DNA of 64,000 nt from Candidatus Woesearchaeota archaeon UBA525 (GTDB taxonomy: Archaea; Nanobdellota; Nanobdellia; Woesearchaeales; UBA525). The notes below the pieces were generated by a model. That model saw only the letters and a program-made list of their open reading frames with translations. It was not told the DNA's origin and ran no database searches. Positions 1 through 64,000 of the stretch are shown in pieces. Numbering within the stretch: position 1 is the stretch's first letter; the number at the start of each line of letters is the position of its first letter. A program made the position numbers and the translations under genes. The stretch spans positions 35,862 through 99,861 of the forward strand of contig DAGG01000027.1 of assembly GCA_002498125.1 (NCBI GenBank). The letters run 5' to 3'.

Positions 1-723
1 TTCAGGAACCTCGCCTGTTTCGAGTTCTGGTCCAGGCGTTTCCAGACCAGGTGGTGTATGGAGAGCACGACTATGGCGATGGTCATGAGCCCTGCGAGGC
101 TCATCCAGAGGTTTGCGTAGTGGAAGCTCGCGAGGTTGAGGTAGTAGCCGAGGCCCTCGAGGTGGTACGTGGTGGTGCCGTAGGTGATGTACTCGCTCGC
201 GATGAGGAAGTACCATCCGCTGCCAAAGGAGAGGATGCTGCCGGCGATGAGTGGTGGGTAGATGCTCGGCAGCACGACGTGCTTGATGTAGGCCATCCTC
301 CGCAGGCCGAAGATCGCCGCCATGTCATGCATGTGCTGCGGTATGGCTTTGACGCCGGCGATGACGCCGAACACGATGCTCCATGCCATGCTCATGAAGA
401 GCGCGATCACTGTCGCTGTCGTCATGCCGAACACCGGCACGATGAAGAGAATGGCGAAGGGGAAGACCGCGAGCACTGGGACTGACTGCGCGATGTCCAG
501 GAGCGGGATGATGATGTCACCTGCGCGCTGATTCATCGCCGCGAAGATGCCTACAGCCAGGCCGAAGGCGAGGCAGATAAAGTAGGTCATGATGAGCCTT
601 GAGAGGCTGGCTATGGCGTAGTAGGGGAGAAGACGCGTCTGCGGGAACTGCCACGCCTTGAAGAGCACGAACGCATAGAGAGCGAGACCTAATAGTATCC
701 AGACTGCCTTCCCACCTCTCATG
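1..723 (-). CDS. ABC transporter permease, SsuC/TauC-like, partial (C-terminus beyond window start)
   Basis: Manual minus-strand translation from ATG (revcomp 721-723) gives a polytopic membrane protein with a permease-like segment IPLLDIAQSVPVLAVFPFAILFI, open to the window edge. It is absent from the ORF track because no stop falls inside the window. Confidence 0.5.
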
Positions 724-992
724 GGCTTTTTCTACGAGGAGGAGTATATAAAGGTTATTTGAGAGGGAGATGCCCTATAGCATGGAACGCTGCCTTGGAA
801 TAGACCTGAGCTGCCGCGACAACGAGGTGCGCAGCATCGAAGTTGACAGTGCGGCAGCGAAACAAGGTTCGAAGGATGCTTTGCGCTCGCAGAGGGCAAA
901 GCTCGGAATGAAATGACGATGAGAATATGTTCCGCAGCGGAAGAGAACACGAAAAAATTAACTAAATCAAGAACACAGAGAGAAAAAGAAAG

Positions 993-1448
993 TTACTTGC
1001 CCTTCTTGACCTTGGTCTTCGGCGTCTCAGTCTTCGGCGCCTCAGACTGCGACACGCGCACCTTAGGCAGGGGCACAGGCGAAGGCAGGTTCAGGTCCTT
1101 GGCCACGATGAGCGCCTGCAAGTTGCAGCGGTCCAGGACGTGGTTCATGAGCGGCTCTGCCACGACGTTGGGCAGGCGACGCGAGGCTTTCCAGCCAGCG
1201 AGGAGCTCGTCGCTCTGCTTGCTGTCCACCAGGACGATAACATCGCCCTCGAACTGGAGCGTAGCGAAGTCAGGAGCATAAGTGCTCGTGAACTGGAACG
1301 ATACGCGGATCGCGCCCTTAGTCGCGATGCCGAGCTTAGTCTCCGCGACATCCTTGATCGTGATGTTGTTGCTGATATTGATCTGGCCGACGACCGCTTT
1401 CTTGCGCTCTGCGCTGATTTTCGTGAAATTGAATCCTACGATGCTCAT
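993..1448 (-). CDS. hypothetical protein (lysine-rich C-terminal tail)
   Basis: ORF 993..1478; the likely internal start is MSIVGFNF. No recognisable motif. Confidence 0.35.
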   Translation of the reverse strand: MSIVGFNFTKISAERKKAVVGQINISNNITIKDVAETKLGIATKGAIRVSFQFTSTYAPDFATLQFEGDVIVLVDSKQSDELLAGWKASRRLPNVVAEPLMNHVLDRCNLQALIVAKDLNLPSPVPLPKVRVSQSEAPKTETPKTKVKKGK

Positions 1449-1585
1449 GTGTTCACCTTCGGTAATACCAACACCCAAGCCACCACAGGGTCATTTATAA
1501 ACATTGTGGGCGACATTATAAATCAAGTCCTGAAGTTTCAGATTCTGCGAAGCAGGTTTAAAAGGCGCCGAGTGTTGGGCACAGC

Positions 1586-1837
1586 ATGACCAAGCTCAAC
1601 GTGATAATCTACACTATGCACGACTGCCCGTTCTGCCAGCGTGCGAAGGACATCCTGGATGAGCTGAAAGTCCCCTATGACGAGCGCAATGTCTCTGAGA
1701 GCATCAAGTACCGCCAGGATCTCCTCAAGCGCACGAAAGAGGATAAGCTCCCCACGCTCATCATCAATGAGCAGGTGCTCGTGAAACCCGGAGAGGACAA
1801 ATTACGCGCGACGCTCAACTTTGAGAAGCATCGTTGA
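1586..1837 (+). CDS. glutaredoxin-like protein
   Basis: CPFC active site within a YTMHDCPFCQRAK context; thioredoxin-fold size. Confidence 0.75.
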   Translation: MTKLNVIIYTMHDCPFCQRAKDILDELKVPYDERNVSESIKYRQDLLKRTKEDKLPTLIINEQVLVKPGEDKLRATLNFEKHR

Positions 1838-2132
1838 GCTCGTAGGCACGCTGAGGCGTGATGTCACGCTTGCGCGCGATATCAGCAACCTCGAGCTGAC
1901 GTGATACGGGCTCATGCGAGAACCGCTTGAACTGTGCGACATTGTCCTGCAAGTAGTGCGCGAGCTCCTCGCGCTCCTTAGCAGACATCTCCTCATTCTT
2001 CACCTTGCGGTCCAGTGAGGACACCATCTCGCCGAGTATCCTCTCATCCACATGCTGGTAGCCGCGGAGCTTGTTGTAGTACAGCGTAGAGAACCTGTCC
2101 TCTATCGCCTGCTGTACTTTCTTCCTGCCCAT
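1815..2132 (-). CDS. hypothetical protein
   Basis: ORF 1815..2171 with probable start MGRKKVQQ. Confidence 0.35.
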   Translation of the reverse strand: MGRKKVQQAIEDRFSTLYYNKLRGYQHVDERILGEMVSSLDRKVKNEEMSAKEREELAHYLQDNVAQFKRFSHEPVSRQLEVADIARKRDITPQRAYELNDASQS

Positions 2133-2194
2133 GCGTCCGAGGCTGGCAGGGAAGATTATAAAGGTTCGCAAGGAGGATTTTTAAACGCGCAGCG

Positions 2195-2914
2195 ATGCGG
2201 CAGAACATGATCAAGCTGATCTGTCTAGACATCGAAGGTGTCATCATGGACTCGCAGGCATTCTGGCTCCGCCTGCACGAAGCCTACGGAACGCTCGAGC
2301 AAGGCAAGGAACTCACCCAGAAGTACGTCAAGACAGACTACGCCAGGCTCGTGGAAGAGGTCGTGGTGAAGCTCTGGAAAGGACGCGATGAGCGAATCTA
2401 CCACAACCTCGTGCGCTCTATAGAATACAATCCCGGCGCGAAGGAGCTCTTCGAAGAGCTCGACCAGTTCAAGGACGCGCACGGCCACACCATCTCTCGC
2501 GCAGCGATCAGCGGCAGCGCCTATGAACTCGCCGACCGCGTGAACAAGGACCACGGCATCACATTCATCTTCGCAAACCAGCTCCTCTTCGAAGATGACA
2601 AAGTGAGCGGCAAGTTCAAATGGCCTGTCGGCCATGGCGGTTACACAAAACAGCAGATCATCGAGCAACTCTGCGATGACCTCGAAATACTGCCGAGCGA
2701 AGTCCTCGTCATCGGCGACAGCGAAGGCGACATCGAGGCGATGAGGATTGCGGGCGTGAGCATAGCGTTCAATGCAAAGACTGACGATGTGAAAGCGATT
2801 GCGACATACACTGTTGACTCGAAAGACCTAACGAATCTCGTGCCTGTGCTGCGGAAGATACGCGAAGAGGCAGGTGTCGGGAGTTCGACAGAGGAACCGG
2901 GAAGCACACCGTAA
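2195..2914 (+). CDS. HAD-superfamily phosphatase (phosphoserine phosphatase-like)
   Basis: N-terminal DIEGV (DxDGT-like) motif and C-terminal VIGDSEGDIEAM (HAD motif IV). Confidence 0.6.
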   Translation: MRQNMIKLICLDIEGVIMDSQAFWLRLHEAYGTLEQGKELTQKYVKTDYARLVEEVVVKLWKGRDERIYHNLVRSIEYNPGAKELFEELDQFKDAHGHTISRAAISGSAYELADRVNKDHGITFIFANQLLFEDDKVSGKFKWPVGHGGYTKQQIIEQLCDDLEILPSEVLVIGDSEGDIEAMRIAGVSIAFNAKTDDVKAIATYTVDSKDLTNLVPVLRKIREEAGVGSSTEEPGSTP

Positions 2915-2927
2915 GACTTGCATGCGC

Positions 2928-3944
2928 CTATCGGGCAGCAGCCATGACACGAGAGAATTCTTCCGTATAACGAGCAACGGTTCCCGCATCCCTGATGATG
3001 AGCATGTTCTCATCATTGCGAGTATTAGCCGACGCTGTTGGATTATAGCTACCGGTGATGACTGTCCTGTTGTCAATGATGATCACCTTGTGGTGCATCG
3101 TATAGCGGTTGCCATCATTGAATACGTCAAGGCCTGCATCCTGGAGCATGACGTGCTCGCTGTAAGTATCAGACTGCCTGTTCTCCACCACGCCCGATAC
3201 ATCGACGCCACGGTCGGCCGCATCAAGCATCGCCGCCCCAACAGGGTCTGATGTGAACGTGAAGAGCATGAATGAGACGTTGCTACGAGAAGCACGTATT
3301 TCGCTCAACATCGCCGCCTCGCATGATTCCTGCGGGCAGAACCGCTGCTCCACCTCAACCCCGCCCAGACGCACGATGCGCGGCGATGGTGGGCGTTTGA
3401 CGTATGTACTATCGGTGCGCGACGCAAGCTCCTCGTACTCCTGCATGTAGCGCCGCGCCAATGTCGGAGAAACGATGATGACGAGATTATTATCATTGCG
3501 CTCGACATCGTTGATGGTCGGATTCATTGAGCCGGTGATGACGGTGTTCCCGATGACGCAGAACTTGTCATGCATGAGCCCCTTCGATGGGACTGATTCC
3601 ACAGCAAGCCCCTGGACCTTCGCAGCATTGTCCTCGTCGACGAGCACACGCGCATCCTGCGCAGCGAGCGCAGCGATGATCGCCGGATGGTTGAGCTCGT
3701 AGAACGCGCAGTACGGCCGCGTCTCGAGCGCTGCGATGAAGACTGCAGCACAGTCAGCGGTCCTGCACATGACCACCTCTACACTACCTTCCTCTTCGAT
3801 GATCACAGTGCCGAACGCGTCAGGGATGAGGAACACTTTGACTGCGGCGAAGATGACTCCCAGGAGAACCACCGTTCCCATAATGATGAGGACAGTGAGG
3901 AGAGGAGAAGGTCCTGGCCGGTGCTCATCTTCCATCTTCTTCAT
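2928..3944 (-). CDS. phospholipase D-family protein (two HKD motifs), membrane anchored
   Basis: Two HxK(x)4D-type motifs (HHKVIIID..GSYN and HDKFCVIGN..GSMN) and an N-terminal TM helix. Confidence 0.7.
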   Translation of the reverse strand: MKKMEDEHRPGPSPLLTVLIIMGTVVLLGVIFAAVKVFLIPDAFGTVIIEEEGSVEVVMCRTADCAAVFIAALETRPYCAFYELNHPAIIAALAAQDARVLVDEDNAAKVQGLAVESVPSKGLMHDKFCVIGNTVITGSMNPTINDVERNDNNLVIIVSPTLARRYMQEYEELASRTDSTYVKRPPSPRIVRLGGVEVEQRFCPQESCEAAMLSEIRASRSNVSFMLFTFTSDPVGAAMLDAADRGVDVSGVVENRQSDTYSEHVMLQDAGLDVFNDGNRYTMHHKVIIIDNRTVITGSYNPTASANTRNDENMLIIRDAGTVARYTEEFSRVMAAAR

Positions 3945-3973
3945 CAGATGAACAGAAACGCAGTGGCTTTAAG

Positions 3974-4405
3974 TCACTTGCTGTCCTTGCGCAGGAGATC
4001 TGCCGCCGCCTTAAGCCTGTCAGCGCTGCGGGCAAGGGAGAGGAACGTCTGCGGCTGCTTCCGGGCGATTCTCGAAAGCATCTCCCGCACATCGTCATGC
4101 TCTTCGCGTAAGACGGCAATGCTATGCTGCTGCGCGAACCCGATGATATCATCCTCAGGGATCGTGTTGAGGAGGAACGGTCCTTCCGGCGGATCACACT
4201 CCTCCATGAACGATGCGAGGAACGCAGAGCCGTACGCCTCAAGACTCATCAGGCGCACTGAAGGCGCCCCATCCTTGACAGCGAAGTCAGGATGGTCAGC
4301 TAACAGGAGCTTCGCAACTGCCATCTGCATCGCGTTACCATCGAGCGAGACGCACTTGGGCACCGCGCGGAGTTCCTGGCGGAAGCGCTGTTTGATATCC
4401 ATCAT
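3974..4405 (-). CDS. hypothetical protein
   Basis: Clean ORF in an operon-like arrangement with the downstream secreted protein. Confidence 0.35.
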   Translation of the reverse strand: MMDIKQRFRQELRAVPKCVSLDGNAMQMAVAKLLLADHPDFAVKDGAPSVRLMSLEAYGSAFLASFMEECDPPEGPFLLNTIPEDDIIGFAQQHSIAVLREEHDDVREMLSRIARKQPQTFLSLARSADRLKAAADLLRKDSK

Positions 4406-6264
4406 CTCCCTGCCACCGAGGCGCTGGAATCGAGGAACGGCGCATAGATACGCGCATCATAGAACTGCAGGTCCATCTCAACAGTCTTGCGCAACGCATC
4501 GAGATGTTTCGACGGAGCGATCTTCGCTTCAGCGATGACCGCGTTATGGACTGCTTTGATCGCCACGCCATCAACGAGATGGTACTGGCCCGCGTGGCGG
4601 AGTACAGCGATGCGTGTATATGCCGCATCAGCAGGAGTGGCCACGCGTCGTGGAAGCGGAGAAACCACCCCATCCCAGTAGACCACCGGCGATGTCCGTT
4701 CGATCCTGTCCTCGAATTTTTCGAAGAACTCCTCTGACTGGCCTAGCGGTAGGAGCACGCGCGTACCGGCCGGTATCGTGATGTCGCCAATATCGATACC
4801 CTTTTCCGGATACAGGTTGAAATGCCTGAAGTGGGAGTTGTAGCGCTTGAATTCCTCGTTCGACTTGAAGAACGGACGCAACTCCTTCGCCTTCAAGGAA
4901 CGCTTGCCCCTGTAATCAATAGTGACCTGGTCTGCCTCGAATATACGCGAGTCATATTGAGTAAGGCGTTCACGCAGGAGCTGCATGATCGAGAGCGTGC
5001 GCGGCACATACTTCGCGGATTCTATCTTGAACCCTGTGTCATTGTGCGGCAAGCGCCATCCTACCCTGATCATCCATGAACGCTGCACGAGCGATAGAGG
5101 AGCCTCGAAGTCATCATTGGGGTCGCAGAGGATCTCCGGTGTGAAGCCATACTCCGTGGCGATCACTTGCGCGATATCTGAATCGGCCTGTTCTACCTCG
5201 GACGTGTAGAGCGCTCGTGACTTCCAGCCGTTGCCTGGCCCGTGATGATACGCACCTAACCCGTCGGTAAGCGATCCCATGATGAATGAGTACTCGCGTA
5301 CCGTCGGGGCTGACGCGTCGACAGGGAGGAGTGGATGAAAGACCTCGTTGATGTGCGGCCTCGCAGGCTCCTTGAACGATACAATCTTGCGCGTCTTCGT
5401 CTTGCCTTTCACCTTGAACTTCTCAGTCCTGACGCTCTTCACCGGCTTCTCTGCGACGAGCCCTTGTCGCTTCGCCTCTTCATAGCCGAGTTGGAACGGC
5501 CCTTCGTATCCGAGATGCGAGATGCGGTCGATACTAAAGTCGGTCTCCTGGATGGTGTTGGCCCAGATGAGACCGTCGAGTCCTGCCGCCTCTGACCGCT
5601 GCGTAAAATATGTCGCATACGGACGCACACGTTCAATCGCGGCTGCGATAGTATCGGCAGAGCCCACGCGGTAACCGATATCCGCGCGCGTTATCTTGCG
5701 CGTAACAGCCTTTCCATCTTCCTCCACAGTGATTCTCTTGTCCCCAAGGTCGTTCACCATACGGTCGAGCAGGCCGCTCGCAGCCACCATCATGAGTTCA
5801 CGGCGTGTTCCTGTGTCGCTTGTCGTCTCCCATATCACGCGCGCCCTACCTTCTGGGAGCGTGAACTTCGCGATCGGGGTGTCGGAGCCATAGGTGAACA
5901 CGACCTCATCGCTTCGCACCCGGGCGTTGAGATAGTACTCGAACGCTACGCGCTTCGTGATCTGCGGCATGCGCTCCTCTGTCTCATAGAAGCCGTTCCC
6001 GTCGGCGAAGAGTGAATGCTTGAGCGTCGTGGCTTCCGGGCGTGCAGCGATGTGCTCAAGTACAGGTGCGAAGGCAACGGGTTGCTCGATATGGCTCGTG
6101 CTGAATTGCCCAAACGCTGTGCGCTGGTTACGTGTCGCTGCAAAAGCAGCGGGTGCGAAGGCGGGAGAGAGCATCGCACCAAGGAGTATCGCTACCAGTG
6201 TCCTTTTCCCCATGTATCCTGGCGTGCGCGCGATGTTTAAGAGAGTATCGGATTTTCCCGTCAA
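4402..6264 (-). CDS. secreted hypothetical protein (620 aa)
   Basis: N-terminal signal peptide (LVAILLGAMLSPAFAPAAFAAT); no recognised catalytic motif. Confidence 0.5.
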   Translation of the reverse strand: MTGKSDTLLNIARTPGYMGKRTLVAILLGAMLSPAFAPAAFAATRNQRTAFGQFSTSHIEQPVAFAPVLEHIAARPEATTLKHSLFADGNGFYETEERMPQITKRVAFEYYLNARVRSDEVVFTYGSDTPIAKFTLPEGRARVIWETTSDTGTRRELMMVAASGLLDRMVNDLGDKRITVEEDGKAVTRKITRADIGYRVGSADTIAAAIERVRPYATYFTQRSEAAGLDGLIWANTIQETDFSIDRISHLGYEGPFQLGYEEAKRQGLVAEKPVKSVRTEKFKVKGKTKTRKIVSFKEPARPHINEVFHPLLPVDASAPTVREYSFIMGSLTDGLGAYHHGPGNGWKSRALYTSEVEQADSDIAQVIATEYGFTPEILCDPNDDFEAPLSLVQRSWMIRVGWRLPHNDTGFKIESAKYVPRTLSIMQLLRERLTQYDSRIFEADQVTIDYRGKRSLKAKELRPFFKSNEEFKRYNSHFRHFNLYPEKGIDIGDITIPAGTRVLLPLGQSEEFFEKFEDRIERTSPVVYWDGVVSPLPRRVATPADAAYTRIAVLRHAGQYHLVDGVAIKAVHNAVIAEAKIAPSKHLDALRKTVEMDLQFYDARIYAPFLDSSASVAGR

Positions 6265-6482
6265 TAAAAAGCGGAATTTACACAGATGTTCGTCAAACTG
6301 AGGTGACGAAAAAACCTATATTCTGTAACCATTGAATAATAGTGTCAAATCAGAAAAGTATAAATACCCCGCATAGAATGCCTAAATTATCAGCTAAAGA
6401 GCTGGTTTAACTCACCTCTTTTTCCCGGGAAGGTTCGTTGGAGGGCAACTTCCAACGACCTTTCAGGGCCTTCTGGAATGCC

Positions 6483-8210
6483 TCAAGAACGACGCTTTCT
6501 CATCGCGTACTTCCCCAAGAAGAATATCGCGACACCGGCACCGAAGACAGCGCCGAGACTGAAGAGGATTAATCCCTCGAGCACATGTGGCGGAATGTAG
6601 AACCGCTCCTCGCGCGGGAAGTAGATATCGAGATTGGAGAGCTCGAGCGCGTACTCCGAGAACGTCAGCGCACTATATGGATTGTCCTTGCGCAGGTCGC
6701 TCGCGTACTGCATGTAACTGTAGCCAAGGATGGGGAAGAAACCCTTATCCTGCTGCTTCTTGAGGATGAAGAGGTCTGCGTCGAGCTTCTGCTGCACGAG
6801 CGCATCCACACTGGCGCGGTCGACGGAGATCGCGTTAGCGAGCAGGTTCGCCTGTGCCTTGGATTTAGAAGCGGTGAAGATGCACAGTATCGGCTCGACA
6901 GCGGCCAAGCGTTTCGCCTCTTCGAGGAGGGTGTGGCTCTCGAGCACGGCCTGCGGAGCATAGAGTTCCACATAGCTGATGCGCTCCTCTGCCTCGCTGA
7001 TCTTGCTCAGGCATGCGCGCTGCAGGTAGAGTGGATCAAGCTGCACCGGTGTGCTGTCCATACCGAAGAACGTGCTCCAGCTGTGCGCGCTCAAGAGACG
7101 CTCCTGTGCGTACGCGAGAGAGTCACCGTCCGGATTGAGCGCGTCGACGGTATCGAGCAACTGCTGCGCCTCGCGCACGCGTTCCATCACTATGGCATAG
7201 GTCTCCAGGTCACCGATGGTCTCGATGGACCGTTCGCGTGTCTGCGTATCGAGCTCCTGCACCTGCACGCGTAATGCACGGTAGAGGTCGTGACGCGTGG
7301 TGTTGCTTGTGTTCTGCAGTAAGAGTCGCGCAAGCTCGATGTTCTTGCTGAAGCACAAGGATGCGCGGGAGTATGGGTTGCCGTTCACGTGCTCAATGCG
7401 CTGCGTGTAGTTGTTCGTATCATTGTATACTCTACCCATGGCCGCGACATCAGTCTCGAGCTCGGCACTACGGTCGCAGATCTCTGCCGAGATGCCACCC
7501 ATGCGCTCCGCGTACTCTTGCGGAACGACGAGATCAGGAAGCTCCTTGCGGTAGTCCTTGCCTGTGAACTCGTAGAGCGCCTCCTCGACTGTGCTGACGC
7601 GCACAACAGTCACCCGGTCATCGGAGAGCGTTGCGTCCACGCCATTCTGGAGCGGCAGCTGATCAGGCATTGACACATTTGTCGCATTGCTGGTATTGTC
7701 GGGGCTGGTCAGCGCGGGGATGAGCACCTTGCTGATGCCGGCGGATCTCGCGCCGCTCACCTTCGCAGTCACACCCGCCACAGGGCCGATGATGCCGCCG
7801 CTGTTGATCGTGCCAGTCATGGCAGTCTCCTGATCCAGCGGTTCATTGTCGAGCACGGCGACGGTAAGGACGGTGATGGCTGCTCCTGCGCTCGGCCCGC
7901 CGACTATGGCGCTGTTCGCGCGGATAGTGTAGAAGAAGTCGTAGCGGCCGCAGTCGACCTGCAGCATGTCGCACGCTATCTTATTCGCGTAGCGGACGCT
8001 CGCCTGCGTGTCGACACGCGTGAGCGGGAAACTATCGATGAATATCGCTCCGTTGCCAGGCCTGACCACGAGGTACAGATCTGCGGTACCACCTCGCAGG
8101 GTGCCTTCATCGGCGACAGTGAGAAGCGTGATATGTCCTGATTGCGCGTGCGCTGCAGCTACGAGGATGAGCGACAAGAGAAGGAGCATGGCAAATCGTG
8201 CGGCGTCCAT
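6483..8210 (-). CDS. S16 Lon-type peptidase domain protein, secreted/membrane anchored (no AAA module)
   Basis: GPSAGAA serine motif typical of the Lon proteolytic domain; N-terminal signal peptide; C-terminal TM helix plus basic tail. Confidence 0.55.
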   Translation of the reverse strand: MDAARFAMLLLLSLILVAAAHAQSGHITLLTVADEGTLRGGTADLYLVVRPGNGAIFIDSFPLTRVDTQASVRYANKIACDMLQVDCGRYDFFYTIRANSAIVGGPSAGAAITVLTVAVLDNEPLDQETAMTGTINSGGIIGPVAGVTAKVSGARSAGISKVLIPALTSPDNTSNATNVSMPDQLPLQNGVDATLSDDRVTVVRVSTVEEALYEFTGKDYRKELPDLVVPQEYAERMGGISAEICDRSAELETDVAAMGRVYNDTNNYTQRIEHVNGNPYSRASLCFSKNIELARLLLQNTSNTTRHDLYRALRVQVQELDTQTRERSIETIGDLETYAIVMERVREAQQLLDTVDALNPDGDSLAYAQERLLSAHSWSTFFGMDSTPVQLDPLYLQRACLSKISEAEERISYVELYAPQAVLESHTLLEEAKRLAAVEPILCIFTASKSKAQANLLANAISVDRASVDALVQQKLDADLFILKKQQDKGFFPILGYSYMQYASDLRKDNPYSALTFSEYALELSNLDIYFPREERFYIPPHVLEGLILFSLGAVFGAGVAIFFLGKYAMRKRRS

Positions 8211-8803
8211 CAGCTGCCCTTATTGCGCCCTCGCGCCTCAACCTTGCGCAGCCGCTCGATAACCTTCTCCGCGTCCTTGGAATCGCGATACCCCTTGAGG
8301 AAGTGACGGTAGGCGATTGCCAGCACGCGGTGGTGCTTGCTCTCGAGGCTCTGCTTGAAGAGATGTAAGTCCACGGCCTTGTCCTCCTCACGCATCGAGC
8401 TGTAGCCCAGGCCGAAATCGATGAACGTGAGGCGGTGCGTCTCCTTGTCATAGATCATGTTGCTCGTGGTGAGGTCGGCATGGATGATGTGCGCCTCGTG
8501 GAGCTTTGCGAGCATGCGGCCCACCTGGTGGCAGATGATTGGGTCCTCGTCGAGGACTTCTTTCACAGCCACGCCCTTTATCTCGCTGAGGAGGAGCGTG
8601 GTGGCATCGATGGTCCTGACATCAGGCACCTGGACGCCGACAGTTTTCGCCTTCTCCAAAAGGCGCGCCTCATGGCGAGTGCGTGAACGCCGCAGCTCGT
8701 CATCGAGCTTCGGGTGGCGATAAGTCTTTGCAGGACGGGACTTAAGGATGCCTTCGGCGGTGCGTGTGAGTACTGCTTCAGCGCCCATGCCGATGAGAGT
8801 CAT
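8210..8803 (-). CDS. bud32: Bud32/PRPK-type KEOPS kinase
   Basis: ADLTTSNMIYD and FIDFGLGY kinase motifs; 197 aa archaeal Bud32 size. Confidence 0.75.
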   Translation of the reverse strand: MTLIGMGAEAVLTRTAEGILKSRPAKTYRHPKLDDELRRSRTRHEARLLEKAKTVGVQVPDVRTIDATTLLLSEIKGVAVKEVLDEDPIICHQVGRMLAKLHEAHIIHADLTTSNMIYDKETHRLTFIDFGLGYSSMREEDKAVDLHLFKQSLESKHHRVLAIAYRHFLKGYRDSKDAEKVIERLRKVEARGRNKGS

Positions 8804-8878
8804 CTCATACCGGGGGGGCCTGAGCTTTTTATGTGTTTGTTAATAAATGTCCAATTTAAAAACATTGAAAAGACAGGA

Positions 8879-9217
8879 ATGCCCTGCGACTACATGACCA
8901 AGTACAACGTGCCAATCCGCCGGAAGAAGCAGTTTGCCCGCCTGCTCGAGGAGATTGGCGCAGCACTCGATATCGACACTGCCGCGTATTGGTCCTACAG
9001 ACATAGTGGCTTATCGTTCTGCAGTGGCCCCTACGAGAGGTGCATCGCACAATACCTTGATCGGTACCGGCATCCGACCCGCATCGAAATCAAGGCCGCA
9101 CGAGAGGGCCTAGAACTCAAAGTGACAGTGGAAAAGGACAAAGCCTGTATTGAGATAGTCCCCCCATCAAAGGAAGCGGAGAGGATACTGGCGCTCTATA
9201 CTGCTTTCGTCATCTAG
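8879..9217 (+). CDS. hypothetical protein
   Basis: Internal Met start (MPCDYMTKY) of ORF 8714..9217. Confidence 0.3.
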   Translation: MPCDYMTKYNVPIRRKKQFARLLEEIGAALDIDTAAYWSYRHSGLSFCSGPYERCIAQYLDRYRHPTRIEIKAAREGLELKVTVEKDKACIEIVPPSKEAERILALYTAFVI

Positions 9218-9517
9218 GTCGGCGGCTGCGGAACACCTGTGCTTGCGCAGGTCGTCGCGTGAGGCCTCCGGCACCTCTCGCTCCTGAATCGTTCCAAGGC
9301 AGCCAAGCCTTTCAGACGCGGTCCGTACCGTAGGCAGCTTTTTAAATCAAACTCCACTTTCTGACTTTACCCTGTGTCTTAAGCTCCACCGAGACCGCCT
9401 CGTGCGGACTGTGAGGGCGCACTCGGTTCCTCAAGAACCGGTGCCGTAGTTCTCACGAACTACGGAGCGAGTACCACAGGGCCCCTTTCCAATCTTGGTG
9501 CAAACCGGAGATGTCTT

Positions 9518-9712
9518 ATGGCAATGGTCAATGTCACACCTCGGCGGCCGAGCATCATCGGCGTCTTCATCGGCGCAGCGCTACTCGTCCTAGGAGTCTG
9601 GCTGCTCTACACTGAATGGAAGAATCTCCTCCCTCTCCTGAAAATCTTCGGCGGGTTCTTCCTCGTCCTGTTCGGACTCGGCGTGCTCACCGCTTCTGCT
9701 GCGAGAAGGTAG
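9518..9712 (+). CDS. small membrane protein (2 TM)
   Basis: 64 aa with two hydrophobic helices. Confidence 0.4.
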   Translation: MAMVNVTPRRPSIIGVFIGAALLVLGVWLLYTEWKNLLPLLKIFGGFFLVLFGLGVLTASAARR

Positions 9713-9952
9713 TCATCCCCAGCTCCACTTCGGCGGCTCGCCCTTGCGGTAGCAGATAATGAGCAGAATGCCGATGATGAGAGCGATCACTGCCATACCA
9801 ATATCCGGCCGGTCTTCGAAGTATAGGGCGGAAAGCCCAATTGCTACGACTGCCCCAGCAGTGACGTACCATCCTTCTCTAGTCGCTGGCGTCCATCCCC
9901 AGCCATACTTCTTGCGACGGAACCAGAGGTCTGCATCCTGTTTCAGTCTCAT
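9713..9952 (-). CDS. small membrane protein
   Basis: The ORF's hydrophobic C-terminal half; start trimmed to MRLKQDAD so it does not overlap rpp21. Confidence 0.3.
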   Translation of the reverse strand: MRLKQDADLWFRRKKYGWGWTPATREGWYVTAGAVVAIGLSALYFEDRPDIGMAVIALIIGILLIICYRKGEPPKWSWG

Positions 9953-10245
9953 GGTTTGCGTATCCTCTTGATATCCCCGCACTTGAGGCAGGCATAGACC
10001 ACAGAGGCGGGCCGCGTCCTCACGCGCAAGGTCTTTGACGTGAAATAAGAACTGCACTTACGGCAGTGGAGGCGGTTGTACTGCCGCAGCGAGACGCGGT
10101 TGCGTGATGCCGCCTTGCGCGCAATCTCCACATAGCGGTCAGCTCTGCACTGATCAGAGTGTGCAGTCTCTGCCGCGAGCGCGAAGAGCTTGTCGATATC
10201 CTTGCGCGCAGCACCCTGCTCGACACGTTTCGCTTTGCTGACCAT
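9949..10245 (-). CDS. rnp4: RNase P protein component Rpp21/Rnp4
   Basis: ADRYVEIARKAASRNRVSL...CRKCSSY...CLKCG zinc-ribbon pattern characteristic of archaeal Rpp21. Confidence 0.75.
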   Translation of the reverse strand: MVSKAKRVEQGAARKDIDKLFALAAETAHSDQCRADRYVEIARKAASRNRVSLRQYNRLHCRKCSSYFTSKTLRVRTRPASVVYACLKCGDIKRIRKP

Positions 10246-10253
10246 GCGAGCAG

Positions 10254-10904
10254 TCAGGCGTAGCGCACATAAGAATCTTGCGGACTATCATGGTTGTTCG
10301 GGTACCAGAGGTCATAGAGCCGCAAGGACAGCTTCCTCCGGTCACGGACCCACGTCTCATCCAGTCCGTTGAAACCCGGCCGCGCTGACTCGATCGTGCT
10401 GTAGAACTCATTCCTGATATTTTCCGGAGCAGTGAAGACATTGAATGCTTCACGCACACCTATCTTCATGCAACCAAACCATCCCTTGCCACGCTCAAGA
10501 CGCCTGGCACGCGCCAGGAGGAGGTACTCGAGATCGACGTAGGCTGTGCGAGCGATATGGAGACCAGAATCCTGACCGGGGACAGGACCAAAACTGGCTG
10601 CGAGGTCAGACTGACGGCTGTACGACAGCACAGGCATCCTGACAGAGTCGTTGACCTGCCACTCGTACTCCTCCATGAGCGGCCCGTCATTGAACCGATG
10701 CGGATAGCGCAAATCGAAGCGCTTGACGAGATCTGTCTTGATGATGCCGAGCGCTGCGGCGACGCGCTCCACAGAGAACGGCTCAGCCAGGAGCAAGTCC
10801 TTCACATTGAGGAGGTCCTTCGGCTGCAGCCCTTGGATGCGAGGCACAACCAGGTACGGGGGGCTACGCTTTTTATAGGTGATGGCAGCCTTCAGTCTCG
10901 CCAC
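10254..10904 (-). CDS. hypothetical protein
   Basis: 216 aa ORF downstream of rpp21; no recognised motif. Confidence 0.4.
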   Translation of the reverse strand: MARLKAAITYKKRSPPYLVVPRIQGLQPKDLLNVKDLLLAEPFSVERVAAALGIIKTDLVKRFDLRYPHRFNDGPLMEEYEWQVNDSVRMPVLSYSRQSDLAASFGPVPGQDSGLHIARTAYVDLEYLLLARARRLERGKGWFGCMKIGVREAFNVFTAPENIRNEFYSTIESARPGFNGLDETWVRDRRKLSLRLYDLWYPNNHDSPQDSYVRYA

Positions 10905-10927
10905 TATGGCAAAACCATATAAATGAC

Positions 10928-12190
10928 ATGTCGGTGGGAGATGGCATGAGAATCCTCGACCTCATCAGGAGAGCCAAGCCGAACAGGACGCTCGTCTTGG
11001 ACGCGACTGCGACCCGCCAATGGCCGCAGCAGCTCGTCGAGCACCAGGGTCTGGACGCGGAGTTCAGGCGCTTCGCTGAGGACATCGAGGAGACCAAGGC
11101 ATCTGTCATCAAGACCGCGCGCCAGCTCACTGACGAGGATGTCCTCGCCGCCATCCCTGACCGTGCGCGGACCATGAACGCGCTCCACGGCAAGGAATAC
11201 TCATCACGCATCACCAAGCTCATGCAGCATGCATCGTTCACCGACATCTTCAGTTTCGACAAGCAGCAGGACGTCTACTTCGAGGCGGTCAATGAATTCA
11301 AGGACCAGACCTCCAAACACACGTCGGTCCTCAAGGAGTTCATGCACGACGAGCTCAAGGCTATCCAGGCACTCCTGCAGCAGCTTGAGGACAAGGTCAT
11401 CAACTTCACGAAGACGCTCGAAGAGCGGCAGTTCCCAGTGATCAGGAGGATCAATGATGCTGTCATCAAGCTCGACCAGCTCGAGGCGAGACAAGAGAAA
11501 TGCCATAGGCTGCTCACGAGCCTGGAGCAGGACCTCAAGCGCACGCAGGAGAAACGCCAGAAAATAGAGGACGGCATCAAGGAGCAGCTCGCGTTCGTGC
11601 GCAATGAGCAGTCGCTCGCAAGCCTCGACCGCCTTCAGGCACTCGAGCAGGAGCTCCATGACATGGCAGAGCAGTACAGGCAGCTCTCGCAGGAGGTGCA
11701 TACAGTCTACCGCAAGAACCCGACACTCGAGCTCACCTCCGAGGTGAAACTAGTGGTTGGTGAACTAGGCAAGGACACTCTACAATTCATCAGCGGCAAC
11801 GCTGAGCAAATCAAGCGCGCCTTCGAAGCGGTGGTCGTACAGTTCGAGGAGGAACGTCCCGCCAATATCCGCACGCTCGTCGAGCGGCTCACGCGCCTGG
11901 CAGGCAGCGTCGAGCAGGACTGCCGCAAGGCGCAGACCTCTGCTCCCGACCAGCGCAGCCTGAAGAAGGAGATGATGAAGGACATCGCTGCGCTGCAAGT
12001 CTATGACAAGCGGCAGTTCCTCATGCGCGCGCAGGCAGAGGAGGACGCCATCAAGCGCAAAGTGGAGTATCTTCAAGCTGAGGTCGATCCGAACAAGCAG
12101 ACTGTTCTTGAGAGGGAGATCAAGGACGCAGCGAAATCAATGGGTGCACTCATCAAGGACGAGCCTGTGCCAATCCAAGAAACCGCATAA
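10928..12190 (+). CDS. coiled-coil protein (420 aa)
   Basis: Long heptad-rich Q/E/L/K sequence; no enzymatic motif. Confidence 0.5.
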   Translation: MSVGDGMRILDLIRRAKPNRTLVLDATATRQWPQQLVEHQGLDAEFRRFAEDIEETKASVIKTARQLTDEDVLAAIPDRARTMNALHGKEYSSRITKLMQHASFTDIFSFDKQQDVYFEAVNEFKDQTSKHTSVLKEFMHDELKAIQALLQQLEDKVINFTKTLEERQFPVIRRINDAVIKLDQLEARQEKCHRLLTSLEQDLKRTQEKRQKIEDGIKEQLAFVRNEQSLASLDRLQALEQELHDMAEQYRQLSQEVHTVYRKNPTLELTSEVKLVVGELGKDTLQFISGNAEQIKRAFEAVVVQFEEERPANIRTLVERLTRLAGSVEQDCRKAQTSAPDQRSLKKEMMKDIAALQVYDKRQFLMRAQAEEDAIKRKVEYLQAEVDPNKQTVLEREIKDAAKSMGALIKDEPVPIQETA

Positions 12191-12221
12191 CCATTTAAAC
12201 AGCACCTTCTTGGCCACATCT

Positions 12222-12731
12222 ATGGCGCGCACCTTCAACGAGTTCATCAGGCTCTTCGGAGTGGATGAGCTACCAGACGCCGAGGCCTTGAAAAGGCCTG
12301 GCGCCGAGAAGGATCCCTTCTCGAGCGTAGTAAAGATAGGCAAGAGATACTTCTACGATCCCAAGGGGTTGCTCAAGCTCGCGCAGGAGAAGCACTGGGA
12401 CGCGTTCAGCGTCGGGCTCTACTTGGGCGAAGAGAAAGGGGATTTCCGCCCGACGAGCGCGCTCATCGACCTTCTCGCTGCGCGCAGTGAGAAGCGTGTC
12501 ATGGTCGGCAGCAAAGCAGCGTGGCTGTACCTGTGCGGCCGCGATATCCTCATGGACGGCGCGCTGCGCCCAGGAGACTATGTACGCGATGAGCTCGTGT
12601 TCGTCGTGGACAGCGAAGGAGAAATCCTCGGCTACGGCCGCATATTCGCGAACTATGACTCGAAGCTGCGCAACAAGATCTACGTCAAACACCAGCTCGA
12701 CAAGGGCGAGTACCTGCGCAGGGAACGATAA
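12222..12731 (+). CDS. PUA-domain protein, NIP7-like (UPF0113)
   Basis: Internal ATG at 12222; C-terminal KRVMVGSKAAWLYLCGRDIL...VFVVDSEGEILGYGR resembles the Nip7 PUA domain. Confidence 0.45.
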   Translation: MARTFNEFIRLFGVDELPDAEALKRPGAEKDPFSSVVKIGKRYFYDPKGLLKLAQEKHWDAFSVGLYLGEEKGDFRPTSALIDLLAARSEKRVMVGSKAAWLYLCGRDILMDGALRPGDYVRDELVFVVDSEGEILGYGRIFANYDSKLRNKIYVKHQLDKGEYLRRER

Positions 12732-12787
12732 TCTGCCACGTAACAAGTTTTTTATGCTCACAGCAGCTCATCTCACCAGGGTGGAGC

Positions 12788-13312
12788 ATGGGGAACCAAT
12801 CTGTCGATGATCTCGTGGAGGAAGCACTCCATCATCATATCGCGCTCCTGGAGAGCGCAGCGCTCCTGCCTCTGGATAGGGAAGACCGAATCCATCTCTA
12901 CACCTCTGCTGCGGACTGGAGATGCGACCATGATCCTTACCAGGTCCAATACATCGTGCGTCCTGAAGAAATGAACCTGGAGTATGCAGAGTTTGTCACA
13001 TCCCAACGCAGGTACAGGACAGTGCATTGGTTCGATATCTCCGCTCTTCGTGACACGCTCAACGTCGGCGGTGGACCTCTTTGGGATGTCCTCTCCCAAG
13101 AGGTGAGCGAACCCGTCATCACCAGGCCCTCCCGTAATCTTGAGAAACTCATCCCGGAGCTCCTGCCTGATATCGTCCAGATGGGACTGGACCTATACTG
13201 GCAAGACAAGAAGATAGAATGGAGCAAGGCGGTGATTGATGAGCTAGAGAGGAGTAGGAAGCGCAGCGATCGCGTCATCAACATCGCAGAATACAGGAAA
13301 AAGCGTTTATGA
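12788..13312 (+). CDS. hypothetical protein
   Basis: 174 aa ORF; no motif. Confidence 0.35.
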   Translation: MGNQSVDDLVEEALHHHIALLESAALLPLDREDRIHLYTSAADWRCDHDPYQVQYIVRPEEMNLEYAEFVTSQRRYRTVHWFDISALRDTLNVGGGPLWDVLSQEVSEPVITRPSRNLEKLIPELLPDIVQMGLDLYWQDKKIEWSKAVIDELERSRKRSDRVINIAEYRKKRL

Positions 13313-13387
13313 ACGGTCTCCTTTGCGAATCCTGTCGCTACAGCCGATTTAGGGCATACAGTTTCAAGGATTAGTAATATATACCGC

Positions 13388-13852
13388 GTGGGCATACACA
13401 CAGTAGATATGGGAAAGCACAAGAGACACAATCAAACGACGCCTCGGTCCAACGACATGCTCAAGCTAGGCATCGGTGTGCTCGGCATCGCCGTGCTCAT
13501 CGGCACGATATTCTTCATCCGCGCGCAGTTCGACCCAAACCCCGGCTTCGAAAACCAAGCAACCTCAGGCGGAGCGCAGATGCAAGACGGCGCGCAAGTC
13601 GTTAATATGGAAGTGACCTCGTTCGACTACCGACCGGCAGACCTGACGGTGAAGCAGGGCGTGCCAGTGAAGTGGGTGATTGATGGCAGCGGAGCGTCAG
13701 GTTGCACGCAGTTCCTCATTGCGCGCGACTTCGGCATCAGCCAACGCATCGTACGTGGAGAAAACATCATCGAGTTCACGCCGACACAGAAAGGGACCTT
13801 TCCGTTCAGCTGCTCCATGAACATGGCACGCGGCACAATCACGGTCGTATGA
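13388..13852 (+). CDS. cupredoxin-like copper-binding protein, membrane anchored
   Basis: TM anchor followed by a beta-rich domain with Cys/Met (GCTQF...FSCSMNM). Stop overlaps the MCO start (ATGA). Confidence 0.45.
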   Translation: MGIHTVDMGKHKRHNQTTPRSNDMLKLGIGVLGIAVLIGTIFFIRAQFDPNPGFENQATSGGAQMQDGAQVVNMEVTSFDYRPADLTVKQGVPVKWVIDGSGASGCTQFLIARDFGISQRIVRGENIIEFTPTQKGTFPFSCSMNMARGTITVV

Positions 13853-15288
13853 GACGCATCATTGCACTAGGACTCCTCATACCGCTCATTCTTGCCTGCT
13901 CGCAGCTCCCGCAAGCCCAACCTCCGCAGGAGATTGTCGTGGGAAACGGCGGAACATTGCAACTGTATGCGGCAGAGGTCGAGAAGACCATCGCAGGCAA
14001 AGAGCAGCGGATGTACGCGTACAACGGGCAGATACCGGGTCCGCGCATACGGGTCACGCAGGGGTCCGGGATTAAGGTGAATTTCACCAACAGCCTCGAC
14101 GAGCCTACCACTGTGCACTGGCACGGCTTACGGCATGATGTCAAGGATGACGGTGTACCCATCATCTCGCAGAAGGAGGTGCAGCCAGGAGAGAGCTTCC
14201 TCTACAATCTCGATTTCCCTGATGAAGGCATCTTCTGGTACCATCCGCACGTCCGAGAAGACCGCCAGCAAGAGCTGGGTCTCTCCGGCAATATCATCGT
14301 GGAGCCCACAGATAATCACTACAGCCAGGTCGAGCACGAGGAATTCCTCGTCCTGGATGATATCTTCCTCGAAAACGGCAAGATTGTCGGATTCGGCGCA
14401 GAGCACGCTAACTTCGCGCTTATGGGACGATACGGCAACATCCACCTCGTGAACGGAGAGGAGAAATACTCGCTGGACGTCGCGCAAGGGGACGCTGTAC
14501 GTTTTTACATCACCGCGGTCTCCAACGTCAGGCCGTTCAACCTGTCGATTGAAGGCGCGACGCTCAAGCTGGTCGGGGGTGACATCGGACGCTATGAACG
14601 TGAAGAACTCATCGATAGCGTCATTATCGGACCGGCCGAACGCTATGTTGTCGAAGCGACGTTCAACGAGCCTGGGGCCTTCCGCATCCGTAACGTCAAC
14701 ATGTGGGACAGCTACGATCTTGGCGAGATACGCGTCAAGCAGAGTGGCAAGAGAAGTGAGAGCGCATTGCGCAGATACAAAGACGTCGAGGCGGACATCG
14801 CTCAGTACCGCGAGCACTTCGACCGTCGTGTCGATGAGACGCTCCGCCTGAGCGTGGAACTCGAGCATGCAGAGGAGATGCGTAGCCTCACGAACATCGA
14901 ATGGGAGGATACAATGGTCGAGGAGAACCGCCACTCCACACCTGAGGACGTACGGTGGATATTGCGTGACGAGCAGACTGGAGCTGAGAACATGGACATA
15001 TCCTACAGGTTCTTGGTAGGCGATGTGAAGAGGATCCGCGTCATCAATGATGCGGAGTCGGCGCATCCCATGCAGCACCTCATCCACATCCACGGGCAGC
15101 GATTCCTCATCCTCGAACAGGATGGTATAAGGAACACCAACATGGTATGGAAAGATACGTTCCTCATCCCCACAGGAAGCTATGTTGATATCATCCTGGA
15201 CGCGAGCAATCCAGGCACGTGGATGACCCACTGCCACATAGCAGAGCACCTAGAAGCGGATATGATGATGACCATGACGGTCGTATGA
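13849..15288 (+). CDS. multicopper oxidase (lipoprotein)
   Basis: HWHG, HPH and HCHIAEH...M copper-ligand motifs; lipobox LILAC signal peptide. Confidence 0.8.
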   Translation: MRRIIALGLLIPLILACSQLPQAQPPQEIVVGNGGTLQLYAAEVEKTIAGKEQRMYAYNGQIPGPRIRVTQGSGIKVNFTNSLDEPTTVHWHGLRHDVKDDGVPIISQKEVQPGESFLYNLDFPDEGIFWYHPHVREDRQQELGLSGNIIVEPTDNHYSQVEHEEFLVLDDIFLENGKIVGFGAEHANFALMGRYGNIHLVNGEEKYSLDVAQGDAVRFYITAVSNVRPFNLSIEGATLKLVGGDIGRYEREELIDSVIIGPAERYVVEATFNEPGAFRIRNVNMWDSYDLGEIRVKQSGKRSESALRRYKDVEADIAQYREHFDRRVDETLRLSVELEHAEEMRSLTNIEWEDTMVEENRHSTPEDVRWILRDEQTGAENMDISYRFLVGDVKRIRVINDAESAHPMQHLIHIHGQRFLILEQDGIRNTNMVWKDTFLIPTGSYVDIILDASNPGTWMTHCHIAEHLEADMMMTMTVV

Positions 15289-15666
15289 TCATTTCTTGCC
15301 GATACTGACGAATGCCCTGGCGCCTATGGCCTGCGGATAGCTCAGGCAGGTAGAACACTTGCGATTAGGAGGGCAGTGCTGCGTCCCTGCGTGCTTCACG
15401 CTCCACTGCTCGAGCGGCTCGAGGGCCTCATAGAGCGCCTTGCCTGCCGGCGTCAGCTGGTACCTGCCGCGTTGCTCAACGATGCGCTCCTGCTGCAGGA
15501 GCTTGAGCTCACGCGTAAGGATATGGTTCGTGATGAACCGCAGCTCACGCTGCAGGTCCGAAAATCCCATCGGCTCAGACAGTGCCTTGATTATCGGATA
15601 GCTCCACTTGCGCGAGAGCACACGGATAGGGTAGAGGCGCGGACACGATCTTGCGTCTTCAGGCAT
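15289..15666 (-). CDS. HxlR-family winged-helix transcriptional regulator
   Basis: CP..L..KWSYPII..L motif typical of HxlR/MarR-like regulators. Confidence 0.65.
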   Translation of the reverse strand: MPEDARSCPRLYPIRVLSRKWSYPIIKALSEPMGFSDLQRELRFITNHILTRELKLLQQERIVEQRGRYQLTPAGKALYEALEPLEQWSVKHAGTQHCPPNRKCSTCLSYPQAIGARAFVSIGKK

Positions 15667-15784
15667 CAAGAAGAGGCAGGAAAAGCGGATTTATAAATGT
15701 ATCATCAGAGATACGAGATGCTCGATACAAATGCGCGACCACGAGCCATCAAGCATATAAAAGAATAGCGTGTAACGGTAGCAT

Positions 15785-16252
15785 ATGCAGGACATCAACC
15801 AGAAACTCTTCGGCGCAGTGCTCATAGGACTCGCCCTCATCCTCATGTTCGTCCTCATCTTCGTGAAGATACAGAGCGACAAGGAAGGGGCGTTCCTCTG
15901 CCAAATCGTTGCCGAGAGTCCCGACATGAGCATGGCAGACTGCCCTGCACACAACAGCAGCAACTCCTGGCTCATCATGGTCGCCTTTGGAGTGGCATTC
16001 CTCATGCTCGGCGCGGGAGCATACCTCTCATTGCAGGGCCCTAAAGAACGCAGGACCAAGAAGCTCGACGAGGAAGAGCAGCGCATCGTCGAAATCCTCA
16101 AGCAACGCGAAGGATCCATGTACCAGAGCGACCTCATGAAGGAGCTGGACTATACCAAGGTCCGCATGACCAGGACCCTGGACAAGATGGAGAGCAAGCA
16201 CATACTCGAGCGCAAGCGGCGCGGGATGACGAACATCATCGTCCTCAAGTAG
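15785..16252 (+). CDS. membrane-anchored winged-helix regulator (MarR/TrmB-like)
   Basis: Two TM helices followed by an HTH (IVEILKQREGSMYQSDLMKELDYTKVRMTRTLDKME). Confidence 0.5.
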   Translation: MQDINQKLFGAVLIGLALILMFVLIFVKIQSDKEGAFLCQIVAESPDMSMADCPAHNSSNSWLIMVAFGVAFLMLGAGAYLSLQGPKERRTKKLDEEEQRIVEILKQREGSMYQSDLMKELDYTKVRMTRTLDKMESKHILERKRRGMTNIIVLK

Positions 16253-16294
16253 ACACCTCACCTCTTAATCCCGATTTTCTCTCGTTTTTCTCTT

Positions 16295-16354
16295 GTTTCA
16301 AGCGCCTGAAACCCTAGTGAAACTTTTTCTCGTCGAGAAATGAAACTGGTTTCA
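16295..16354 (+). promoter_or_regulatory. cluster of TGAAAC/GTTTCA operator-like repeats upstream of the Cu-island operon
   Basis: GTTTCA(16295-16300)-n6-TGAAAC(16307-16312), TGAAAC(16318-16323), and the perfect palindrome TGAAACtgGTTTCA(16341-16354). Confidence 0.4.
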
Positions 16355-16413
16355 CAGGCACTTAGATATGGTGTTCCGCCTTGAGTCTCTTAAAACACCT
16401 GTGAGGTGCGTGT

Positions 16414-17094
16414 GTGAAAAGAGACAATGCATATACAGTCATCATCGGCCTGATGCTGGCGGCGCTGTTCATCAGCAGCTTCAACATGTATACGTTGAGC
16501 AACCTGGAGATGTCCGCCCAGATGTCAGCCACCACAACGACAGGATCAGTGCAGACCGCGCTTGCGCAGTCGCCATCTGACGTGACGCCGAAGGGCGAGC
16601 CACGCATCTACGGCAAGGAGCTGGGAGTGGCATATGACCACGTGCACGCCAGCAACCCTAAGCTAGCGGATGCGACCATCAACAAGCTGGCAAAGCTCGA
16701 TGTGGACATCCAACTCACCGAGGACCAGAAGGCGCGCTACATCAATATCCTCTACAAGATGGATAACGGCATCTCCTGCGAGTACTGCTGCGGAGCTCGT
16801 GCCATCATCTTCGAGAACGGCGAGCCTGCGTGCGGATGTGCGCACAGCTATGCGATGCGTGGAGTAGCAAAGTACCTTATCACTGAGCACGGCAGCGAGT
16901 TCACCGACGCGCAGATACTAGAAGAAGCCGCGAAATGGAAGACACTCTTCTTCCCGACGCAGTCTGCAGCCAAGGCAGAGATCCTCAAGGCCCAAGGTAT
17001 CGAGCCGAACTACATCAACATCGGCAGCAACAAGTACCGCGGCATTGAGCAGGGCGCCGGCAGCGGCGGCGGCGGAATGGTAGGAGGATGCTAG
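16414..17094 (+). CDS. Cys-rich membrane-anchored protein ending -MVGGC
   Basis: N-terminal TM; CEYCCGARAI...PACGCAH cysteine cluster; Gly-rich tail ending GGGGMVGGC*. Confidence 0.5.
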   Translation: MKRDNAYTVIIGLMLAALFISSFNMYTLSNLEMSAQMSATTTTGSVQTALAQSPSDVTPKGEPRIYGKELGVAYDHVHASNPKLADATINKLAKLDVDIQLTEDQKARYINILYKMDNGISCEYCCGARAIIFENGEPACGCAHSYAMRGVAKYLITEHGSEFTDAQILEEAAKWKTLFFPTQSAAKAEILKAQGIEPNYINIGSNKYRGIEQGAGSGGGGMVGGC

Positions 17095-17103
17095 GTGATA
17101 CAC

Positions 17104-17346
17104 ATGGATGAAGAACATAAATCCCAGAAGTCCAAGCGCAAGACAGAGAGCTCAGCTCTCTTCTACGTCTTGATAGGCATGGTATGCCTGCTGCTCGTCT
17201 TCTCGACGGTGCAGACTGTGCAGATCATGAAGTTCAAGGAGAAAGTGAGCACCGCGAGCAGCGTCACCACTGTGGCGGCAGCAGCGCCAGCAGCGCAAGC
17301 GCCGGCACCGAGACCCGCGGCACCGACAATGGTCGGAGGGTGCTAG
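17104..17346 (+). CDS. small TM protein with Ala/Pro-rich tail ending -MVGGC
   Basis: 80 aa from the internal ATG; one TM helix; ends PTMVGGC*, identical to the upstream protein's C-terminus. Confidence 0.4.
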   Translation: MDEEHKSQKSKRKTESSALFYVLIGMVCLLLVFSTVQTVQIMKFKEKVSTASSVTTVAAAAPAAQAPAPRPAAPTMVGGC

Positions 17347-17347
17347 C

Positions 17348-17806
17348 ATGAAGCGCAACGGCTGGATAGCAACGGCAGCGGTGGCAGTCATCGCTATGGT
17401 GCTCATCTGGTTCGCAGTGAGTCCTGCTGAGGCCTCAGTGCTCGACGGCAAATCCGCTGTCGTGCACAAGGGCGACAGCTGCGGCTGCTGCAATGTGTAC
17501 GTCGGCTATGCAGAGAAGACCATGGCTGTCCAGGTGCTGAACAATGGCGAGGCCATCAAGAACCAGTACAATATCCCGACTGACCTCAGGAGCTGCCACA
17601 CGACAGTGGTCGATGGCTACTTCGTGGAAGGGCATATGCCCCTTGAGGCGATCGAGAAGCTGGTGACTGAGAAGCCCGACATCGCAGGCATCGCGTTGGC
17701 AGGGATGCCGTACGGCAGCCCGGGCATGCCAGGAGCAAAGCAAGGACCGTTCATCGTGTATGCGGTGAACAAGGACGGCACGTACCAGGAGTACATGCGG
17801 ATATGA
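17348..17806 (+). CDS. DUF411/CopG-like metal-binding protein
   Basis: Signal/TM anchor, CGCC motif and conserved His; the family is commonly found in copper-resistance clusters. Confidence 0.6.
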   Translation: MKRNGWIATAAVAVIAMVLIWFAVSPAEASVLDGKSAVVHKGDSCGCCNVYVGYAEKTMAVQVLNNGEAIKNQYNIPTDLRSCHTTVVDGYFVEGHMPLEAIEKLVTEKPDIAGIALAGMPYGSPGMPGAKQGPFIVYAVNKDGTYQEYMRI

Positions 17807-17830
17807 GCAGCGGAGAGGAGGGATGAAACC

Positions 17831-18382
17831 ATGAAAGTACCACCAAAAGCGGCATTATTCCCCCTCTCCATCCTTTTTTCCATTCTCTCTTCAATCCAGG
17901 TCCACGCCCACTGCCCGCTATGCACTATGGGTGCGGCGGCAGCAGCAGGCGGCGCGATGTGGCTCGGAGTCAGCGGCACCGTGGTCGCACTCTTCATCGG
18001 AGCGTTCGCGGTCAGCATGGGATTGTGGATCGGCCGCATAATCAAGAAGCAGTACATCCCGCACCAGACTGCGTGGATAACTCTCGTATCGTTCGCGACG
18101 ACAGCATTGCCGGTGCTGCCATTCATGATGTCTGGCACACCCGGCGACTACATCCCTATCTTCATCTCATGGGCGGGGGAGTACGGATCGCTCCTGAACA
18201 GGACGTACCTCATCAATATCCCCCTCATCGCTACGCTCGTCGGAGCAGGCATAGTGCTCGCGGCACCGTGGATGAGCAGGAAGATTACTGACTTGCGCGG
18301 CGAGACCCTGCCATACCAAGGAGTATCGCTCACGCTCATCATCCTCATCATCAGCGCCACGGCGCTCCAACTCATCATATGA
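17831..18382 (+). CDS. membrane protein with HCPLC motif
   Basis: Signal peptide, HAHCPLC motif, multiple TM helices. Confidence 0.45.
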   Translation: MKVPPKAALFPLSILFSILSSIQVHAHCPLCTMGAAAAAGGAMWLGVSGTVVALFIGAFAVSMGLWIGRIIKKQYIPHQTAWITLVSFATTALPVLPFMMSGTPGDYIPIFISWAGEYGSLLNRTYLINIPLIATLVGAGIVLAAPWMSRKITDLRGETLPYQGVSLTLIILIISATALQLII

Positions 18383-18831
18383 CCATGGATCCCATACTCA
18401 TAGCAGTCATCAGCATCACAACGGTATTCGTCGCCATGCTGCTGGTCAAGAAAGCGCTCGAGCGTCTCATCAAGCATCCCCTATGCGCCATATGCGTGGC
18501 TGTCAGCGTCACCTGGCTGACGCTGCTTGCGCTCAACATCATCGGAGCCTTCGATGACAAGGTGCTCATAGCGCTCCTCATGGGCCAGACAATCATAGGG
18601 CTGTACTACCTCATCGAGCAGAAAGCAGCAGAGCAGCTCATGGTGTTCCGCCTGCCACTCCTGCTCACGCTCACAGCAGCAGGGTACAGCATCATCATAG
18701 GCCGGCACTCATATACGACGATGGGATTCCTCGCAGTTGTCTGGGGAGCGTTCCTCGTCATCTTCGCGTTCAAGGACCGCGGCACACGCGCCTGGTTTAA
18801 CCGGGCAGTGGAGTGCTGCAAGAGGTGGTAG
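18379..18831 (+). CDS. membrane protein with CxxC (HPLCAIC) in TM1
   Basis: 4 TM; possible thiol-disulfide or metal-handling role. Confidence 0.45.
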   Translation: MTMDPILIAVISITTVFVAMLLVKKALERLIKHPLCAICVAVSVTWLTLLALNIIGAFDDKVLIALLMGQTIIGLYYLIEQKAAEQLMVFRLPLLLTLTAAGYSIIIGRHSYTTMGFLAVVWGAFLVIFAFKDRGTRAWFNRAVECCKRW

Positions 18832-18833
18832 AT

Positions 18834-18911
18834 ATGGAATGTTGCGGAAGCGATTGCTGTAAGAACAAGAAGGACAAGAAAGAGAAGAAAGAGGGCTGCT
18901 GTGAGAAGTAG
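18834..18911 (+). CDS. 25-aa Cys-rich peptide MECCGSDCCKNKKDKKEKKEGCCEK (metallothionein-like)
   Basis: Manual translation; three CC pairs; absent from the ORF track (<60 aa). Confidence 0.35.
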   Translation: MECCGSDCCKNKKDKKEKKEGCCEK

Positions 18912-19103
18912 CGCCTGGTTCGCCGCATGCGTCGGCATAGCCATCGTCGCGGCAGCGCTGTTCCTCTACACTGAACGGCCTCTCTTCTGGCTCCTGCTCC
19001 TGCTATGCCCTGCCATTCACCTATGGATGATGAAGAATATGCACAAGAGCGCGGACAATGATGGGGATAAGGGCGCAAGGAAGGATAAGCGGAGTTGCCA
19101 CTA

Positions 19104-19691
19104 ATGGACTGCTGCACGAAAAACGGAGAGACGGCGAAACGCAAGAGGCGGGGCGTGAGAGACCATCGACCATTCCTCTGGGGGCTTGGCGCCGCACTCG
19201 CCATGCTCGCGTTTTACACCGCGCTCCTGTCCATCCTGAATTCGCCTGTTCACGCGTGGGATGAGTTCGCGAAGATGTGGTACTGGATCACTGCCATCGC
19301 TCTCGGCTTCGGCCTGCAGATAGGGATGTACGCGCACATCAAGATAACGCTCAAGCACCGCGAGGGCACCGGCGCTGTCGCGGCCAGCGGCGGGATGTCC
19401 GGCGCGGCGATGGCGGCATGCTGCGCGCACCACCTGAGCGAAGTGCTGCCGCTCCTCGGCCTCGCTGCGCTATCGACGTTCCTCGTGCGCTATCAGTCCG
19501 CATTCCTCGCTGTAGGTCTTGCGTCTAACATCATCGGCATCATCATCATGCTGACACACATCAAGAAGCACGGCCTGTATGCGCGCGGGGGGCTGCTCGA
19601 TAGGCTCCTGCGCAAGCAGGACATGCTCCATGCTGCAGCAGCGCTCGCTGTCGGCGCGCTCATCGCGTTCAGCATCATAGGATTCATCTAG
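19104..19691 (+). CDS. membrane protein starting MDCC with internal AACCAHH motif
   Basis: Internal ATG gives MDCCTKNGE...; ~5 TM helices; second vicinal Cys pair. Confidence 0.45.
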   Translation: MDCCTKNGETAKRKRRGVRDHRPFLWGLGAALAMLAFYTALLSILNSPVHAWDEFAKMWYWITAIALGFGLQIGMYAHIKITLKHREGTGAVAASGGMSGAAMAACCAHHLSEVLPLLGLAALSTFLVRYQSAFLAVGLASNIIGIIIMLTHIKKHGLYARGGLLDRLLRKQDMLHAAAALAVGALIAFSIIGFI

Positions 19692-19700
19692 GAGGTAACT

Positions 19701-20141
19701 ATGGAAGAGAAGAACCTTGTCATCGGCCTGTGGACCATCATTGGTATCGGCCTCGTTTTCGCTGCGTACCTGCTCTTCGGGAGCCAGGACACAATCGCTG
19801 CGAGCAACGTACCGGCGGCAGCGCCAGGGAGCATCGTACGCACAGGCACGACAGATGATGGCGACGTAAGCGTCGACCTGACGCCGCTCGGCATCACCGA
19901 CGGGCATCTCGTCTTCGATATGGCGATCAACACCCATTCAGTCGACCTGAGCGGCATTGACCTGACGCGCGCTGCGCAGCTTGAGTACAACGGCAAGAAG
20001 GTGTACGCTGACGGCGCTCCGCAGTTAGGAGGCCATCACATATACGGCGGGCTCACATTCCCGGTCGAAGGCACGCCCCAGAGCTTCACAGTGACCATCA
20101 AGGGCATACCGAAGCAGCAGGAACGGGTCTTCAGGTGGTGA
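19701..20141 (+). CDS. membrane-anchored hypothetical protein
   Basis: SD-like ggagg 8 nt upstream; N-terminal TM followed by a beta-rich domain. Confidence 0.45.
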   Translation: MEEKNLVIGLWTIIGIGLVFAAYLLFGSQDTIAASNVPAAAPGSIVRTGTTDDGDVSVDLTPLGITDGHLVFDMAINTHSVDLSGIDLTRAAQLEYNGKKVYADGAPQLGGHHIYGGLTFPVEGTPQSFTVTIKGIPKQQERVFRW

Positions 20142-20275
20142 TGATGGACTGCTGCAAGCCAAAAGAGACGATGCCAGGACTGAAAGAGGAACCGAAGGAG
20201 AACGGCAGCAAGGTGCTCATCGCGGCGTTCCTCATCCTCGTGCTCATCGGAGGGCTGCTGCTCGTCTTCCTCTAA
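20141..20275 (+). CDS. 44-aa protein MMDCCKPKE... with C-terminal TM helix
   Basis: Manual translation; start overlaps the upstream stop (TGATG); not in the ORF track. Confidence 0.35.
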   Translation: MMDCCKPKETMPGLKEEPKENGSKVLIAAFLILVLIGGLLLVFL

Positions 20276-20329
20276 CGCGAGGACATTGGAGCACTGAATA
20301 GATATTCAATCAATAGTGGGAGGGATAAC

Positions 20330-20521
20330 ATGAAGAGAATCGTTTTCGCAATGCTGCTCATCGGCGTGCTCTTGCTCGCTGGGTGCGCACAGAATGATGG
20401 ACAGCGCAGCAGTGACACATACGCACCGTACCAGAACTCGGTCGGAGGCGGCTGCGGAGTGGCAGCACCTGCGGAGCCAGTAGAAGCAATCACGAGCATC
20501 GCAGAAGTGCCTGCAGCATAG
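20330..20521 (+). CDS. small lipoprotein
   Basis: Lipobox LLLAGC; 63 aa. Confidence 0.4.
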   Translation: MKRIVFAMLLIGVLLLAGCAQNDGQRSSDTYAPYQNSVGGGCGVAAPAEPVEAITSIAEVPAA

Positions 20522-20529
20522 GTGAACTA

Positions 20530-21003
20530 ATGTCAAGGAAAGACCGAAAGCGCAGGCAGGAAGAGGAGCGGCAGCGGCTCGCGGAGTCCAACGCACAGGT
20601 GCAGGAGCGCATCGTGAAGAGTGCGACTGAGCAAGCGAATGCGAGCAGGCGATGGAAGTGGATTGCCGCAGGCGGTGGAACGCTCATCATCATCCTGACA
20701 GTCGTCTTCGTAGTCAACGCCAGGGTGGCTGCGCAGCAGCCAGGCATGTACGACTCGTTCGCACAATGCCTCACAGAGAAGGGCGTGGTCGTCTACGGCG
20801 CCCTGGCCACCTGCAAGTACACTCAGGCGCAGGCAAACATGTTCGGGAACTCCTTCAAGTACCTCGACTACCGCGATTACCGCGAGTACGAGGGGCTGCC
20901 GAGGATTACCATCACGCCCACATGGCTCATCGATGATCAACGTTACGAGCGTGTGCAGTCCTTCGAGCGACTCTCTGCACTCACAGGATGTCCTGTAAGG
21001 TAG
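20530..21003 (+). CDS. membrane-anchored thioredoxin-fold-like protein
   Basis: TM anchor; VVVYGALATCKY and ITITPTWLIDD resemble the glutaredoxin/thioredoxin core (single Cys). Confidence 0.35.
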   Translation: MSRKDRKRRQEEERQRLAESNAQVQERIVKSATEQANASRRWKWIAAGGGTLIIILTVVFVVNARVAAQQPGMYDSFAQCLTEKGVVVYGALATCKYTQAQANMFGNSFKYLDYRDYREYEGLPRITITPTWLIDDQRYERVQSFERLSALTGCPVR

Positions 21004-21041
21004 AGAGATGGTGAACAGGTGCGATAAGATATGGTGAAAGC

Positions 21042-21815
21042 ATGTTGCCTTATGTGACTATACCATCGTGGAGCATCGGCCCGCTGCACATGAACCTGTA
21101 CGGCGTGATGTTCGCCAGCGGCGTGTTCGTCGCCGCGCTCCTTGCCGAACGTGAGGCGAAACGGCAAGGCTTCAGTGCCGAGATGGTGCAACAGCTGGTG
21201 CTCTGGATGATGCTCGGCATAGTCGTCGGCGCACGGCTATTCTATGTTCTGTTCTACTGGCCCGAGGATCTCCCACGCACGCTCATAGGCACCATCGCAG
21301 TCTGGAAGGGAGGTCTTGCTTTCCTGGGGGGCTTCCTCGGAGCGGTCAGCGCGGGGTATCTGTTCACAAGAGCGAAGAAGCTGCCGTTCTGGCGGCTCGC
21401 AGACATATTCACCATACCTCTCGTGATAGGACACATCATCGGCAGGATAGGTGACTACCTTACAGGAGCGCATCCTGGCGCGATCACAGATCTCCCCTGG
21501 GGCATCCCATTGCATGGAGCGATACGCCACCCGGTGGTCCTCTACGAGATACTCGGGCTTGTCATCATCGTGGCAGCGCTGTTGGTCCTGCGCAAGCGGC
21601 TGCGGGGCGATGGTATGCTATTCACGGCATATGTGACACTCTATGCGCTTCAGCGGCTCATCCTCGATGTGTTCAGAATCCCTGCAACCGATCCCCGCTA
21701 TCTAGGCATGACGCCTACGCAGATGGGCCTGGTCGTAATAGCTGCATTACTCATCATATACCAGTACAGAGGGCGCCGCAAGCAAAGTGCCGGATTCCGC
21801 AAGCGAACAGCATAA
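21042..21815 (+). CDS. lgt: prolipoprotein diacylglyceryl transferase
   Basis: SIGP...YG, GARLFYVLFY, WKGGLAFLGG and GRIGDY signature blocks collinear with E. coli Lgt. Confidence 0.8.
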   Translation: MLPYVTIPSWSIGPLHMNLYGVMFASGVFVAALLAEREAKRQGFSAEMVQQLVLWMMLGIVVGARLFYVLFYWPEDLPRTLIGTIAVWKGGLAFLGGFLGAVSAGYLFTRAKKLPFWRLADIFTIPLVIGHIIGRIGDYLTGAHPGAITDLPWGIPLHGAIRHPVVLYEILGLVIIVAALLVLRKRLRGDGMLFTAYVTLYALQRLILDVFRIPATDPRYLGMTPTQMGLVVIAALLIIYQYRGRRKQSAGFRKRTA

Positions 21816-21840
21816 GAGAAGCATCCTGCTGAAGGAAACA

Positions 21841-21873
21841 TTTATATACATCATATGATTTTATCTTCATATG
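21841..21873 (+). promoter_or_regulatory. TATA box (TTTATATA) plus CATATGA-n8-TCATATG inverted repeat overlapping the arsR start codon
   Basis: A/T box ~25 nt upstream of ATG 21871 (leaderless arrangement); perfect 7-bp IR at 21852-21858 / 21867-21873. Confidence 0.35.
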
Positions 21874-22191
21874 AAATCTTGTTCATGTATGGGGGGATGC
21901 AAGTGCACAAACTGCAGCTGCAAGAGCTACTCGGCAGTTTTTGAGGCACTCGGAAACCAGAACCGACTGCACATCATCAACGCGCTCCGCAAGGAACCGC
22001 ATAACGTCAGCGAGATCATCGCCAAAACAGGCCTCGAGCAGACGTGCGTATCGCACTGCCTGCGCAAGCTCGAGGAAGGCGGCCTCGTTGATGTAGAACG
22101 CCAAGGGAAATTCAGGGTATACACACTCAACAAGAAGACTGTGGAGCCGCTGCTCCAGGCAATAGACCAGCATACGAAGGTGAAGAGATGA
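21871..22191 (+). CDS. ArsR/SmtB-family metalloregulator with N-terminal Cys cluster
   Basis: MKSCSCMGGCKCTNCSC followed by an ArsR HTH (NRLHIINAL...VSEI). Confidence 0.75.
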   Translation: MKSCSCMGGCKCTNCSCKSYSAVFEALGNQNRLHIINALRKEPHNVSEIIAKTGLEQTCVSHCLRKLEEGGLVDVERQGKFRVYTLNKKTVEPLLQAIDQHTKVKR

Positions 22192-22391
22192 AGACGGACA
22201 TCACAATCAAGGGAATGCACTGCCACAGCTGCGAGATGCTGCTCACCGACGTCCTTTCGGACATCGACGGCGTCGATGAAGCCAAGGTCAGTATCAAGGA
22301 AGGGAGAGCAGAGGTCAAGTACGACCCTGCGAAGACCGATGAGGCAAAGATGCGCGCAGCGATAGAGGCTGAAGGTTACACTACGGAGTAA
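22188..22391 (+). CDS. copZ: copper chaperone CopZ (HMA domain)
   Basis: GMHCHSCE (MxCxxC) motif; 67 aa. Confidence 0.8.
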   Translation: MKTDITIKGMHCHSCEMLLTDVLSDIDGVDEAKVSIKEGRAEVKYDPAKTDEAKMRAAIEAEGYTTE

Positions 22392-22393
22392 AA

Positions 22394-23305
22394 ATGGTCA
22401 CTGAACGCATCACCATCCACGGAACGCATTGCAGCTCCTGCGAGAAGACCATCACGAGGACCCTCGCGAAAGAAGGAGTGAAAGTAGAGAGCATCTCGCA
22501 CAAGACTGGCAAGGCCACGATTACCCACGACAGCATACCGCACGATAGGATAGACGCGATGCTACAGAGCAAAGGATACGGCATCGAAAAGTGCCGCGAT
22601 GGCACTTGCACCCCAGATGACATGCATAAGCACCAACCACTCTCGGAGAAGACATTCGATACTGAGCGCCGCATCATCACCAACGGCATCCTCGCGCTCA
22701 TCATTCTCGTCGCTACGCAGATAGGGCTCGTCTACGCGATATACAGCATCATGCCAGGGTACTCGAGCAAGTACATGCTCCCGCTCATCTATATCCCTGT
22801 GGCGGTGGTCACGAATCTCGTGGCGCTCTGGCACCAGCGCGCTTACCGCCGCGAGGTCAGCTGCATGACCGGCATGATGATCGGCATGACCATCGGCATG
22901 ACGAGCGGCTTCGTCATCGGCGGCATCTCGGGACTGATCAACGGCATGTTCACCGGCTCGGTGATCGGCACAGCGATCGGGATAGCGGCAGGAGTCTACG
23001 CTGGCAGGTGCTGCGGCACCATGGGCATGATGGAAGGCATGATGGCAGGGCTCATGAGCGGCACCATGGGTGCCATGCTCACCGTCATGATGATCGGAGA
23101 CCACGTCGAGGCGTTCCTCATCATCCTCATCGCAATTACTATCCTGATCCTCGCGGGACTCATGCGCGTCACAGTAGAGGAGACACGCGGCTCAGAGAAT
23201 GACGTGAAGCCATGGCCGTTATGGGCGGTGGTAGGAGTAGGGTTCATCGCAATGACAGTGATTAGCGCCGCGATAATGCTCGCGCCAAAGAGCATCTACG
23301 GATAA
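22394..23305 (+). CDS. HMA-domain fused to Met/Gly-rich polytopic membrane protein
   Basis: N-terminal GTHCSSCE HMA motif; TM region with MTGMMIGMTIGMTSG...GRCCGTMGMMEGMMAGLMSGTMG. Confidence 0.55.
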   Translation: MVTERITIHGTHCSSCEKTITRTLAKEGVKVESISHKTGKATITHDSIPHDRIDAMLQSKGYGIEKCRDGTCTPDDMHKHQPLSEKTFDTERRIITNGILALIILVATQIGLVYAIYSIMPGYSSKYMLPLIYIPVAVVTNLVALWHQRAYRREVSCMTGMMIGMTIGMTSGFVIGGISGLINGMFTGSVIGTAIGIAAGVYAGRCCGTMGMMEGMMAGLMSGTMGAMLTVMMIGDHVEAFLIILIAITILILAGLMRVTVEETRGSENDVKPWPLWAVVGVGFIAMTVISAAIMLAPKSIYG

Positions 23306-23309
23306 GACG

Positions 23310-25604
23310 ATGGACCATTCAAAGCACCTAGCCAGAGACCACCCTACACCGCCCGCTGAAGACGCTCTCTCTGCAAAGCCGGCAGAACAAAGCAAGGTCA
23401 CGAAACTCAGCATCGAGGGCATGCACTGTGCGAGCTGCGCGAACATCATCACGAGAGGACTGAGCAAGGTGTCTGGCGTCACGTCAGCAAACGTGAACTA
23501 CGGCACGCACAAGGCGACAGTCACGCACGACCCCTCGGTCTCCGATGCGCAGCTCATCGCAGCAGTGAAATCGAAAGGGTACGGCGCGAGCACTATAACG
23601 GGCGACGAGGACCCTGAACTGCAGCAGAAACGCGAGCGCGCGGAGTACGATGCCCTTAAGCACCTATTCATAATCTCAACGATCTTCGCCACGCCTGCGC
23701 TCATCCTCGGCATGCTCTTCATGGAGGACAGTTTCCTCTTCATCGGCTACAGCCTGCCGCACATCGCAATCGTACTCTTCCTGCTCGCGACACCGGTACA
23801 GTTCTACGTCGGCGCCATGTTCTACAAGGGCGCATGGGCCGCACTGCGCAATAGCACAGCGAACATGGATTCGCTCATCGCGCTCGGCACGAGCGCCGCA
23901 TACCTATACAGCGTCTATCTCGTATTCGTCGCAAGGGAGATGACACAGTACTTTGAGATCAGCGCAGTGCTCATCACACTCGTCATCATGGGCAAGCTCC
24001 TCGAGAGCAAGGCCAAGGGGAGGACTTCGGAGGCCATCAAGAAGCTCATGGAACTCTCACCGAAGACCGCGACAGTCCTGCGCGACGGACAGGAGATGGT
24101 CATCGACATCGATGACGTCAAGCCCGGCGACATCGTGCTCGTCAAGCCCGGTGAGCGCGTTCCTGTCGATGGAATGGTCGTCGAAGGGTCGTCATCTGTT
24201 GATGAGAGCATGATCACTGGCGAGAGCATCCCTGTCGAGAAGTTAGAGGGGAGCGAAGTAATCGGCGGCACCATCAACAAGAACGGCAGTCTGAAGTTCA
24301 AGGCGACGAAGGTCGGCGCAAACACGACGCTCGCCAATATCGTTAAACTCATCGAGGACGCGCAAGGCCAGAAGGCACCCATTCAGCGTTTCGCCGACTT
24401 GATCAGCAGCTACTTCGTACCGATAGTGGTCGTCATTGCGCTCTTGACTTTCAGCACATGGTACTGGATGATCGGCCAACCATTCGGCTTCGCGCTCCAG
24501 ACCGCTATCGCTGTGCTCGTCATCGCATGCCCCTGCGCGCTCGGCCTCGCCACCCCCACCGCCATCATGGTCGGGACAGGTAAGGGAGCGCAAAACGGCA
24601 TCCTCATCAAAGGAGGAGAGGCGCTTGAGACTGCGCACAAGGTGCGCGCAATAGTCTTCGACAAGACCGGTACACTCACGGAAGGCAAGCCGCAGGTCAC
24701 TGACATCGTCCCGCTCCACGGCCTCTCGGAGAAACAATTCCTGCACATCGCTGCGAGCATCGAAAAGCACAGTGAGCACCCGCTCGCAGACGCTATCGTG
24801 CGCCATGCGCATGAGCACAAGGTACCGCTCGTCGCAGCGACGCACTTCAAGGCCATCCCTGGTTACGGCATCACCGCAAATGTGGAACACCATACGTTCC
24901 ATTTCGGTAACCTACGCCTGATGCAACAGCAGAACGTGCACATGGATGAGTCGTTGCAGCAGGTCGCGGATCTTGAGAGCGCAGGCAAGACAGTGATGTT
25001 CCTCGCCACAGGCCAAAAACTTGCAGGTATGATCGCTGTTGCCGACACCATCAAGGAGACGACGCCGGCAGCAGTCGCGAAGCTGCGCAAGATGCACGTC
25101 GAGGTCTACATGATCACCGGCGATAATCGCAGGACAGCGGAAGCGATAGCGCGCCAGGCGGGCATCAAGGCAGAGAACGTGTTCGCAGAGGTCCTGCCGC
25201 AGGACAAAGCAGCGCATGTCGCCAAGCTTCAGGAAGGCGGCCGCAAGGTCGCGATGGTCGGCGATGGCATCAACGATGCTCCAGCTCTCGCCAAGGCCGA
25301 CATCGGCATCGCGATGGGCAGCGGCACTGACGTCGCGATGGAGACTGGTAATGTGGTGCTCATGCGTAACGACCTCTCGGACGTACCGCGTGCGCTGCGG
25401 CTCTCGCGGCTCACAATGAGCAAGATCCGCCAAAACATGTTCTGGGCGCTTATCTACAATATTATTGGCATCCCTATCGCTGCAGGACTGCTCTACTACA
25501 GCACCGGCTGGCTGCTCTCGCCGATCCTCGCTGGCGCTGCGATGGCGCTCAGCTCGGTGAGCGTCGTGAGCAACTCGCTGCTGCTGAAGGCAAAGAGACT
25601 ATAG
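23310..25604 (+). CDS. copA: copper-translocating P1B-type ATPase
   Basis: N-terminal HMA (GMHCASC); CPC (IACPCALGLATP); DKTGTLT; GDGINDAP. Confidence 0.9.
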   Translation: MDHSKHLARDHPTPPAEDALSAKPAEQSKVTKLSIEGMHCASCANIITRGLSKVSGVTSANVNYGTHKATVTHDPSVSDAQLIAAVKSKGYGASTITGDEDPELQQKRERAEYDALKHLFIISTIFATPALILGMLFMEDSFLFIGYSLPHIAIVLFLLATPVQFYVGAMFYKGAWAALRNSTANMDSLIALGTSAAYLYSVYLVFVAREMTQYFEISAVLITLVIMGKLLESKAKGRTSEAIKKLMELSPKTATVLRDGQEMVIDIDDVKPGDIVLVKPGERVPVDGMVVEGSSSVDESMITGESIPVEKLEGSEVIGGTINKNGSLKFKATKVGANTTLANIVKLIEDAQGQKAPIQRFADLISSYFVPIVVVIALLTFSTWYWMIGQPFGFALQTAIAVLVIACPCALGLATPTAIMVGTGKGAQNGILIKGGEALETAHKVRAIVFDKTGTLTEGKPQVTDIVPLHGLSEKQFLHIAASIEKHSEHPLADAIVRHAHEHKVPLVAATHFKAIPGYGITANVEHHTFHFGNLRLMQQQNVHMDESLQQVADLESAGKTVMFLATGQKLAGMIAVADTIKETTPAAVAKLRKMHVEVYMITGDNRRTAEAIARQAGIKAENVFAEVLPQDKAAHVAKLQEGGRKVAMVGDGINDAPALAKADIGIAMGSGTDVAMETGNVVLMRNDLSDVPRALRLSRLTMSKIRQNMFWALIYNIIGIPIAAGLLYYSTGWLLSPILAGAAMALSSVSVVSNSLLLKAKRL

Positions 25605-25613
25605 GAGGACAAC

Positions 25614-26057
25614 ATGAAGAACACAGCACTTATCATCGCCGCACTGCTCATGATTATCGGCACCATCGCGTACATAGCGACCGGCGCTTACAAGGCACCG
25701 GAGATGGAGAGCCAAGGTCTTACCTTGTTCCCGGATGGGGAAGGAGAGCGGCTCTTTATCATGACCTCGCCTGAGGGACACATCAAGTTCTTCTACGAGA
25801 GCGCTGTGCCTATCGGCGAGCCGCGCGAAGGGTCTGCAGATGGTTACAGGACGCAGGATATCGATGGAGTAACGTACCAGCCGGTGCTCATCGGTAGCGC
25901 AGAGGCCGCAATGATGCGAGAGGAAAAACTCTTCTCGCAGCCAGGCGACACCATCAGCGGGTTCTTCGGCCAGGACGTCATCGTCGTAGGCGTGCTCGAG
26001 GAGACAGGCACATCGCTTGACATGATGCACGTGGTCCTACCTGGAGTGTTCCGTTGA
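25614..26057 (+). CDS. membrane-anchored hypothetical protein
   Basis: SD ggagg upstream; one TM. Confidence 0.4.
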   Translation: MKNTALIIAALLMIIGTIAYIATGAYKAPEMESQGLTLFPDGEGERLFIMTSPEGHIKFFYESAVPIGEPREGSADGYRTQDIDGVTYQPVLIGSAEAAMMREEKLFSQPGDTISGFFGQDVIVVGVLEETGTSLDMMHVVLPGVFR

Positions 26058-26428
26058 GAGCGCTGGGCGCGGTAATGCTCGCACTGCTACTTACTGCGTG
26101 CGCACAAACGCCCGCTGAGCGGCAGCAGGACCTCTCCCCCGAGCAGTTCAGAGAGTACATCTCGAATGACGGCGTCTTCGTCATCGACGTCCACATCCCT
26201 GAGCAGCAGCACATCCCCGGCACAGATGCTGTGATTCCGTATAACGAGCTGCGCATGCAATCACGGTCGCTGCCAGATGACCGGGATACCTCTATCGCAA
26301 TCTACTGCCGAAGCGGCAGCATGAGCGAGGAAGCGATGCAGACGTTCAAGGAAATGGGCTACACCGACGTCGTCCACCTCGAGGGCGGCCTGAACGCCTG
26401 GCAGGCGGCAGGTTATGAGGTAAAATGA
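26054..26428 (+). CDS. rhodanese-domain sulfurtransferase (lipoprotein)
   Basis: Lipobox LLLTAC; catalytic loop CRSGSMS. Confidence 0.7.
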   Translation: MRALGAVMLALLLTACAQTPAERQQDLSPEQFREYISNDGVFVIDVHIPEQQHIPGTDAVIPYNELRMQSRSLPDDRDTSIAIYCRSGSMSEEAMQTFKEMGYTDVVHLEGGLNAWQAAGYEVK

Positions 26429-26811
26429 TGTACAGCTACACAAAAGAGAGTGGTAAAAGCTTCGCAGATGCAGAAGCAGCAGTACGTGAAGCGCTCAAGG
26501 CGCGTGGATTCGGTGTGATAACTGAGATTGACGCGCAGAGGACGGTGAAGGAGAAGCTCGGTCAGGATATGCTGCCATATAAGATCCTCGGTGCGTGCAA
26601 TCCGCAATTCGCCCATAAGGCCATGACTGCAGAGCCAGGCATCGGCGTTCTGCTGCCGTGCAACGTGCTCATCCGGGAGGACGCCGGCAAGACAGTCATC
26701 TCCTGCATCCTACCGACAGTCCAGCTCGGCAAAGCCGACAACCCGTCACTCCTCTCTATGGCAGAAGATGTGGAGCGTCTCCTCAAGCAAACAGTGGACG
26801 AAGCTTCCTGA
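26425..26811 (+). CDS. DUF302-family protein
   Basis: YKILGACNP motif and size typical of DUF302. Confidence 0.55.
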   Translation: MMYSYTKESGKSFADAEAAVREALKARGFGVITEIDAQRTVKEKLGQDMLPYKILGACNPQFAHKAMTAEPGIGVLLPCNVLIREDAGKTVISCILPTVQLGKADNPSLLSMAEDVERLLKQTVDEAS

Positions 26812-26832
26812 TTTTTTCCTTTTCTCTCAAAG
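26812..26832 (+). terminator. poly-T archaeal-type terminator
   Basis: TTTTTTCCTTTTCTCTC immediately after the stop codon. Confidence 0.35.
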
Positions 26833-26865
26833 ATTCTTTTATATCATCAAGCATGCACTGCTGAT

Positions 26866-27579
26866 GTGAGACCGCACTATCCCGCGTCGCTATTCATCAT
26901 CTATCTTGTGGTCGCCGCATGGTCTGCGATACGCCCGAATTACTACAACGGCTGGGCTGCGGAGATGGTGCTGCCTGTCGCGTTCGTCGTCGTGCTAGTC
27001 GTCACCTACCGGAAGTTCCCGCTCTCACGCATATCCTACACGCTCATCTTCATGTACCTCCTCCTGCACACGATAGGCGCGCACTACACCTACGCGGAAG
27101 TCCCGTTCGGGAACTGGTTGCAGGAGGTCTTCAGCCTTGAACGCAACCCGTACGACCGCATCGTGCACTTCAACTTCGGGCTGCTCCTCGCATATCCTGT
27201 GCGCGAAGTATTCCTTCGCGTCGCGAGCACACGTGGCGCGTGGGGGTACTGGCTACCGCTCGAGCTCACGCTCGCGTTCTCTGCTATCTATGAGATCATC
27301 GAATGGGGTGTGGCGGTGGTGTCGCCCGGCGGAGGGACTGCGTTCCTCGCGACGCAGGGCGATCAGTTCGATGCGCAAAAGGACATGGCCCTCGCAGGAC
27401 TCGGCGCACTCTTCAGCATGGGAGGGGTGATGGCGTACAACATACGCAACGACCCCTGGTTCATGGAGAACCTGCGCAGGAGCCTGACCATCAAGCGGCA
27501 TAGGCCACTCGGAGAGGTCCGCCTGCGCGAGATGGTTTCGGAGATGCGGCGCAGACGTAAGGAGAGGAAGCAGAAGTGA
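26866..27579 (+). CDS. polytopic membrane protein (DUF2238/YjdF-like)
   Basis: 6-7 TM; a weak resemblance to YjdF-type proteins. Confidence 0.4.
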   Translation: MRPHYPASLFIIYLVVAAWSAIRPNYYNGWAAEMVLPVAFVVVLVVTYRKFPLSRISYTLIFMYLLLHTIGAHYTYAEVPFGNWLQEVFSLERNPYDRIVHFNFGLLLAYPVREVFLRVASTRGAWGYWLPLELTLAFSAIYEIIEWGVAVVSPGGGTAFLATQGDQFDAQKDMALAGLGALFSMGGVMAYNIRNDPWFMENLRRSLTIKRHRPLGEVRLREMVSEMRRRRKERKQK

Positions 27580-27629
27580 ATGCAAATGAATGCGAATGAA
27601 TCATTGATGATGCATCAATGGCACCACGA

Positions 27630-28784
27630 TTAGATATTCCTGCACAGCCGCAGCATGTGCTCCTGCTCGTCGACCTCGACGGCCCAGACCTGGACCTTCC
27701 CCTTGGAGAGCTGGACAGGCATCTCCTTCTCGAGCGCCGCTGGGTCGATCTCTATGCCGAACTCCTGCAGATCACGCAGGATACGCTCGCGCATGCGCGG
27801 GGCGCGCGGCATCCCGCCTGAGAGCACGATGCAGTCAACTCCACCTAACACTGCGAGGTACGCACCGAGGTACTTGCGCATGCGGTAGGCGAAGAGGTCA
27901 AGCGCGAATGCTGCAACCTTATCGCCAGCGCGTTCGCGCTGAAGGAGCTTACGCACGTCCGGCTCGCCGGCGATACCCTTGAGACCGCTCTCCTTCTCGA
28001 GCATGTCGAGCACAGCCTCCGGAGTCATGCTGGCGTGATGCGCGAGGTAGATGACCGCCGCAGGGTCGATATCGCCGCTGCGCGTCCCCATGACGAGGCC
28101 TTCGAGCGGCGTGAGTCCCATTGATGTGTCAATGCTGCGGCCGTCCTTGATTGCGCATAGGCTCGCGCCGTTTCCCAACTGACAGGTGATGGCGCGAGAG
28201 AACTTGCGGCCGGCAAGACGCTCTGCCTCAAGCAGCATCGCTTCGTGCGCGAGACCGTGGAATCCATAGCGGTAGATGCCGTGCTTGCGCGCGACATCGA
28301 TTGGTATCGCGTAGGTGCGCGCGACCTCCGGCATCTTGCGGTGGAACATAGTGTCGAAGCAGGCGATATGCTTGGCCTCGGTGCTCTGCATGAACGCCTT
28401 GATGAGCCCGATGCTCGGCGGGAGATGGAGCGGCGAGAGTGGTATGAGTATCTCGAGTTCCTTGAGGATGTGAGGCGTGACGATGACGGGAGCATCGTGG
28501 TACTCGCCGTGCGTCACGCGATGAATGATGCGTGTCGGCCGCACGCTGTCGCAGAGCTTGAGTATGACCTTACCTGCATGGTTGTAAGTCGCGACCTTCT
28601 CATCGCAGGTAATCACTTCGCCGCGATGGCGCGCCTCAATCACCGTTTCGCCGCCTATCGCGTCGATGACTCCGTCAAGGAGGATATCATCGTGGCCTCC
28701 ATGACCGCGTTCGTAAAGGCGGAACTTCACGCTCGAGCTGCCAGCATTCAGGATGAGCGTGGGCTCAATGCCACTTCCAGCCAT
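27630..28784 (-). CDS. ackA: acetate kinase
   Basis: ILNAGSSSVKF N-terminus and YGFHGLAHE motif; start trimmed to the internal MAGSGIEPT Met. Confidence 0.85.
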   Translation of the reverse strand: MAGSGIEPTLILNAGSSSVKFRLYERGHGGHDDILLDGVIDAIGGETVIEARHRGEVITCDEKVATYNHAGKVILKLCDSVRPTRIIHRVTHGEYHDAPVIVTPHILKELEILIPLSPLHLPPSIGLIKAFMQSTEAKHIACFDTMFHRKMPEVARTYAIPIDVARKHGIYRYGFHGLAHEAMLLEAERLAGRKFSRAITCQLGNGASLCAIKDGRSIDTSMGLTPLEGLVMGTRSGDIDPAAVIYLAHHASMTPEAVLDMLEKESGLKGIAGEPDVRKLLQRERAGDKVAAFALDLFAYRMRKYLGAYLAVLGGVDCIVLSGGMPRAPRMRERILRDLQEFGIEIDPAALEKEMPVQLSKGKVQVWAVEVDEQEHMLRLCRNI

Positions 28785-31119
28785 GGACGCCCTCCGGGTC
28801 GCTGCCGTGGCGCAGGATGTATGCCTTGTGCTCAAGGATCTTGCTCTCGTACGTTGCGACCAGGAGCTCTGCCTTGGCGGCGACCTGCGGGTTAACCCTC
28901 GCGCCGTGGCGGATGAGGCGCATGGCGAGGTGGTACCTGCTCACGTTGTTGCGGATGAACATGTCGAATGGCGTCGTGGTCGTTCCCTTCTCTATGTAGC
29001 CGTATACGTGGAACCGATCGTTCCTCGGCCTGTCGAAGAGTATCTGCTTCACCGCGCCCGGATAGCCGTGGAATGTGAACACGACCTTGCGGTCCAGCGG
29101 GAAGAGCATGTTGAATGTCGCCTCGTCCATCGCGTTCGGGTAGAACGGGTTTACGCCCAGGCTATTGAGCTCGCTCACGTTCACGAACTGCACGCGCAGC
29201 TCAGGCACCTGGTGGCGGAGCATCATGATTGTCGCGAGCGCCTCCTGCGTCGCGTAGTCCCCGCATGCAGCGAGTACCACGTCAGGATTCTGCGCACTGG
29301 CGAAGTCCCAAACGGCTGCACCAGTGAGGCACTGCTCGACTGCCTGCTCATACGTCCGCCACTGGCGAATGAGCTGCTTATCGGCGACGATGACATTCAC
29401 GCGGTTCGTGCTGCGCAGGCTATGGTCCATCATCGCGAGCGCCATGTTCGCGTCAGCGGGGAAGTACAGCCTGATGTTGTGCTCCTCACGCGCCTTGTTC
29501 AGCAGCGTGCTGACGAAGCCGGGGTTCTGGTGGCTGAAACCATTATGGTCCTGTCGCCAGCAAACGCTCGTGAGGATGTAGTTCAAGCTCGGCACTGGGG
29601 TGCGCCACTTGCGCTGCTCCGAGAGCTCGATGAACTTGATGTACTGGCTCACCATGCTATCCACGATGGGCAAGAACGCCTCGTAGCTCGGGAATATGCC
29701 GTGGCGACCAGTGAGGTTGTACCCCTGGAACCAGGACTGGAGCGTGTGCTCGCTGAGCATCTCCATGACGCGGCCGGTCTGGCCAATCTTCGCGTCCTTG
29801 GCATCCTCTGTCGGCCACACGTAGACCTTGTCAGTGATGTCCAGAACAGCGTCGAGCTTGTTGCTCGCGAGTTCGTCAGGGCTGAATATCCTGAAGTTGT
29901 GCTTGTCGGCGTTCAGGATGAGGACGTGCTTGAGGTACTGGCCGATGGTCGGTGTGCTCGCGCCGTGGACGCTACCGGGGCGGTCGAGCTTTATCTCAAG
30001 GCGGTGCGGGTCAGGCAGCGTGAGCGGGATGCGCATGTTGCCGCCCAGCGCGTTCGGGTTGCTGCCGATGCGCAGGTCACCCATCGGGACGTAATCGAGG
30101 AGGTCGGCAGGGATTTTTCCACCTGGGAAGATGTCATGCGGCTTGTAGCTCTTCAGCCATTTCTCCACCTCCTTGAGCGACTCATGGTTTGTCTGGCAGT
30201 CCTTGGCCGGCACCTGGTGGCTGCGGAAGCTGCCTTCGACCTTGTGCCCCTCGTGCATCTTGACACCAGTCCATCCTTTTGGCGTGCGCAAGAGAATCAC
30301 CGGCCACTTCGGGCGCGCGATTGGTTTGCCGCTGCGTGCGGTGTTCTGGATGCGCTTGATGCGCTGGTAGGCATTCTCTATCGCCTCGCCCATCTCCTTG
30401 TGGTCCGGGCCGACGAACAATGGCTCATAGCCGTAACCGATGAAGAGGCTCTTCAGCTCCGCATCGCTCATTGTCCCGTACACTGTCGGGTTGCTGATCT
30501 TGAATCCGTTGATGTGGACGATAGGCAGCACCGCGCCGTCAATCTTCGGGTTGAGCCATTTGGTGCTATGCCACGCTGTGGCTGTTGGTCCTGTCTCTGC
30601 TTCACCGTCACCGACGATGCATGCTGCGATGAGATCAGGATTGTCGAGCACTGCGCCAAAAGCCGTGCCGAGCGAGTAGCCGAGCTCGCCGCCTTCGTGG
30701 ATGCAGCCCGGGACGCCGGGGTTGAGGTGGCTCGGGAACCCTTCTGGCCAGCAGAACATCTTGATGAGATTGCCCATGCCTGCTTTGTCGTGCGTGAGCT
30801 GTGAATAGTAGGGCTGTAGGCTGCCTTCGAGGAAGTTGTTCGCGAGGATCGCAGCGAAGCCGTGGCCTGGTCCTGTGAGGAGGAGCACAGGCTGCTCATG
30901 CTTCACGATCATGATGTTCAGGTGGGTGTAGATGAAGTTGATGCCTGGGCACGTGCCCCAGTGGCCGAGGAGGGAATCTTTGATATGGCTTGGCTTGAGC
31001 GGCTCTTCAACGAGGAAGTTGTCCTTCAGGTAGATGCTCGCCGCTGCGAGATAATTGGCCGCTGTCCAGTACTTCTGTGCCCAATCGAGCTCCTGCTTAG
31101 AGAGAACCAATCCCCTCAC
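28765..31119 (-). CDS. xfp: xylulose-5-P/fructose-6-P phosphoketolase
   Basis: GHWGTCPG signature; 784 aa; collinear with known Xfp. Confidence 0.9.
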   Translation of the reverse strand: MRGLVLSKQELDWAQKYWTAANYLAAASIYLKDNFLVEEPLKPSHIKDSLLGHWGTCPGINFIYTHLNIMIVKHEQPVLLLTGPGHGFAAILANNFLEGSLQPYYSQLTHDKAGMGNLIKMFCWPEGFPSHLNPGVPGCIHEGGELGYSLGTAFGAVLDNPDLIAACIVGDGEAETGPTATAWHSTKWLNPKIDGAVLPIVHINGFKISNPTVYGTMSDAELKSLFIGYGYEPLFVGPDHKEMGEAIENAYQRIKRIQNTARSGKPIARPKWPVILLRTPKGWTGVKMHEGHKVEGSFRSHQVPAKDCQTNHESLKEVEKWLKSYKPHDIFPGGKIPADLLDYVPMGDLRIGSNPNALGGNMRIPLTLPDPHRLEIKLDRPGSVHGASTPTIGQYLKHVLILNADKHNFRIFSPDELASNKLDAVLDITDKVYVWPTEDAKDAKIGQTGRVMEMLSEHTLQSWFQGYNLTGRHGIFPSYEAFLPIVDSMVSQYIKFIELSEQRKWRTPVPSLNYILTSVCWRQDHNGFSHQNPGFVSTLLNKAREEHNIRLYFPADANMALAMMDHSLRSTNRVNVIVADKQLIRQWRTYEQAVEQCLTGAAVWDFASAQNPDVVLAACGDYATQEALATIMMLRHQVPELRVQFVNVSELNSLGVNPFYPNAMDEATFNMLFPLDRKVVFTFHGYPGAVKQILFDRPRNDRFHVYGYIEKGTTTTPFDMFIRNNVSRYHLAMRLIRHGARVNPQVAAKAELLVATYESKILEHKAYILRHGSDPEGVHGWKWH

Positions 31120-31225
31120 CTCACGTCACAAACCCGTGGAGGGCGCTTATAAACCTTTTTGTTACCTGGGAGATACTAAGGAAGAAGGGAAGAGGAACAG
31201 ACATCAGCGTCGCCTTGGCTCCAAT

Positions 31226-31276
31226 CCGAGGGCGAGCGACGAAACGCGAAGTCGTTTCGACAGTGCTCGCCCGAGA
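31226..31276 (+). other. long perfect-stem hairpin in the xfp/dph6 divergent intergenic region
   Basis: GGGCGAGC...GCTCGCCC 8-bp outer stem, with an inner GACGAAACG/CGTTTCGAC stem. Confidence 0.3.
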
Positions 31277-31331
31277 CAAGCCACGCAGATGGCCGCGACG
31301 CAAGTATGAAAAAGAGGAAGTGAACACTAGT

Positions 31332-32000
31332 ATGATGCGAATCGGAATACTCTTCAGCAGCGGCAAGGACAGCACAACAGTACTATGGAAAGCCAAGGAG
31401 CATTACGAAGTCGTCTGCCTCATGTCTATACTCCCCGACAACCCTGATTCATACATGTTCCAAAAGCCACTGAAGGAACTGCTCGAACGGCAAGCAGCAT
31501 CCCTGCACCTGCCCCTAATCACGCAGCACACCGCTGGCGAGAAAGAGGATGAACTCGCAGAGCTGATACTCCTGCTGCGGCGGGCGAAGGAAGAGCACGG
31601 CATCGAGGCAGTAGGTGTCGGCGCGATAGCATCAAGTTACCAGAACGATCGCGTGAAGGCCATCTGTGATGATTTAGGGCTTGAGGTCTACGCTCCGCTG
31701 TGGAATGCTGATCCTCAGAAGCACATACGCGAGCTTCTCGCCGCGGGCTTCGACATCCGCATGACGCGCATCGCAGCAGACGGCCTCACTGCCGAGTGGC
31801 TCGGCCGGCGCCTGACGCCGGATGACGTGGACCGGCTCGTGCAGCTGCACGAGAAACTAGGACTCAGCGTCGCGGGCGAAGGCGGAGAGTTCGAGACCAT
31901 AGTCCTCGACGGCCCCATCTTCTCTGAGCCGATTAGCATAGAGTACGAAGTCAAGATGGAATCAGAGAACAGGGGAGAGCTTACTCTAGTCGTCAGGTGA
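31332..32000 (+). CDS. dph6: diphthine-ammonia ligase (Dph6-like PP-loop ATPase, MJ0570 family)
   Basis: MRIGILFSSGKDS PP-loop and EGGEFET motif. Confidence 0.7.
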   Translation: MMRIGILFSSGKDSTTVLWKAKEHYEVVCLMSILPDNPDSYMFQKPLKELLERQAASLHLPLITQHTAGEKEDELAELILLLRRAKEEHGIEAVGVGAIASSYQNDRVKAICDDLGLEVYAPLWNADPQKHIRELLAAGFDIRMTRIAADGLTAEWLGRRLTPDDVDRLVQLHEKLGLSVAGEGGEFETIVLDGPIFSEPISIEYEVKMESENRGELTLVVR

Positions 32001-32486
32001 TATGCGCTCCAGCGGCGGCAACTCGTAGCGTGGCGCGCCGAAGTGCTGGACGAAGAGCTCTGCATCCACTATCTCTTTCGCAGTCAGGTGATGCAGGTGC
32101 AGCGGAAGGTCGGCATCGCCATAGCTTTTCGTTATACGCAAGAAACCGTTCTCAGGAGTCCACAACCCGTCGGATGAGAGGGAGAACTCCACATCTCCGG
32201 CATACAGAGTCAATCCTAGGAATTTCTCGACGGAGAGCCGCACGATGTCCTCAGGATGCACAGACCTGCCGCGGTAGGAGATGCCCGGGGGTGCGACATC
32301 ATATGCCAGGATGGCAGTGAACGGCCTATAGGCGTCGATAGCATCGGAGAAGCGTGCGATCGTATCGATATGAGACGCAGTGCTCTTGCCAGAATCCACG
32401 CTCCATCGCGCCCACGGCCTGCTACCATAACCCCACTCCACGGCATGAGGATACTGGCGAGCATACTTAAGCTTGACGCAATGCAT
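31986..32486 (-). CDS. hypothetical protein
   Basis: 166 aa ORF. Confidence 0.3.
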   Translation of the reverse strand: MHCVKLKYARQYPHAVEWGYGSRPWARWSVDSGKSTASHIDTIARFSDAIDAYRPFTAILAYDVAPPGISYRGRSVHPEDIVRLSVEKFLGLTLYAGDVEFSLSSDGLWTPENGFLRITKSYGDADLPLHLHHLTAKEIVDAELFVQHFGAPRYELPPLERISPDD

Positions 32487-32514
32487 TTAAGGAAGCCTTC
32501 CTCTTGAAAAGGGA

Positions 32515-32763
32515 ATGACTGAGCGCAGATCCACGGGCGGAAGGAAAGAATTCTCGTACACAGAGGAGGACCTCGAGCGCATCCGCAACACCGATACTCC
32601 CCCAACAAAGGAGTTCAAAGAGGAGTACCGTAAGTGGCAGGAGCGCCGCATCGTCGAGCGTGACGTTGAACGCAAGCTCCGCCTGCGACAGCGTAACATG
32701 ATGATACTCCTCGCATTGCTCTTCGGCATGCTTTTCGTCCTCCTCACCATAAGAGTCCTGTAG
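32515..32763 (+). CDS. small protein with C-terminal TM
   Basis: Charged N-terminus and hydrophobic C-terminus. Confidence 0.35.
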   Translation: MTERRSTGGRKEFSYTEEDLERIRNTDTPPTKEFKEEYRKWQERRIVERDVERKLRLRQRNMMILLALLFGMLFVLLTIRVL

Positions 32764-32798
32764 AAAGGTTTTTCAAGGAGTCGCGGTTCGCGTGACCC

Positions 32799-33656
32799 AT
32801 GGGTGGTAAGTGGGCGGCAGCGTTAGCGTTCTCTCTCTTAGCATGCTCCGGGCCTACGCCGGTGCAGACAGCGCAGATACCAGAACCTACACCGATTAAG
32901 AGGGTCTCCCGTCAGGAGCATGAGCGCATGCTCGCCCAGCAGTGCATGGGCGGTTACGAAGCGGTGCGCGCATACCTGCCATCACAAGGACGGTCTGATG
33001 ATCTCACGATGATAGCGGCGAACGCAGGCCCAACGAGCCAGGTACAGATGAATCCGATACTCCTCGAGAAGACGCTCAGCGAAAACGATGAGCTGAGCAT
33101 GGACCACTGCCATCCTGGCTTCGAACGCATGCCAATGTTCGCGAACGGCGAACTCGAGCGTCGCGTGGGAGCGGCAGCAGCGCAAGAAGGCATGCCTACT
33201 GAGCAGCTCCTGCAGCTGTACAAGACACGCTTCGCATGGAACGACCGCACACCCTCGTACGACGATGTCGGGACTGCGGTCGGACAGGCCATCTGGTTCT
33301 ACACCCGTCATCCGCAGGGGAGCATCGGCTTTCGCGTCGTGACGGGTGAACCGCAGGATCCGTACGTGACTGAGATTAAGTTCTCGCCTGCGCTCGAGGC
33401 GCGCATCCGCCATGCCGCGCGCGACTACTCATCGATGCCTGAGAGCGCGGAGAAAGCGAGGCTCGAGATTGCGCGCAACAACGAGATCAATGCCCTGATG
33501 GATGGTGCCATCCAAGGATACGGGCGACTGCAAAACGAGTTCCTCCGCAAGCCTGACCGCTTCCTCGATAATGCCGACGGCATCGTGAAGCAGTGGAATG
33601 ACTATCTCGTCGAGAAGGAATCGGACATCACGCTAGGCTACAATCAATCGCGTTGA
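32799..33656 (+). CDS. lipoprotein, hypothetical
   Basis: Lipobox LLAC. Confidence 0.45.
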   Translation: MGGKWAAALAFSLLACSGPTPVQTAQIPEPTPIKRVSRQEHERMLAQQCMGGYEAVRAYLPSQGRSDDLTMIAANAGPTSQVQMNPILLEKTLSENDELSMDHCHPGFERMPMFANGELERRVGAAAAQEGMPTEQLLQLYKTRFAWNDRTPSYDDVGTAVGQAIWFYTRHPQGSIGFRVVTGEPQDPYVTEIKFSPALEARIRHAARDYSSMPESAEKARLEIARNNEINALMDGAIQGYGRLQNEFLRKPDRFLDNADGIVKQWNDYLVEKESDITLGYNQSR

Positions 33657-33767
33657 GAACTGATTGCGTCTAACTTCTCAGGCAGCTCGCGCAGTGAATG
33701 GATGAGATCCGTGCACTACTCGTTCTGCGTGATGAACATCCGGCAGACCTTGAGGAATATGCCCTCC

Positions 33768-34739
33768 CTACGTATCCCGCCCCTCGATGATGGCGCGCGG
33801 CAAGGATGTGATGAAATGTTCAGTGTAACCGACGAACACCTCGTAGTTCCTGACGTCCGGCGAGAGTACGGCTTTGAACTCCTTGAAGATGCGGTGGAAC
33901 TCAGAAGTGCTTCCCACGGCGATGTACGCGAGGATGTCCCATGTGCCAACAGTTTTGACGCAGCGAGCGACGGCGGGCGTGGTCCTCACGAACTCAAGCA
34001 CCCGTTGCTGGTAGCGCTCGTCGAACTGCTTCATCTGGACCGCGATCGTGTACCACTGCCGACCCATGCGCTGCGGATCGGTGATGATGGTGAAGCGCTT
34101 GATGATACCGGTTTCCTTGAGGCGCTTGATGCGTTTGATGACCGCGTCAGGACCGATCTCGATACGCTTCGCTATATCGACAGCGCTCGTTCTCGCATCA
34201 TCAGCGAGGAGGCGCAGTATGGCGAGGTCTGTCGCATCGAAGGACTTCACGGCAGAGGACCGCGCCTTGCCCCACCTCACGACCACGAGCGTGTCCCGCT
34301 CCGAGATAATGTCGGAGTACTTGGTGGATATGCGCATGAGGATCGTGTCGAGCTCCTCGAGGTCCTTGGCCAGCAACCTCCACTGCACGTCCCATTTATC
34401 ATTGTACTCGAGCAGCGCCTCGGTGTTCGGGTGCTGGCGCAGCTCCTGCATGAGCTCCCGCTGCCGTTGCAGGCTCACTTCGTCGAGGACCATGAAGACC
34501 TTGCAGACGAAGTAGCCGAAGACACTCCTGTCAATCTCAGCGTAGTGCTTCCTGATGACGCGGAGCTGCTCCATGCGGCGCACCCTATAGGTGACTGTGT
34601 CCCTGTTCATCCCCACTCGTTTGGAGAGGCCAGATACCGGCATCCTCGAGTCCTCCCGCAGGAGGGCGAGGAGCTTCATGTCCTTCACATCTAGTTTCAC
34701 CGGCAGGTCTCCGTCGGGATGCGCAGCGCTTTTAGGCAT
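33768..34739 (-). CDS. tandem (duplicated) Lrp/AsnC-family transcriptional regulator
   Basis: Two complete HTH+RAM units (LLALLREDSRMPVSGLSKRVGM... and LAILRLLADDARTSAVDIAKRIEI...). Confidence 0.7.
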   Translation of the reverse strand: MPKSAAHPDGDLPVKLDVKDMKLLALLREDSRMPVSGLSKRVGMNRDTVTYRVRRMEQLRVIRKHYAEIDRSVFGYFVCKVFMVLDEVSLQRQRELMQELRQHPNTEALLEYNDKWDVQWRLLAKDLEELDTILMRISTKYSDIISERDTLVVVRWGKARSSAVKSFDATDLAILRLLADDARTSAVDIAKRIEIGPDAVIKRIKRLKETGIIKRFTIITDPQRMGRQWYTIAVQMKQFDERYQQRVLEFVRTTPAVARCVKTVGTWDILAYIAVGSTSEFHRIFKEFKAVLSPDVRNYEVFVGYTEHFITSLPRAIIEGRDT

Positions 34740-34953
34740 TGATGCACACTAACCGCCTCAATTATATAAAATTATCTGGAAATACGAATAATACAGTTGA
34801 ATATTTCTTATATCTCAACACCATCACCTGAATCAAGCGGAGCAAAGGAGACGCAGAAGGCGTCTGCCCGACGCCAAAAACCGCTAATAGTACAGTAACT
34901 ACTACGAGAGAGTGACATAAGGGAATATTTTTAAATCGAAGGGATACCCCCAG

Positions 34954-35619
34954 GTGAACGACATGACCTACATGAACAGGTTGAAGGAACGCGCGAAGCA
35001 GCTCGCGAACAACGTCCGTCAGAAGGTAGAGGATGAAGGCGGCCTCGGCAACATCGTCGAGAAAACCACCCTCGAACTCAGCGAGAAGGCAGGAAAAGCT
35101 GCCGGACACGTGGCCAAAGCGATAGACGGAGCAATCAACTACGAAGGAGACAGCCTCAACCCGAAGGATATCTACAACGCAGGCACTGTCGACGTAGGTG
35201 CGACCGCGCAGAAGGCACGCGAGTTCGCAGGCAAAGGCGTAACACACACACGTACAGCCGCAGCGACGATAACTGATAAGGTCAAGACAGCAGCAGAGGA
35301 CGCGAAACACTACGCATCGGAGGTCAACGGAGCGATCAACGACATCGCGACAGGGCCAGATCACGTCGTGGGCATCGGCAACCGCTTCTACTGGGTCCGC
35401 TCGCACAGCAAGCTCGAGATCGGACAGGTGAAGCAGTACCTGACGACAATCTCCGCAGCCATCCCGCCGGCGACGACGGGCAGGCAGGAGGTCCTCACCT
35501 TCATCGCCGACAACGCAATCAGCACCGAAGGCAGGCTCTACGATCTCTGGGAGAAGCAGAAGATGCCAGAGCTGAAGGCGCTGACCTATATCGCGAATGC
35601 GCGCAACACTCATACATAG
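34954..35619 (+). CDS. hypothetical protein (operon gene 1)
   Basis: GTG/ATG start downstream of a TATA-like ATATTTTTAAAT; no motif. Confidence 0.45.
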   Translation: MNDMTYMNRLKERAKQLANNVRQKVEDEGGLGNIVEKTTLELSEKAGKAAGHVAKAIDGAINYEGDSLNPKDIYNAGTVDVGATAQKAREFAGKGVTHTRTAAATITDKVKTAAEDAKHYASEVNGAINDIATGPDHVVGIGNRFYWVRSHSKLEIGQVKQYLTTISAAIPPATTGRQEVLTFIADNAISTEGRLYDLWEKQKMPELKALTYIANARNTHT

Positions 35620-35645
35620 TACTAGGATACTAGGAGGAAACAACA

Positions 35646-36755
35646 ATGGCAGAACTCAAAATTCAGAAGGAGATGTCCAAGCTAGAGACGCTCCGCGCGC
35701 AGCGCAAGCGCGACCTCTCAGGGGTCTACAGTGGCCTCGACCAGAGGACCAACGACCTGCTCGGCGCACGCAACAAGGAGCAGGCACGCACCACGGCCCA
35801 GAGTCATCGCGCGAAGCTGGATGAAGGACTGAGCCACTTCCAGAGCTACAGGCAGGACATCGCGACGCTGAGCGCAGGGCTCCAGGAGAACCTCGAGCTC
35901 TACGTTGAGTTTGCGAACAAGTTCGAGAACTACCAGGGCAAAGAGAAGGTCGTGAAGGTCATCGGTATGAAGGGCCTCGCGAACAAGTGGCGCCACCAGC
36001 GCATCTCCACACAATCGCCCAAGGAGAACCTGCAGCAGATCGTCGACTACGGCATGCAGCTCGTCCGCGAGCTTGAGGATGTCCGCGAGGAGGCTATCAA
36101 CCAGTACGAGAGCCTGCAGGGCAGCGTCGACATGATCACTGTGAAGCTTAAGGATTACCAGCCACTCGAGGCAGAGCTCAAGGAGCGCCTCGATGCGATG
36201 AAGGCAATCTACGACGAGAAGAACGGGAAGTTCAAGAACGCTTCACCGACGGAGCAAGTCACTCTCGCAGACGAGATGAACAACCTGCACAAGCAGTTGA
36301 CCACAATCCAGGACGAGTACGACACCGCCCTGACTGTGTACAGCCAGGCGCAGCAGGCGCTCCAGAGCAACATCGAGTCGCGCGACGCGTTCGACCAGAT
36401 GCAGCGCGACCTCGGACGCCAGGCGAACATGATCCAGGAGAAGCTGGAGAACGTCGTCAAGATCTACGAGGCAGCACCCGAAGCGCTGAAGGTGATGATG
36501 AAGACGAAGGGCACGGAGACGCTCGACAAGAGCATCAACTACGCCACAAGTGAGTCCGTGAGGACCATCATCAAGGCAGCCAGCGGAGTCAACGACGCCA
36601 CCCTCGCACGCGAGGAGATCCAGCTCGTTGACGCTGCTGTAGTGCGTGAGTTCATGGACGAGACCACGCGCCGCAAGAATGACTTCGAGGCCCGCTATCT
36701 AGGCATCCGCGAGAAGGCACTGGAGAGCCAGGCCGAGCGCTACGCCGCGAAGTGA
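35646..36755 (+). CDS. long coiled-coil protein (operon gene 2)
   Basis: SD ggagg upstream; 369 aa, heptad-rich throughout. Confidence 0.5.
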   Translation: MAELKIQKEMSKLETLRAQRKRDLSGVYSGLDQRTNDLLGARNKEQARTTAQSHRAKLDEGLSHFQSYRQDIATLSAGLQENLELYVEFANKFENYQGKEKVVKVIGMKGLANKWRHQRISTQSPKENLQQIVDYGMQLVRELEDVREEAINQYESLQGSVDMITVKLKDYQPLEAELKERLDAMKAIYDEKNGKFKNASPTEQVTLADEMNNLHKQLTTIQDEYDTALTVYSQAQQALQSNIESRDAFDQMQRDLGRQANMIQEKLENVVKIYEAAPEALKVMMKTKGTETLDKSINYATSESVRTIIKAASGVNDATLAREEIQLVDAAVVREFMDETTRRKNDFEARYLGIREKALESQAERYAAK

Positions 36756-36780
36756 GCATCCTATTTTTTTCCTTTCCATC
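36756..36780 (+). terminator. T-rich stretch (possible intra-operon attenuator/terminator)
   Basis: CTATTTTTTTCCTTTCC after the stop. Confidence 0.3.
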
Positions 36781-36806
36781 AATGTTAGATAGAAGAATGT
36801 GGGAAC

Positions 36807-37943
36807 ATGAAAGAACGCATGAGAATCAAAGATAGGCCATACCTCGCCTTCGTTGTGCCTAAACCGCAGGTGACATCGCAGGACGACGGCAAGACGCTCT
36901 CTCCTGATGAAACGCTCGAGCACCTGGAGATGATTCTACGGCCGCTGCGCATGCTCCCAAGGTTCGTGTATGAGAAACTGCCGCAGGACGGCGGCGAGAA
37001 CACCCCGCTGCGCGAGTACATGATCCGTGTGGCGGACACCATCGAGGCCATCGGCATGAAGACACGCATGGAGCTGGAGCTGCCGCGCGACACGCACTTC
37101 CCGTGCATGATTGACCCGTCGGCATCAGGCTATCCGCTCTTCGCGCGCGACCTGCGCATGATGGTCACGGACAAGAACCAGGCAGTGGAGCGCCTCTCCG
37201 CGATGCGCACCGACAGCATCCTGGTAGAGGACGCGATCCATGCAATCATGCGCGGCAAGTTCCCTGCGGATGCAGTGTATGAGAAGCTTAGACGGGAGTA
37301 CTTCGGCCATCTGCAGGAACTCGCGATGCCCGAGCCGGTCAGGCTCCACGCCCCGACCTTCGTGAAAGAACAGGGCGCGTTCAGCCACTGGACAATGTCG
37401 GCGGAAAGGCTCGACGACCACCATAACATCCCGCGATTCTACACGCTCAGCTACAAGATACCGAACCGCTCCGTGAACAACCCGGCGGTGCACAGCGCGT
37501 TCAATGAGCGCGTCGAACGATCCTTCACCGTATCCACGGACCTCGAACTGCAACTCATGGCAGGCGAAGTAGAGAGCATCGAAGGCATCCAGCTGCAGGC
37601 GATTGAGCGCTACGACCTCGGCCCGCTATTCAACAGGTTCACTAACAACAGCCCTGAGGTACAGCGCCTCCTCGACGCAGGACGCAAGGACGACACCATC
37701 ATGGTGTACAAGAAGCAGACAGTGCATCGCAGGGGAGAGACCCCGAAACAGGGCCTCATGGATCGCCTGAACGCATTCCTCAGCGGCGACCACAGCGATG
37801 GTATATTCAGCCCTGTCGTGTCATCACCATACTACGCACTCATGCCGCGCCGCCTCATAGAGAAGGTGCACCATCTCGACATAGACCTCGGTCAGAATGT
37901 CAGAATGTACGGAATAACAAGCACAGGTGATCTCGTTGACTGA
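36807..37943 (+). CDS. hypothetical protein (operon gene 3)
   Basis: 378 aa; no motif. Confidence 0.45.
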   Translation: MKERMRIKDRPYLAFVVPKPQVTSQDDGKTLSPDETLEHLEMILRPLRMLPRFVYEKLPQDGGENTPLREYMIRVADTIEAIGMKTRMELELPRDTHFPCMIDPSASGYPLFARDLRMMVTDKNQAVERLSAMRTDSILVEDAIHAIMRGKFPADAVYEKLRREYFGHLQELAMPEPVRLHAPTFVKEQGAFSHWTMSAERLDDHHNIPRFYTLSYKIPNRSVNNPAVHSAFNERVERSFTVSTDLELQLMAGEVESIEGIQLQAIERYDLGPLFNRFTNNSPEVQRLLDAGRKDDTIMVYKKQTVHRRGETPKQGLMDRLNAFLSGDHSDGIFSPVVSSPYYALMPRRLIEKVHHLDIDLGQNVRMYGITSTGDLVD

Positions 37944-39912
37944 AGCCAATAGCCCTATCGACATCAACCACGAACTCGTGGAGAAGTACCACAAGGAAGT
38001 AGAGGAGACTCTCGTCACCTATGACTTCGGCAACAAGCGTCACTCGCTCCCCGAGCTCATGAACAAGATCGACAAGAAAGAGCCCTATGTCATGAGCGAC
38101 ATCGAGCGCGACAGCTACCTCGCGATCCGTGAGGGCATGCAGGTCTTCCGTGCGACAGCGCAGCTCGTCGGCGAGAAGGTCGGACTCAAGGAGAAGCTCG
38201 TCAACCTCGGATCGAAGGACCCTGAGCTGCTCAAGCTCAAGGACTTCTGCTACAGCTACGCCACGTTCGTGGCATCGAAGTACGTCGTGAAGAAGCTCGA
38301 CATGATTGTTGCAGCGAACAACGACGGCGGCATCCCCACCCCTGAGATGGACCTGGCCGCCCTCAAGCTCAACAACACGAGCGCCGAGAGCCTGGCCATG
38401 CGCCACCTGCTCGCGCCGGTGTACAAGTCATTACTGGACCATCTCGACGACAAGGACGCAGAGTACGGCCACCCCGTCCAGTTCGCGATGGAGATGCGCG
38501 AGGTCTTCACGCAGTACGCGAAGCTCGCGGCGGAGAAAGAGGACCAGTACCCGGACCTCGACCGCCACGTGAAGAACTACCAGTTCCGCGTGCTGGACGA
38601 CTTCATCGAGCTCAACGGCTTCGAGGACAAGAGTATCCCCGTCGCGAAGAAGCAGCAGGCGGCGAAGCTCACATTCCAGCCCATCAGCCCGAACGAGATC
38701 GTCGGCAACAAGATGGCGAAGCGTAAGATTGCGCGTTACATGGACCGCATCGCGCTCTACAACGCCACACAGCAGAACAACCCAATCCTCGACCTGGGAG
38801 GCCTCTCGTGGACCAACCTATTCGACGGCCCCCCAGGCACAGGCAAGTCATCCATGTTCCGCATGGCCATGACCATCCTGCAGAAGAGGGCGGAGCAGAT
38901 CGGACTTCCGTATAACGTCGTGATGGTCGACCAGTCGATTAAGGACGAGTTCTACGGCAAGACAGGTAAGATTCTGCTCAACAGGCTCGAAGTCACTAAT
39001 GACCCAAAGGCACTGAGCGTCGTAGTGTTTGACGACATCGACCTGCTCACGAGCAAGCGCGACGACGCGCAGGGAGCGGACAACGACGTCAACAACATCA
39101 TCATGCAATACCTAGATGGCGTCTTCACCGTCCGCCGCGGCAACGTAATCAACTTCGCGGCGACGAACAAGCCGACAGGTCTGGACGACGCGATGCGCAA
39201 CCGCTTCAACGACCGCCTGCTCATCGATGGCCCGATAACGAAGGAAGACTTCGCTGACCTCCTCGTGCTCCGCCTCGGCAAGCTCCAGAAGAGCGGCCTG
39301 GTCACCATGGACATCGGCTACAAGCCGTTCCAGACGCAGGACCAGATGGACGAGCACGGCCACTGGAGCGGCGGCAAGGTCGCCGAGTACATGGCCGAAG
39401 AGTTCGAGAAGCGCAAGGACTCGACATTCTTCAATGTCGGAGAGTTCTTCGCTGACCTCAAGAAGAAGAACCCGAAGATCAGCGGACGCTCAGCAAACGC
39501 CATCATCGAGGCCATCAAGGAGCGCTCAGCGGACTTCGATATCCCTGATGATTGGTTCGAGAACCGTGCGGCCTTCATCGAGCAGCCGTATGACACGCAG
39601 CGGGCGATGCTCAAGGATCTGTACGTAAAGATTGACGGCAGCATCTTCTTCCAGGAAGCCAAGCGCTACTTCGATTCGGAGGAGCGTTATGCGGAGAACG
39701 AGGCGAAGAGCGCCGTGGAGAGGAACTACAACGCCCACGCATGGGATGTCCAGGCGAGGATTCAGGTGCTGCGCGACCAGATAGTCGGCGGCGACAAGTC
39801 GAACATGGCTGAGCTCGCTGGCCTCGAGGCGCAGATGGAAGCGATCCAACAGGACAGGATAAAGACTGTGAGAGAAGTTGAGAAGCACGCAAAGGAGGAG
39901 AAGCGCAGATGA
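37927..39912 (+). CDS. AAA+ ATPase, classical/meiotic-clade-like, with long N- and C-terminal extensions
   Basis: Walker A GPPGTGKS, Walker B VVVFDDIDLL, sensor-1 ATNKP, second region of homology DDAMRNRFNDR; 661 aa. Confidence 0.8.
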   Translation: MISLTEANSPIDINHELVEKYHKEVEETLVTYDFGNKRHSLPELMNKIDKKEPYVMSDIERDSYLAIREGMQVFRATAQLVGEKVGLKEKLVNLGSKDPELLKLKDFCYSYATFVASKYVVKKLDMIVAANNDGGIPTPEMDLAALKLNNTSAESLAMRHLLAPVYKSLLDHLDDKDAEYGHPVQFAMEMREVFTQYAKLAAEKEDQYPDLDRHVKNYQFRVLDDFIELNGFEDKSIPVAKKQQAAKLTFQPISPNEIVGNKMAKRKIARYMDRIALYNATQQNNPILDLGGLSWTNLFDGPPGTGKSSMFRMAMTILQKRAEQIGLPYNVVMVDQSIKDEFYGKTGKILLNRLEVTNDPKALSVVVFDDIDLLTSKRDDAQGADNDVNNIIMQYLDGVFTVRRGNVINFAATNKPTGLDDAMRNRFNDRLLIDGPITKEDFADLLVLRLGKLQKSGLVTMDIGYKPFQTQDQMDEHGHWSGGKVAEYMAEEFEKRKDSTFFNVGEFFADLKKKNPKISGRSANAIIEAIKERSADFDIPDDWFENRAAFIEQPYDTQRAMLKDLYVKIDGSIFFQEAKRYFDSEERYAENEAKSAVERNYNAHAWDVQARIQVLRDQIVGGDKSNMAELAGLEAQMEAIQQDRIKTVREVEKHAKEEKRR

Positions 39913-41159
39913 GCCGCACACTGCAAGGCGAACAGATGCTCTTCAAGAGGCTCTTCCCCATCGAGGGTGAGCTCGTGGAGAGCTACAATCGCGCGCTCAG
40001 GAAGGTCACCGGTATGGAGACGAAGCTGTCCGCGTTCCATGTGGACCGGCGCGGAAAGTCTCCTGAAATCCAGCGCGAGCTGGGGCCGGACTACCTGCAG
40101 GCGGGTCATGCGAGGTACATGATCGTGGTCTCGCCTGAACAGGCAGGTATGGACATCATCCATCCTGAATTCTCGTTCGACGAGACGCTCTTCGAGAATC
40201 TGTACCAGAACCACCTCAGCGGTATCAGTATCGTCACGCGCGTAGATGGCCTGTACGGCGAGCTCGAGGACGGGCTGCGCGCCTACTCTGCCGACGATAT
40301 CACAGGCATCAAGTGGACGAAGACCCGCCTACACACACCATCAGGATTCATCACGAAGGCACGTGAGCTCAAGACGCTCATCGAGCAGCTTGAAACCGAT
40401 CCCTCCCTCCTCGTGAAGGAGAAGAGTGCTCACCTACGCAAGATGGTCGCGCTCGCCGAGGAGGTCGGAGACATCCGCGGCTACAGCATCACGAACATCA
40501 ACGCGACGCGCGATGTCGGCAGCTTCAGCACAACGCTGCATGGCGGGATGTATATCATCCGCGACGATGGCAACGGCACGATCAAGCTCAAGCGCCCCGG
40601 CCGCAGGGCCACGCGCAGGGAATCAGCAGTGACCGGACGCTCCTACGTCATCAGCGAAGCCGAAGTCTCATCGCCTGGCGTGACGCACATCCCACTCAAC
40701 GACGGCAAGCAGGTCATTGAGTTCCTCGTGCACAACCATCTCGCAGGCATCGATCCATCGCTCATCCCCGCGAGGCTGACGCAGATGGAAGATCTCATGC
40801 TCCTGCAGGCGCAGCACCCTGTAGCCAGGATGAACAAGTATGAGCGCCAGCAGGCGCTCGGCAAGGAACGCATGACACACATGCACCAGGAGCTGCTCGA
40901 TCTCAACAGGGCAATGGTCTACGGCGACGCGGTCGACCAGTATGATCTGGATGCAGGAGTCGTCGCCGCGCTCCTCACGCCGATAGAAGGCCCGCACGCG
41001 GGCGTCGTTTCGACGCTCACCACACACCTGTGGCCCCACGACTACACGCGCATGGCGAAGCACGACCCGTCACGCCTCGAGACGATATTCTCTGGCGCTG
41101 ACACGAACACTCAAGATTACATCATCAAGAAGCTCAAAGGTGAAGAATATGCCGACTGA
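39909..41159 (+). CDS. hypothetical protein (operon gene 5)
   Basis: Overlaps the upstream stop (ATGA); 416 aa. Confidence 0.45.
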   Translation: MSRTLQGEQMLFKRLFPIEGELVESYNRALRKVTGMETKLSAFHVDRRGKSPEIQRELGPDYLQAGHARYMIVVSPEQAGMDIIHPEFSFDETLFENLYQNHLSGISIVTRVDGLYGELEDGLRAYSADDITGIKWTKTRLHTPSGFITKARELKTLIEQLETDPSLLVKEKSAHLRKMVALAEEVGDIRGYSITNINATRDVGSFSTTLHGGMYIIRDDGNGTIKLKRPGRRATRRESAVTGRSYVISEAEVSSPGVTHIPLNDGKQVIEFLVHNHLAGIDPSLIPARLTQMEDLMLLQAQHPVARMNKYERQQALGKERMTHMHQELLDLNRAMVYGDAVDQYDLDAGVVAALLTPIEGPHAGVVSTLTTHLWPHDYTRMAKHDPSRLETIFSGADTNTQDYIIKKLKGEEYAD

Positions 41160-41988
41160 ACACAATTGGACATATGATATGGCAGGTCACTACGGCGCGG
41201 GTATCGTGCTATCGCTCGCCGATTACACAGCATACCGCCTCCGCTCGAAGAGCGAGGACCGCATCGCGCAGAAGAAGCGCTGCCTCGAGAGCATCGAGAC
41301 CATACTCAATGCGCAGGATATGAAGAACGTCACTGAAGAGACGCCGGCAATCCCGAGCGCCCCGAAGATCGACCGCGAATCCATGCAGTACGCGCTCAAT
41401 GTCGCGGAGGTCAAGCGCTACCTGACCATGGAGGACATGATCAAGGAGCCTTCGATATTCAAGCGCCTCGGCAACTACTTCCGCAGTGTGCCGCGCCACG
41501 AGCTCATCAACCCGCTCAGGTGGACGAACACACTCTACTTCGCGATGACCGCGGAGCTCGCGGAGAATGTTGTGGCCTGGGACTACTACACCAAGACTGT
41601 CGGGGACAGCCCGATTGGCGGTCTTGCGCGTAACGTCTACCAGGTGCCTGCATTCTTCGTCGGCCTCCAGACCGGCAAGGCCATCCGAAAGCCAATCGAT
41701 TGGATGGTGAAGCCCTCCGACGAAAAGAAGGCGGACAGGATGATCAAGGACCTCGTGCTCGATACGCCGATCGTTCAGATCGTGACAGAGTACGAACCGT
41801 CGGACAACGTACAACACCAGCTCGACGCGAGAGGCATGAGCTTCAATGCGCTCGCTGCACCGTTCAGCCGCGGCCTCAAGCAGCTCGCCGGCAGCGTGAC
41901 CGAATACGGCAAGCGCGCTGAGGCAAAACGCAAGGCGGAATCTGACGCGCGCATCAGCGGTTTCGACGATCTCACGAAGGATAGGTGA
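41140..41988 (+). CDS. hypothetical protein (operon gene 6)
   Basis: Overlapping, co-directional; 282 aa. Confidence 0.45.
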   Translation: MKNMPTEHNWTYDMAGHYGAGIVLSLADYTAYRLRSKSEDRIAQKKRCLESIETILNAQDMKNVTEETPAIPSAPKIDRESMQYALNVAEVKRYLTMEDMIKEPSIFKRLGNYFRSVPRHELINPLRWTNTLYFAMTAELAENVVAWDYYTKTVGDSPIGGLARNVYQVPAFFVGLQTGKAIRKPIDWMVKPSDEKKADRMIKDLVLDTPIVQIVTEYEPSDNVQHQLDARGMSFNALAAPFSRGLKQLAGSVTEYGKRAEAKRKAESDARISGFDDLTKDR

Positions 41989-43694
41989 ACAATATGGGCA
42001 ATGACGTCATGGACAGGCTGAACGCGCACCTGAAGAAGGAACGCAAGCAGCAGGACCTCTCCACCAAGGCAGGCAGGCTGAAGCGGAACCTGAAGAGCTT
42101 CGGCAAGAAAGCAGCCATCGGTGCAGCAATCCTCGGGACGCTCGGAGGCATCGGCACCTACTATCTCGGCAAGGATTACGTGACAAAGAGGCAGAACTAC
42201 CCTATCAGAAGGGTCCTCTACCACACGCAGGAGACCATGAACTTCGCTGGCGGCGAAGAGGAGTTCACATCACGCTACGCCGACCGCCATGAGGAGACGA
42301 CGATCCAGCGCGGCAGCATGGACGGCACGAAACTCGGCGACCCGCTCGGCTACATGCGTTATACGACAAATGATGAGCTCATGAACTACCGCCTTGAGGA
42401 CCAGGACAAGAACCAGATCGCGTTCGCGTCAGAGAAGCGCGAGCACCTCCAGGCAGGCCCACGCATAAGCGGCGGCATTGACTTCCAAGAACTCCAGGCG
42501 GACCTACTCGTCGGCAAGAAGGGCAAATTCATCACTTACACCTTTATGCCGGAGCGAGGCCTTGAGAACAAGCAGCTCAACTTACTCATGGACGACCACG
42601 GGGAGCTGCACCTAATGAACGAACTCGTCACCCGCCGCACGTGGGGGATTGGTTGGCTCAAGGGCGACGTGTTCCGCAGTGGCGCACGCATCAGCGAGTT
42701 CGCAGACACGCCGGAGAATAAGAAGATCAGCGCACAGCTCATCGCGGCAATCAAGGACTACAACAGCCATATCACACCATCGCAGCGCCAGCGCGAGAAG
42801 CTCGTGTATGAAATGATGTCGCTCAGCGAGAAGCTCGAGCGCGTGCCTGTGAGCGTGAGCCACGAGGACGGCATCATCGACTGGCTTCCACAGGAGTCAA
42901 CGACGTACCTCTTCAGCGACCCGTCGCTGGCTGAGCGCGCCAGGCTCCTCCTCCCGCAGAACTACAAGGGGACGAACACTCCCCGCATGCCAGAGAATGA
43001 ATCGTGGAGCGAACTCAAGTCCCACGGCATCAAGGACGGCGAAACCATCAAGCTGCGCGTGGAGAACGACTGGGACTTGTGGCCAGGCAACTACTACGGA
43101 CTCAACAAGATCGCCTTCGGCAAAGCACCGAACCTGCTTCGCCCCTTTGCGCACTACAACAACGGCGGCTACAGCATCATGGACCGCCGCGGCGAGGTCG
43201 CACGCGTGGAGATAAAGGACTTCATCCTATACTACGGCGACGACACCCTGTTCAAGTACTACCTTGACAAGAATGGCGACGGTCGCATCGACGAGAAGAA
43301 GGAGCTCATCGGACAGGTGCTCTTCCATATCAGCCAGGACGAGAGGAAGGACCTAGAGGGTGTCATCGGCAAGGGCCATGCAAAGAAGGACGTCACGAAG
43401 CGCTACAACTACTCGTTCATGGCAGGCAGTGACTGGGAGACAAGAAATGAGGACTTCTACCTCTGCAACACCATCGAGAGCTTCATGATGAACGAGATCA
43501 ACCGCGGCTACGGCAAGCACTCGTTCCTCGGCTATGTGAACAATCAGCGTTCGGCCATCATGATGCTCGAGACCAGGAGCCTCCCGAACCTCGCACGTGC
43601 GTTGACGAACGAGAGTACGCTCGTGATCAAGGGCGACCACATCGCGCTCATGCGCGCGGCCGGACGCGATTACGTCGACAAACGCGTCGAGTAA
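41985..43694 (+). CDS. membrane-anchored protein with EF-hand-like loop (operon gene 7)
   Basis: N-terminal TM (AAIGAAILGTLGGIGTYYLG); DKNGDGRIDEKKE resembles a Ca-binding loop. Confidence 0.45.
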   Translation: MNNMGNDVMDRLNAHLKKERKQQDLSTKAGRLKRNLKSFGKKAAIGAAILGTLGGIGTYYLGKDYVTKRQNYPIRRVLYHTQETMNFAGGEEEFTSRYADRHEETTIQRGSMDGTKLGDPLGYMRYTTNDELMNYRLEDQDKNQIAFASEKREHLQAGPRISGGIDFQELQADLLVGKKGKFITYTFMPERGLENKQLNLLMDDHGELHLMNELVTRRTWGIGWLKGDVFRSGARISEFADTPENKKISAQLIAAIKDYNSHITPSQRQREKLVYEMMSLSEKLERVPVSVSHEDGIIDWLPQESTTYLFSDPSLAERARLLLPQNYKGTNTPRMPENESWSELKSHGIKDGETIKLRVENDWDLWPGNYYGLNKIAFGKAPNLLRPFAHYNNGGYSIMDRRGEVARVEIKDFILYYGDDTLFKYYLDKNGDGRIDEKKELIGQVLFHISQDERKDLEGVIGKGHAKKDVTKRYNYSFMAGSDWETRNEDFYLCNTIESFMMNEINRGYGKHSFLGYVNNQRSAIMMLETRSLPNLARALTNESTLVIKGDHIALMRAAGRDYVDKRVE

Positions 43695-43710
43695 ATCCTC
43701 TTTTTTCACT

Positions 43711-44364
43711 CTATTTTGACATCTTCTCCACTTTCTCAGGTAGCTCACGCAGTGAATGGATGATGTTCTCGCCGCGTTTCTCTCCAGAACGGTCAATGAG
43801 TATCGCTTTCGCACCTGATGCGACCGGGACTGAGAAGTCCGACACAATATCATCGCCGACGTGGAGGATATTATGCGGCTCGGCGCCGAGACGCTCCATG
43901 ACAAGCCTAAATGCGCTCGGGTCCTTCTTGAGCACGCGCAACTCCGCCGGCGCAGAGACAATCTCTTTGAAGTACTTACGCAAGCCTAGCGCGTCGAGCT
44001 TCATATTAAGGAACTTCGGCTCCGAATCTGAGACGATAACAAGACGGTACTCCTTTGAGAGCATCTCGAGCACTGGGATCACATCACTGTACACGAAGAT
44101 ATGATGGCGCATACGCTCCATCAGGCTCTGCCAATCATGCAGCGCAAGACGCTTGAACCACATGTCGATGTCTGTCCAGTTCTTCACGTACTCTATGTAG
44201 AGCGCCTTGTAGTACTCAGAGTAGACCTCCTTCTTCGCAGTCTCAAGGTCAACACCGTGCGTATCAGCGTAGAGCTTGGGAATCTCCGTGTTCCAGATGA
44301 TTTTGTCGAACTGCTTCTCCGCCAGCGTGCCGTCGAGGTCGAAGGAGATGCAGGTGATGGGCAT
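43711..44364 (-). CDS. HAD-superfamily hydrolase
   Basis: ISFDLDGTL motif I and VGDDIVSD motif IV. Confidence 0.65.
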   Translation of the reverse strand: MPITCISFDLDGTLAEKQFDKIIWNTEIPKLYADTHGVDLETAKKEVYSEYYKALYIEYVKNWTDIDMWFKRLALHDWQSLMERMRHHIFVYSDVIPVLEMLSKEYRLVIVSDSEPKFLNMKLDALGLRKYFKEIVSAPAELRVLKKDPSAFRLVMERLGAEPHNILHVGDDIVSDFSVPVASGAKAILIDRSGEKRGENIIHSLRELPEKVEKMSK

Positions 44365-44451
44365 GATAATTAGAATACAAGACAGAGTTATAAACTCTTT
44401 CTAGAAAATCTATCAAGAGATTTTATATAGAAATAAATTGGTACGAGACTG

Positions 44452-46873
<2,422 letters not shown>

Positions 46874-46905
46874 AAGTATAAAAAGCCGCGTGCGTTCGTC
46901 CGATT

Positions 46906-47301
46906 ATGAACCTCCGCAACGTGCATCTGGATGAGCCACTCACCGCCCCAGCGACGGCGTCCGTTATAGAGATTGCTCGCCTGCTACGTGACAAGAAGCG
47001 TAGGCACATCTACCTCCTGGACGAGAAGGAATTCCCTATAGGCATCATTAGCATCACCGATATCAACGCTAAGGTCGTTGCTGAAGGGAAGTCTCCTGAC
47101 GGGCTCGTTGCGACGGACATCATGACAACTCCGCTCCACATGATCGATATCGAGAATGATATCGAGAAGGCGTACTACGAGATGGTCGCCCATGAAACTC
47201 TCGCGGTGCCTGTGACTGACAACGGTTTACTCGCGGGAGTTCTCTCATTGAGCGAGGCGCTCAGGCTCATGCTACGAGGAGACGATGGCGCTCGAAGATA
47301 A
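46906..47301 (+). CDS. CBS-domain pair protein
   Basis: Two CBS motifs. Confidence 0.6.
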   Translation: MNLRNVHLDEPLTAPATASVIEIARLLRDKKRRHIYLLDEKEFPIGIISITDINAKVVAEGKSPDGLVATDIMTTPLHMIDIENDIEKAYYEMVAHETLAVPVTDNGLLAGVLSLSEALRLMLRGDDGARR

Positions 47302-47851
47302 GCTGCGCGTGGCGAAAGCGGCGGGCGGCTTGGCTGCAGCGGTGCTTCCGGCCTTCAAGAGAATCAATCTCGATGAAGAGGTGGAGTACCTCGTCAAGCA
47401 CAACCCTATCATTGAGGAGTACGTGACGCGGAACCCCGCATACCGCAATGACCTCTTGGAGATCGCTAAGACGCAGTACACCAAGTACCGGCCCTACCTC
47501 ATCGGCGGCAACATGGTGGATAGCCTCGACAGGATCCTGAGCGCTGGGGGTATGCTCGCCGACGTTGCAGGCATCAGCACAGGAGGGCTCGGTAACGCGC
47601 TTTCGCTCGGCGAGGAGGGCGTCGAGATGACGTTCAAGCTGCCGTACATGCTCCTGTATACGCGCACGGGCGACTACGGGGCCATTCCCTACTGGCTCGC
47701 GCTCGAAGCGGCATCCACCATCCCGCTGGTTGGCGATGCGATTGACATGACGAATGCGTATAGTAACAGGGCGCACAGGTCATTCAGGAAAAGCATTGAG
47801 GAGCAGTTCCTCAGCAAGGTATCGAACGGGAAGAGTAGGACCTCGCACTAG
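47285..47851 (+). CDS. hypothetical protein
   Basis: 188 aa. Confidence 0.35.
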   Translation: MALEDKLRVAKAAGGLAAAVLPAFKRINLDEEVEYLVKHNPIIEEYVTRNPAYRNDLLEIAKTQYTKYRPYLIGGNMVDSLDRILSAGGMLADVAGISTGGLGNALSLGEEGVEMTFKLPYMLLYTRTGDYGAIPYWLALEAASTIPLVGDAIDMTNAYSNRAHRSFRKSIEEQFLSKVSNGKSRTSH

Positions 47852-48056
47852 ACTGGATATCTGAGCAAGGCTCTCGTCGAGAGATGTTCATCATTGATGC
47901 GTACATGAAAGACCATCTCCTCGAGTTCCGCAATCTACGGGATGAGCTCCTAAACGTCTCAAGCGCGCTGCTTAAGCGCCATAGCGCCATATAATACTGC
48001 TTTCTCACATACTCTGTCGTGACTATTATAAACCGATTCGCGCCACGAATGGTGGG

Positions 48057-48860
48057 ATGGGGCTTCGTCGATATGTAAACCGCGCCAGCATCGGCATCAT
48101 CGCCGGTACGGCCATAGCGATTCAGGCATGCGTCTACACTGCGTCCGCGAAGTTCGATGTGACGCCCAAGGCAGTGGTGCAGTACTTCTCGCGTTCCCAT
48201 CACAAAACGAGCATCAGCGAAGAGCTCCGGCATCCGAAGACTGTGGAGCAGCTCTCCTCGCTTTTCGATTTTAGCAAGAGCATGAATCCTGGAGGACTCG
48301 TCTACAGACAGGATGACGGATCCCTGAGGTTCTATCCAATCGTGCCGGAAAAAGCCTTCATCATCGCTGCAGAGAACGAGAGTTTGCAGAGGGCACTCGA
48401 GGACGCTTTGAGCCACTCTGATCCGCAAATCGCGTATAGGGAAGCCGAACGCGTCCTCAAAAGCCCCACCGTGAAGGAACGTATGGAGCAGAACTCGCTC
48501 AACGCCAATCATCAGAATGGCCTCATCATGCAGAAGTTGGAGAAGGCAATGCAGCAACCGGCACTGGAGCAGAGACTCAAGGATCTTGATGTGCTCACAT
48601 GGGTCTTTAGCAGTAATGCCTTGACAGAGTATGATGCGTCATTGTCAGATCATCTGTTATTCTATGGCCGCCAGCAGCCCAGTGGACGGTTTGTCGGCGA
48701 GTACCATTGCCATGGCCCGACGCAGATAGCTACTGAGGAAGCGAGGGAGGGCAGGCATCTCGTCCTCTACAGGAGCGGGCAGGCATTCCTCATCGAGGAA
48801 TTGGACCGTGGAGAACACCTGAAGCACATCATTCCTCCACCATTATCAGCCCGCCGCTGA
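48057..48860 (+). CDS. hypothetical protein (N-terminal TM)
   Basis: 267 aa with a balanced composition, unlike the overlapping antisense ORF. Confidence 0.4.
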   Translation: MGLRRYVNRASIGIIAGTAIAIQACVYTASAKFDVTPKAVVQYFSRSHHKTSISEELRHPKTVEQLSSLFDFSKSMNPGGLVYRQDDGSLRFYPIVPEKAFIIAAENESLQRALEDALSHSDPQIAYREAERVLKSPTVKERMEQNSLNANHQNGLIMQKLEKAMQQPALEQRLKDLDVLTWVFSSNALTEYDASLSDHLLFYGRQQPSGRFVGEYHCHGPTQIATEEAREGRHLVLYRSGQAFLIEELDRGEHLKHIIPPPLSARR

Positions 48861-49034
48861 TGCGCAATATTTATAAATGAACCACTGATTCTCGACAGTA
48901 CCCATTTTACAGGCCTGTACCAGCGGGCTTTCCCAAGGGTTGCTCCTGCGGGCAGTGGAAGGTATCTAAGCGAATTACGTGACAGTCCTGACACGCGATG
49001 CGTGTCTCATCGAAAAACAATCCGAGGTAAATTC

Positions 49035-49844
49035 ATGGCAGAGAAGCAGGTCAAGACGAAGATCAAGAAGAAGCACTGGGCGCAGATCATCGCGCCGAAA
49101 CTGTTCGAGAACATGGTGCTCGGTGAAAGCCACATCACTGAGAAGGACCAGATGCTAAACAAGAGCATCACCGCGAACCTTATGGTGCTCACCGACGATC
49201 CGCGCAAGCAGGGCTACAGCGTCCGCTTCGACGTGAAAGAGGTCAAGGATGGCAAGGCATACACGCAGGTCGTGGGCATCGAGATGACGCTCTCGGCAGT
49301 CAAGCGCCTCGTCAGGCGCGGCCGTGATAAGGTCGATGACAGCTTCATCCTCCGCATCGGCGGTGGTCGCCTCGTACGCATCAAACCGGTCGTTGTCACG
49401 AACACAAAAGCATCCAAGGCAGCGCAGACTGAGATCAGGCTCCTGGTTCGCAAGAAACTGCGCGAGATGTACGCGAAGATGCGTTTCGAAGATATCGTCA
49501 GGGACATCATCGAGCTCAAGGTGCAGCGCATGCTCAAGGACCTCTGCAGCAAGACGCACCCGGCGCGTTCTGTCGACATCCGCGAGATTACCATCATCTC
49601 CAAGGACCGCAAGATGACTGAGGAGATGGAGACACTCCTCGAGCAGGAGGCTGCCGAGGAGGATGCGCGCCGTGCGACGCTCGCGTCCGCTGCAGCAGCG
49701 GCGAGTGTCGGCGAGGAGACGGTGGCGGCAGCGCCCCGTAGCCGCAAGCCGCGCAAGAAGGAGCTCGCTCCGCAGGAGATCGAGGAGGCCGAAGAGGCAG
49801 GCAAGAGCCGCGCCGATGTCGGTCCCGAAGAGCCTGGCGTATAG
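49035..49844 (+). CDS. rps3ae: 30S ribosomal protein S3Ae (eS1) with acidic/Ala-rich C-terminal extension
   Basis: MAEKQVKTKIKKKHWAQIIAPKLF N-terminus typical of S3Ae. Confidence 0.7.
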   Translation: MAEKQVKTKIKKKHWAQIIAPKLFENMVLGESHITEKDQMLNKSITANLMVLTDDPRKQGYSVRFDVKEVKDGKAYTQVVGIEMTLSAVKRLVRRGRDKVDDSFILRIGGGRLVRIKPVVVTNTKASKAAQTEIRLLVRKKLREMYAKMRFEDIVRDIIELKVQRMLKDLCSKTHPARSVDIREITIISKDRKMTEEMETLLEQEAAEEDARRATLASAAAAASVGEETVAAAPRSRKPRKKELAPQEIEEAEEAGKSRADVGPEEPGV

Positions 49845-50066
49845 GCCAATCCTATCTTTCATTTTTCTCTTTATGTCTCAACTGCAAGATTTGATTCTCC
49901 CCGATTTATTTTCTATATAGAAATGGTTGTTCCACTCGACGAAACCGTCGGGATTGCATCCCGGGGTTTCGCGAGCTCCGCTCGCCGAAACGTAGGAAAC
50001 AAAGTTTCCTGGCTTCGAAAACATGTTCTCGAAACCTTTAAATCCCTCTGCAGGAGAAGAGCAAGT

Positions 50067-51113
50067 ATGGTGGGGCACGCACTCGTTCTTGACTGGCAGA
50101 AGAAGCTCGGCTTCAGGAAAGACCCGTTCGATACAGGCATACCACAACCTGTTGCAAGACACATCGTCGGCATGGAGGAGCTACAGGAACGCATGAACCT
50201 CTTCCTCATCAAAGACGAGCGTTTCGGGACAGTGCGCGGCGGCAAAGGCATGGGCAAGACCATGTTCCTGCGCTGGGCAGAGCACGAACTCGCTCCGCAG
50301 AAGACGCACCTGCAGCACTACATCGACGCATCGAAGTCAGATTCGCGAGAGAGCATCGTCTCGCAGCTACTCAAGGAACGGCTCACATTCATCGAGCGCT
50401 TCCGCAAGAAGCCGCTCAAGGCCAGCGCAGAGGAGAAGGAGCGCACGCTCCTGGAGCGTCTCGCTCACGAGGACCGCAATGTCCTCCTCGTGGACAACGC
50501 CGGAAGCTTAGGCGAGGAGGAGCTCGGGCTCATCATGATGATCATCGAGCGCACGCCTACGCATGCAATCTTCGCCGATACACGGGAGCGCTTGGCGAAG
50601 ATGAAGCTGCCGCAGGACAGGTTACAGCTCGAGCTGCCCACATACACGCGGGAGCAGCTCATCGAAATCCTGCAGCGCCGCATCGAGAGCGCTGGCGGCA
50701 GAGGGACATACCCATTCAGCGAGCAGGACCTCGCTTCGCTCACAAAACGCATGCCGTCGCCGGCAGACCTGTTCGTGCATGCGCGCGAGCGTGCCATCGA
50801 GCTCAGCCTCAAAGCGGCTCCCGCGCCCAAATCAGACTCCAAGTTCCTTAGCATCAAGGTCCAACGGCCTGAACCGGTCGCCGAACCCATCGCTGATGCT
50901 GCAGCTCTCTCCGAAGTCGTGAACGCGAAGCCGGAGCCGGCTCCAGCGCCCAAGGCAGTGGAGAAACCGGTCTCCTTGGAAGAGGTGACCGCCTCGCTCA
51001 AGCGCCATCCGCGCAAGAAGAAAGAAGCTGTCATGCAGCGCCCAAAGGAGCGTAAAAAGAACGTTCGCAAGACCAAGCACGACAAGCTTGTTGAGAGAAT
51101 CGCTAAAAGGTGA
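50067..51113 (+). CDS. P-loop NTPase-like protein with lysine-rich C-terminal tail
   Basis: GGKGMGKT Walker-A-like motif; LLVDNA Walker-B-like motif lacking the acidic residue. Confidence 0.4.
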   Translation: MVGHALVLDWQKKLGFRKDPFDTGIPQPVARHIVGMEELQERMNLFLIKDERFGTVRGGKGMGKTMFLRWAEHELAPQKTHLQHYIDASKSDSRESIVSQLLKERLTFIERFRKKPLKASAEEKERTLLERLAHEDRNVLLVDNAGSLGEEELGLIMMIIERTPTHAIFADTRERLAKMKLPQDRLQLELPTYTREQLIEILQRRIESAGGRGTYPFSEQDLASLTKRMPSPADLFVHARERAIELSLKAAPAPKSDSKFLSIKVQRPEPVAEPIADAAALSEVVNAKPEPAPAPKAVEKPVSLEEVTASLKRHPRKKKEAVMQRPKERKKNVRKTKHDKLVERIAKR

Positions 51114-51116
51114 ATT

Positions 51117-51914
51117 ATGGAAGAGATGGAGATCAGCATGAAAATCAAGCCCATCTACCTCGAGCGACTGCTGTACTGGATCATCATCCTCGTGCTTGCA
51201 GTGCTGCTCGTGATCGCGTGGGCAGACGATACGGTCACTGATGAGACCGACACTAAGACGGTCGGACAGGAGCAGGGGGCAGGCACAGTGACGCCGCCGG
51301 CAGAAGAGACGCCGGTAGCCGAACCTGAAGAGAGCTGCAGCGACGGCTCCAAGAACCAAGATGAAACCGACATCGATTGCGGCGGCGATTGCACGAAGTG
51401 CGCGCTCACCAAGGCTTGCGCAGTAAACAGCGATTGCATCAGCGGCATCTGCAGCCAGAACGTCTGCGTCAAGGAAGCCCCGGTCACCTTGAGTGGCAAG
51501 ATGGAGATGGACGTCACTGCAATCGATAAAACCATTGCAACCAACAACGGTGCAGTAAAAGTGACTGCGCTTACATTCACAGTAAAGAATGGCCTCGAGG
51601 ACGACTACGACCAACTCCTCGTGAAGGTCTATGTGAAGAACAAGGGAGGCACGAGGTGCTACAACCAGCAGACACCAGGCCTGTGCGATGACTCCTATGC
51701 TGAGTTCTTCACCGGCGCAGTCAAAAGCGGCAAGACGCTGACGACTTCCAAGTCGCTAAGCAAGGATGACTATACCTCCAAAGTCGGCAACTTCGTAGTG
51801 GATGACACAAGCGCGCCCGCATCGGAGTTCCAGGTCGTAGCCTATGTCTACGACAAGAACGGCAACGAGATTGACGGCAAGAGCATCAGCGACGCCATCG
51901 TCGTGAAGGCTTAA
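51117..51914 (+). CDS. membrane-anchored secreted protein with Cys-rich module
   Basis: TM anchor; CSDGS...DCGGDCTKCAL...CISGICSQNVC. Confidence 0.4.
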   Translation: MEEMEISMKIKPIYLERLLYWIIILVLAVLLVIAWADDTVTDETDTKTVGQEQGAGTVTPPAEETPVAEPEESCSDGSKNQDETDIDCGGDCTKCALTKACAVNSDCISGICSQNVCVKEAPVTLSGKMEMDVTAIDKTIATNNGAVKVTALTFTVKNGLEDDYDQLLVKVYVKNKGGTRCYNQQTPGLCDDSYAEFFTGAVKSGKTLTTSKSLSKDDYTSKVGNFVVDDTSAPASEFQVVAYVYDKNGNEIDGKSISDAIVVKA

Positions 51915-52139
51915 TCTTTTTCGTACTTTTTTCATATTTTCCTTACTCCTAACATTTGCTAATCCATACTCATTTTTCCTAATTCCAAAAACGCTGCCTT
52001 GGCTTGAATCAAAGGGCGCAGCGACTCGGAGGCCACAGGCCGAACGAGACAGTGCTGCGCCCGACTTCACGCTGCACCAGCAGCAAGGCGCCGCAGCAAA
52101 AAAGGCCGCGGGTGCATAACCTTTTTCGGGGGTGAACAC

Positions 52140-52628
52140 ATGAAGAACCATATCATCGCAGCCGTCGCAGTCGCGATGCTGCTCGTCACTATCGCAAGCG
52201 CTCTAGCATTGGTCGCGGGACCATTCACGAGAGAAGAGGCGCTCGCGGCATCGCAGGACCCGCGATTCTACAACGAGCTCGGGTACATGCTCGCGCAGCA
52301 AGAAGAGACCGCGGCAGCACAGGATGCCTTCGAGCGCGCAGTCGAGATGGACTCGCAGTATGTCCGCGCCCGCAGCAACCTCGCCACTATCGCGTTCCAG
52401 AACGCTGACTACACGACGGCGATTGAGCAGCTGCGTTGGCTGACCAGCGAGTCCCCTGATGCAGGTTACAGCTTCGACCTAGCGCAGAATCTCGTCCACC
52501 AAGCGCGCTTCGTAGACCAGGACCTCACCAAACTCGAGGAGGCCGCTGCAATCTTCGAGAGCCTTGGCGACTACCCGAACGCGGCGGAGAATGCGAGAAT
52601 TGTCAGGAACGTGCTGGGAACAGTCTAA
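52140..52628 (+). CDS. secreted TPR-like protein
   Basis: Signal peptide; helical repeat character. Confidence 0.4.
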   Translation: MKNHIIAAVAVAMLLVTIASALALVAGPFTREEALAASQDPRFYNELGYMLAQQEETAAAQDAFERAVEMDSQYVRARSNLATIAFQNADYTTAIEQLRWLTSESPDAGYSFDLAQNLVHQARFVDQDLTKLEEAAAIFESLGDYPNAAENARIVRNVLGTV

Positions 52629-52649
52629 TACTATTTTTTCATATTTTTT

Positions 52650-53105
52650 CTACTTCACACTCATCGAAGCTGTCAGGCAGAGCGTTGAGTAGGCAAGGAA
52701 CATGTCATCGACACAGTCCTTGACCAGCGCAGGGTTCTCACGCATCTGAGCAGCATTCACCACTGCGCTGCTGAGGTAATAGACTGCTGCGGCAGCAGTA
52801 GGCGCACGGGTGAACCAGGTCAAGGTCTTCGCAGTCATGTTCCATGGCTTCTCAGAATCCCGGCAGACATTGCGCATGAGATCGGCGGTGTACGCCACCC
52901 CGAACGCCATAATCCCTGCCGGCGTCTCATCCTGCCTCGCGACATAACCGCACATCCCGCCAAAGGCAGCGAAATTCAGCAGGTGGGCGAGGAGGTAGCT
53001 CGAGCCCACACGCGCCTCCCATGAGCGCTTCACACCTGAGAACACGCCGATAATCTCGCTGTTGACAGTATTACCCGCACGTACAAAGCCCTCTAAGCCA
53101 CCCAT
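52650..53105 (-). CDS. hypothetical protein
   Basis: 151 aa. Confidence 0.3.
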   Translation of the reverse strand: MGGLEGFVRAGNTVNSEIIGVFSGVKRSWEARVGSSYLLAHLLNFAAFGGMCGYVARQDETPAGIMAFGVAYTADLMRNVCRDSEKPWNMTAKTLTWFTRAPTAAAAVYYLSSAVVNAAQMRENPALVKDCVDDMFLAYSTLCLTASMSVK

Positions 53106-53234
53106 ATGAAAGAATTCCTGAGAACAGTTGATAAGGATTATGGCCTGGATGCGTCACTCTTCAACACCGGTACCCCTCCTGGCGCCATGCATCATACCAC
53201 TCCGCGCGCCATCGATGTTTAACAGCGAGTTTGG

Positions 53235-54038
53235 CTAGAGCCGCTTGTGGAAACCTGATCGCTGCATCTCAAACGACGGAAGCACGGGCTTCACATCCGC
53301 CATATCGTTGAGCCACAAGGGCACACGATAAGTGTCTGGTCGCACCGGGTCGTTCTTCGCCAGGTAACGGTGTGAAGGTGCGAATCCCATCGTATAGAGA
53401 GAGGAAATAACTTCAGGAGAGGAGAGTGGTGCGCCCTCGTTCTTCTGCAGCAGCACAGAGAGGTAGAGCGACTGGCCCTCCGTCGTGTCGAAATCCACGC
53501 CATACACCTGCGCCACATTCCCTCCCATCACAGGAGCTGGGAAGGAACTATCTGAGAACAGCCACAGGTGTCGCGATATGCGGTACAAGTCACTATCGCC
53601 ACCGCCAAGAGTGGCTGCATTGGATGACTGCGGCGAGAGGCCGGCGCGAAAAAGAATCATGCGCACATCATCGAAAGCTGATGGGATAAGCCTCTTGTCA
53701 TTAGTCTGGAAGTAGCGTTTGTCGAGCTCCATGCGAGAAGGGAGTCTGGTCCTGTTTATTTAGCTTCTCCACGGAGAATGCCCAAAGGCGATGAGCATGT
53801 CAAAGCCGAGGTGGCGGACGTGGATGGGCGCGTCGCAGGCGCCAAAGCAGGAGTCTGCCCAGAACACGAGCTGGATACCAGGGCATTCCCGGGCGATGGT
53901 CCTCCTGATCTGGTCAGCGTGCGGCTTGAGGCCGTCAGGGAGCTGGATGAGGATCATCTTCGCTTCTTTGGCCTTGATCTCCTTTATGGCGTCATCAAGT
54001 TGGAGATCGTAGGTCTCGTTCTCTATGGTGTGCGCCAT
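53235..54038 (-). pseudogene. dph2: dph2 (2-(3-amino-3-carboxypropyl)histidine synthase) interrupted by one in-frame TAA: N-part 53760..54038, C-part 53235..53732
   Basis: The N-part (ILIQLPDGL...CFGACD...IAFGHS) aligns to the Dph2 N-terminus and the C-part resembles downstream Dph2 segments. Both parts are in the same frame, separated by a TAA at 53760-53762 plus 9 codons. Confidence 0.55.
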
Positions 54039-54080
54039 TGCTTCGGAGAACTCTAGGCCGTTTAAAAAGCTAGTGTAGAA

Positions 54081-54674
54081 CTACCACTTGCAGTTCAGCC
54101 AATGGTCCTTCATTTCGAAAGGAGACTCGGCGGGTTCAGGCAGCACGCCGTGTTCTTTCCTGATGAGCCGAGCGGCATATGCACAGGTATCTTCCAAGGT
54201 GTTGTGCACCGGGACGTGCGGCAAATCCTGCATTATCCTCCGCTTGATGTAACGGCCTCCGCTGAAGCCATCTTCGATGCCGATAGCGAACCCACGCTCT
54301 GCCCAGGTCGGCAAGTGGTGCCTGCGGTACCAGCCGAACCACTCGCCAAGCTCGAAGCGCGAGGTCTGAGCGTACGCCCGGCCGCAGTCATGACGGTCCT
54401 CCTTAGCAAGCCACAAGAGAATAGTGCCGTAGTTCGCGGCATCGCGCAGGTGATGCGTCTCCCAGTCCACCTGCTCGTTGTACATCTCATCGCTGAAATC
54501 CCCCTTGAATTCCACATCCCTGCGCGGGTTAGCGATGATGAGATTCGGCTCGAGACTGTGGATGATGCCTGCAGCTGTCTGCTGCCAGTTGTCCGCGCCC
54601 TGGATAGGACCTGCGAGAAAAACGCTAGGATTGCTGTACTGCCGGTATGATGGAGGCGTCAGCACGATGCCCAT
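54081..54674 (-). CDS. nucleoside 2-deoxyribosyltransferase-like protein
   Basis: VFLAGPIQG motif. Confidence 0.45.
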   Translation of the reverse strand: MGIVLTPPSYRQYSNPSVFLAGPIQGADNWQQTAAGIIHSLEPNLIIANPRRDVEFKGDFSDEMYNEQVDWETHHLRDAANYGTILLWLAKEDRHDCGRAYAQTSRFELGEWFGWYRRHHLPTWAERGFAIGIEDGFSGGRYIKRRIMQDLPHVPVHNTLEDTCAYAARLIRKEHGVLPEPAESPFEMKDHWLNCKW

Positions 54675-54708
54675 ACTCTCCCAATCATAACCTAGAATAA
54701 AAAGTTAT

Positions 54709-56985
54709 TCACTCATTACTCTTCTTTGGGATCTTCACGATTGTCTTGCAATCCGGGTAGCGGTCGCAACCCAGGAACATGCCGTACATGCTCTTGCGAA
54801 GCGCGAGCTTACCCTGGCCGCAATTCGGGCACGGCTTACCCTCGCCAGCCTCTGCCGCGAGTTTCTTCTGCTCCTCGTCTGCCTTGAGCTTGACTGGGCA
54901 CTGTGGATTGACACACTGGGCTGATGGCCCCTTGCCCTTGCGGATGATTGTGACCTGCGGGAACTGGCAGTGCTCGCAGGGCTTGTCGTTCTTCTGGACC
55001 AGGCCGAACTGCGGCAGCGAGAATATCGTGCTGCAGTCAGGGTACTTGTCGCAGCCGATGAAGCGGCGCTTGGTCTTCTTGCTGAACATGATCTTGAGCG
55101 TCCCCTCCTTGCACACAGGGCAGGGGGAGAGCGTGCTGACGATGTCCTGCTCCATGCGTCGCGCCTCGATGAGGCCTTCTCCAGTCTTCAGCTCGGTCTT
55201 CTTGAACTTCTTCAGGATCTTATCGAGCTCTGTCTTGGCCTCGTCAAGCACCTCATCAGAAGTCTTCTCGTTGCTGCGGATCTGCTCGAGCTCTTCTTCG
55301 AAGTGCTGCGTGAGCGCCTCGTCCACTATCTCAGGCGCTGCCTTCTCTAGGATCTCGTAGATTTTCATGCCGAGCTCTGTCGCCTCGAAGCTCCGCTGGC
55401 CCTTCACGTAGTTACGGCGCACGAGGGCGTCGATGATCTCAGCACGCGTCGCCTTGGTGCCGAGGCCACGCTTCTCCAGCTCGTTCACGAGCGAGGCGGG
55501 CGTGTAGCGGCGCGGCGGCTGCGTCTGCTTTTTGAGCATATGGAGCTTGTCATAGGCAACGGTCTCGTGCTCCTTGAAGCTGGGCAGCTCCTCCTCTTTG
55601 AGGTCGACGAACGGGTCGTAGAGCTCGTGCCAGCCGCGCTTGATTGTGCGCGTTCCCTTGGTGATGAAGCGCTCGCCTGCGATGACGATGGACACGGTGT
55701 TGGTCTCGCGCACCGCCTCCTCGCCGAACGTGGCCATGAAGCGCTTGACGATGAGCTCGTAAACCTTGGCCTCTCGTCCACTCACGCTCGGGATGAGTCC
55801 TGTCGGGAAGATGGCCGGGTGCGCTGGGTCCTCCTTCTTTCCTTCGTTCGGTGTGAGCAAGGATTTATCGAGTAGGAACTCTGCGTTCTTGCTGAAGTGC
55901 TCGTGCTTGGCGAGCAGTCCCAGGATTTTGCGATAGCCGATCTTCGGCGGGAGCTTCTGGCTGCTCGTACGCGGGTAGGAGATGTATGCGCCGGTGTAGA
56001 GGCTCTGGGCGATGGCGAGTGTGTCCTTGGGGCTGATGCCGAAGGCACGGTATGATTCTGTCTGTAGCGATCCGAGGTCGAATGGTGTCGGGGCTGACTG
56101 CTTGAACTCGCGCCGCTCGACGCGGTCGATGACTGCGGGCTTTCCCTTGCACTTCTTGAGTATGTCCTTGGCGGCACTTTCCTTGTCGAAGGAGTCGTTC
56201 TCGTGGAGCGCTATCCAGCGCTTGGCGCGGTGCTCGCCAGTGAGCTCAATCTGCCAGTAGTCCTCTGGGATGAATGCCTTGATTTCGCGCTCGCGCTCCA
56301 CCACTATCTTGAGCGATGGTCCCTGTACGCGGCCGGTGCTGAGGATCATGAAGCTGCCCGCGGTCTTGACGCTGGTCGTGAGTGCGCGGCTTACGTTGAT
56401 GCCGTAGAACCAATCGAGGATGTGGCGCGTGACGCCGGCGTTCGCCTGTCCCCAGTCGAGGTGGGACTGCTTCTCGCTATAGGCCTCGCGGAGGTCTTCG
56501 GCGGTGACTGTGCTGAACTTCATGCGGTTCGCGTCCTTCTGGCCGCAGAGGTGCTTGATGATATTGAGTCCTATGGTCTCGCCTTCGATATCGTAGTCTG
56601 TGGCGACCGTGAACTCCTTGGCGCCCTTGGAGAGCTTCTTGAGCGCTGTGGCGTACTTGCGACTGAACGAGGATCCTTTCTCGACATCTGCGGTGAGGTG
56701 CCATTCGACATCGTAGCTCGGGTACTTGAAGCTCTTCTCCTTCTCCGCGACAGTGTAGAGGTGTCCTACAGCGCTTGCCACCACGATATCCTTGCCGCTA
56801 TTGCTGAGTTCATAGAAGTTCACGCCGCTATCAGATTTCTTGAGCGGCTTGCCGTCAGCGAGCGCCTGGGCAATCTTCTCCATCGTGGAGGGCTTCTCGC
56901 AGATGATGAGCTCATAGCCAGAACCGGCCGGAGATGCACTGCGGGTGGCTGTCTTCGTCGCTTTCTTCACTGCCTTTTTCGCCAT
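54709..56985 (-). CDS. topA: DNA topoisomerase I (type IA) with C-terminal zinc ribbons
   Basis: Toprim LIICEKPS; active-site GAYISYPRTSS; CPVC...C ribbons. Confidence 0.9.
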   Translation of the reverse strand: MAKKAVKKATKTATRSASPAGSGYELIICEKPSTMEKIAQALADGKPLKKSDSGVNFYELSNSGKDIVVASAVGHLYTVAEKEKSFKYPSYDVEWHLTADVEKGSSFSRKYATALKKLSKGAKEFTVATDYDIEGETIGLNIIKHLCGQKDANRMKFSTVTAEDLREAYSEKQSHLDWGQANAGVTRHILDWFYGINVSRALTTSVKTAGSFMILSTGRVQGPSLKIVVEREREIKAFIPEDYWQIELTGEHRAKRWIALHENDSFDKESAAKDILKKCKGKPAVIDRVERREFKQSAPTPFDLGSLQTESYRAFGISPKDTLAIAQSLYTGAYISYPRTSSQKLPPKIGYRKILGLLAKHEHFSKNAEFLLDKSLLTPNEGKKEDPAHPAIFPTGLIPSVSGREAKVYELIVKRFMATFGEEAVRETNTVSIVIAGERFITKGTRTIKRGWHELYDPFVDLKEEELPSFKEHETVAYDKLHMLKKQTQPPRRYTPASLVNELEKRGLGTKATRAEIIDALVRRNYVKGQRSFEATELGMKIYEILEKAAPEIVDEALTQHFEEELEQIRSNEKTSDEVLDEAKTELDKILKKFKKTELKTGEGLIEARRMEQDIVSTLSPCPVCKEGTLKIMFSKKTKRRFIGCDKYPDCSTIFSLPQFGLVQKNDKPCEHCQFPQVTIIRKGKGPSAQCVNPQCPVKLKADEEQKKLAAEAGEGKPCPNCGQGKLALRKSMYGMFLGCDRYPDCKTIVKIPKKSNE

Positions 56986-57231
56986 TGTGGACCTAATTCT
57001 TTTCTATATACTATAGTGTGCAGGGTGGTAAGGACCCAGTGTGGCTTTAAAAAGGTTTTCTGGCGACCCTGGGAAACCCTCCGGAACAGCCCAATAACTC
57101 TTATTACCCCTGCGCCAATAGACCAATAACTGCCAGGATGTCTGAACTACGCCGAGTAGGACATAATCATATCCGTTTCCTTAAATAAGGTTTATATATG
57201 CTCATATACGGGTCAGTGCAAGAGGGTTATA

Positions 57232-57780
57232 TTGCACTGGAGTAGCGTACCCGAAGATGTGATGCAGCAATTACGAATTACCCTTCGAGGCGACTGGCAA
57301 ACGTTACCCAACATCTACCCAGGCAATCCCGGCAGCCTTGGCGCAGTGATGGGGGCGCTACGCGATATAGTACCACGAAATTCTCCGCTTGATCACTACA
57401 TCAACAGGACTGCGCGAAGGCAGTGGGCAAATCCCGCATCACGCAATCCTGCTCTCGCACTCATCATCCTCAAGGAATCCCCGGAGATTAGGGAGCGCAC
57501 CTTCCCCGAACACCTGGAGTACGTGCTCAGCAAGGAGATGCTCAGCGCAGCGCAAGCGCCACTGCTCGTCTATGATACATTGAGAGCATTCTACCCAAAC
57601 AGGCAAGTGCCTGCAAAGCTCAAGGAAATCTACAGCAGGGAGATGGTGAGATCTCTCCTCGAAGACCGCTATCGCAACCACAGTGGTGTCGCTGATGCGT
57701 ATATGCGCGAACTCTACCCTGCAAGACCACGCCCCGAGCACAGAGGCACAGGCGTGCCTGCTCATGCCTTGCTCAAGTGA
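57232..57780 (+). CDS. hypothetical protein
   Basis: 182 aa. Confidence 0.35.
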   Translation: MHWSSVPEDVMQQLRITLRGDWQTLPNIYPGNPGSLGAVMGALRDIVPRNSPLDHYINRTARRQWANPASRNPALALIILKESPEIRERTFPEHLEYVLSKEMLSAAQAPLLVYDTLRAFYPNRQVPAKLKEIYSREMVRSLLEDRYRNHSGVADAYMRELYPARPRPEHRGTGVPAHALLK

Positions 57781-57861
57781 CCTCTAAATTTAAATACGCC
57801 TCGCGTGGTCCCTCATCATCACCTCGGGTCTATGGTTTCGCGAAATCAAGGACCTGAGTAA

Positions 57862-57934
57862 GGGCCTATGGTGTAGCCTGGTATCACACGAGGTTTGGGA
57901 CCTCGGAACCGCGGTTCGAATCCGCGTAGGCCCG
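57862..57934 (+). tRNA. tRNA-Pro (anticodon TGG)
   Basis: Hand-folded: acceptor GGGCCTA/TAGGCCC, anticodon stem CGAGG/CCTCG with loop TTTGGGA, T-arm CGCGG-TTCGAAT-CCGCG, discriminator G. Confidence 0.65.
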
Positions 57935-58043
57935 TCAGGCTTTCAGCCTGACAGAACTCTGCGCTGCGGATTCGAACGTTCGCTCATTTCATTCGCTCGT
58001 TCGGCTCCTTTCGGACCCGAACAATCCGCGTAGGGCCGTGAAT

Positions 58044-58445
58044 TTAGTCTTTTCTCCGCAAGCCGATGATATAGAGCACTAGCAGGTTGACTATTGCGAC
58101 AGCCACCAGTACAATGGTGATGACGCCCGGCACAAGAAATTGCACCCCCCAAGTATTCTCTCCACATTGACTGTCCATGAAAGAGAAACTGAACAGGCCA
58201 AGGCCGAAAGCTATCAGGCCGCCGATGATGAACGCAATCAGAAAGCTCCAGTGCTTCCCCCTCGGCTTGAGCGAGTAGAAGGCGATGCTGCCGAGGACCC
58301 ACATCAAGGGCCACGTGAAAACTACGCCAATGCAGAGAAGATCACTGAAGAACTCTATGTGATCGAGCCACGCCCAAGACACCACCCACAAGAGAATGAT
58401 AGCTACGAACGTGATGTAGAACCATTGAGTCACTTTACGATTCAT
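58044..58445 (-). CDS. membrane protein (4 TM)
   Basis: Hydrophobic helices. Confidence 0.4.
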   Translation of the reverse strand: MNRKVTQWFYITFVAIILLWVVSWAWLDHIEFFSDLLCIGVVFTWPLMWVLGSIAFYSLKPRGKHWSFLIAFIIGGLIAFGLGLFSFSFMDSQCGENTWGVQFLVPGVITIVLVAVAIVNLLVLYIIGLRRKD

Positions 58446-58714
58446 ACGGCATCACCTCCATAGCACGATATAAAAATATGCTGGTAGAACGAGAACTGTC
58501 ACGCATCGGCACGGCAGGGAGCAGTTGAGTTAGTCTCGCATCCTAACATAACTGCCTCGTCGGAACTCGTGCCGAACCGAATGCATTTTTCTCGTCGGAG
58601 CGCTCGTACGCGCGCGAACGTATGTCCTAGAAGACCTAAAATTACTTAAAAGGACTGGTGTGACCACGATGGTCAAAAGAACCGGCGTGCTGAAGTGCGT
58701 CGGGAGGTGACAAA

Positions 58715-58840
58715 ATGTCAGAAGAGAACCAGAATCAGCCAGCACCGGAGACCGAGCAGACTGAGCAGCCTCAGGAAGAGACGCAGGAGGACAGCTCTTC
58801 TGAGCAGCCTTCCGAGCCTTCGTCAGAGACGGAAGAGTAA
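58715..58840 (+). CDS. 41-aa highly acidic peptide
   Basis: Manual translation MSEENQNQPAPETEQTEQPQEETQEDSSSEQPSEPSSETEE. Confidence 0.2.
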   Translation: MSEENQNQPAPETEQTEQPQEETQEDSSSEQPSEPSSETEE

Positions 58841-58891
58841 ATTTTCTTTACATCCTCTTTTTCAGTTTCTTAAAAAATGTGAAAAAAAATA

Positions 58892-59506
58892 TCACTCTGC
58901 ACGCGCCTGGAGCGAACCTGTACTGAAGTGAGAGATGCTATCTCCTGCTTTCATGTACTCGATGTTGAATGACGCCCTCATGCGACCGGATTCAAGCGGG
59001 CAGCTGAACGATGCCTGCGCAGAACCGCCGTTAGCAATCGGACCGAGGTCAATGGGAACGCCCGCCGGAGCATCGTAGCCGCAGCCGACAGTCATCTTGG
59101 CGCTGCTCATGTCCGCGCCAGCATAGTTACTGATACTGATAGTCGCATCGTCACCAGTCACACGGTACTGCGTGCAGCTGAAAGGCGGATTCGTTGTACA
59201 CTTGTCAGGCAGGAACTTATCAGGTTGGAGGACTCCGAAGTACGCGATCATGCCTACGATCATGAGGAACAGGAAGATGAGGTTGGTGACCAGGCCGATG
59301 ATGCCAAGCACGAGACCCGCTGTGGCCATGCCATTAGGAGCGATGGCCTTCTGCTTGCGCCAGTAGACTATGGCAAGGATACCGGTCACGAGACCGATAA
59401 TTGGGACGAGGAGTGCGACGAGACCCATGACAAGACTGATAGTCGCGTTCTTCGTGTCTGGAGTTGCTTGTATAGGTTGTGCCTGAGGGTCTGCCATGGC
59501 CTCCAT
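58892..59506 (-). CDS. membrane protein with extracytoplasmic Cys-containing domain
   Basis: Two TM helices followed by a C-terminal domain with 4 Cys. Confidence 0.45.
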   Translation of the reverse strand: MEAMADPQAQPIQATPDTKNATISLVMGLVALLVPIIGLVTGILAIVYWRKQKAIAPNGMATAGLVLGIIGLVTNLIFLFLMIVGMIAYFGVLQPDKFLPDKCTTNPPFSCTQYRVTGDDATISISNYAGADMSSAKMTVGCGYDAPAGVPIDLGPIANGGSAQASFSCPLESGRMRASFNIEYMKAGDSISHFSTGSLQARAE

Positions 59507-59530
59507 ACGGTAGAATCAGTTCTTAAGGTT

Positions 59531-60109
59531 TTAGCATCTGATAGCCTTCTGGCCACCAGTCGCACATACGATGCGGTCATCAGATACAGAGTAGCTGTCT
59601 ATCGCAGGGTTATCGACACGCTGCATGCAGCAGAGCCTGCGCGCGGCATCAGCAATCACTGCATCCTGCGCATCTTCACACCTCTCGAGGTCGCTCTTGA
59701 GGTTGGCGATATCAGTCCCCAGGCTCTTGATGATGAACTTGCTCTGGTTCGCAGTCTTATTCGCGAGATCGGTCACCGCGATGATCTCTGCACTGCACAC
59801 AGCGAGCTGACTCTGCGCAGTCTGGGCATCGAGCTTTGCGCTGTCGTACGCCTGCTGCAAGCGGAGGTTCTCATCTGTAAGCTCGCCAATCCGGTCATCA
59901 CTGTCCACATCAGTCTTATCACCTGAGAACAGCAGCATGAGAATAATAATGATGGCGGCAGCGATAGCGCTGACAATCACAAGCCGCTCCCGCACCCAAC
60001 GAAGGCCTATTCCCCAATCCATCAGCCTCCACCACACCCAGGGGTTTTTAAACATAGGTGTTCTCTCAGAGGAGAAACAAGATACCGCCTCCGTCGATAC
60101 CCCACCCAA
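59531..60109 (-). CDS. membrane-anchored coiled-coil protein
   Basis: TM helix followed by a coiled coil; start codon uncertain. Confidence 0.4.
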   Translation of the reverse strand: MGGVSTEAVSCFSSERTPMFKNPWVWWRLMDWGIGLRWVRERLVIVSAIAAAIIIILMLLFSGDKTDVDSDDRIGELTDENLRLQQAYDSAKLDAQTAQSQLAVCSAEIIAVTDLANKTANQSKFIIKSLGTDIANLKSDLERCEDAQDAVIADAARRLCCMQRVDNPAIDSYSVSDDRIVCATGGQKAIRC

Positions 60110-60152
60110 ACCTTTTTAAATCACCTGGCAATCCTCCAACATCTGAGGTCAT

Positions 60153-60398
60153 ATGGCAACCAAGAAGACGATCACACGTTTCGGCACACGCTACGGCCGC
60201 ACGATCAGGGAGCGCCTCGCGACTATCGAGGCAGGCTACCGCGGCAAGCACAAGTGCCCATACTGCAGCTACAATGACGTGACGCGCAAGGCAGCGGGTA
60301 TCTGGGAGTGCACGAAGTGCGCCACCAAGTTCACATCACGCGCATACCAGCTCACCAAGCCCACTGCGGTGAAGCGCGAGCAGGCAACGGAGGAGTGA
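60153..60398 (+). CDS. rpl37ae: 50S ribosomal protein L37ae
   Basis: FGTRYG...CPYC...GIWECTKC zinc-ribbon pattern. Confidence 0.85.
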   Translation: MATKKTITRFGTRYGRTIRERLATIEAGYRGKHKCPYCSYNDVTRKAAGIWECTKCATKFTSRAYQLTKPTAVKREQATEE

Positions 60399-60399
60399 G

Positions 60400-60531
60400 A
60401 TGTACAAATGCTTCTTCTGCAATAAAGAGCTCAAAGAGGAGAACATCAAGAAGCGCGTCAGGTGCATCTACTGCGGCAGCAAGATTGTCTTCAAAGGACG
60501 CACCAGCCCGACGAAAGTCATTGCTAGGTAA
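60400..60531 (+). CDS. rpoP: RNA polymerase subunit P (Rpo12/RpoP)
   Basis: 43 aa MYKCFFCNKE...RCIYCGSKI zinc ribbon; manual call immediately after rpl37ae. Confidence 0.65.
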   Translation: MYKCFFCNKELKEENIKKRVRCIYCGSKIVFKGRTSPTKVIAR

Positions 60532-60598
60532 TCTCCATCATTTTTTACGCTTAACACATCAACAGACGCCAGTGTCGCCGCGACACGCATGAGCGAAC

Positions 60599-60829
60599 AT
60601 GAAGCTCACAGCAACGATCACCACGGAAGAACCGTACGGCAAGATGCAGAGGCTCTTCGCGTCAGAGCTCGAGCGCAAACACGAGCGGTCCAGCATCACA
60701 CTGGAGGACGAGGACGGCAACGCATCGTTCCGTATAACAGCCAATGACACCACCGCGCTACGCGCGGCGGTGAACACCGTGACGAGCACGCTCGGAATGC
60801 ACGAGAAGACGCTTGAGGCGACCAAATGA
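60599..60829 (+). CDS. pcc1: KEOPS subunit Pcc1-like
   Basis: ~76 aa; position next to the translation genes; ALRAAVNT pattern. Confidence 0.45.
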   Translation: MKLTATITTEEPYGKMQRLFASELERKHERSSITLEDEDGNASFRITANDTTALRAAVNTVTSTLGMHEKTLEATK

Positions 60830-61140
60830 CTGACGATTCTAAGCTCCAACGCATGCAATCAGTAGAGCAAGCACTCCATACCCAGACAGCGCAGCGCGCA
60901 GCACACCAATCGCAGATGAACGAGGTAGAGAACGCGACGCGCGAACTCGCTGAAGCGAAGGAGAGCTACCGCATCGTCGGGAACATCATGGTCAAGGCAG
61001 CTCCTGAGAAGCTGAAAAGCGAGCTTGAGGAGCGCAAAGCGACGCTGCAGGCGCGCATCAGCGCGATTGAGCGCCAGGAGCAGAAGCTACGCGAGGAGAT
61101 GCAGCGGCTGCAGAAGGAGATACTGGGGGCGAAAGAATGA
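60826..61140 (+). CDS. pfdB: prefoldin beta subunit
   Basis: Coiled-coil / beta-hairpin (YRIVGNIMV) / coiled-coil architecture. Confidence 0.7.
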   Translation: MTDDSKLQRMQSVEQALHTQTAQRAAHQSQMNEVENATRELAEAKESYRIVGNIMVKAAPEKLKSELEERKATLQARISAIERQEQKLREEMQRLQKEILGAKE

Positions 61141-61382
61141 AATTCACAAAGGTAGAGATATCGATGAGGATGCTCCAAGAGGATACCAGCACGCCGCGCA
61201 GCGTCCGCGAGAAGCTCGGGAACATGATCAACTACCTCAGGACGGCAGAAGATGACAGCACCAAGGTCTCAAACGTCCTCGGCCAGCTCGAAGAGCTCTC
61301 AAGCGACGTGAACATCCCACCGTTCGTGCGCACGCAGCTCTTCAGCATCAGCAGCATGCTCGAGCAGATAGAGAACAACTAG
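61137..61382 (+). CDS. small conserved archaeal protein (UPF0147-like)
   Basis: 81 aa helical protein in the pfdB neighbourhood. Confidence 0.35.
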   Translation: MKFTKVEISMRMLQEDTSTPRSVREKLGNMINYLRTAEDDSTKVSNVLGQLEELSSDVNIPPFVRTQLFSISSMLEQIENN

Positions 61383-61386
61383 CCTC

Positions 61387-61812
61387 TTGAATTCTCCACT
61401 CTTCATGTCCATCGAGCTAGCGACAGAGCAGGATCTTGAGGGGATTATGCAAGCCAACAAAGGGCTCAAATCCATAGAGCACAAGATCCACAATCCCGAG
61501 ACTGTGAAGCTGCTCATCAGCAATGAACAATTCTATGTCGCAAAAGGCGATGAGGTCTACGGAGCACTATCCCTTGGCGAGAAGGATGAATTCCTCTATA
61601 TCTACACGCTCTCTGTCCGGGAAGAGCATAAACATAGAGGAGTTGGCACATCTCTCGTCGAATTCGCCATATCCCTGGCCCGCGAGGGGGAGTACCCTGG
61701 AGTGAAAGTCTCTTCGCACCACTCCTTCCATGCGAAAGAGTTCTACCTGAAGCACGGTTTTGAGATAGAGAAAGATTACGGGGACGGATACCTCTTCACC
61801 ATGCAGTTCTAA
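61387..61812 (+). CDS. GNAT N-acetyltransferase
   Basis: HRGVGTSLV acetyl-CoA binding motif. Confidence 0.7.
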   Translation: MNSPLFMSIELATEQDLEGIMQANKGLKSIEHKIHNPETVKLLISNEQFYVAKGDEVYGALSLGEKDEFLYIYTLSVREEHKHRGVGTSLVEFAISLAREGEYPGVKVSSHHSFHAKEFYLKHGFEIEKDYGDGYLFTMQF

Positions 61813-64000
61813 CGCTGCATGAGCTCCATATCGACGACGAGCTCATCCCACCCGACAGACAATAGCTTTTTCCTAATCTCGGTCTCAGACACTCCCTTCG
61901 TGCGCTGCGCAATGATGTACTGCCGAAGCGGCAGCATCGGATCGTGTTCTGGCGGACGGCTGTGGCTGGCAGCGCGTTGCTGTTCGCCTTCTGCTTTCAC
62001 CTCCTCGAGATGCGCAGTCTCCCGTTCCTGGTACTCCTGGTACTGCCTCACGCCAACGCTTGCACCGACACCGACGATGATCAACACGCCGATAACGTAG
62101 ACCCAACTCGGAATGCTGCTCTTCTTTGGCAGAGGGGCAGATACGAACTCAGCAGGCTTCTCCTCCGCGGGGACAACCGGGACCTCGGTGCTGGCGACAG
62201 GAGCTGTGACGGTCTCGCTTGCCGGCGCTCCTTGCGGGGGAGCGCTCAAGCGACCGATGGCGAAGAAGCTGAAGCCAGGCACATATGACATGTAGACATA
62301 GTCGTATCCCGTGTCGCCAGTCTTGAGCGCGTCGTACGCCACCCACTTCCCCGACTCTAGGCGGTAAAGCCCGATGTCATCGACAGTGATGCCCCGCTCT
62401 TTCATCCATGCTTTAGACACCTTGAACTCAATGATGCGCTGGTCCGTTCCTTCAAGCCCCTGGTGATCGATAGAGAGGTACTTGTAGATTGTGCTCGGCG
62501 CGTCAGGAATCGCTGTCGGCTTGCCATTGTGCTGGTTGATTGTCACCTTAGCGGAAGCCACCTCTGATGCGAATCGGAGCGTGATGCTCGTGAACACGAG
62601 GTCCTTGGGCACATAGGTGATGGTCTGCCCCGGCTTTATCGCACCCCATACACGCGCATCGCGCTTCTCCACAGCACCAGGGAGCGGCGCTCCACTAGCT
62701 CCGCCTCCGCCCGCTCCAGCACTCGAACCCATACTCGGCGAGAGGGTGGTGAAGAACCCTGTCGCTGACGTACCACAGTTGCCCTTGGCGTCGCAGCCAG
62801 TGAGGTTGTAGTAGTACGTCGTCTCCTCCTCCAAGTCCGTGAGTGTGATGGTCGTGGAATTCTTCTGCGTCGTATCGCTCTTGGTTGAAGTGAGATTGCC
62901 CAACCCTATACCATAACGTACCGCAAAGGTCACTGGCTCGTTTGCGCTGCCGCTGATCTCCGCACGCGTCCTGTCGACAGTGCCGAGCGTGACGCCGGAG
63001 ATGTTCGGCCTGACCGTGTCGTTGACTGTGATGACACTCCGGTCCACGCTGCTCACACCGAACCTGTTCGTGCAGTTCACGCTGAGGTTGTAGACACCGT
63101 CCGTAGCGGAATGATTTGCGTAGTGGCGCAAGGAGTCCCCCTCATCAAAGAAGTCATCAAGGTCAAGCGCTCCGGTCTTGTATGTCGTGCCGACGCTGCC
63201 ATTCCAAAGGCTGATGTTGTATGCGCAATACGATGTCGTGGATGGGAATGAATCGGTAACATGGATATAGAGCTGCACCACGCTCTGGTTGATAGTGGCA
63301 GGAGAGACCATGCCTGTGCTGATGATCGATGGCGCCTGGATGACTTCGATACCATCAGTGCCTGTGAACATGGGCAAGAAGAGCTTGACAGACTCGGATG
63401 TGTTCGTGTAGCAGACGTCCGAGAGAGCGATAGGCCCTACCGGCACCGAGCTGCACTCTGGTACGCGAGTCCATATCGGAGGAGTGACATAGTAGAACGA
63501 CTTGTTCACAGAGGAGAAGTTGAACTCGACACTCACGACCGCATCCACCCCCTGATCGAAGAAGGCTGCCGAAGAGGAGCTGTAGAGGCTCAGCGTCGCG
63601 TTCTCTGCGCTGCTCGGCTCAGCCATGATGAAGGAGAACTCCTCATCAGACGCATTCCATCGCAGGCCGAGGCCGTCGAGACCGGAGTGGTTGATAATCG
63701 CTCTGAACGGCAATCGGTTGGTGCTGTTTTCGAGGGTAACAATGACATCGACCGTCTTGTTGATGTAGTCAGTAATGCTCGTGATATCCGTGCCGTTCGT
63801 CACATTGAAACCCGTGATCATGCCTTTGCCCACATACTGCAATGCTATTGCCGACAGGTTGAGCGGCACATTGGCTACAAGCTCAATATCGACCGTGTCC
63901 GAGAACACCGCGGGATCCATGGTCGCATTGATGCTGATGTAGTTCTTTCCCGCCGTGAGGTTGTACACCACTGACGCCGGAACGCTCGAGAGCGAGATCT
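61809..64000 (-). CDS. large cell-surface (S-layer-like) glycoprotein, partial; N-terminus beyond window end
   Basis: Dozens of N-x-S/T sequons; beta-rich; C-terminal TM helix plus ~90-aa cytoplasmic tail. Confidence 0.5.
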   Translation of the reverse strand, partial: ISLSSVPASVVYNLTAGKNYISINATMDPAVFSDTVDIELVANVPLNLSAIALQYVGKGMITGFNVTNGTDITSITDYINKTVDVIVTLENSTNRLPFRAIINHSGLDGLGLRWNASDEEFSFIMAEPSSAENATLSLYSSSSAAFFDQGVDAVVSVEFNFSSVNKSFYYVTPPIWTRVPECSSVPVGPIALSDVCYTNTSESVKLFLPMFTGTDGIEVIQAPSIISTGMVSPATINQSVVQLYIHVTDSFPSTTSYCAYNISLWNGSVGTTYKTGALDLDDFFDEGDSLRHYANHSATDGVYNLSVNCTNRFGVSSVDRSVITVNDTVRPNISGVTLGTVDRTRAEISGSANEPVTFAVRYGIGLGNLTSTKSDTTQKNSTTITLTDLEEETTYYYNLTGCDAKGNCGTSATGFFTTLSPSMGSSAGAGGGGASGAPLPGAVEKRDARVWGAIKPGQTITYVPKDLVFTSITLRFASEVASAKVTINQHNGKPTAIPDAPSTIYKYLSIDHQGLEGTDQRIIEFKVSKAWMKERGITVDDIGLYRLESGKWVAYDALKTGDTGYDYVYMSYVPGFSFFAIGRLSAPPQGAPASETVTAPVASTEVPVVPAEEKPAEFVSAPLPKKSSIPSWVYVIGVLIIVGVGASVGVRQYQEYQERETAHLEEVKAEGEQQRAASHSRPPEHDPMLPLRQYIIAQRTKGVSETEIRKKLLSVGWDELVVDMELMQR

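Follow-up and report, generated by a model that had tools for sequence, protein, structure and literature searches.

What do seven co-directional genes build when one encodes an AAA+ ATPase and most of its neighbours are without annotation? The question is raised by a locus in a 64,000-nt stretch of archaeal DNA, which was analysed as a whole and is hereafter called the window. The locus probably encodes an undescribed molecular machine, because a protein-unfolding ATPase is paired with proteins that match nothing known. That this would be a membrane-associated machine driven by the AAA+ ATPase, of a kind not yet described, is the explanation we favour, tentatively and with somewhat less than even confidence.

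Gene organization and the divergent regulator

The first-pass annotation had described a tightly coupled seven-gene operon built round an AAA+ ATPase. The ORF listing contained seven plus-strand ORFs and a divergent 323-aa regulator at the positions given below, and an independent gene caller, run on the same contig in its public form, returned the same genes, except that it placed the starts of A, F and G slightly further downstream. This agrees with a real and tightly coupled operon.

33768..34739, minus strand: tandem (two-unit) Lrp/AsnC regulator, divergent from the operon (Pfam, NCBIfam)
34740..34953, no strand assigned: shared AT-rich divergent region, putative promoter, with TATA-like boxes (read directly from the sequence)
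34954..35619, plus strand: A, accessory protein (gene caller start, ATG 34963)
35646..36755, plus strand: B, 369-aa coil-rich helical protein (ortholog alignment, heptad analysis)
36764..36770, plus strand: T7 run in the B/C spacer (read from the sequence)
36807..37943, plus strand: C, globular protein of 378 aa with no annotated family; translational coupling to D
37927..39912, plus strand: D, 661-aa AAA+ ATPase (Pfam PF00004, PDB relatives, motifs)
39909..41159, plus strand: E, 416-aa DUF6638 protein, ATGA-coupled to D
41140..41988, plus strand: F, 282-aa protein (likely start, ATG 41149)
41985..43694, plus strand: G, 569-aa membrane-anchored protein (transmembrane prediction, structure model)
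43701..43706, plus strand: T6 run, 7 nt past the stop codon of G (read from the sequence)

Gene A is separated from B by 26 nt, with AGGAGG upstream of B, and B from C by 51 nt that contain the T7 run. Further downstream, C and D overlap by 17 nt if D starts at its GTG and by 8 nt if it starts at TTG 37936, the likelier of the two, D and E overlap at an ATGA, E and F overlap by 11–20 nt, and F and G share a GTGA, unless G starts at ATG 41994, which would leave 5 nt between them. The four overlaps reported earlier as ATGA/TGATG accordingly comprise three certain and one possible; the motif itself did not stand, as a literal ATGA is found once, at D/E.

The region between A and the regulator may act as a promoter. 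It carries the TATA-like boxes AATTATATAAAATTATC, TTCTTATATCTC and ATATTTTTAAATCG, the last approximately 20–35 nt upstream of the A start codons. Archaeal transcription is terminated by oligo-T tracts; the T7 run is thus a possible internal attenuator or terminator, and the T6 run the probable terminator of the operon. Runs of five or more T also occur in the B/C spacer of related loci (L002, L006, L008, L011, L012, L015, L018, L020 and L025). The next gene, for a HAD hydrolase (43711-44364), is convergent. The flanks had been called housekeeping and free of integrase, a description matched by the annotated neighbours: archaeal Dph6, phosphoketolase and acetate kinase upstream, and HAD, SnoaL and gyrB downstream.

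The label of a fused two-unit Lrp regulator is correct because two HTH_AsnC units and an AsnC ligand domain were found in the divergent protein. HTH_AsnC-type/HTH_24 matches lie at residues 16–57 and 168–214 (1.9e-23) and AsnC_trans_reg at 240–288 (1.3e-9), so that both the AsnC-type HTH and the RAM/AsnC ligand-binding domain of the Lrp/AsnC family are present; NCBIfam returned LysM/AsnC/LrpA-type matches. A homologous tandem Lrp, likewise upstream and divergent, was found in L006, L008, L012, L015, L018 and L020, and Lrp was the only recurring family (6/147) in a census of 147 flanking ORFs. The tandem Lrp would set expression of the operon in archaea.

The ATPase and its soluble partners

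Protein D comprises an unmatched N-domain of approximately 290 aa, an AAA core (residues 298–433) and a conserved C-terminal extension with a coil at its end. It matched PF00004 (2.5e-15, 57.5 bits, cut-off 21.2) and carries classical-clade motifs, as expected of an operon built round an AAA+ ATPase. Walker A (GPPGTGKS) is invariant; the second region of homology, ATN(414)KP...MR(424)NR(426)F, and the pore loop FYG/YYG are invariant in the close clade, and the arginine pair and the pore-loop tyrosine are retained in the distant, proteobacterial and phage clades. These threading motifs were among the observations counted for a membrane-associated machine. Walker B reads hhhhDDID, with D369 and D370 invariant and hhhhDD(I/V)D in every member examined; it departs from the canonical hhhhDE, with Asp at the position of the catalytic Glu. 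This replacement was counted on the other side, as it could mean slow hydrolysis or a switch, not a processive motor.

D had been described as Vps4-like or meiotic-clade-like, and a single-ring classical AAA ATPase beside coil-rich and membrane proteins does fit a divergent ESCRT-III/PspA and Vps4 (Cdv-like) membrane-remodelling system, in which B would form the polymer and D would be a Vps4-type disassemblase. A weak NCBIfam match of D to CdvC (1.4e-8) points the same way. The likeness did not hold, however, on closer comparison: neither MIT nor Vps4_C was detected by Pfam at E<=0.1, and a profile of the N-domain found nothing in the PDB. The best solved relatives of D are AFG2, Cdc48 and VAT (E 7e-15 to 1e-11), not Vps4, of which no chain occurs in the best 60 PDB matches. 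NCBIfam scores for CDC48, CdvC, IteA and PAN were indistinguishable. Judged by its sequence, D appears to be an orphan lineage within the classical AAA clade, unnoticed until now.

The same remodelling scheme fared no better with B. This protein, which carries a conserved C-terminal motif (F..R[YF]...ERY), had been taken for a 369-aa continuous coiled coil; it is instead heptad-rich in segments (19% of windows vs 1% in shuffles) that are broken by conserved Pro/Gly sites. Snf7, PspA_IM30 and TelA were absent from the Pfam matches of D or the window's B at E<=0.1, and the PspA/ESCRT-III/TelA families were absent from the 25 most frequent of the 41 families matched by eight B orthologues at E<=1. 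Neither PDB sequences, including PspA, Vipp1 and ESCRT-III chains, gave a match to the B profile at E<=10, nor did hhalign support a relationship (1% vs PspA and 0.2% vs Snf7, both with hand-typed reference sequences, compared with 95% vs a Sinorhizobium B-like protein). One subclade moreover has no B beside the cluster. The proposed kinship of B with PspA, ESCRT-III or TelA was therefore not upheld, and we regard a divergent ESCRT-III/Vps4 system as very improbable. What did stand is the broader picture of a coil-rich protein and membrane-anchored partners next to the ATPase.

Protein C gave no match in Pfam, NCBIfam, PADLOC, PHROG or the PDB, and its homologues number only 73 representatives at E<=1e-3 among 1.84 billion proteins; hhalign scored it at 96% vs a Sinorhizobium C-like protein. 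Protein E matched DUF6638 (PF20343; 4e-23, 82.3 bits, cut-off 27) over profile positions 12–216 of 439, i.e. in its N-terminal half only, and PF20343 was found in all 35 homologues. The confident AlphaFold models of E and G showed no specific fold match to the PDB. Protein A consists of Gly/Ala/Lys-rich amphipathic helices and a conserved C-terminal domain; its Pfam search gave only a weak apolipoprotein match, and its profile nothing specific in the PDB. The earlier statement that only the ATPase is recognisable, with A, C, E and F unmatched, holds for C and F, fails for E as a DUF6638 member, and is qualified for A by that weak match. Pfam and PDB searches with B, C, F and G yielded nothing beyond generic, marginal or sub-threshold domains, B giving generic coiled-coil matches and a marginal EAD9 in two orthologues. 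Five of the six core families carry annotation no further than one DUF number. That no partner is of recognisable function was counted against a membrane-associated machine.

Membrane partners, gene order and distribution

Protein G has a basic N-tail followed by one Gly-rich transmembrane helix (residues ~43–61, nt 42111–42167), which is always present in the family, and its predicted model is a shell of approximately 20 beta strands with helices. Its topology is undecided by charge bias (K/R 5.1 before the helix vs 4.0 after). The N-terminal helix and EF-hand-like loop noted previously were both found, the latter as DxNxDGxID (residues 428–440, nt 43266–43304; D428-x-N430-x-D432-G433-x-I435-D436), in which D428 and G433 are invariant in 44 sequences; G thus appears to have a DxDxDG-type loop matching the calcium-binding pattern. 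A canonical EF-hand was rejected: EF-hand_5 scored 15.7 bits vs a cut-off of 25.9, the modelled loop lies between beta strands 421–427 and 441–449, not within a helix-loop-helix, and position 12 is Lys in the window, not Glu. The continuous lipid-facing hydrophobic face expected of a membrane beta-barrel of the VDAC/Tom40/porin type was not seen in the sequence of the modelled strands, several of which are polar on both faces (e.g. DRHEETTIQRG and QIAFASEKREHL).

Protein F contains three Gly-rich segments of weak hydrophobicity and a basic tail conserved at the C-terminus (RFDDLTKDR); it gave no family or PDB match. Its maximum hydropathy in the window is 0.88, and the F-position protein is hydrophobic enough for transmembrane helices in L019, L022 and a distant subclade (L028, L033 and L034), there in three segments. 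In that subclade, F was identified from its position and from the C-terminal motif that it shares, and not through BLAST. The helix of G and the hydrophobic segments at the F position were entered for a membrane-associated machine, and the weak hydrophobicity of the window's F and the indecisive charge bias of G against it.

Conserved synteny across related genomes was found. Among 38 related archaeal and bacterial loci of sufficient length, practically all have the genes in the order B-C-D-E-F-G, as does a clade in which identity in D is only 31–36%; such an arrangement is far beyond chance. The C/D overlap (typically 8 nt) is present in nearly all loci and the D/E overlap is frequent; in most, B and C are separated by a spacer of tens to ~200 nt. 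The conserved unit is six genes, B–G, with a movable accessory A, a point missed by the first-pass annotation: jackhmmer located A-like genes in 10 non-redundant loci, in the orientation of the operon and either ahead of B or after G. In one subclade, B is not adjacent to the cluster. Both the order, down to the 31–36% clade, and the C/D and D/E overlaps were counted for the machine; the subclade lacking an adjacent B, against it.

Beyond the clade bearing F and G, only the four-gene soluble core B–E is retained. The distribution is wide, both vertically and horizontally, from Methanosarcinales and DPANN archaea to Rhizobiaceae chromosomes, a Vibrio megaplasmid and a 359-kb viral contig, and the membrane partner differs by clade. 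In Proteobacteria and the phage, the core adjoins the membrane protein DUF2333 in place of F and G; the Vibrio locus has no adjacent membrane partner; and in one subclade a gene for a PAP2 lipid-phosphate phosphatase abuts or overlaps the stop codon of its G counterpart. The DUF2333 and PAP2 neighbours were weighed for the membrane-associated machine, and the Vibrio locus against it.

This patchy spread, with the megaplasmid and phage copies, would also fit a conflict system and was counted against the machine. In an anti-phage or other conflict function, B-C-D-E would form a sensor-regulator core round an AAA+ switch, and F and G, or DUF2333, would be membrane-disrupting abortive-infection effectors. 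The family is rare and patchy over very distant phyla of both prokaryotic domains, it is carried by a megaplasmid and a huge phage, and the exchange of membrane partners around an unchanging core recalls the modularity of defence effectors. In PADLOC-DB (2023 version, covering systems up to then), the best match of D was IetA (1.8e-11), and in Pfam the B orthologue of L008 scores marginally above the cut-off for EAD9, which has been described as an adaptor domain of conflict systems (PMC7159879). The IetA similarity is, however, no better than that to Cdc48, CdvC or PAN, D matching IetA, mad8 and TRIP13 through its AAA core only; PADLOC returned nothing for A, C, E, F and G, and for B no more than a coiled-coil match to LmuB below threshold (E 0.078); PHROG added nothing. 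The operon proteins lack nuclease, protease, TIR or similar domains. The flanks are housekeeping, with no enrichment of defence islands or mobile elements, and integrase, transposase, restriction and CRISPR families are not among the top families of the 147-ORF census. In Sinorhizobium and Shinella, B-C-D-E-DUF2333 occupies the same chromosomal site between tdk and fhs, with 70–92% identity in the cluster proteins and 78–88% in the housekeeping flanks, so that the Rhizobiaceae cluster appears to be a fixed locus conserved like its neighbours, unlike typical fast-turnover defence loci. The Rhizobiaceae locus, the flanks and the generic PADLOC matches were all counted for the machine. A defence module, offered earlier as the lesser alternative, keeps that rank; we consider it unlikely.

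The loci that retain the soluble core also bear on a cytoplasmic role in proteostasis or complex disassembly. D would then be an unfoldase of the Cdc48 kind, equipped with novel cofactors, its targets might be assemblies associated with the nucleoid or with replication, and the membrane partners would be incidental or substrates. D is closest to Cdc48 and AFG2, only B-C-D-E is retained in Vibrio and the huge phage, and the phage core lies among genes for SmpB, DnaJ, peptide deformylase and ClpB. Neighbours in a phage genome are nonetheless weak evidence of function, most of the clades examined have a membrane protein gene (F and G, or DUF2333) joined to the core, and the cluster has no linked protease or proteasome partner. 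Such a role seems to us distinctly unlikely.

Proposed mechanism and comparison with known systems

In the membrane-associated machine that we favour, D would assemble into a hexameric ring and thread or remodel protein substrates via its aromatic pore loop. C and E, whose genes are translationally coupled to D, one on each side, would be fixed cofactors or adaptors of D, and B an abundant coil-rich scaffold or substrate. F, as a polytopic or re-entrant membrane protein with a cytoplasmic conserved tail, and G, as a single-pass protein with a large beta-shell domain and calcium-type loop, would anchor B-C-D-E, as a soluble complex, at the cytoplasmic membrane; there the two may take up the mechanical output of that complex or pass it on to the envelope. 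A would be an optional amphipathic helper. We infer complex formation, the membrane as the site of action and the direction of force from these features; the role would probably be the upkeep of the envelope or of membrane proteins. More broadly, and with rather more reserve, the B-C-D-E core with interchangeable membrane partners may represent an ancient, undescribed class of ATP-driven machines in archaea, bacteria and at least one huge phage, in which an orphan AAA+ lineage and folds without a solved relative would convert ATP hydrolysis into remodelling of membrane or envelope proteins.

Few protein machines have been studied as thoroughly as the classical AAA+ unfoldases. Even so, the D lineage, in which the DD Walker B is invariant and B, C and E always accompany the ATPase (B not adjacent in one subclade), has been overlooked. 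Whatever the answer (envelope upkeep, membrane-protein extraction or immunity), it would amount to a new type of AAA+ system and give a role to orphan families.

Among known systems, Cdc48/p97/VAT and AFG2/SPATA5 share with D the P-loop, sensor 1, the arginines of the second region of homology and an aromatic pore loop 1, the FYG of D being found in AFG2 D1 as well. D differs in having a single AAA ring, not a tandem, an unrelated N-domain of ~290 aa, no AAA_lid_3 match and a DD instead of DE Walker B; the putative cofactors encoded by the operon are unrelated to UBX, Npl4 and Ufd1. Vps4/CdvC with ESCRT-III/CdvB, and PspA/Vipp1, resemble the operon in overall logic, each having a single AAA ATPase, a coil-rich helical partner and a connection to the membrane, whereas their defining domains (MIT, Vps4_C, Snf7 and PspA_IM30) were undetected in it; PspF is a sigma-54 activator of a different AAA+ clade. 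As to IetAS, which pairs the AAA+ ATPase IetA with the protease IetS, the similarity of D (NCBIfam 3e-8) is confined to the generic AAA core, with 33 bits vs a family cut-off of 510, and the operon has neither an IetS-like protease nor a defence-island context.

The closest systems are proteobacterial clusters annotated as 'hypothetical - hypothetical - ATP-binding protein - DUF6638 (- DUF2333)', which share the B-C-D-E order with the window and are annotated but uncharacterised, e.g. in Sinorhizobium meliloti between tdk and fhs and on Vibrio parahaemolyticus pVP-19-VB00998. No published function was found for them; DUF6638 was absent from the literature searched and DUF2333 appeared only incidentally. 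D is 28–30% identical to its proteobacterial counterpart over ~600 aa, with the DD Walker B common to both, E is 27–32% identical over the N-terminal half, and B and C are homologous by hhalign (95–96%). These clusters lack F, G and the Lrp regulator, and their membrane partner is DUF2333, which scored only 3.6% vs G in hhalign, or is absent. The archaeal operon is one variant of a gene set that bacteria and a single giant phage carry as well, and since S. meliloti carries a close enough version and is genetically tractable, its function can be tested directly there.

Operon layout and genomic surroundings

Gene calling in the window yielded seven co-directional genes, termed A–G, and a divergently transcribed regulator, as follows from the ORF listing:

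33768–34739, divergent from the operon, Lrp/AsnC regulator of 323 aa
34954–35619, + strand, gene A
35646–36755, + strand, gene B
36807–37943, + strand, gene C
37927–39912, + strand, gene D (AAA+ ATPase)
39909–41159, + strand, gene E (DUF6638 protein)
41140–41988, + strand, gene F
41985–43694, + strand, gene G

The regulator comprises two AsnC-type HTH units plus a ligand domain (Pfam, NCBIfam), and both the ORF listing and the domain scans matched the seven-gene array and fused tandem Lrp described in the first-pass annotation. Gene calls on a public contig of identical sequence (Logan SRR1026849) agree, except that A, F and G start slightly further downstream. In the window sequence, C and D overlap by 8–17 nt, D and E through ATGA with GGAGG upstream, E and F by 11–20 nt, and F and G either overlap through GTGA or are separated by 5 nt. 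A gap of 26 nt, with AGGAGG upstream of B, follows A, the 51-nt gap between B and C contains a T7 run, and a T6 run lies downstream of G. Long antisense ORFs were found opposite real genes, including 33702–34694 (+; 330 aa, opposite the Lrp gene), 34762–35646 (−; 294 aa, opposite A), 37900–38406 (−) and others. These shadow ORFs recur in related loci, where they face D, B and C; codon composition produces them, and they are not genes.

The host is archaeal, as indicated by the archaeal-type diphthine-ammonia ligase, archaeal topA and PGF-pre-PGF protein encoded in the window, and its gene content agrees with the housekeeping flanks free of an integrase noted previously. A phosphoketolase gene (1016 bits) adjoins an acetate kinase gene at 27630–31119 of this archaeal genome; since the pair is typically bacterial, it may have been acquired horizontally. 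The PGF-pre-PGF domain surface protein (61809–63971, −), a multicopper oxidase (13702–15288, +) and a CopA-type copper ATPase (23310–25604, +) are unrelated to the operon.

Conservation of gene order across loci

An alignment of E homologues served to scan one genome per species, and one of D to scan the JGI metagenomes; together with one 6.5-Mb bacterial contig, these scans provided 38 related loci. The order B-C-D-E-F-G was found by tblastn in essentially every locus whose contig was long enough, so that the synteny check proposed in the first-pass annotation returned a recurrent arrangement, which is not due to chance. Hosts include Methanosarcinales MAGs, an unclassified archaeon, one Desulfococcaceae genome and the KSB3 bacteria Vecturithrix, UASB14 and UASB270; a distant clade among the 38 loci has a D only 31–36% identical. 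Names of Woesearchaeota and Nanoarchaeota appear among G homologues, and those of Acidobacteria and Desulfobacterales among E homologues. An overlap between C and D, typically of 8 nt, is present in nearly all loci, and B and C are usually separated by a spacer of tens to ~200 nt, with oligo-T runs in archaeal-type loci. The divergent tandem Lrp lies upstream in six further loci; in archaea, the operon is probably regulated by this linked Lrp-type factor. Gene A falls outside the fixed order, with A-like genes in ten non-redundant loci (jackhmmer), on the operon strand and either before B or after G. The conserved unit thus consists of six genes and a movable accessory A. Apart from Lrp and A, plus PAP2 in one subclade, no gene in the flanks proved to be conserved, and no viral relatives of the close clade were found. 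The cluster is split in Bacterium UASB270/Candidatus Vecturithrix granuli (locus L009), where B-C-D-E are together and F and G are not adjacent; the G homologue U27_04243 and the E homologue U27_04427 of this organism are on different scaffolds.

One metagenomic subclade has the cluster without B, preceded by a nucleoside phosphorylase gene. In it, a gene for a PAP2 lipid-phosphate phosphatase with motifs PSGH...SRxxxxxHxxxD abuts or overlaps the stop codon of the G counterpart (G') at these positions:

Locus L033, 13281–13922, PAP2 gene
Locus L034, 8938–9618, PAP2 gene
Locus L028, 6479–7141, PAP2 gene

Features of the encoded proteins

Searches of the seven proteins against Pfam, NCBIfam, PADLOC and PHROG matched only D, as a generic AAA protein, and E, as DUF6638, and none of the PDB profile searches, run with the 290-aa N-domain of D and with all six other proteins, gave a hit below E 0.002 or a meaningful one. 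D belongs to the classical clade of AAA ATPases (PF00004, 2.5e-15); AFG2/SPATA5, Cdc48 and VAT are the solved proteins closest to it (7e-15 to 1e-11). It has the Walker A motif GPPGTGKS, an aromatic pore loop FYG, a sensor-1 asparagine and two SRH arginines, and Walker B is hhhhDD in every member, proteobacterial and phage relatives included. By these motifs, D is a threading-type AAA ATPase. Its conserved C-terminal extension had no significant Pfam match. The NCBIfam models CDC48, CdvC, IteA and PAN all scored alike (32–37 bits), so D represents an orphan lineage rather than a specifically Vps4-like enzyme as had been suggested, a placement based on profile scores and motifs.

B had been described as a continuous coiled coil; it is coil-rich only in segments, which conserved Pro/Gly sites interrupt. 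In Pfam, the B family gave generic coiled-coil matches only, plus marginal ones to effector-associated domain 9 (EAD9) in two orthologues: with a cut-off of 25, residues 183–225 of the L008 protein (5700–6863) scored 26.1 bits and the L006 protein 18 bits, and the window B had no match. This weak lead may reflect either chance similarity between helical hairpins or a faint tie to adaptor domains of conflict systems. Kinship of B with PspA or ESCRT-III was discarded (hhalign 1% against PspA and 0.2% against Snf7, both sequences entered by hand). The Vps4/ESCRT-III/PspA reading of the operon, advanced in the first-pass annotation, failed for every feature tested, and true ESCRT/Psp membership is highly improbable.

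C is rare, with only 73 representatives at E≤1e-3 among 1.84 billion proteins (phmmer). A word-indexed homologue search returned C alone, and the distant relatives from the full phmmer search carry no Pfam domains. F carries a conserved basic C-terminal tail and three segments that are rich in Gly and weakly hydrophobic. In L019, L022 and the distant subclade without B (L028, L033, L034), the F-position protein contains stretches whose hydrophobicity would suffice for TM helices; there are three of them in the distant subclade, where the protein was assigned by position and the shared C-terminal motif and not by BLAST. A basic N-tail and a TM helix are present in all 44 members of the G family, a quarter of which have an additional C-terminal TM; charge bias indicated no clear direction for the topology of G. 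Its confidently predicted structure (pLDDT 88.8) contains ~20 β-strands plus helices. As this model had no significant Foldseek match among PDB folds and both faces of several strands are polar, we read G as a probable large soluble β-shell rather than a membrane barrel. The reported EF-hand-like loop is a conserved DxNxDGxID sequence, which is flanked by β-strands in the model. A relationship of G to DUF2333 was rejected (hhalign only 3.6%).

The wider family and a candidate membrane-associated machine

DUF6638 genes were recovered by tblastn with E from PLSDB replicons of Sinorhizobium, Shinella, Rhizobium and Vibrio, and the annotated neighbourhoods in two species are:

Vibrio parahaemolyticus: hypothetical (359 aa), hypothetical (371 aa), ATP-binding protein (634 aa), DUF6638
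S. meliloti: hypothetical (362 aa), hypothetical (382 aa), ATP-binding protein (638 aa), DUF6638, DUF2333

The first two genes encode B and C homologues (hhalign 95% and 96%), and the ATPase is 28–30% identical to D. In Sinorhizobium and Shinella, B-C-D-E-DUF2333 occupies the same chromosomal site between tdk and fhs (L044 3653–12517, L045 4637–11443, L046 4020–11511), with cluster proteins 70–92% identical between the two genera, B being the most conserved (92%), on a par with the flanking housekeeping genes at 78–88%. The respective records are labelled plasmids and span 3.5–4.6 Mb. D and E of S. meliloti Ak57 are separated by a transposase gene of the IS4 family (ISRm16) beside a small endonuclease-domain gene; Sinorhizobium sp. 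K101 has the endonuclease gene but not the transposase. Judged by the tag numbering near shmR (SMc02726) and choX (SMc02737), SMc02733 of S. meliloti 1021 may belong to the cluster. If so, the cluster would be tied to the ExoS/ChvI envelope regulon. A ChvI-binding DNA fragment has been reported within SMc02733 (PMC3687685).

A more distant module, lacking F and G, was found on the 359-kb IMG/VR contig IMGVR_UViG_3300035698_035310 (L039 3794–11278; also L041 and L042) in the order DUF2333, B, C, four small ORFs, D, E. Its genes are small and unidirectional, and neighbours encode SmpB, DnaJ, peptide deformylase, ClpB and an Apyc1-like protein. The contig appears to belong to a huge phage that carries the soluble core; the phage-type E had no match among GenBank phages. 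Given this spread across clades, the four-gene soluble core is ancient and widespread, and its membrane partner is variable.

The operon has conserved order, translational coupling and membrane-anchored partners. Maintenance of the envelope or of proteins in the membrane is suggested by the recurring membrane partners and the connection with PAP2, and a membrane-associated AAA+ machine with this role is our tentative preference, at somewhat less than even chances. D would act as a hexamer. Its fixed cofactors would be C and E, each encoded by a gene coupled to that of D, one on either side. B would be a scaffold or a substrate, and may be made in excess owing to a possible attenuator separating it from C. 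The complex would be tethered to, or act on, the membrane through the cytoplasmic tail of F and the N-tail of G.

A defence or conflict system would fit the patchy distribution across both domains, the occurrence on one megaplasmid and in a huge phage, the swapped membrane partners and the marginal EAD9 match. However, PADLOC (database of 2023) and PHROG gave no matches beyond the AAA core, a recognisable effector is absent, families recurring in 147 flanking ORFs include no defence or mobile-element genes, and the Rhizobiaceae locus is fixed and housekeeping-like, all of which counts against such a system, and we regard it as unlikely. A purely cytoplasmic unfoldase role is quite improbable. 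The remaining probability goes to explanations outside these four readings.

We found no paper describing the cluster; DUF6638 appeared in none and DUF2333 in one, as an incidental mention. The AAA core is the only component that any known system shares with it.

Follow-up and report, generated by a model that had tools for sequence, protein, structure and literature searches.

Genes and features of the locus

The window analysed here, 64,000 nt of a contig of Candidatus Woesearchaeota archaeon UBA525, carries a cluster of codirectional genes around an AAA ATPase (g3). A summary of genes and features is given in Table 1. A divergent Lrp/AsnC-type regulator gene borders the cluster upstream, and the AT-rich stretch between it and the first forward gene, as read from the sequence, is probably the archaeal promoter region. 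The gene after g6 lies on the opposite strand and the cluster therefore ends at g6. For the first gene, g0, neither Pfam nor NCBIfam gave a match and tblastn found it at no other locus. Judged from these searches g0 is lineage-specific and lies outside the conserved module, and it may be co-transcribed with the cluster. The JGI call for g3 gives a protein identical to the 661-aa ORF.

Table 1. Genes of the cluster and features of the AAA protein and its partners (positions are those of the window).
Feature	Position	Strand	Description
Lrp/AsnC-type regulator gene	33768-34739	-	divergent; upstream border of the cluster
AT-rich intergenic region	34740..34953	.	TATA-like boxes (sequence read); between regulator and first forward gene
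g0	34954..35619	+	ORF of ~220 aa; JGI call; 26 bp upstream of g1
g1 (component A)	35646..36755	+	369 aa, soluble, acidic, coiled-coil-rich; syntenic homologues
g2 (component B)	36807..37943	+	378 aa; syntenic homologues; 3' end overlaps AAA start by 17 nt
g3 (component C), AAA ATPase	37927..39912	+	GTG start, 661 aa
g3 N-domain	37927..38661	+	aa 1-245; E52, E60, R68, F107 invariant
g3 large (alpha/beta) AAA subdomain	38674..39234	+	aa 250-436
g3 Walker A	38827..38850	+	GPPGTGKS, aa 301-308, family-invariant
g3 pore loop 1	38947..38967	+	EFYGKTG, aa 341-347; K339, Y343, G344 invariant
g3 Walker B	39019..39048	+	VVVFDDIDLL, aa 365-374; dipeptide D-D
g3 sensor-1	39160..39174	+	ATNKP, aa 412-416; N414 invariant
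g3 second region of homology (SRH)	39184..39216	+	DDAMRNRFNDR, aa 420-430; R424, R426, R430 invariant
g3 lid (small) subdomain	39235..39561	+	aa 437-545, divergent; ~30-aa insertion at 456-486
g3 sensor-2-like Arg motif	39478-39492	+	I[ST]GRS (here ISGRS), aa 518-522; G520, R521 invariant
g3 C-terminal extension	39562..39909	+	aa 546-661
g3 DSEERY within conserved RYFDSEERY	39673-39690	+	aa 583-588
g4 (component D), DUF6638 protein	39909..41159	+	416 aa; ATG overlaps AAA stop (ATGA)
g5 (component E), membrane-associated	41140..41988	+	282 aa; JGI start ~41179
g6 (component F), single-pass membrane protein	41985..43694	+	569 aa
g6 TM helix	42111-42170	+	~aa 43-62
g6 EF-hand-like loop	43266-43304	+	DxNxDG, aa 428-440

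Core motifs of the AAA protein

An earlier note on this DNA had read g3 as an AAA+ ATPase with Walker A, Walker B, sensor-1 and SRH motifs. The ORF and all of these motifs were confirmed, and the Pfam family AAA (PF00004) matches aa 298-433 with E 2.5e-15 (57.5 bits, cut-off 21.2). The P-loop GPPGTGKS agrees with the pattern GxxGxGK[ST]. The motifs do not vary in at least 89 clusters of full-length homologues and are therefore far beyond chance. Pore loop 1, the sensor-1 Asn and an SRH with two Arg, all features of classical AAA proteins, are present, and the aromatic-x-Gly of the pore loop persists even in the diverged alphaproteobacterial versions. By its sequence g3 is a genuine protein-remodelling classical AAA ATPase. 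The aromatic pore loop and the D-D of Walker B had both been overlooked in the earlier note.

Walker B departs from the hhhhDE pattern inside an otherwise canonical AAA domain. The Mg-binding Asp is kept, and Asp370 occupies the site of the catalytic Glu. Among the domains read, 84 of the family have DD and 2 have ED at this site, while all 44 outgroup AAA domains show DE (44/44); diverged family versions have DD too. This could make the protein a weak ATPase or a switch instead of a processive translocase.

The SRH had been assigned to the D.A..RRF..R type as opposed to the PGRFD type. The absence of PG holds, as HMMER aligned 'mrn..rf' of g3 to 'LRRpgRF'; the adjacent arginines do not, the sequence being R-N-R-F rather than RRF. 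The g3 family has RNRF at this site and the outgroups R[PG]GRF.

N-terminal domain, lid and C-terminal extension

The N-terminal extension, estimated before at ~370 aa, is in fact ~245-250 aa long ahead of the AAA fold, since Walker A begins at aa 301. Where ~150 aa had been said to follow the core, the SRH is succeeded by a lid of ~110 aa, including the sensor-2-like Arg, and then by an extension of ~115 aa. That no motif is recognisable in the extensions was borne out: Pfam, NCBIfam and PDB profile searches with g3 gave no match beyond aa ~235-460. Pfam AAA_lid_3 matches neither g3 nor its homologues.

The AF2 model of g3 has a mean pLDDT of 86; the pTM of the full-length protein is 0.59, leaving the arrangement of the domains uncertain. 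The N-domain is predicted with four long helices (58-85, 99-131, 154-174 and 183-202) plus short strands. A profile of the family N-domain found nothing among PDB sequences, MIT included, and Pfam MIT (PF04212) matches neither g3 nor its 89 homologues. At the sequence level both MIT and a fused enzyme were dismissed as identities of the N-domain, Pfam, NCBIfam and the N-domain profile against PDB sequences having given no match; its fold might still include a MIT-like sub-bundle. Fold searches with the full-length protein were dominated by the AAA core. In the model of the C-terminal extension, a short helix (555-563) precedes two long ones (571-620 and 627-660) that form a hairpin.

N- and C-terminal regions are conserved throughout the family. 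The N-domain can be traced to the Vibrio version (hhalign probability 94.5%) and is thus kept from archaea to Vibrio. Conservation of both regions is in keeping with a function in selecting the substrate or adaptor. A tblastn search of plasmids with the N-domain of the window gave no match.

Placement among AAA families

In sequence and in structure the best matches of g3 are Cdc48, AFG2, VAT and Rpt. These matches would suit a stand-alone housekeeping unfoldase, a paralogue of the Cdc48/VAT/PAN type with coincidental neighbours. However, the scores remain far under the NCBIfam cut-offs of those families (37.4 bits against 802.65 for TIGR01243 (CDC48), 32 against 500 for PAN). Moreover g3 has one AAA domain, forming a single ring and not a D1-D2 tandem, and neither CDC48_N (PF02359) nor PF02933 matches it. 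Gene order with overlapping frames is kept across two domains of life, and this synteny contradicts coincidence. We regard a housekeeping unfoldase as very improbable.

The earlier note had favoured the Vps4/spastin/katanin clade. Vps4, spastin and katanin carry an MIT three-helix bundle at the N-terminus (PMC6279391), and the meiotic clade has a specific C-terminal helix past the lid, alpha12 or Vps4_C (PMC6279391, PMC4686814). In Pfam, Vps4_C (PF09336) matches neither g3 nor its homologues, and an MIT signature is lacking as described above. The NCBIfam CdvC model matches g3 weakly (34 bits), and a Vps4-like protein and FIGL1 match it as well as any other clade does. No search favours the clade, nor did any sequence or structure comparison show g3 closer to it than to other classical AAA proteins. 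An SRH without PG is not exclusive to the meiotic clade and also occurs in ClpB D1.

These data bear on a further reading, in which g3 is a highly divergent Vps4/CdvC-like enzyme whose N-domain acts as an MIT analogue and which disassembles an ESCRT-III-like polymer of g1, the whole being a true prokaryotic relative of ESCRT. The SRH without PG insert, shared with Vps4, spastin and katanin, is consistent with it, as are the single AAA domain with a helical N-domain, the weak CdvC match, the parity of Vps4-like protein and FIGL1 with other clades, and a conserved C-terminal tail of g1 that recalls MIM motifs. We consider such an enzyme unlikely. Instead, g3 very probably represents a separate family within the classical AAA clade and the motor of a dedicated module.

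Partner proteins

Component A (g1) ends in a conserved tail, S-x-x-E-R-Y, in which Tyr366 is nearly invariant. More than 1222 clusters of g1 homologues were found, all of them annotated as 'hypothetical' and practically without Pfam annotation; the Vibrio homologue is recognised by hhalign with a probability of 99.8%. Profile searches against Pfam and PDB yielded generic coiled-coil only, with vimentin, keratin, lamin and SNAP25 at noise level. The fold family of g1 was examined by relaxed Pfam scans of 9 members and by two profile searches of the PDB, in which no likeness to ESCRT-III, PspA or SNAREs rose above coiled-coil noise. Identities as ESCRT-III, PspA, TelA or a ClyA-like protein were dropped, the scans having returned coiled-coil noise and AhlB at E 0.6 only. 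By analogy g1 is a candidate polymer or substrate.

Component B (g2) belongs to no Pfam family and shows no recognisable domain; its Vibrio homologue is found with an hhalign probability of 99.3%. Component D (g4) is a genuine member of DUF6638 (PF20343; 82.3 bits, cut-off 27), and PGAP annotates the Vibrio homologue as 'DUF6638 family protein'. It is the partner most tightly tied to the AAA protein. For one module partner without a known domain a confident model was obtained that matches no PDB fold.

The remaining two components are membrane proteins. g5 has a central hydrophobic hairpin (~aa 115-190) with the motif YQ[IV]PAFF.GL..G, which appears as two clear TM helices in homologues, and a conserved RFDDLTKGR-like C-terminal tail; a 2-TM protein of a homologous locus (L012) aligns to it with an hhalign probability of 95.9%. 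In g6 a TM helix links a basic N-terminal tail to a conserved ectodomain (~500 aa) that has an EF-hand-like loop. The EF-hand_5 match in the g6 family is sub-threshold (4 of 9 members), and some g6 homologues add a C-terminal TM anchor. A resemblance of the g6 ectodomain to DUF2333 comprises three collinear motif matches at E 0.003 and a probability of 10%, and we do not claim a relationship. Likewise, hhalign comparisons of g1 with g2, of the N-domain with g1 and of g5 with DUF2333 found the proteins unrelated in all three cases.

Distribution and conservation of the module

All six genes keep their order, and stop and start codons overlap, in the window and in Moduliflexus, a gammaproteobacterium, Woesearchaeota, Methanosarcinales, Nanoarchaeia and CPR bacteria, and the flanking genes are unrelated between these loci. 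Rhizobiaceae, S. meliloti Ak57 and a V. parahaemolyticus megaplasmid carry a core of A, B, the AAA gene and DUF6638. The four proteins of this core are cytosolic and come in the fixed order A (~360 aa), B (~380 aa), C (the AAA protein) and D (DUF6638); in most cases one or two membrane proteins come after them. AAA and DUF6638 genes adjoin in all versions seen but two, in which an endonuclease gene separates them. One of the two, S. meliloti Ak57, carries an IS element there in addition, and the module is therefore dispensable in this strain. In S. meliloti 1021 the orthologues may, as a tentative mapping, lie near SMc02730-02735; a ChvI-binding fragment has been reported within SMc02733 (PMC3687685).

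Proteins with TM helices end every version but that of Vibrio. In Rhizobiaceae and Rhodobacterales the gene after DUF6638 encodes a DUF2333 (PF10095) or DUF1523 (PF07509) membrane protein. Vibrio has no adjacent membrane gene and the membrane link may therefore be accessory. At the DNA level, nothing in E. coli genomes matches the AAA-DUF6638 genes of Vibrio.

This variation bears on whether g3 is a chaperone for extraction, insertion or secretion of membrane proteins (similar to Msp1, FtsH or EccA), pulling the tails of E and F or exporting A and B, with A, B and D as cofactors or cargo. Between versions the membrane parts change (g5 and g6, DUF2333, DUF1523, none in Vibrio) and A-D do not, which argues against membrane proteins as the primary client. 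Furthermore neither signal peptides nor parts of a secretion system were detected, and matches to WXG100 and EccA are insignificant. We thus hold a chaperone of this kind to be rather improbable.

A similarly low probability is given to a role in anti-phage defence or conflict, with an IetA-like AAA protein sensing or processing the invader and the other components being membrane-directed abortive-infection effectors. Here the patchy spread, the evident transfer between domains with differing flanks, the presence on Vibrio megaplasmids and the dispensability in Ak57 would be in line with defence. IetA/IteA profiles match g3 weakly and consistently (PADLOC 42 bits, NCBIfam 33 bits), as does phrog_3757, a family of phage AAA proteins. 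These alignments (aa 233-453; E 1.8e-11 for PADLOC, 2.3e-13 for PHROG) reach ~60 residues past the N-terminal border of the Pfam core. However, IetA proteins have ~370 aa and lack the N- and C-domains of g3, and the IteA score of 33 bits faces a cut-off of 510. PADLOC returned weak IetA models only and none for any other component; neither an IetS protease near g3 nor a nuclease or toxin domain was found. PHROGs matches of the module are confined to AAA families of unknown function, and DUF6638 is absent from 50,697 phage records. Moreover the flanks are housekeeping genes and not defence islands, CPR and DPANN organisms retain the module in their reduced genomes, and the Rhizobiaceae operon occupies a fixed chromosomal position, suggesting vertical inheritance.

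Literature searches for DUF6638, PF20343, DUF2333, PF10095 and DUF1523 found nothing relevant, and a comparative-genomics paper on PSP and ESCRT (PMC11237479) does not describe the operon. A link between DUF6638, a dedicated AAA ATPase and the A and B proteins seems to be new to the literature.

Proposed function of the module

Our preferred explanation, to which we assign a probability of roughly one half, is that the AAA protein is the motor of a gene module common to archaea and bacteria and remodels partners from its own cassette. None of the partners can be assigned to a recognisable fold or family, and each functional step is therefore argued by analogy. g3 would assemble as a hexamer, with the invariant Tyr-Gly loop lining the pore through which polypeptide is threaded. 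ATP turnover may be slow or gated by a partner, as suggested by the D-D of Walker B. DUF6638, being translationally coupled, may serve as stoichiometric cofactor or adaptor of the AAA protein, and the N-domain would dock the conserved terminal tails of proteins from the same cassette. The likeliest client would be an assembly of the coiled-coil protein A, with or without B, placed at the cytoplasmic membrane by E and F. The overall logic would combine an assembly (polymer or complex) with an adaptor and an ATPase for its disassembly. That the ATPase acts on cassette-encoded partners at the membrane is about an even bet, and coiled-coil A as the client is a tentative proposal.

To our knowledge classical AAA families of prokaryotes are few (FtsH, Cdc48/VAT, PAN/Mpa, CdvC and some others), and each of them stands for a major machine of the cell. 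g3 would add a further family with a signature of D-D Walker B, R-x-R SRH and private N- and C-domains, bound in fixed gene order to three to five proteins without a known domain. The module spans the divide between archaea and bacteria and persists even in tiny genomes. As the module is present in tractable species (a Sinorhizobium meliloti strain and Vibrio parahaemolyticus), its function is directly testable. If the coiled-coil partner is a remodelled polymer, a new membrane-associated cytoskeletal or remodelling system would emerge; if not, context is still gained for DUF6638 and, in some lineages, for DUF2333 and DUF1523.

Comparison with known systems

The nearest known proteins are Cdc48/p97/VAT, AFG2/SPATA5 (D1), Rpt/PAN and Mpa. 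They form two stacked rings, in contrast to the one AAA domain of g3, which also lacks the CDC48_N double-psi barrel and the OB/coiled-coil N-domain of this group and scores 10-20 times under the NCBIfam cut-offs of the Cdc48 and proteasomal families. Unlike the Cdc48/VAT/AFG2/Rpt group, g3 has an SRH without PG, D-D instead of D-E in Walker B, a sensor-2-like Arg in the lid, a unique N-domain and a unique C-terminal hairpin. Compared with Vps4/CdvC, spastin, katanin, fidgetin and MSP1/ATAD1, its arginines are spaced as R-N-R and not adjacent, and there is no beta-domain. The C-terminus of the meiotic clade is one helix, whereas g3 ends in a long hairpin (50+34 residues). In contrast to Vps4/CdvC systems, the coiled-coil neighbour g1 is not detectably ESCRT-III- or PspA-like.

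ESCRT-III/Vps4, SNARE/SNAP/NSF and TssBC/ClpV would share the working logic proposed here and no homology with the module. The likeness to NSF/alpha-SNAP/SNARE and to ClpV/TssBC would be a functional one: an AAA+ ring with its own N-domain, together with an adaptor, would recycle a helical or coiled-coil assembly at the membrane. A, B and D gave no sign of homology to SNAREs, SNAPs or sheath proteins, and g3 has a single AAA ring. On a more speculative note, which we rate as doubtful, the A-B-AAA-DUF6638 module might be an ancient new class of machine common to Archaea (including DPANN) and Bacteria (CPR, rhizobia and vibrios). In such a machine a coiled-coil polymer or complex at the membrane would be cyclically remodelled by its own AAA protein and an adaptor of novel fold, in parallel to ESCRT-III/Vps4 or SNARE/NSF and of independent origin.

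The ATPase and its family

The open reading frame reported in the earlier note is real (g3, table), and all the motifs quoted from it were located. A protein identical to its product (P0001) comes from a JGI metagenome contig of 70.8 kb. The contig is archaeal, with genes for ribosomal protein S3Ae, a diphthamide-synthase-like protein and a PGF-pre-PGF surface protein. The N-terminal extension had been drawn too long, as the AAA fold starts at about aa 250. Two features had been overlooked: an aromatic pore loop, EFYGKTG, and a Walker B motif with D-D in place of D-E.

A database search returned 89 clusters of full-length homologues (30-56% identity, ~600-700 aa) from bacteria (Moduliflexus, Desulfobacteraceae, Gammaproteobacteria, Parcubacteria) and archaea (Woesearchaeota and others), below which scores fall abruptly to generic AAA proteins. 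Among genomic loci, the nearest are from uncultured Methanosarcinales, at 54% identity. Conservation was read from a 42-sequence alignment. Invariant are Walker A, the pore-loop residues K339, Y343 and G344, D370 and D372, N414, the arginines R424, R426 and R430, and G520 and R521 of the lid, the latter a sensor-2-like Arg; E52, E60, R68 and F107 of the N-domain are among the invariant residues as well. Of the readable family domains, 84 have DD as the Walker B dipeptide and two have ED, against DE in 44/44 outgroup AAA domains read. Likewise, the second region of homology (SRH) reads R-N-R-F throughout the family versus R-[PG]-G-R-F in the outgroups. Versions that have diverged, in Alphaproteobacteria and CPR bacteria, still have DD, sensor-1 and R426, together with a pore loop of the form aromatic-x-Gly, a TGR motif and the C-terminal motif QE..RY.DSE.RY. 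These comparisons show a distinct family of classical AAA proteins with the nucleotide-binding, pore-loop and arginine-finger residues intact. DnaA, a slow, regulated ATPase, also has a D-D Walker B, which by analogy suggests gated hydrolysis.

Features of the window and segments of the g3 protein (aa, residues of that protein; modelled, AlphaFold2)
Feature	Position	Strand	Description
Lon-type gene	6483-8210	-	575 aa; only domain detected Lon protease C-terminal (S16), no ATPase domain
Multicopper oxidase	13702-15288	+	copper-handling cluster
HMA-domain protein	22394-23305	+	copper-handling cluster
Heavy-metal P-type ATPase	23310-25604	+	copper-handling cluster
Acetate kinase	27630-28835	-	
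Phosphoketolase (XFP)	28765-31119	-	NCBIfam 1016 bits
ORF	33702-34694	+	330 aa; shadow of the real gene on the - strand
Lrp/AsnC-family gene	33768-34739	-	323 aa; two AsnC-type HTH domains (Pfam); divergent from cassette
g0	34954-35619	+	~220 aa; 26-bp gap to g1
g1 (A)	35646-36755	+	369 aa; coiled-coil
g2 (B)	36807-37943	+	378 aa
g3 (AAA)	37927-39912	+	661 aa, GTG start; AAA ATPase, third gene of tightly packed cluster
N-domain, modelled	aa 1-235		long helices and short strands
Core, modelled			canonical alpha/beta subdomain
PF00004 match	aa 298-433		E 2.5e-15
Walker A	aa 301-308		
Pore loop	aa 341-347		
Walker B	aa 365-374		
Sensor-1	aa 412-416		
SRH	aa 420-430		
Lid, modelled			insertion of ~30 residues
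C-terminal extension (hairpin helices), modelled	aa 571-620, 627-660		long helical hairpin at the end
Motif RYFDSEERYA (position of DSEERY)	39673-39690 (aa 583-588)		resembles end of g1
g4	39909-41159	+	DUF6638, E 4e-23
g5	41140-41988	+	282 aa
g6	41985-43694	+	569 aa
DNA gyrase B	44693-46873	+	bacterial-type
Topoisomerase I	54709-56985	-	
PGF-pre-PGF surface protein	61809-63971	-	

Clade assignment

Placement in the meiotic clade (Vps4/spastin/katanin/fidgetin/MSP1), as claimed earlier, was preferred in none of the tests run (NCBIfam, PDB sequences, per-domain scoring, Foldseek). NCBIfam scores were all far under the cut-offs (CDC48 37, CdvC 34, IteA 33, PAN 32 bits). AFG2, Cdc48 and VAT ranked first among PDB sequences, each score being the sum over two domains; of the single-domain proteins, Rpt4 (54.9 bits) and FIGL1 (52.2 bits) tied. 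Scored per domain, Cdc48 D1 reached 42-50 bits and a Vps4-like protein 47 bits. For the structure predicted by AlphaFold2 with the family alignment (mean pLDDT 86, pTM 0.59), the Foldseek top 50 consisted of p97/Cdc48, Rix7 and Rpt. A firm Cdc48/FtsH placement, the outcome taken beforehand to speak against the meiotic clade, was not obtained either.

The SRH argument holds in that the 'PG' is truly absent; its arginines are non-adjacent, and an SRH lacking PG is not unique to the meiotic clade. Pfam gave no MIT or Vps4_C match in the protein or any homologue, and an N-domain profile matched nothing in the PDB. Moreover, the single C-terminal helix of the meiotic clade is replaced in our model by a hairpin. 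A true, divergent Vps4-like system, for which the PG-less SRH could be cited, is less consistent with the tests. Since none of them favours the meiotic clade, the arginines are non-adjacent and the PG-less SRH is not clade-specific, the protein is, judged by its sequence, a classical AAA ATPase forming its own family.

A conserved gene cassette

The genes g2/g3, g3/g4 (ATGA), g4/g5 and g5/g6 overlap at their junctions. The order of all six and their similar sizes are kept in Moduliflexus, a gammaproteobacterium, a Woesearchaeote, two Methanosarcinales, another archaeon and a Nanoarchaeote, and the genes around the cassette are unrelated between those loci. In more diverged loci of CPR bacteria and Alphaproteobacteria, A, B, AAA and DUF6638 still stand in this order; after them come small two-TM proteins or membrane proteins of the DUF2333 or DUF1523 type. 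The ATPase is obligatorily coupled in genomes to A, B and DUF6638 and frequently to membrane proteins, and the cassette has spread between domains of life.

The g1 profile finds more than 1200 clusters, mostly 362-aa proteins from cultured Rhizobiaceae, where the operon A-B-AAA-DUF6638-DUF2333 has a fixed chromosomal position. SMc02733 of S. meliloti 1021 may lie inside this operon, which we guess from a count of gene order. A binding fragment of the envelope-stress regulator ChvI was mapped within that gene (PMC3687685). In S. meliloti Ak57 the operon is interrupted: a DUF559-type endonuclease gene and the ISRm16 transposase of an IS element lie between the AAA and DUF6638 genes (CP090106.1, locus L068, 6060-7805). 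CP090106.1 is labelled 'plasmid pSymB', measures 3.7 Mb and looks chromosomal. At the metagenomic locus L066 a DUF559 gene occupies the same junction, where insertions seem to recur. An 882-kb V. parahaemolyticus megaplasmid carries the four-gene core A-B-AAA-DUF6638, then mfd (hhalign probabilities: A 99.8%, B 99.3%, AAA N-domain 94.5%).

An exhaustive profile search gave 498 DUF6638 representatives (50% identity clusters), all of them stand-alone; they measure roughly 400-520 aa, apart from fragments that are shorter. None was found in phage genomes, and the literature searched made no mention of DUF6638 or PF20343. PADLOC models matched none of the cassette partners of the ATPase. A defence system fits the tests less well than a dedicated module.

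Partner proteins

Matches of g1 are of coiled-coil type only, at noise level in Pfam and to myosin VI SAH, vimentin, keratin, lamin and SNAP25 in the PDB; neither database gave a signal for Snf7, PspA, TelA or ClyA. A tail of the form S-x-x-E-R-Y is conserved at the C-terminus of g1, its Tyr being nearly invariant in all versions. The end of g1 (…SQAERYAAK) resembles the C-terminal motif of the ATPase (table); one binding site could accept the two as ligands, or the likeness could be chance. No match to anything was found for g2.

In the window archaeon g5 is only weakly hydrophobic; in a homologous protein (probability 95.9%), the segment that aligns makes two clear TM helices. The C-terminal tail of g5 is conserved and RFDDLTKGR-like. 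In g6 there are one TM helix, a basic tail at the N-terminus and, over ~500 aa, a conserved ectodomain containing a DxNxDG EF-hand-like loop, which stays under the Pfam threshold; some homologues have an additional C-terminal TM anchor. The ectodomain shares three collinear short motifs with rhizobial DUF2333 (L064, 15529-16638): QESTxY/DESTWY, NNGGY/YNAGW and DFWxxYGxDxLY/RFWFAYGQLY. Hhalign gave E 0.003 at a probability of only 10%. Hence g6 and DUF2333, as alternative membrane components, may be remotely homologous.

Neighbouring genes

The Lrp/AsnC-family gene is a candidate local regulator. Together, the genes for bacterial-type DNA gyrase B, topoisomerase I and the PGF-pre-PGF surface protein (table) point to a euryarchaeal host. 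For g0 neither a family nor a counterpart at any other locus compared was found, and this lineage seems to have added it to the operon. Acetate kinase and phosphoketolase, adjacent here on an archaeal contig, are a typically bacterial pathway pair and were therefore possibly acquired by transfer. The Woesearchaeote locus L004 has a full LonB gene directly upstream of the cassette; together with the Lon-type gene of the window this is probably coincidence.

Proposed function

We put the probability of a separate family with its own dedicated module at roughly 85%. That the ATPase acts on cassette-encoded partners at the membrane we hold to be an even bet. It would form a hexamer threading a polypeptide, with DUF6638 as putative cofactor and the conserved tails of the cassette proteins presumably read by its N-domain. 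The client would be the coiled-coil A protein, assembled at the membrane; A as client is a tentative, rather doubtful suggestion. A chaperone for membrane-protein extraction or secretion agrees less with the tests than such a module. The proposed design would work like ESCRT-III/Vps4, SNARE/NSF and TssBC/ClpV, without being homologous to them.
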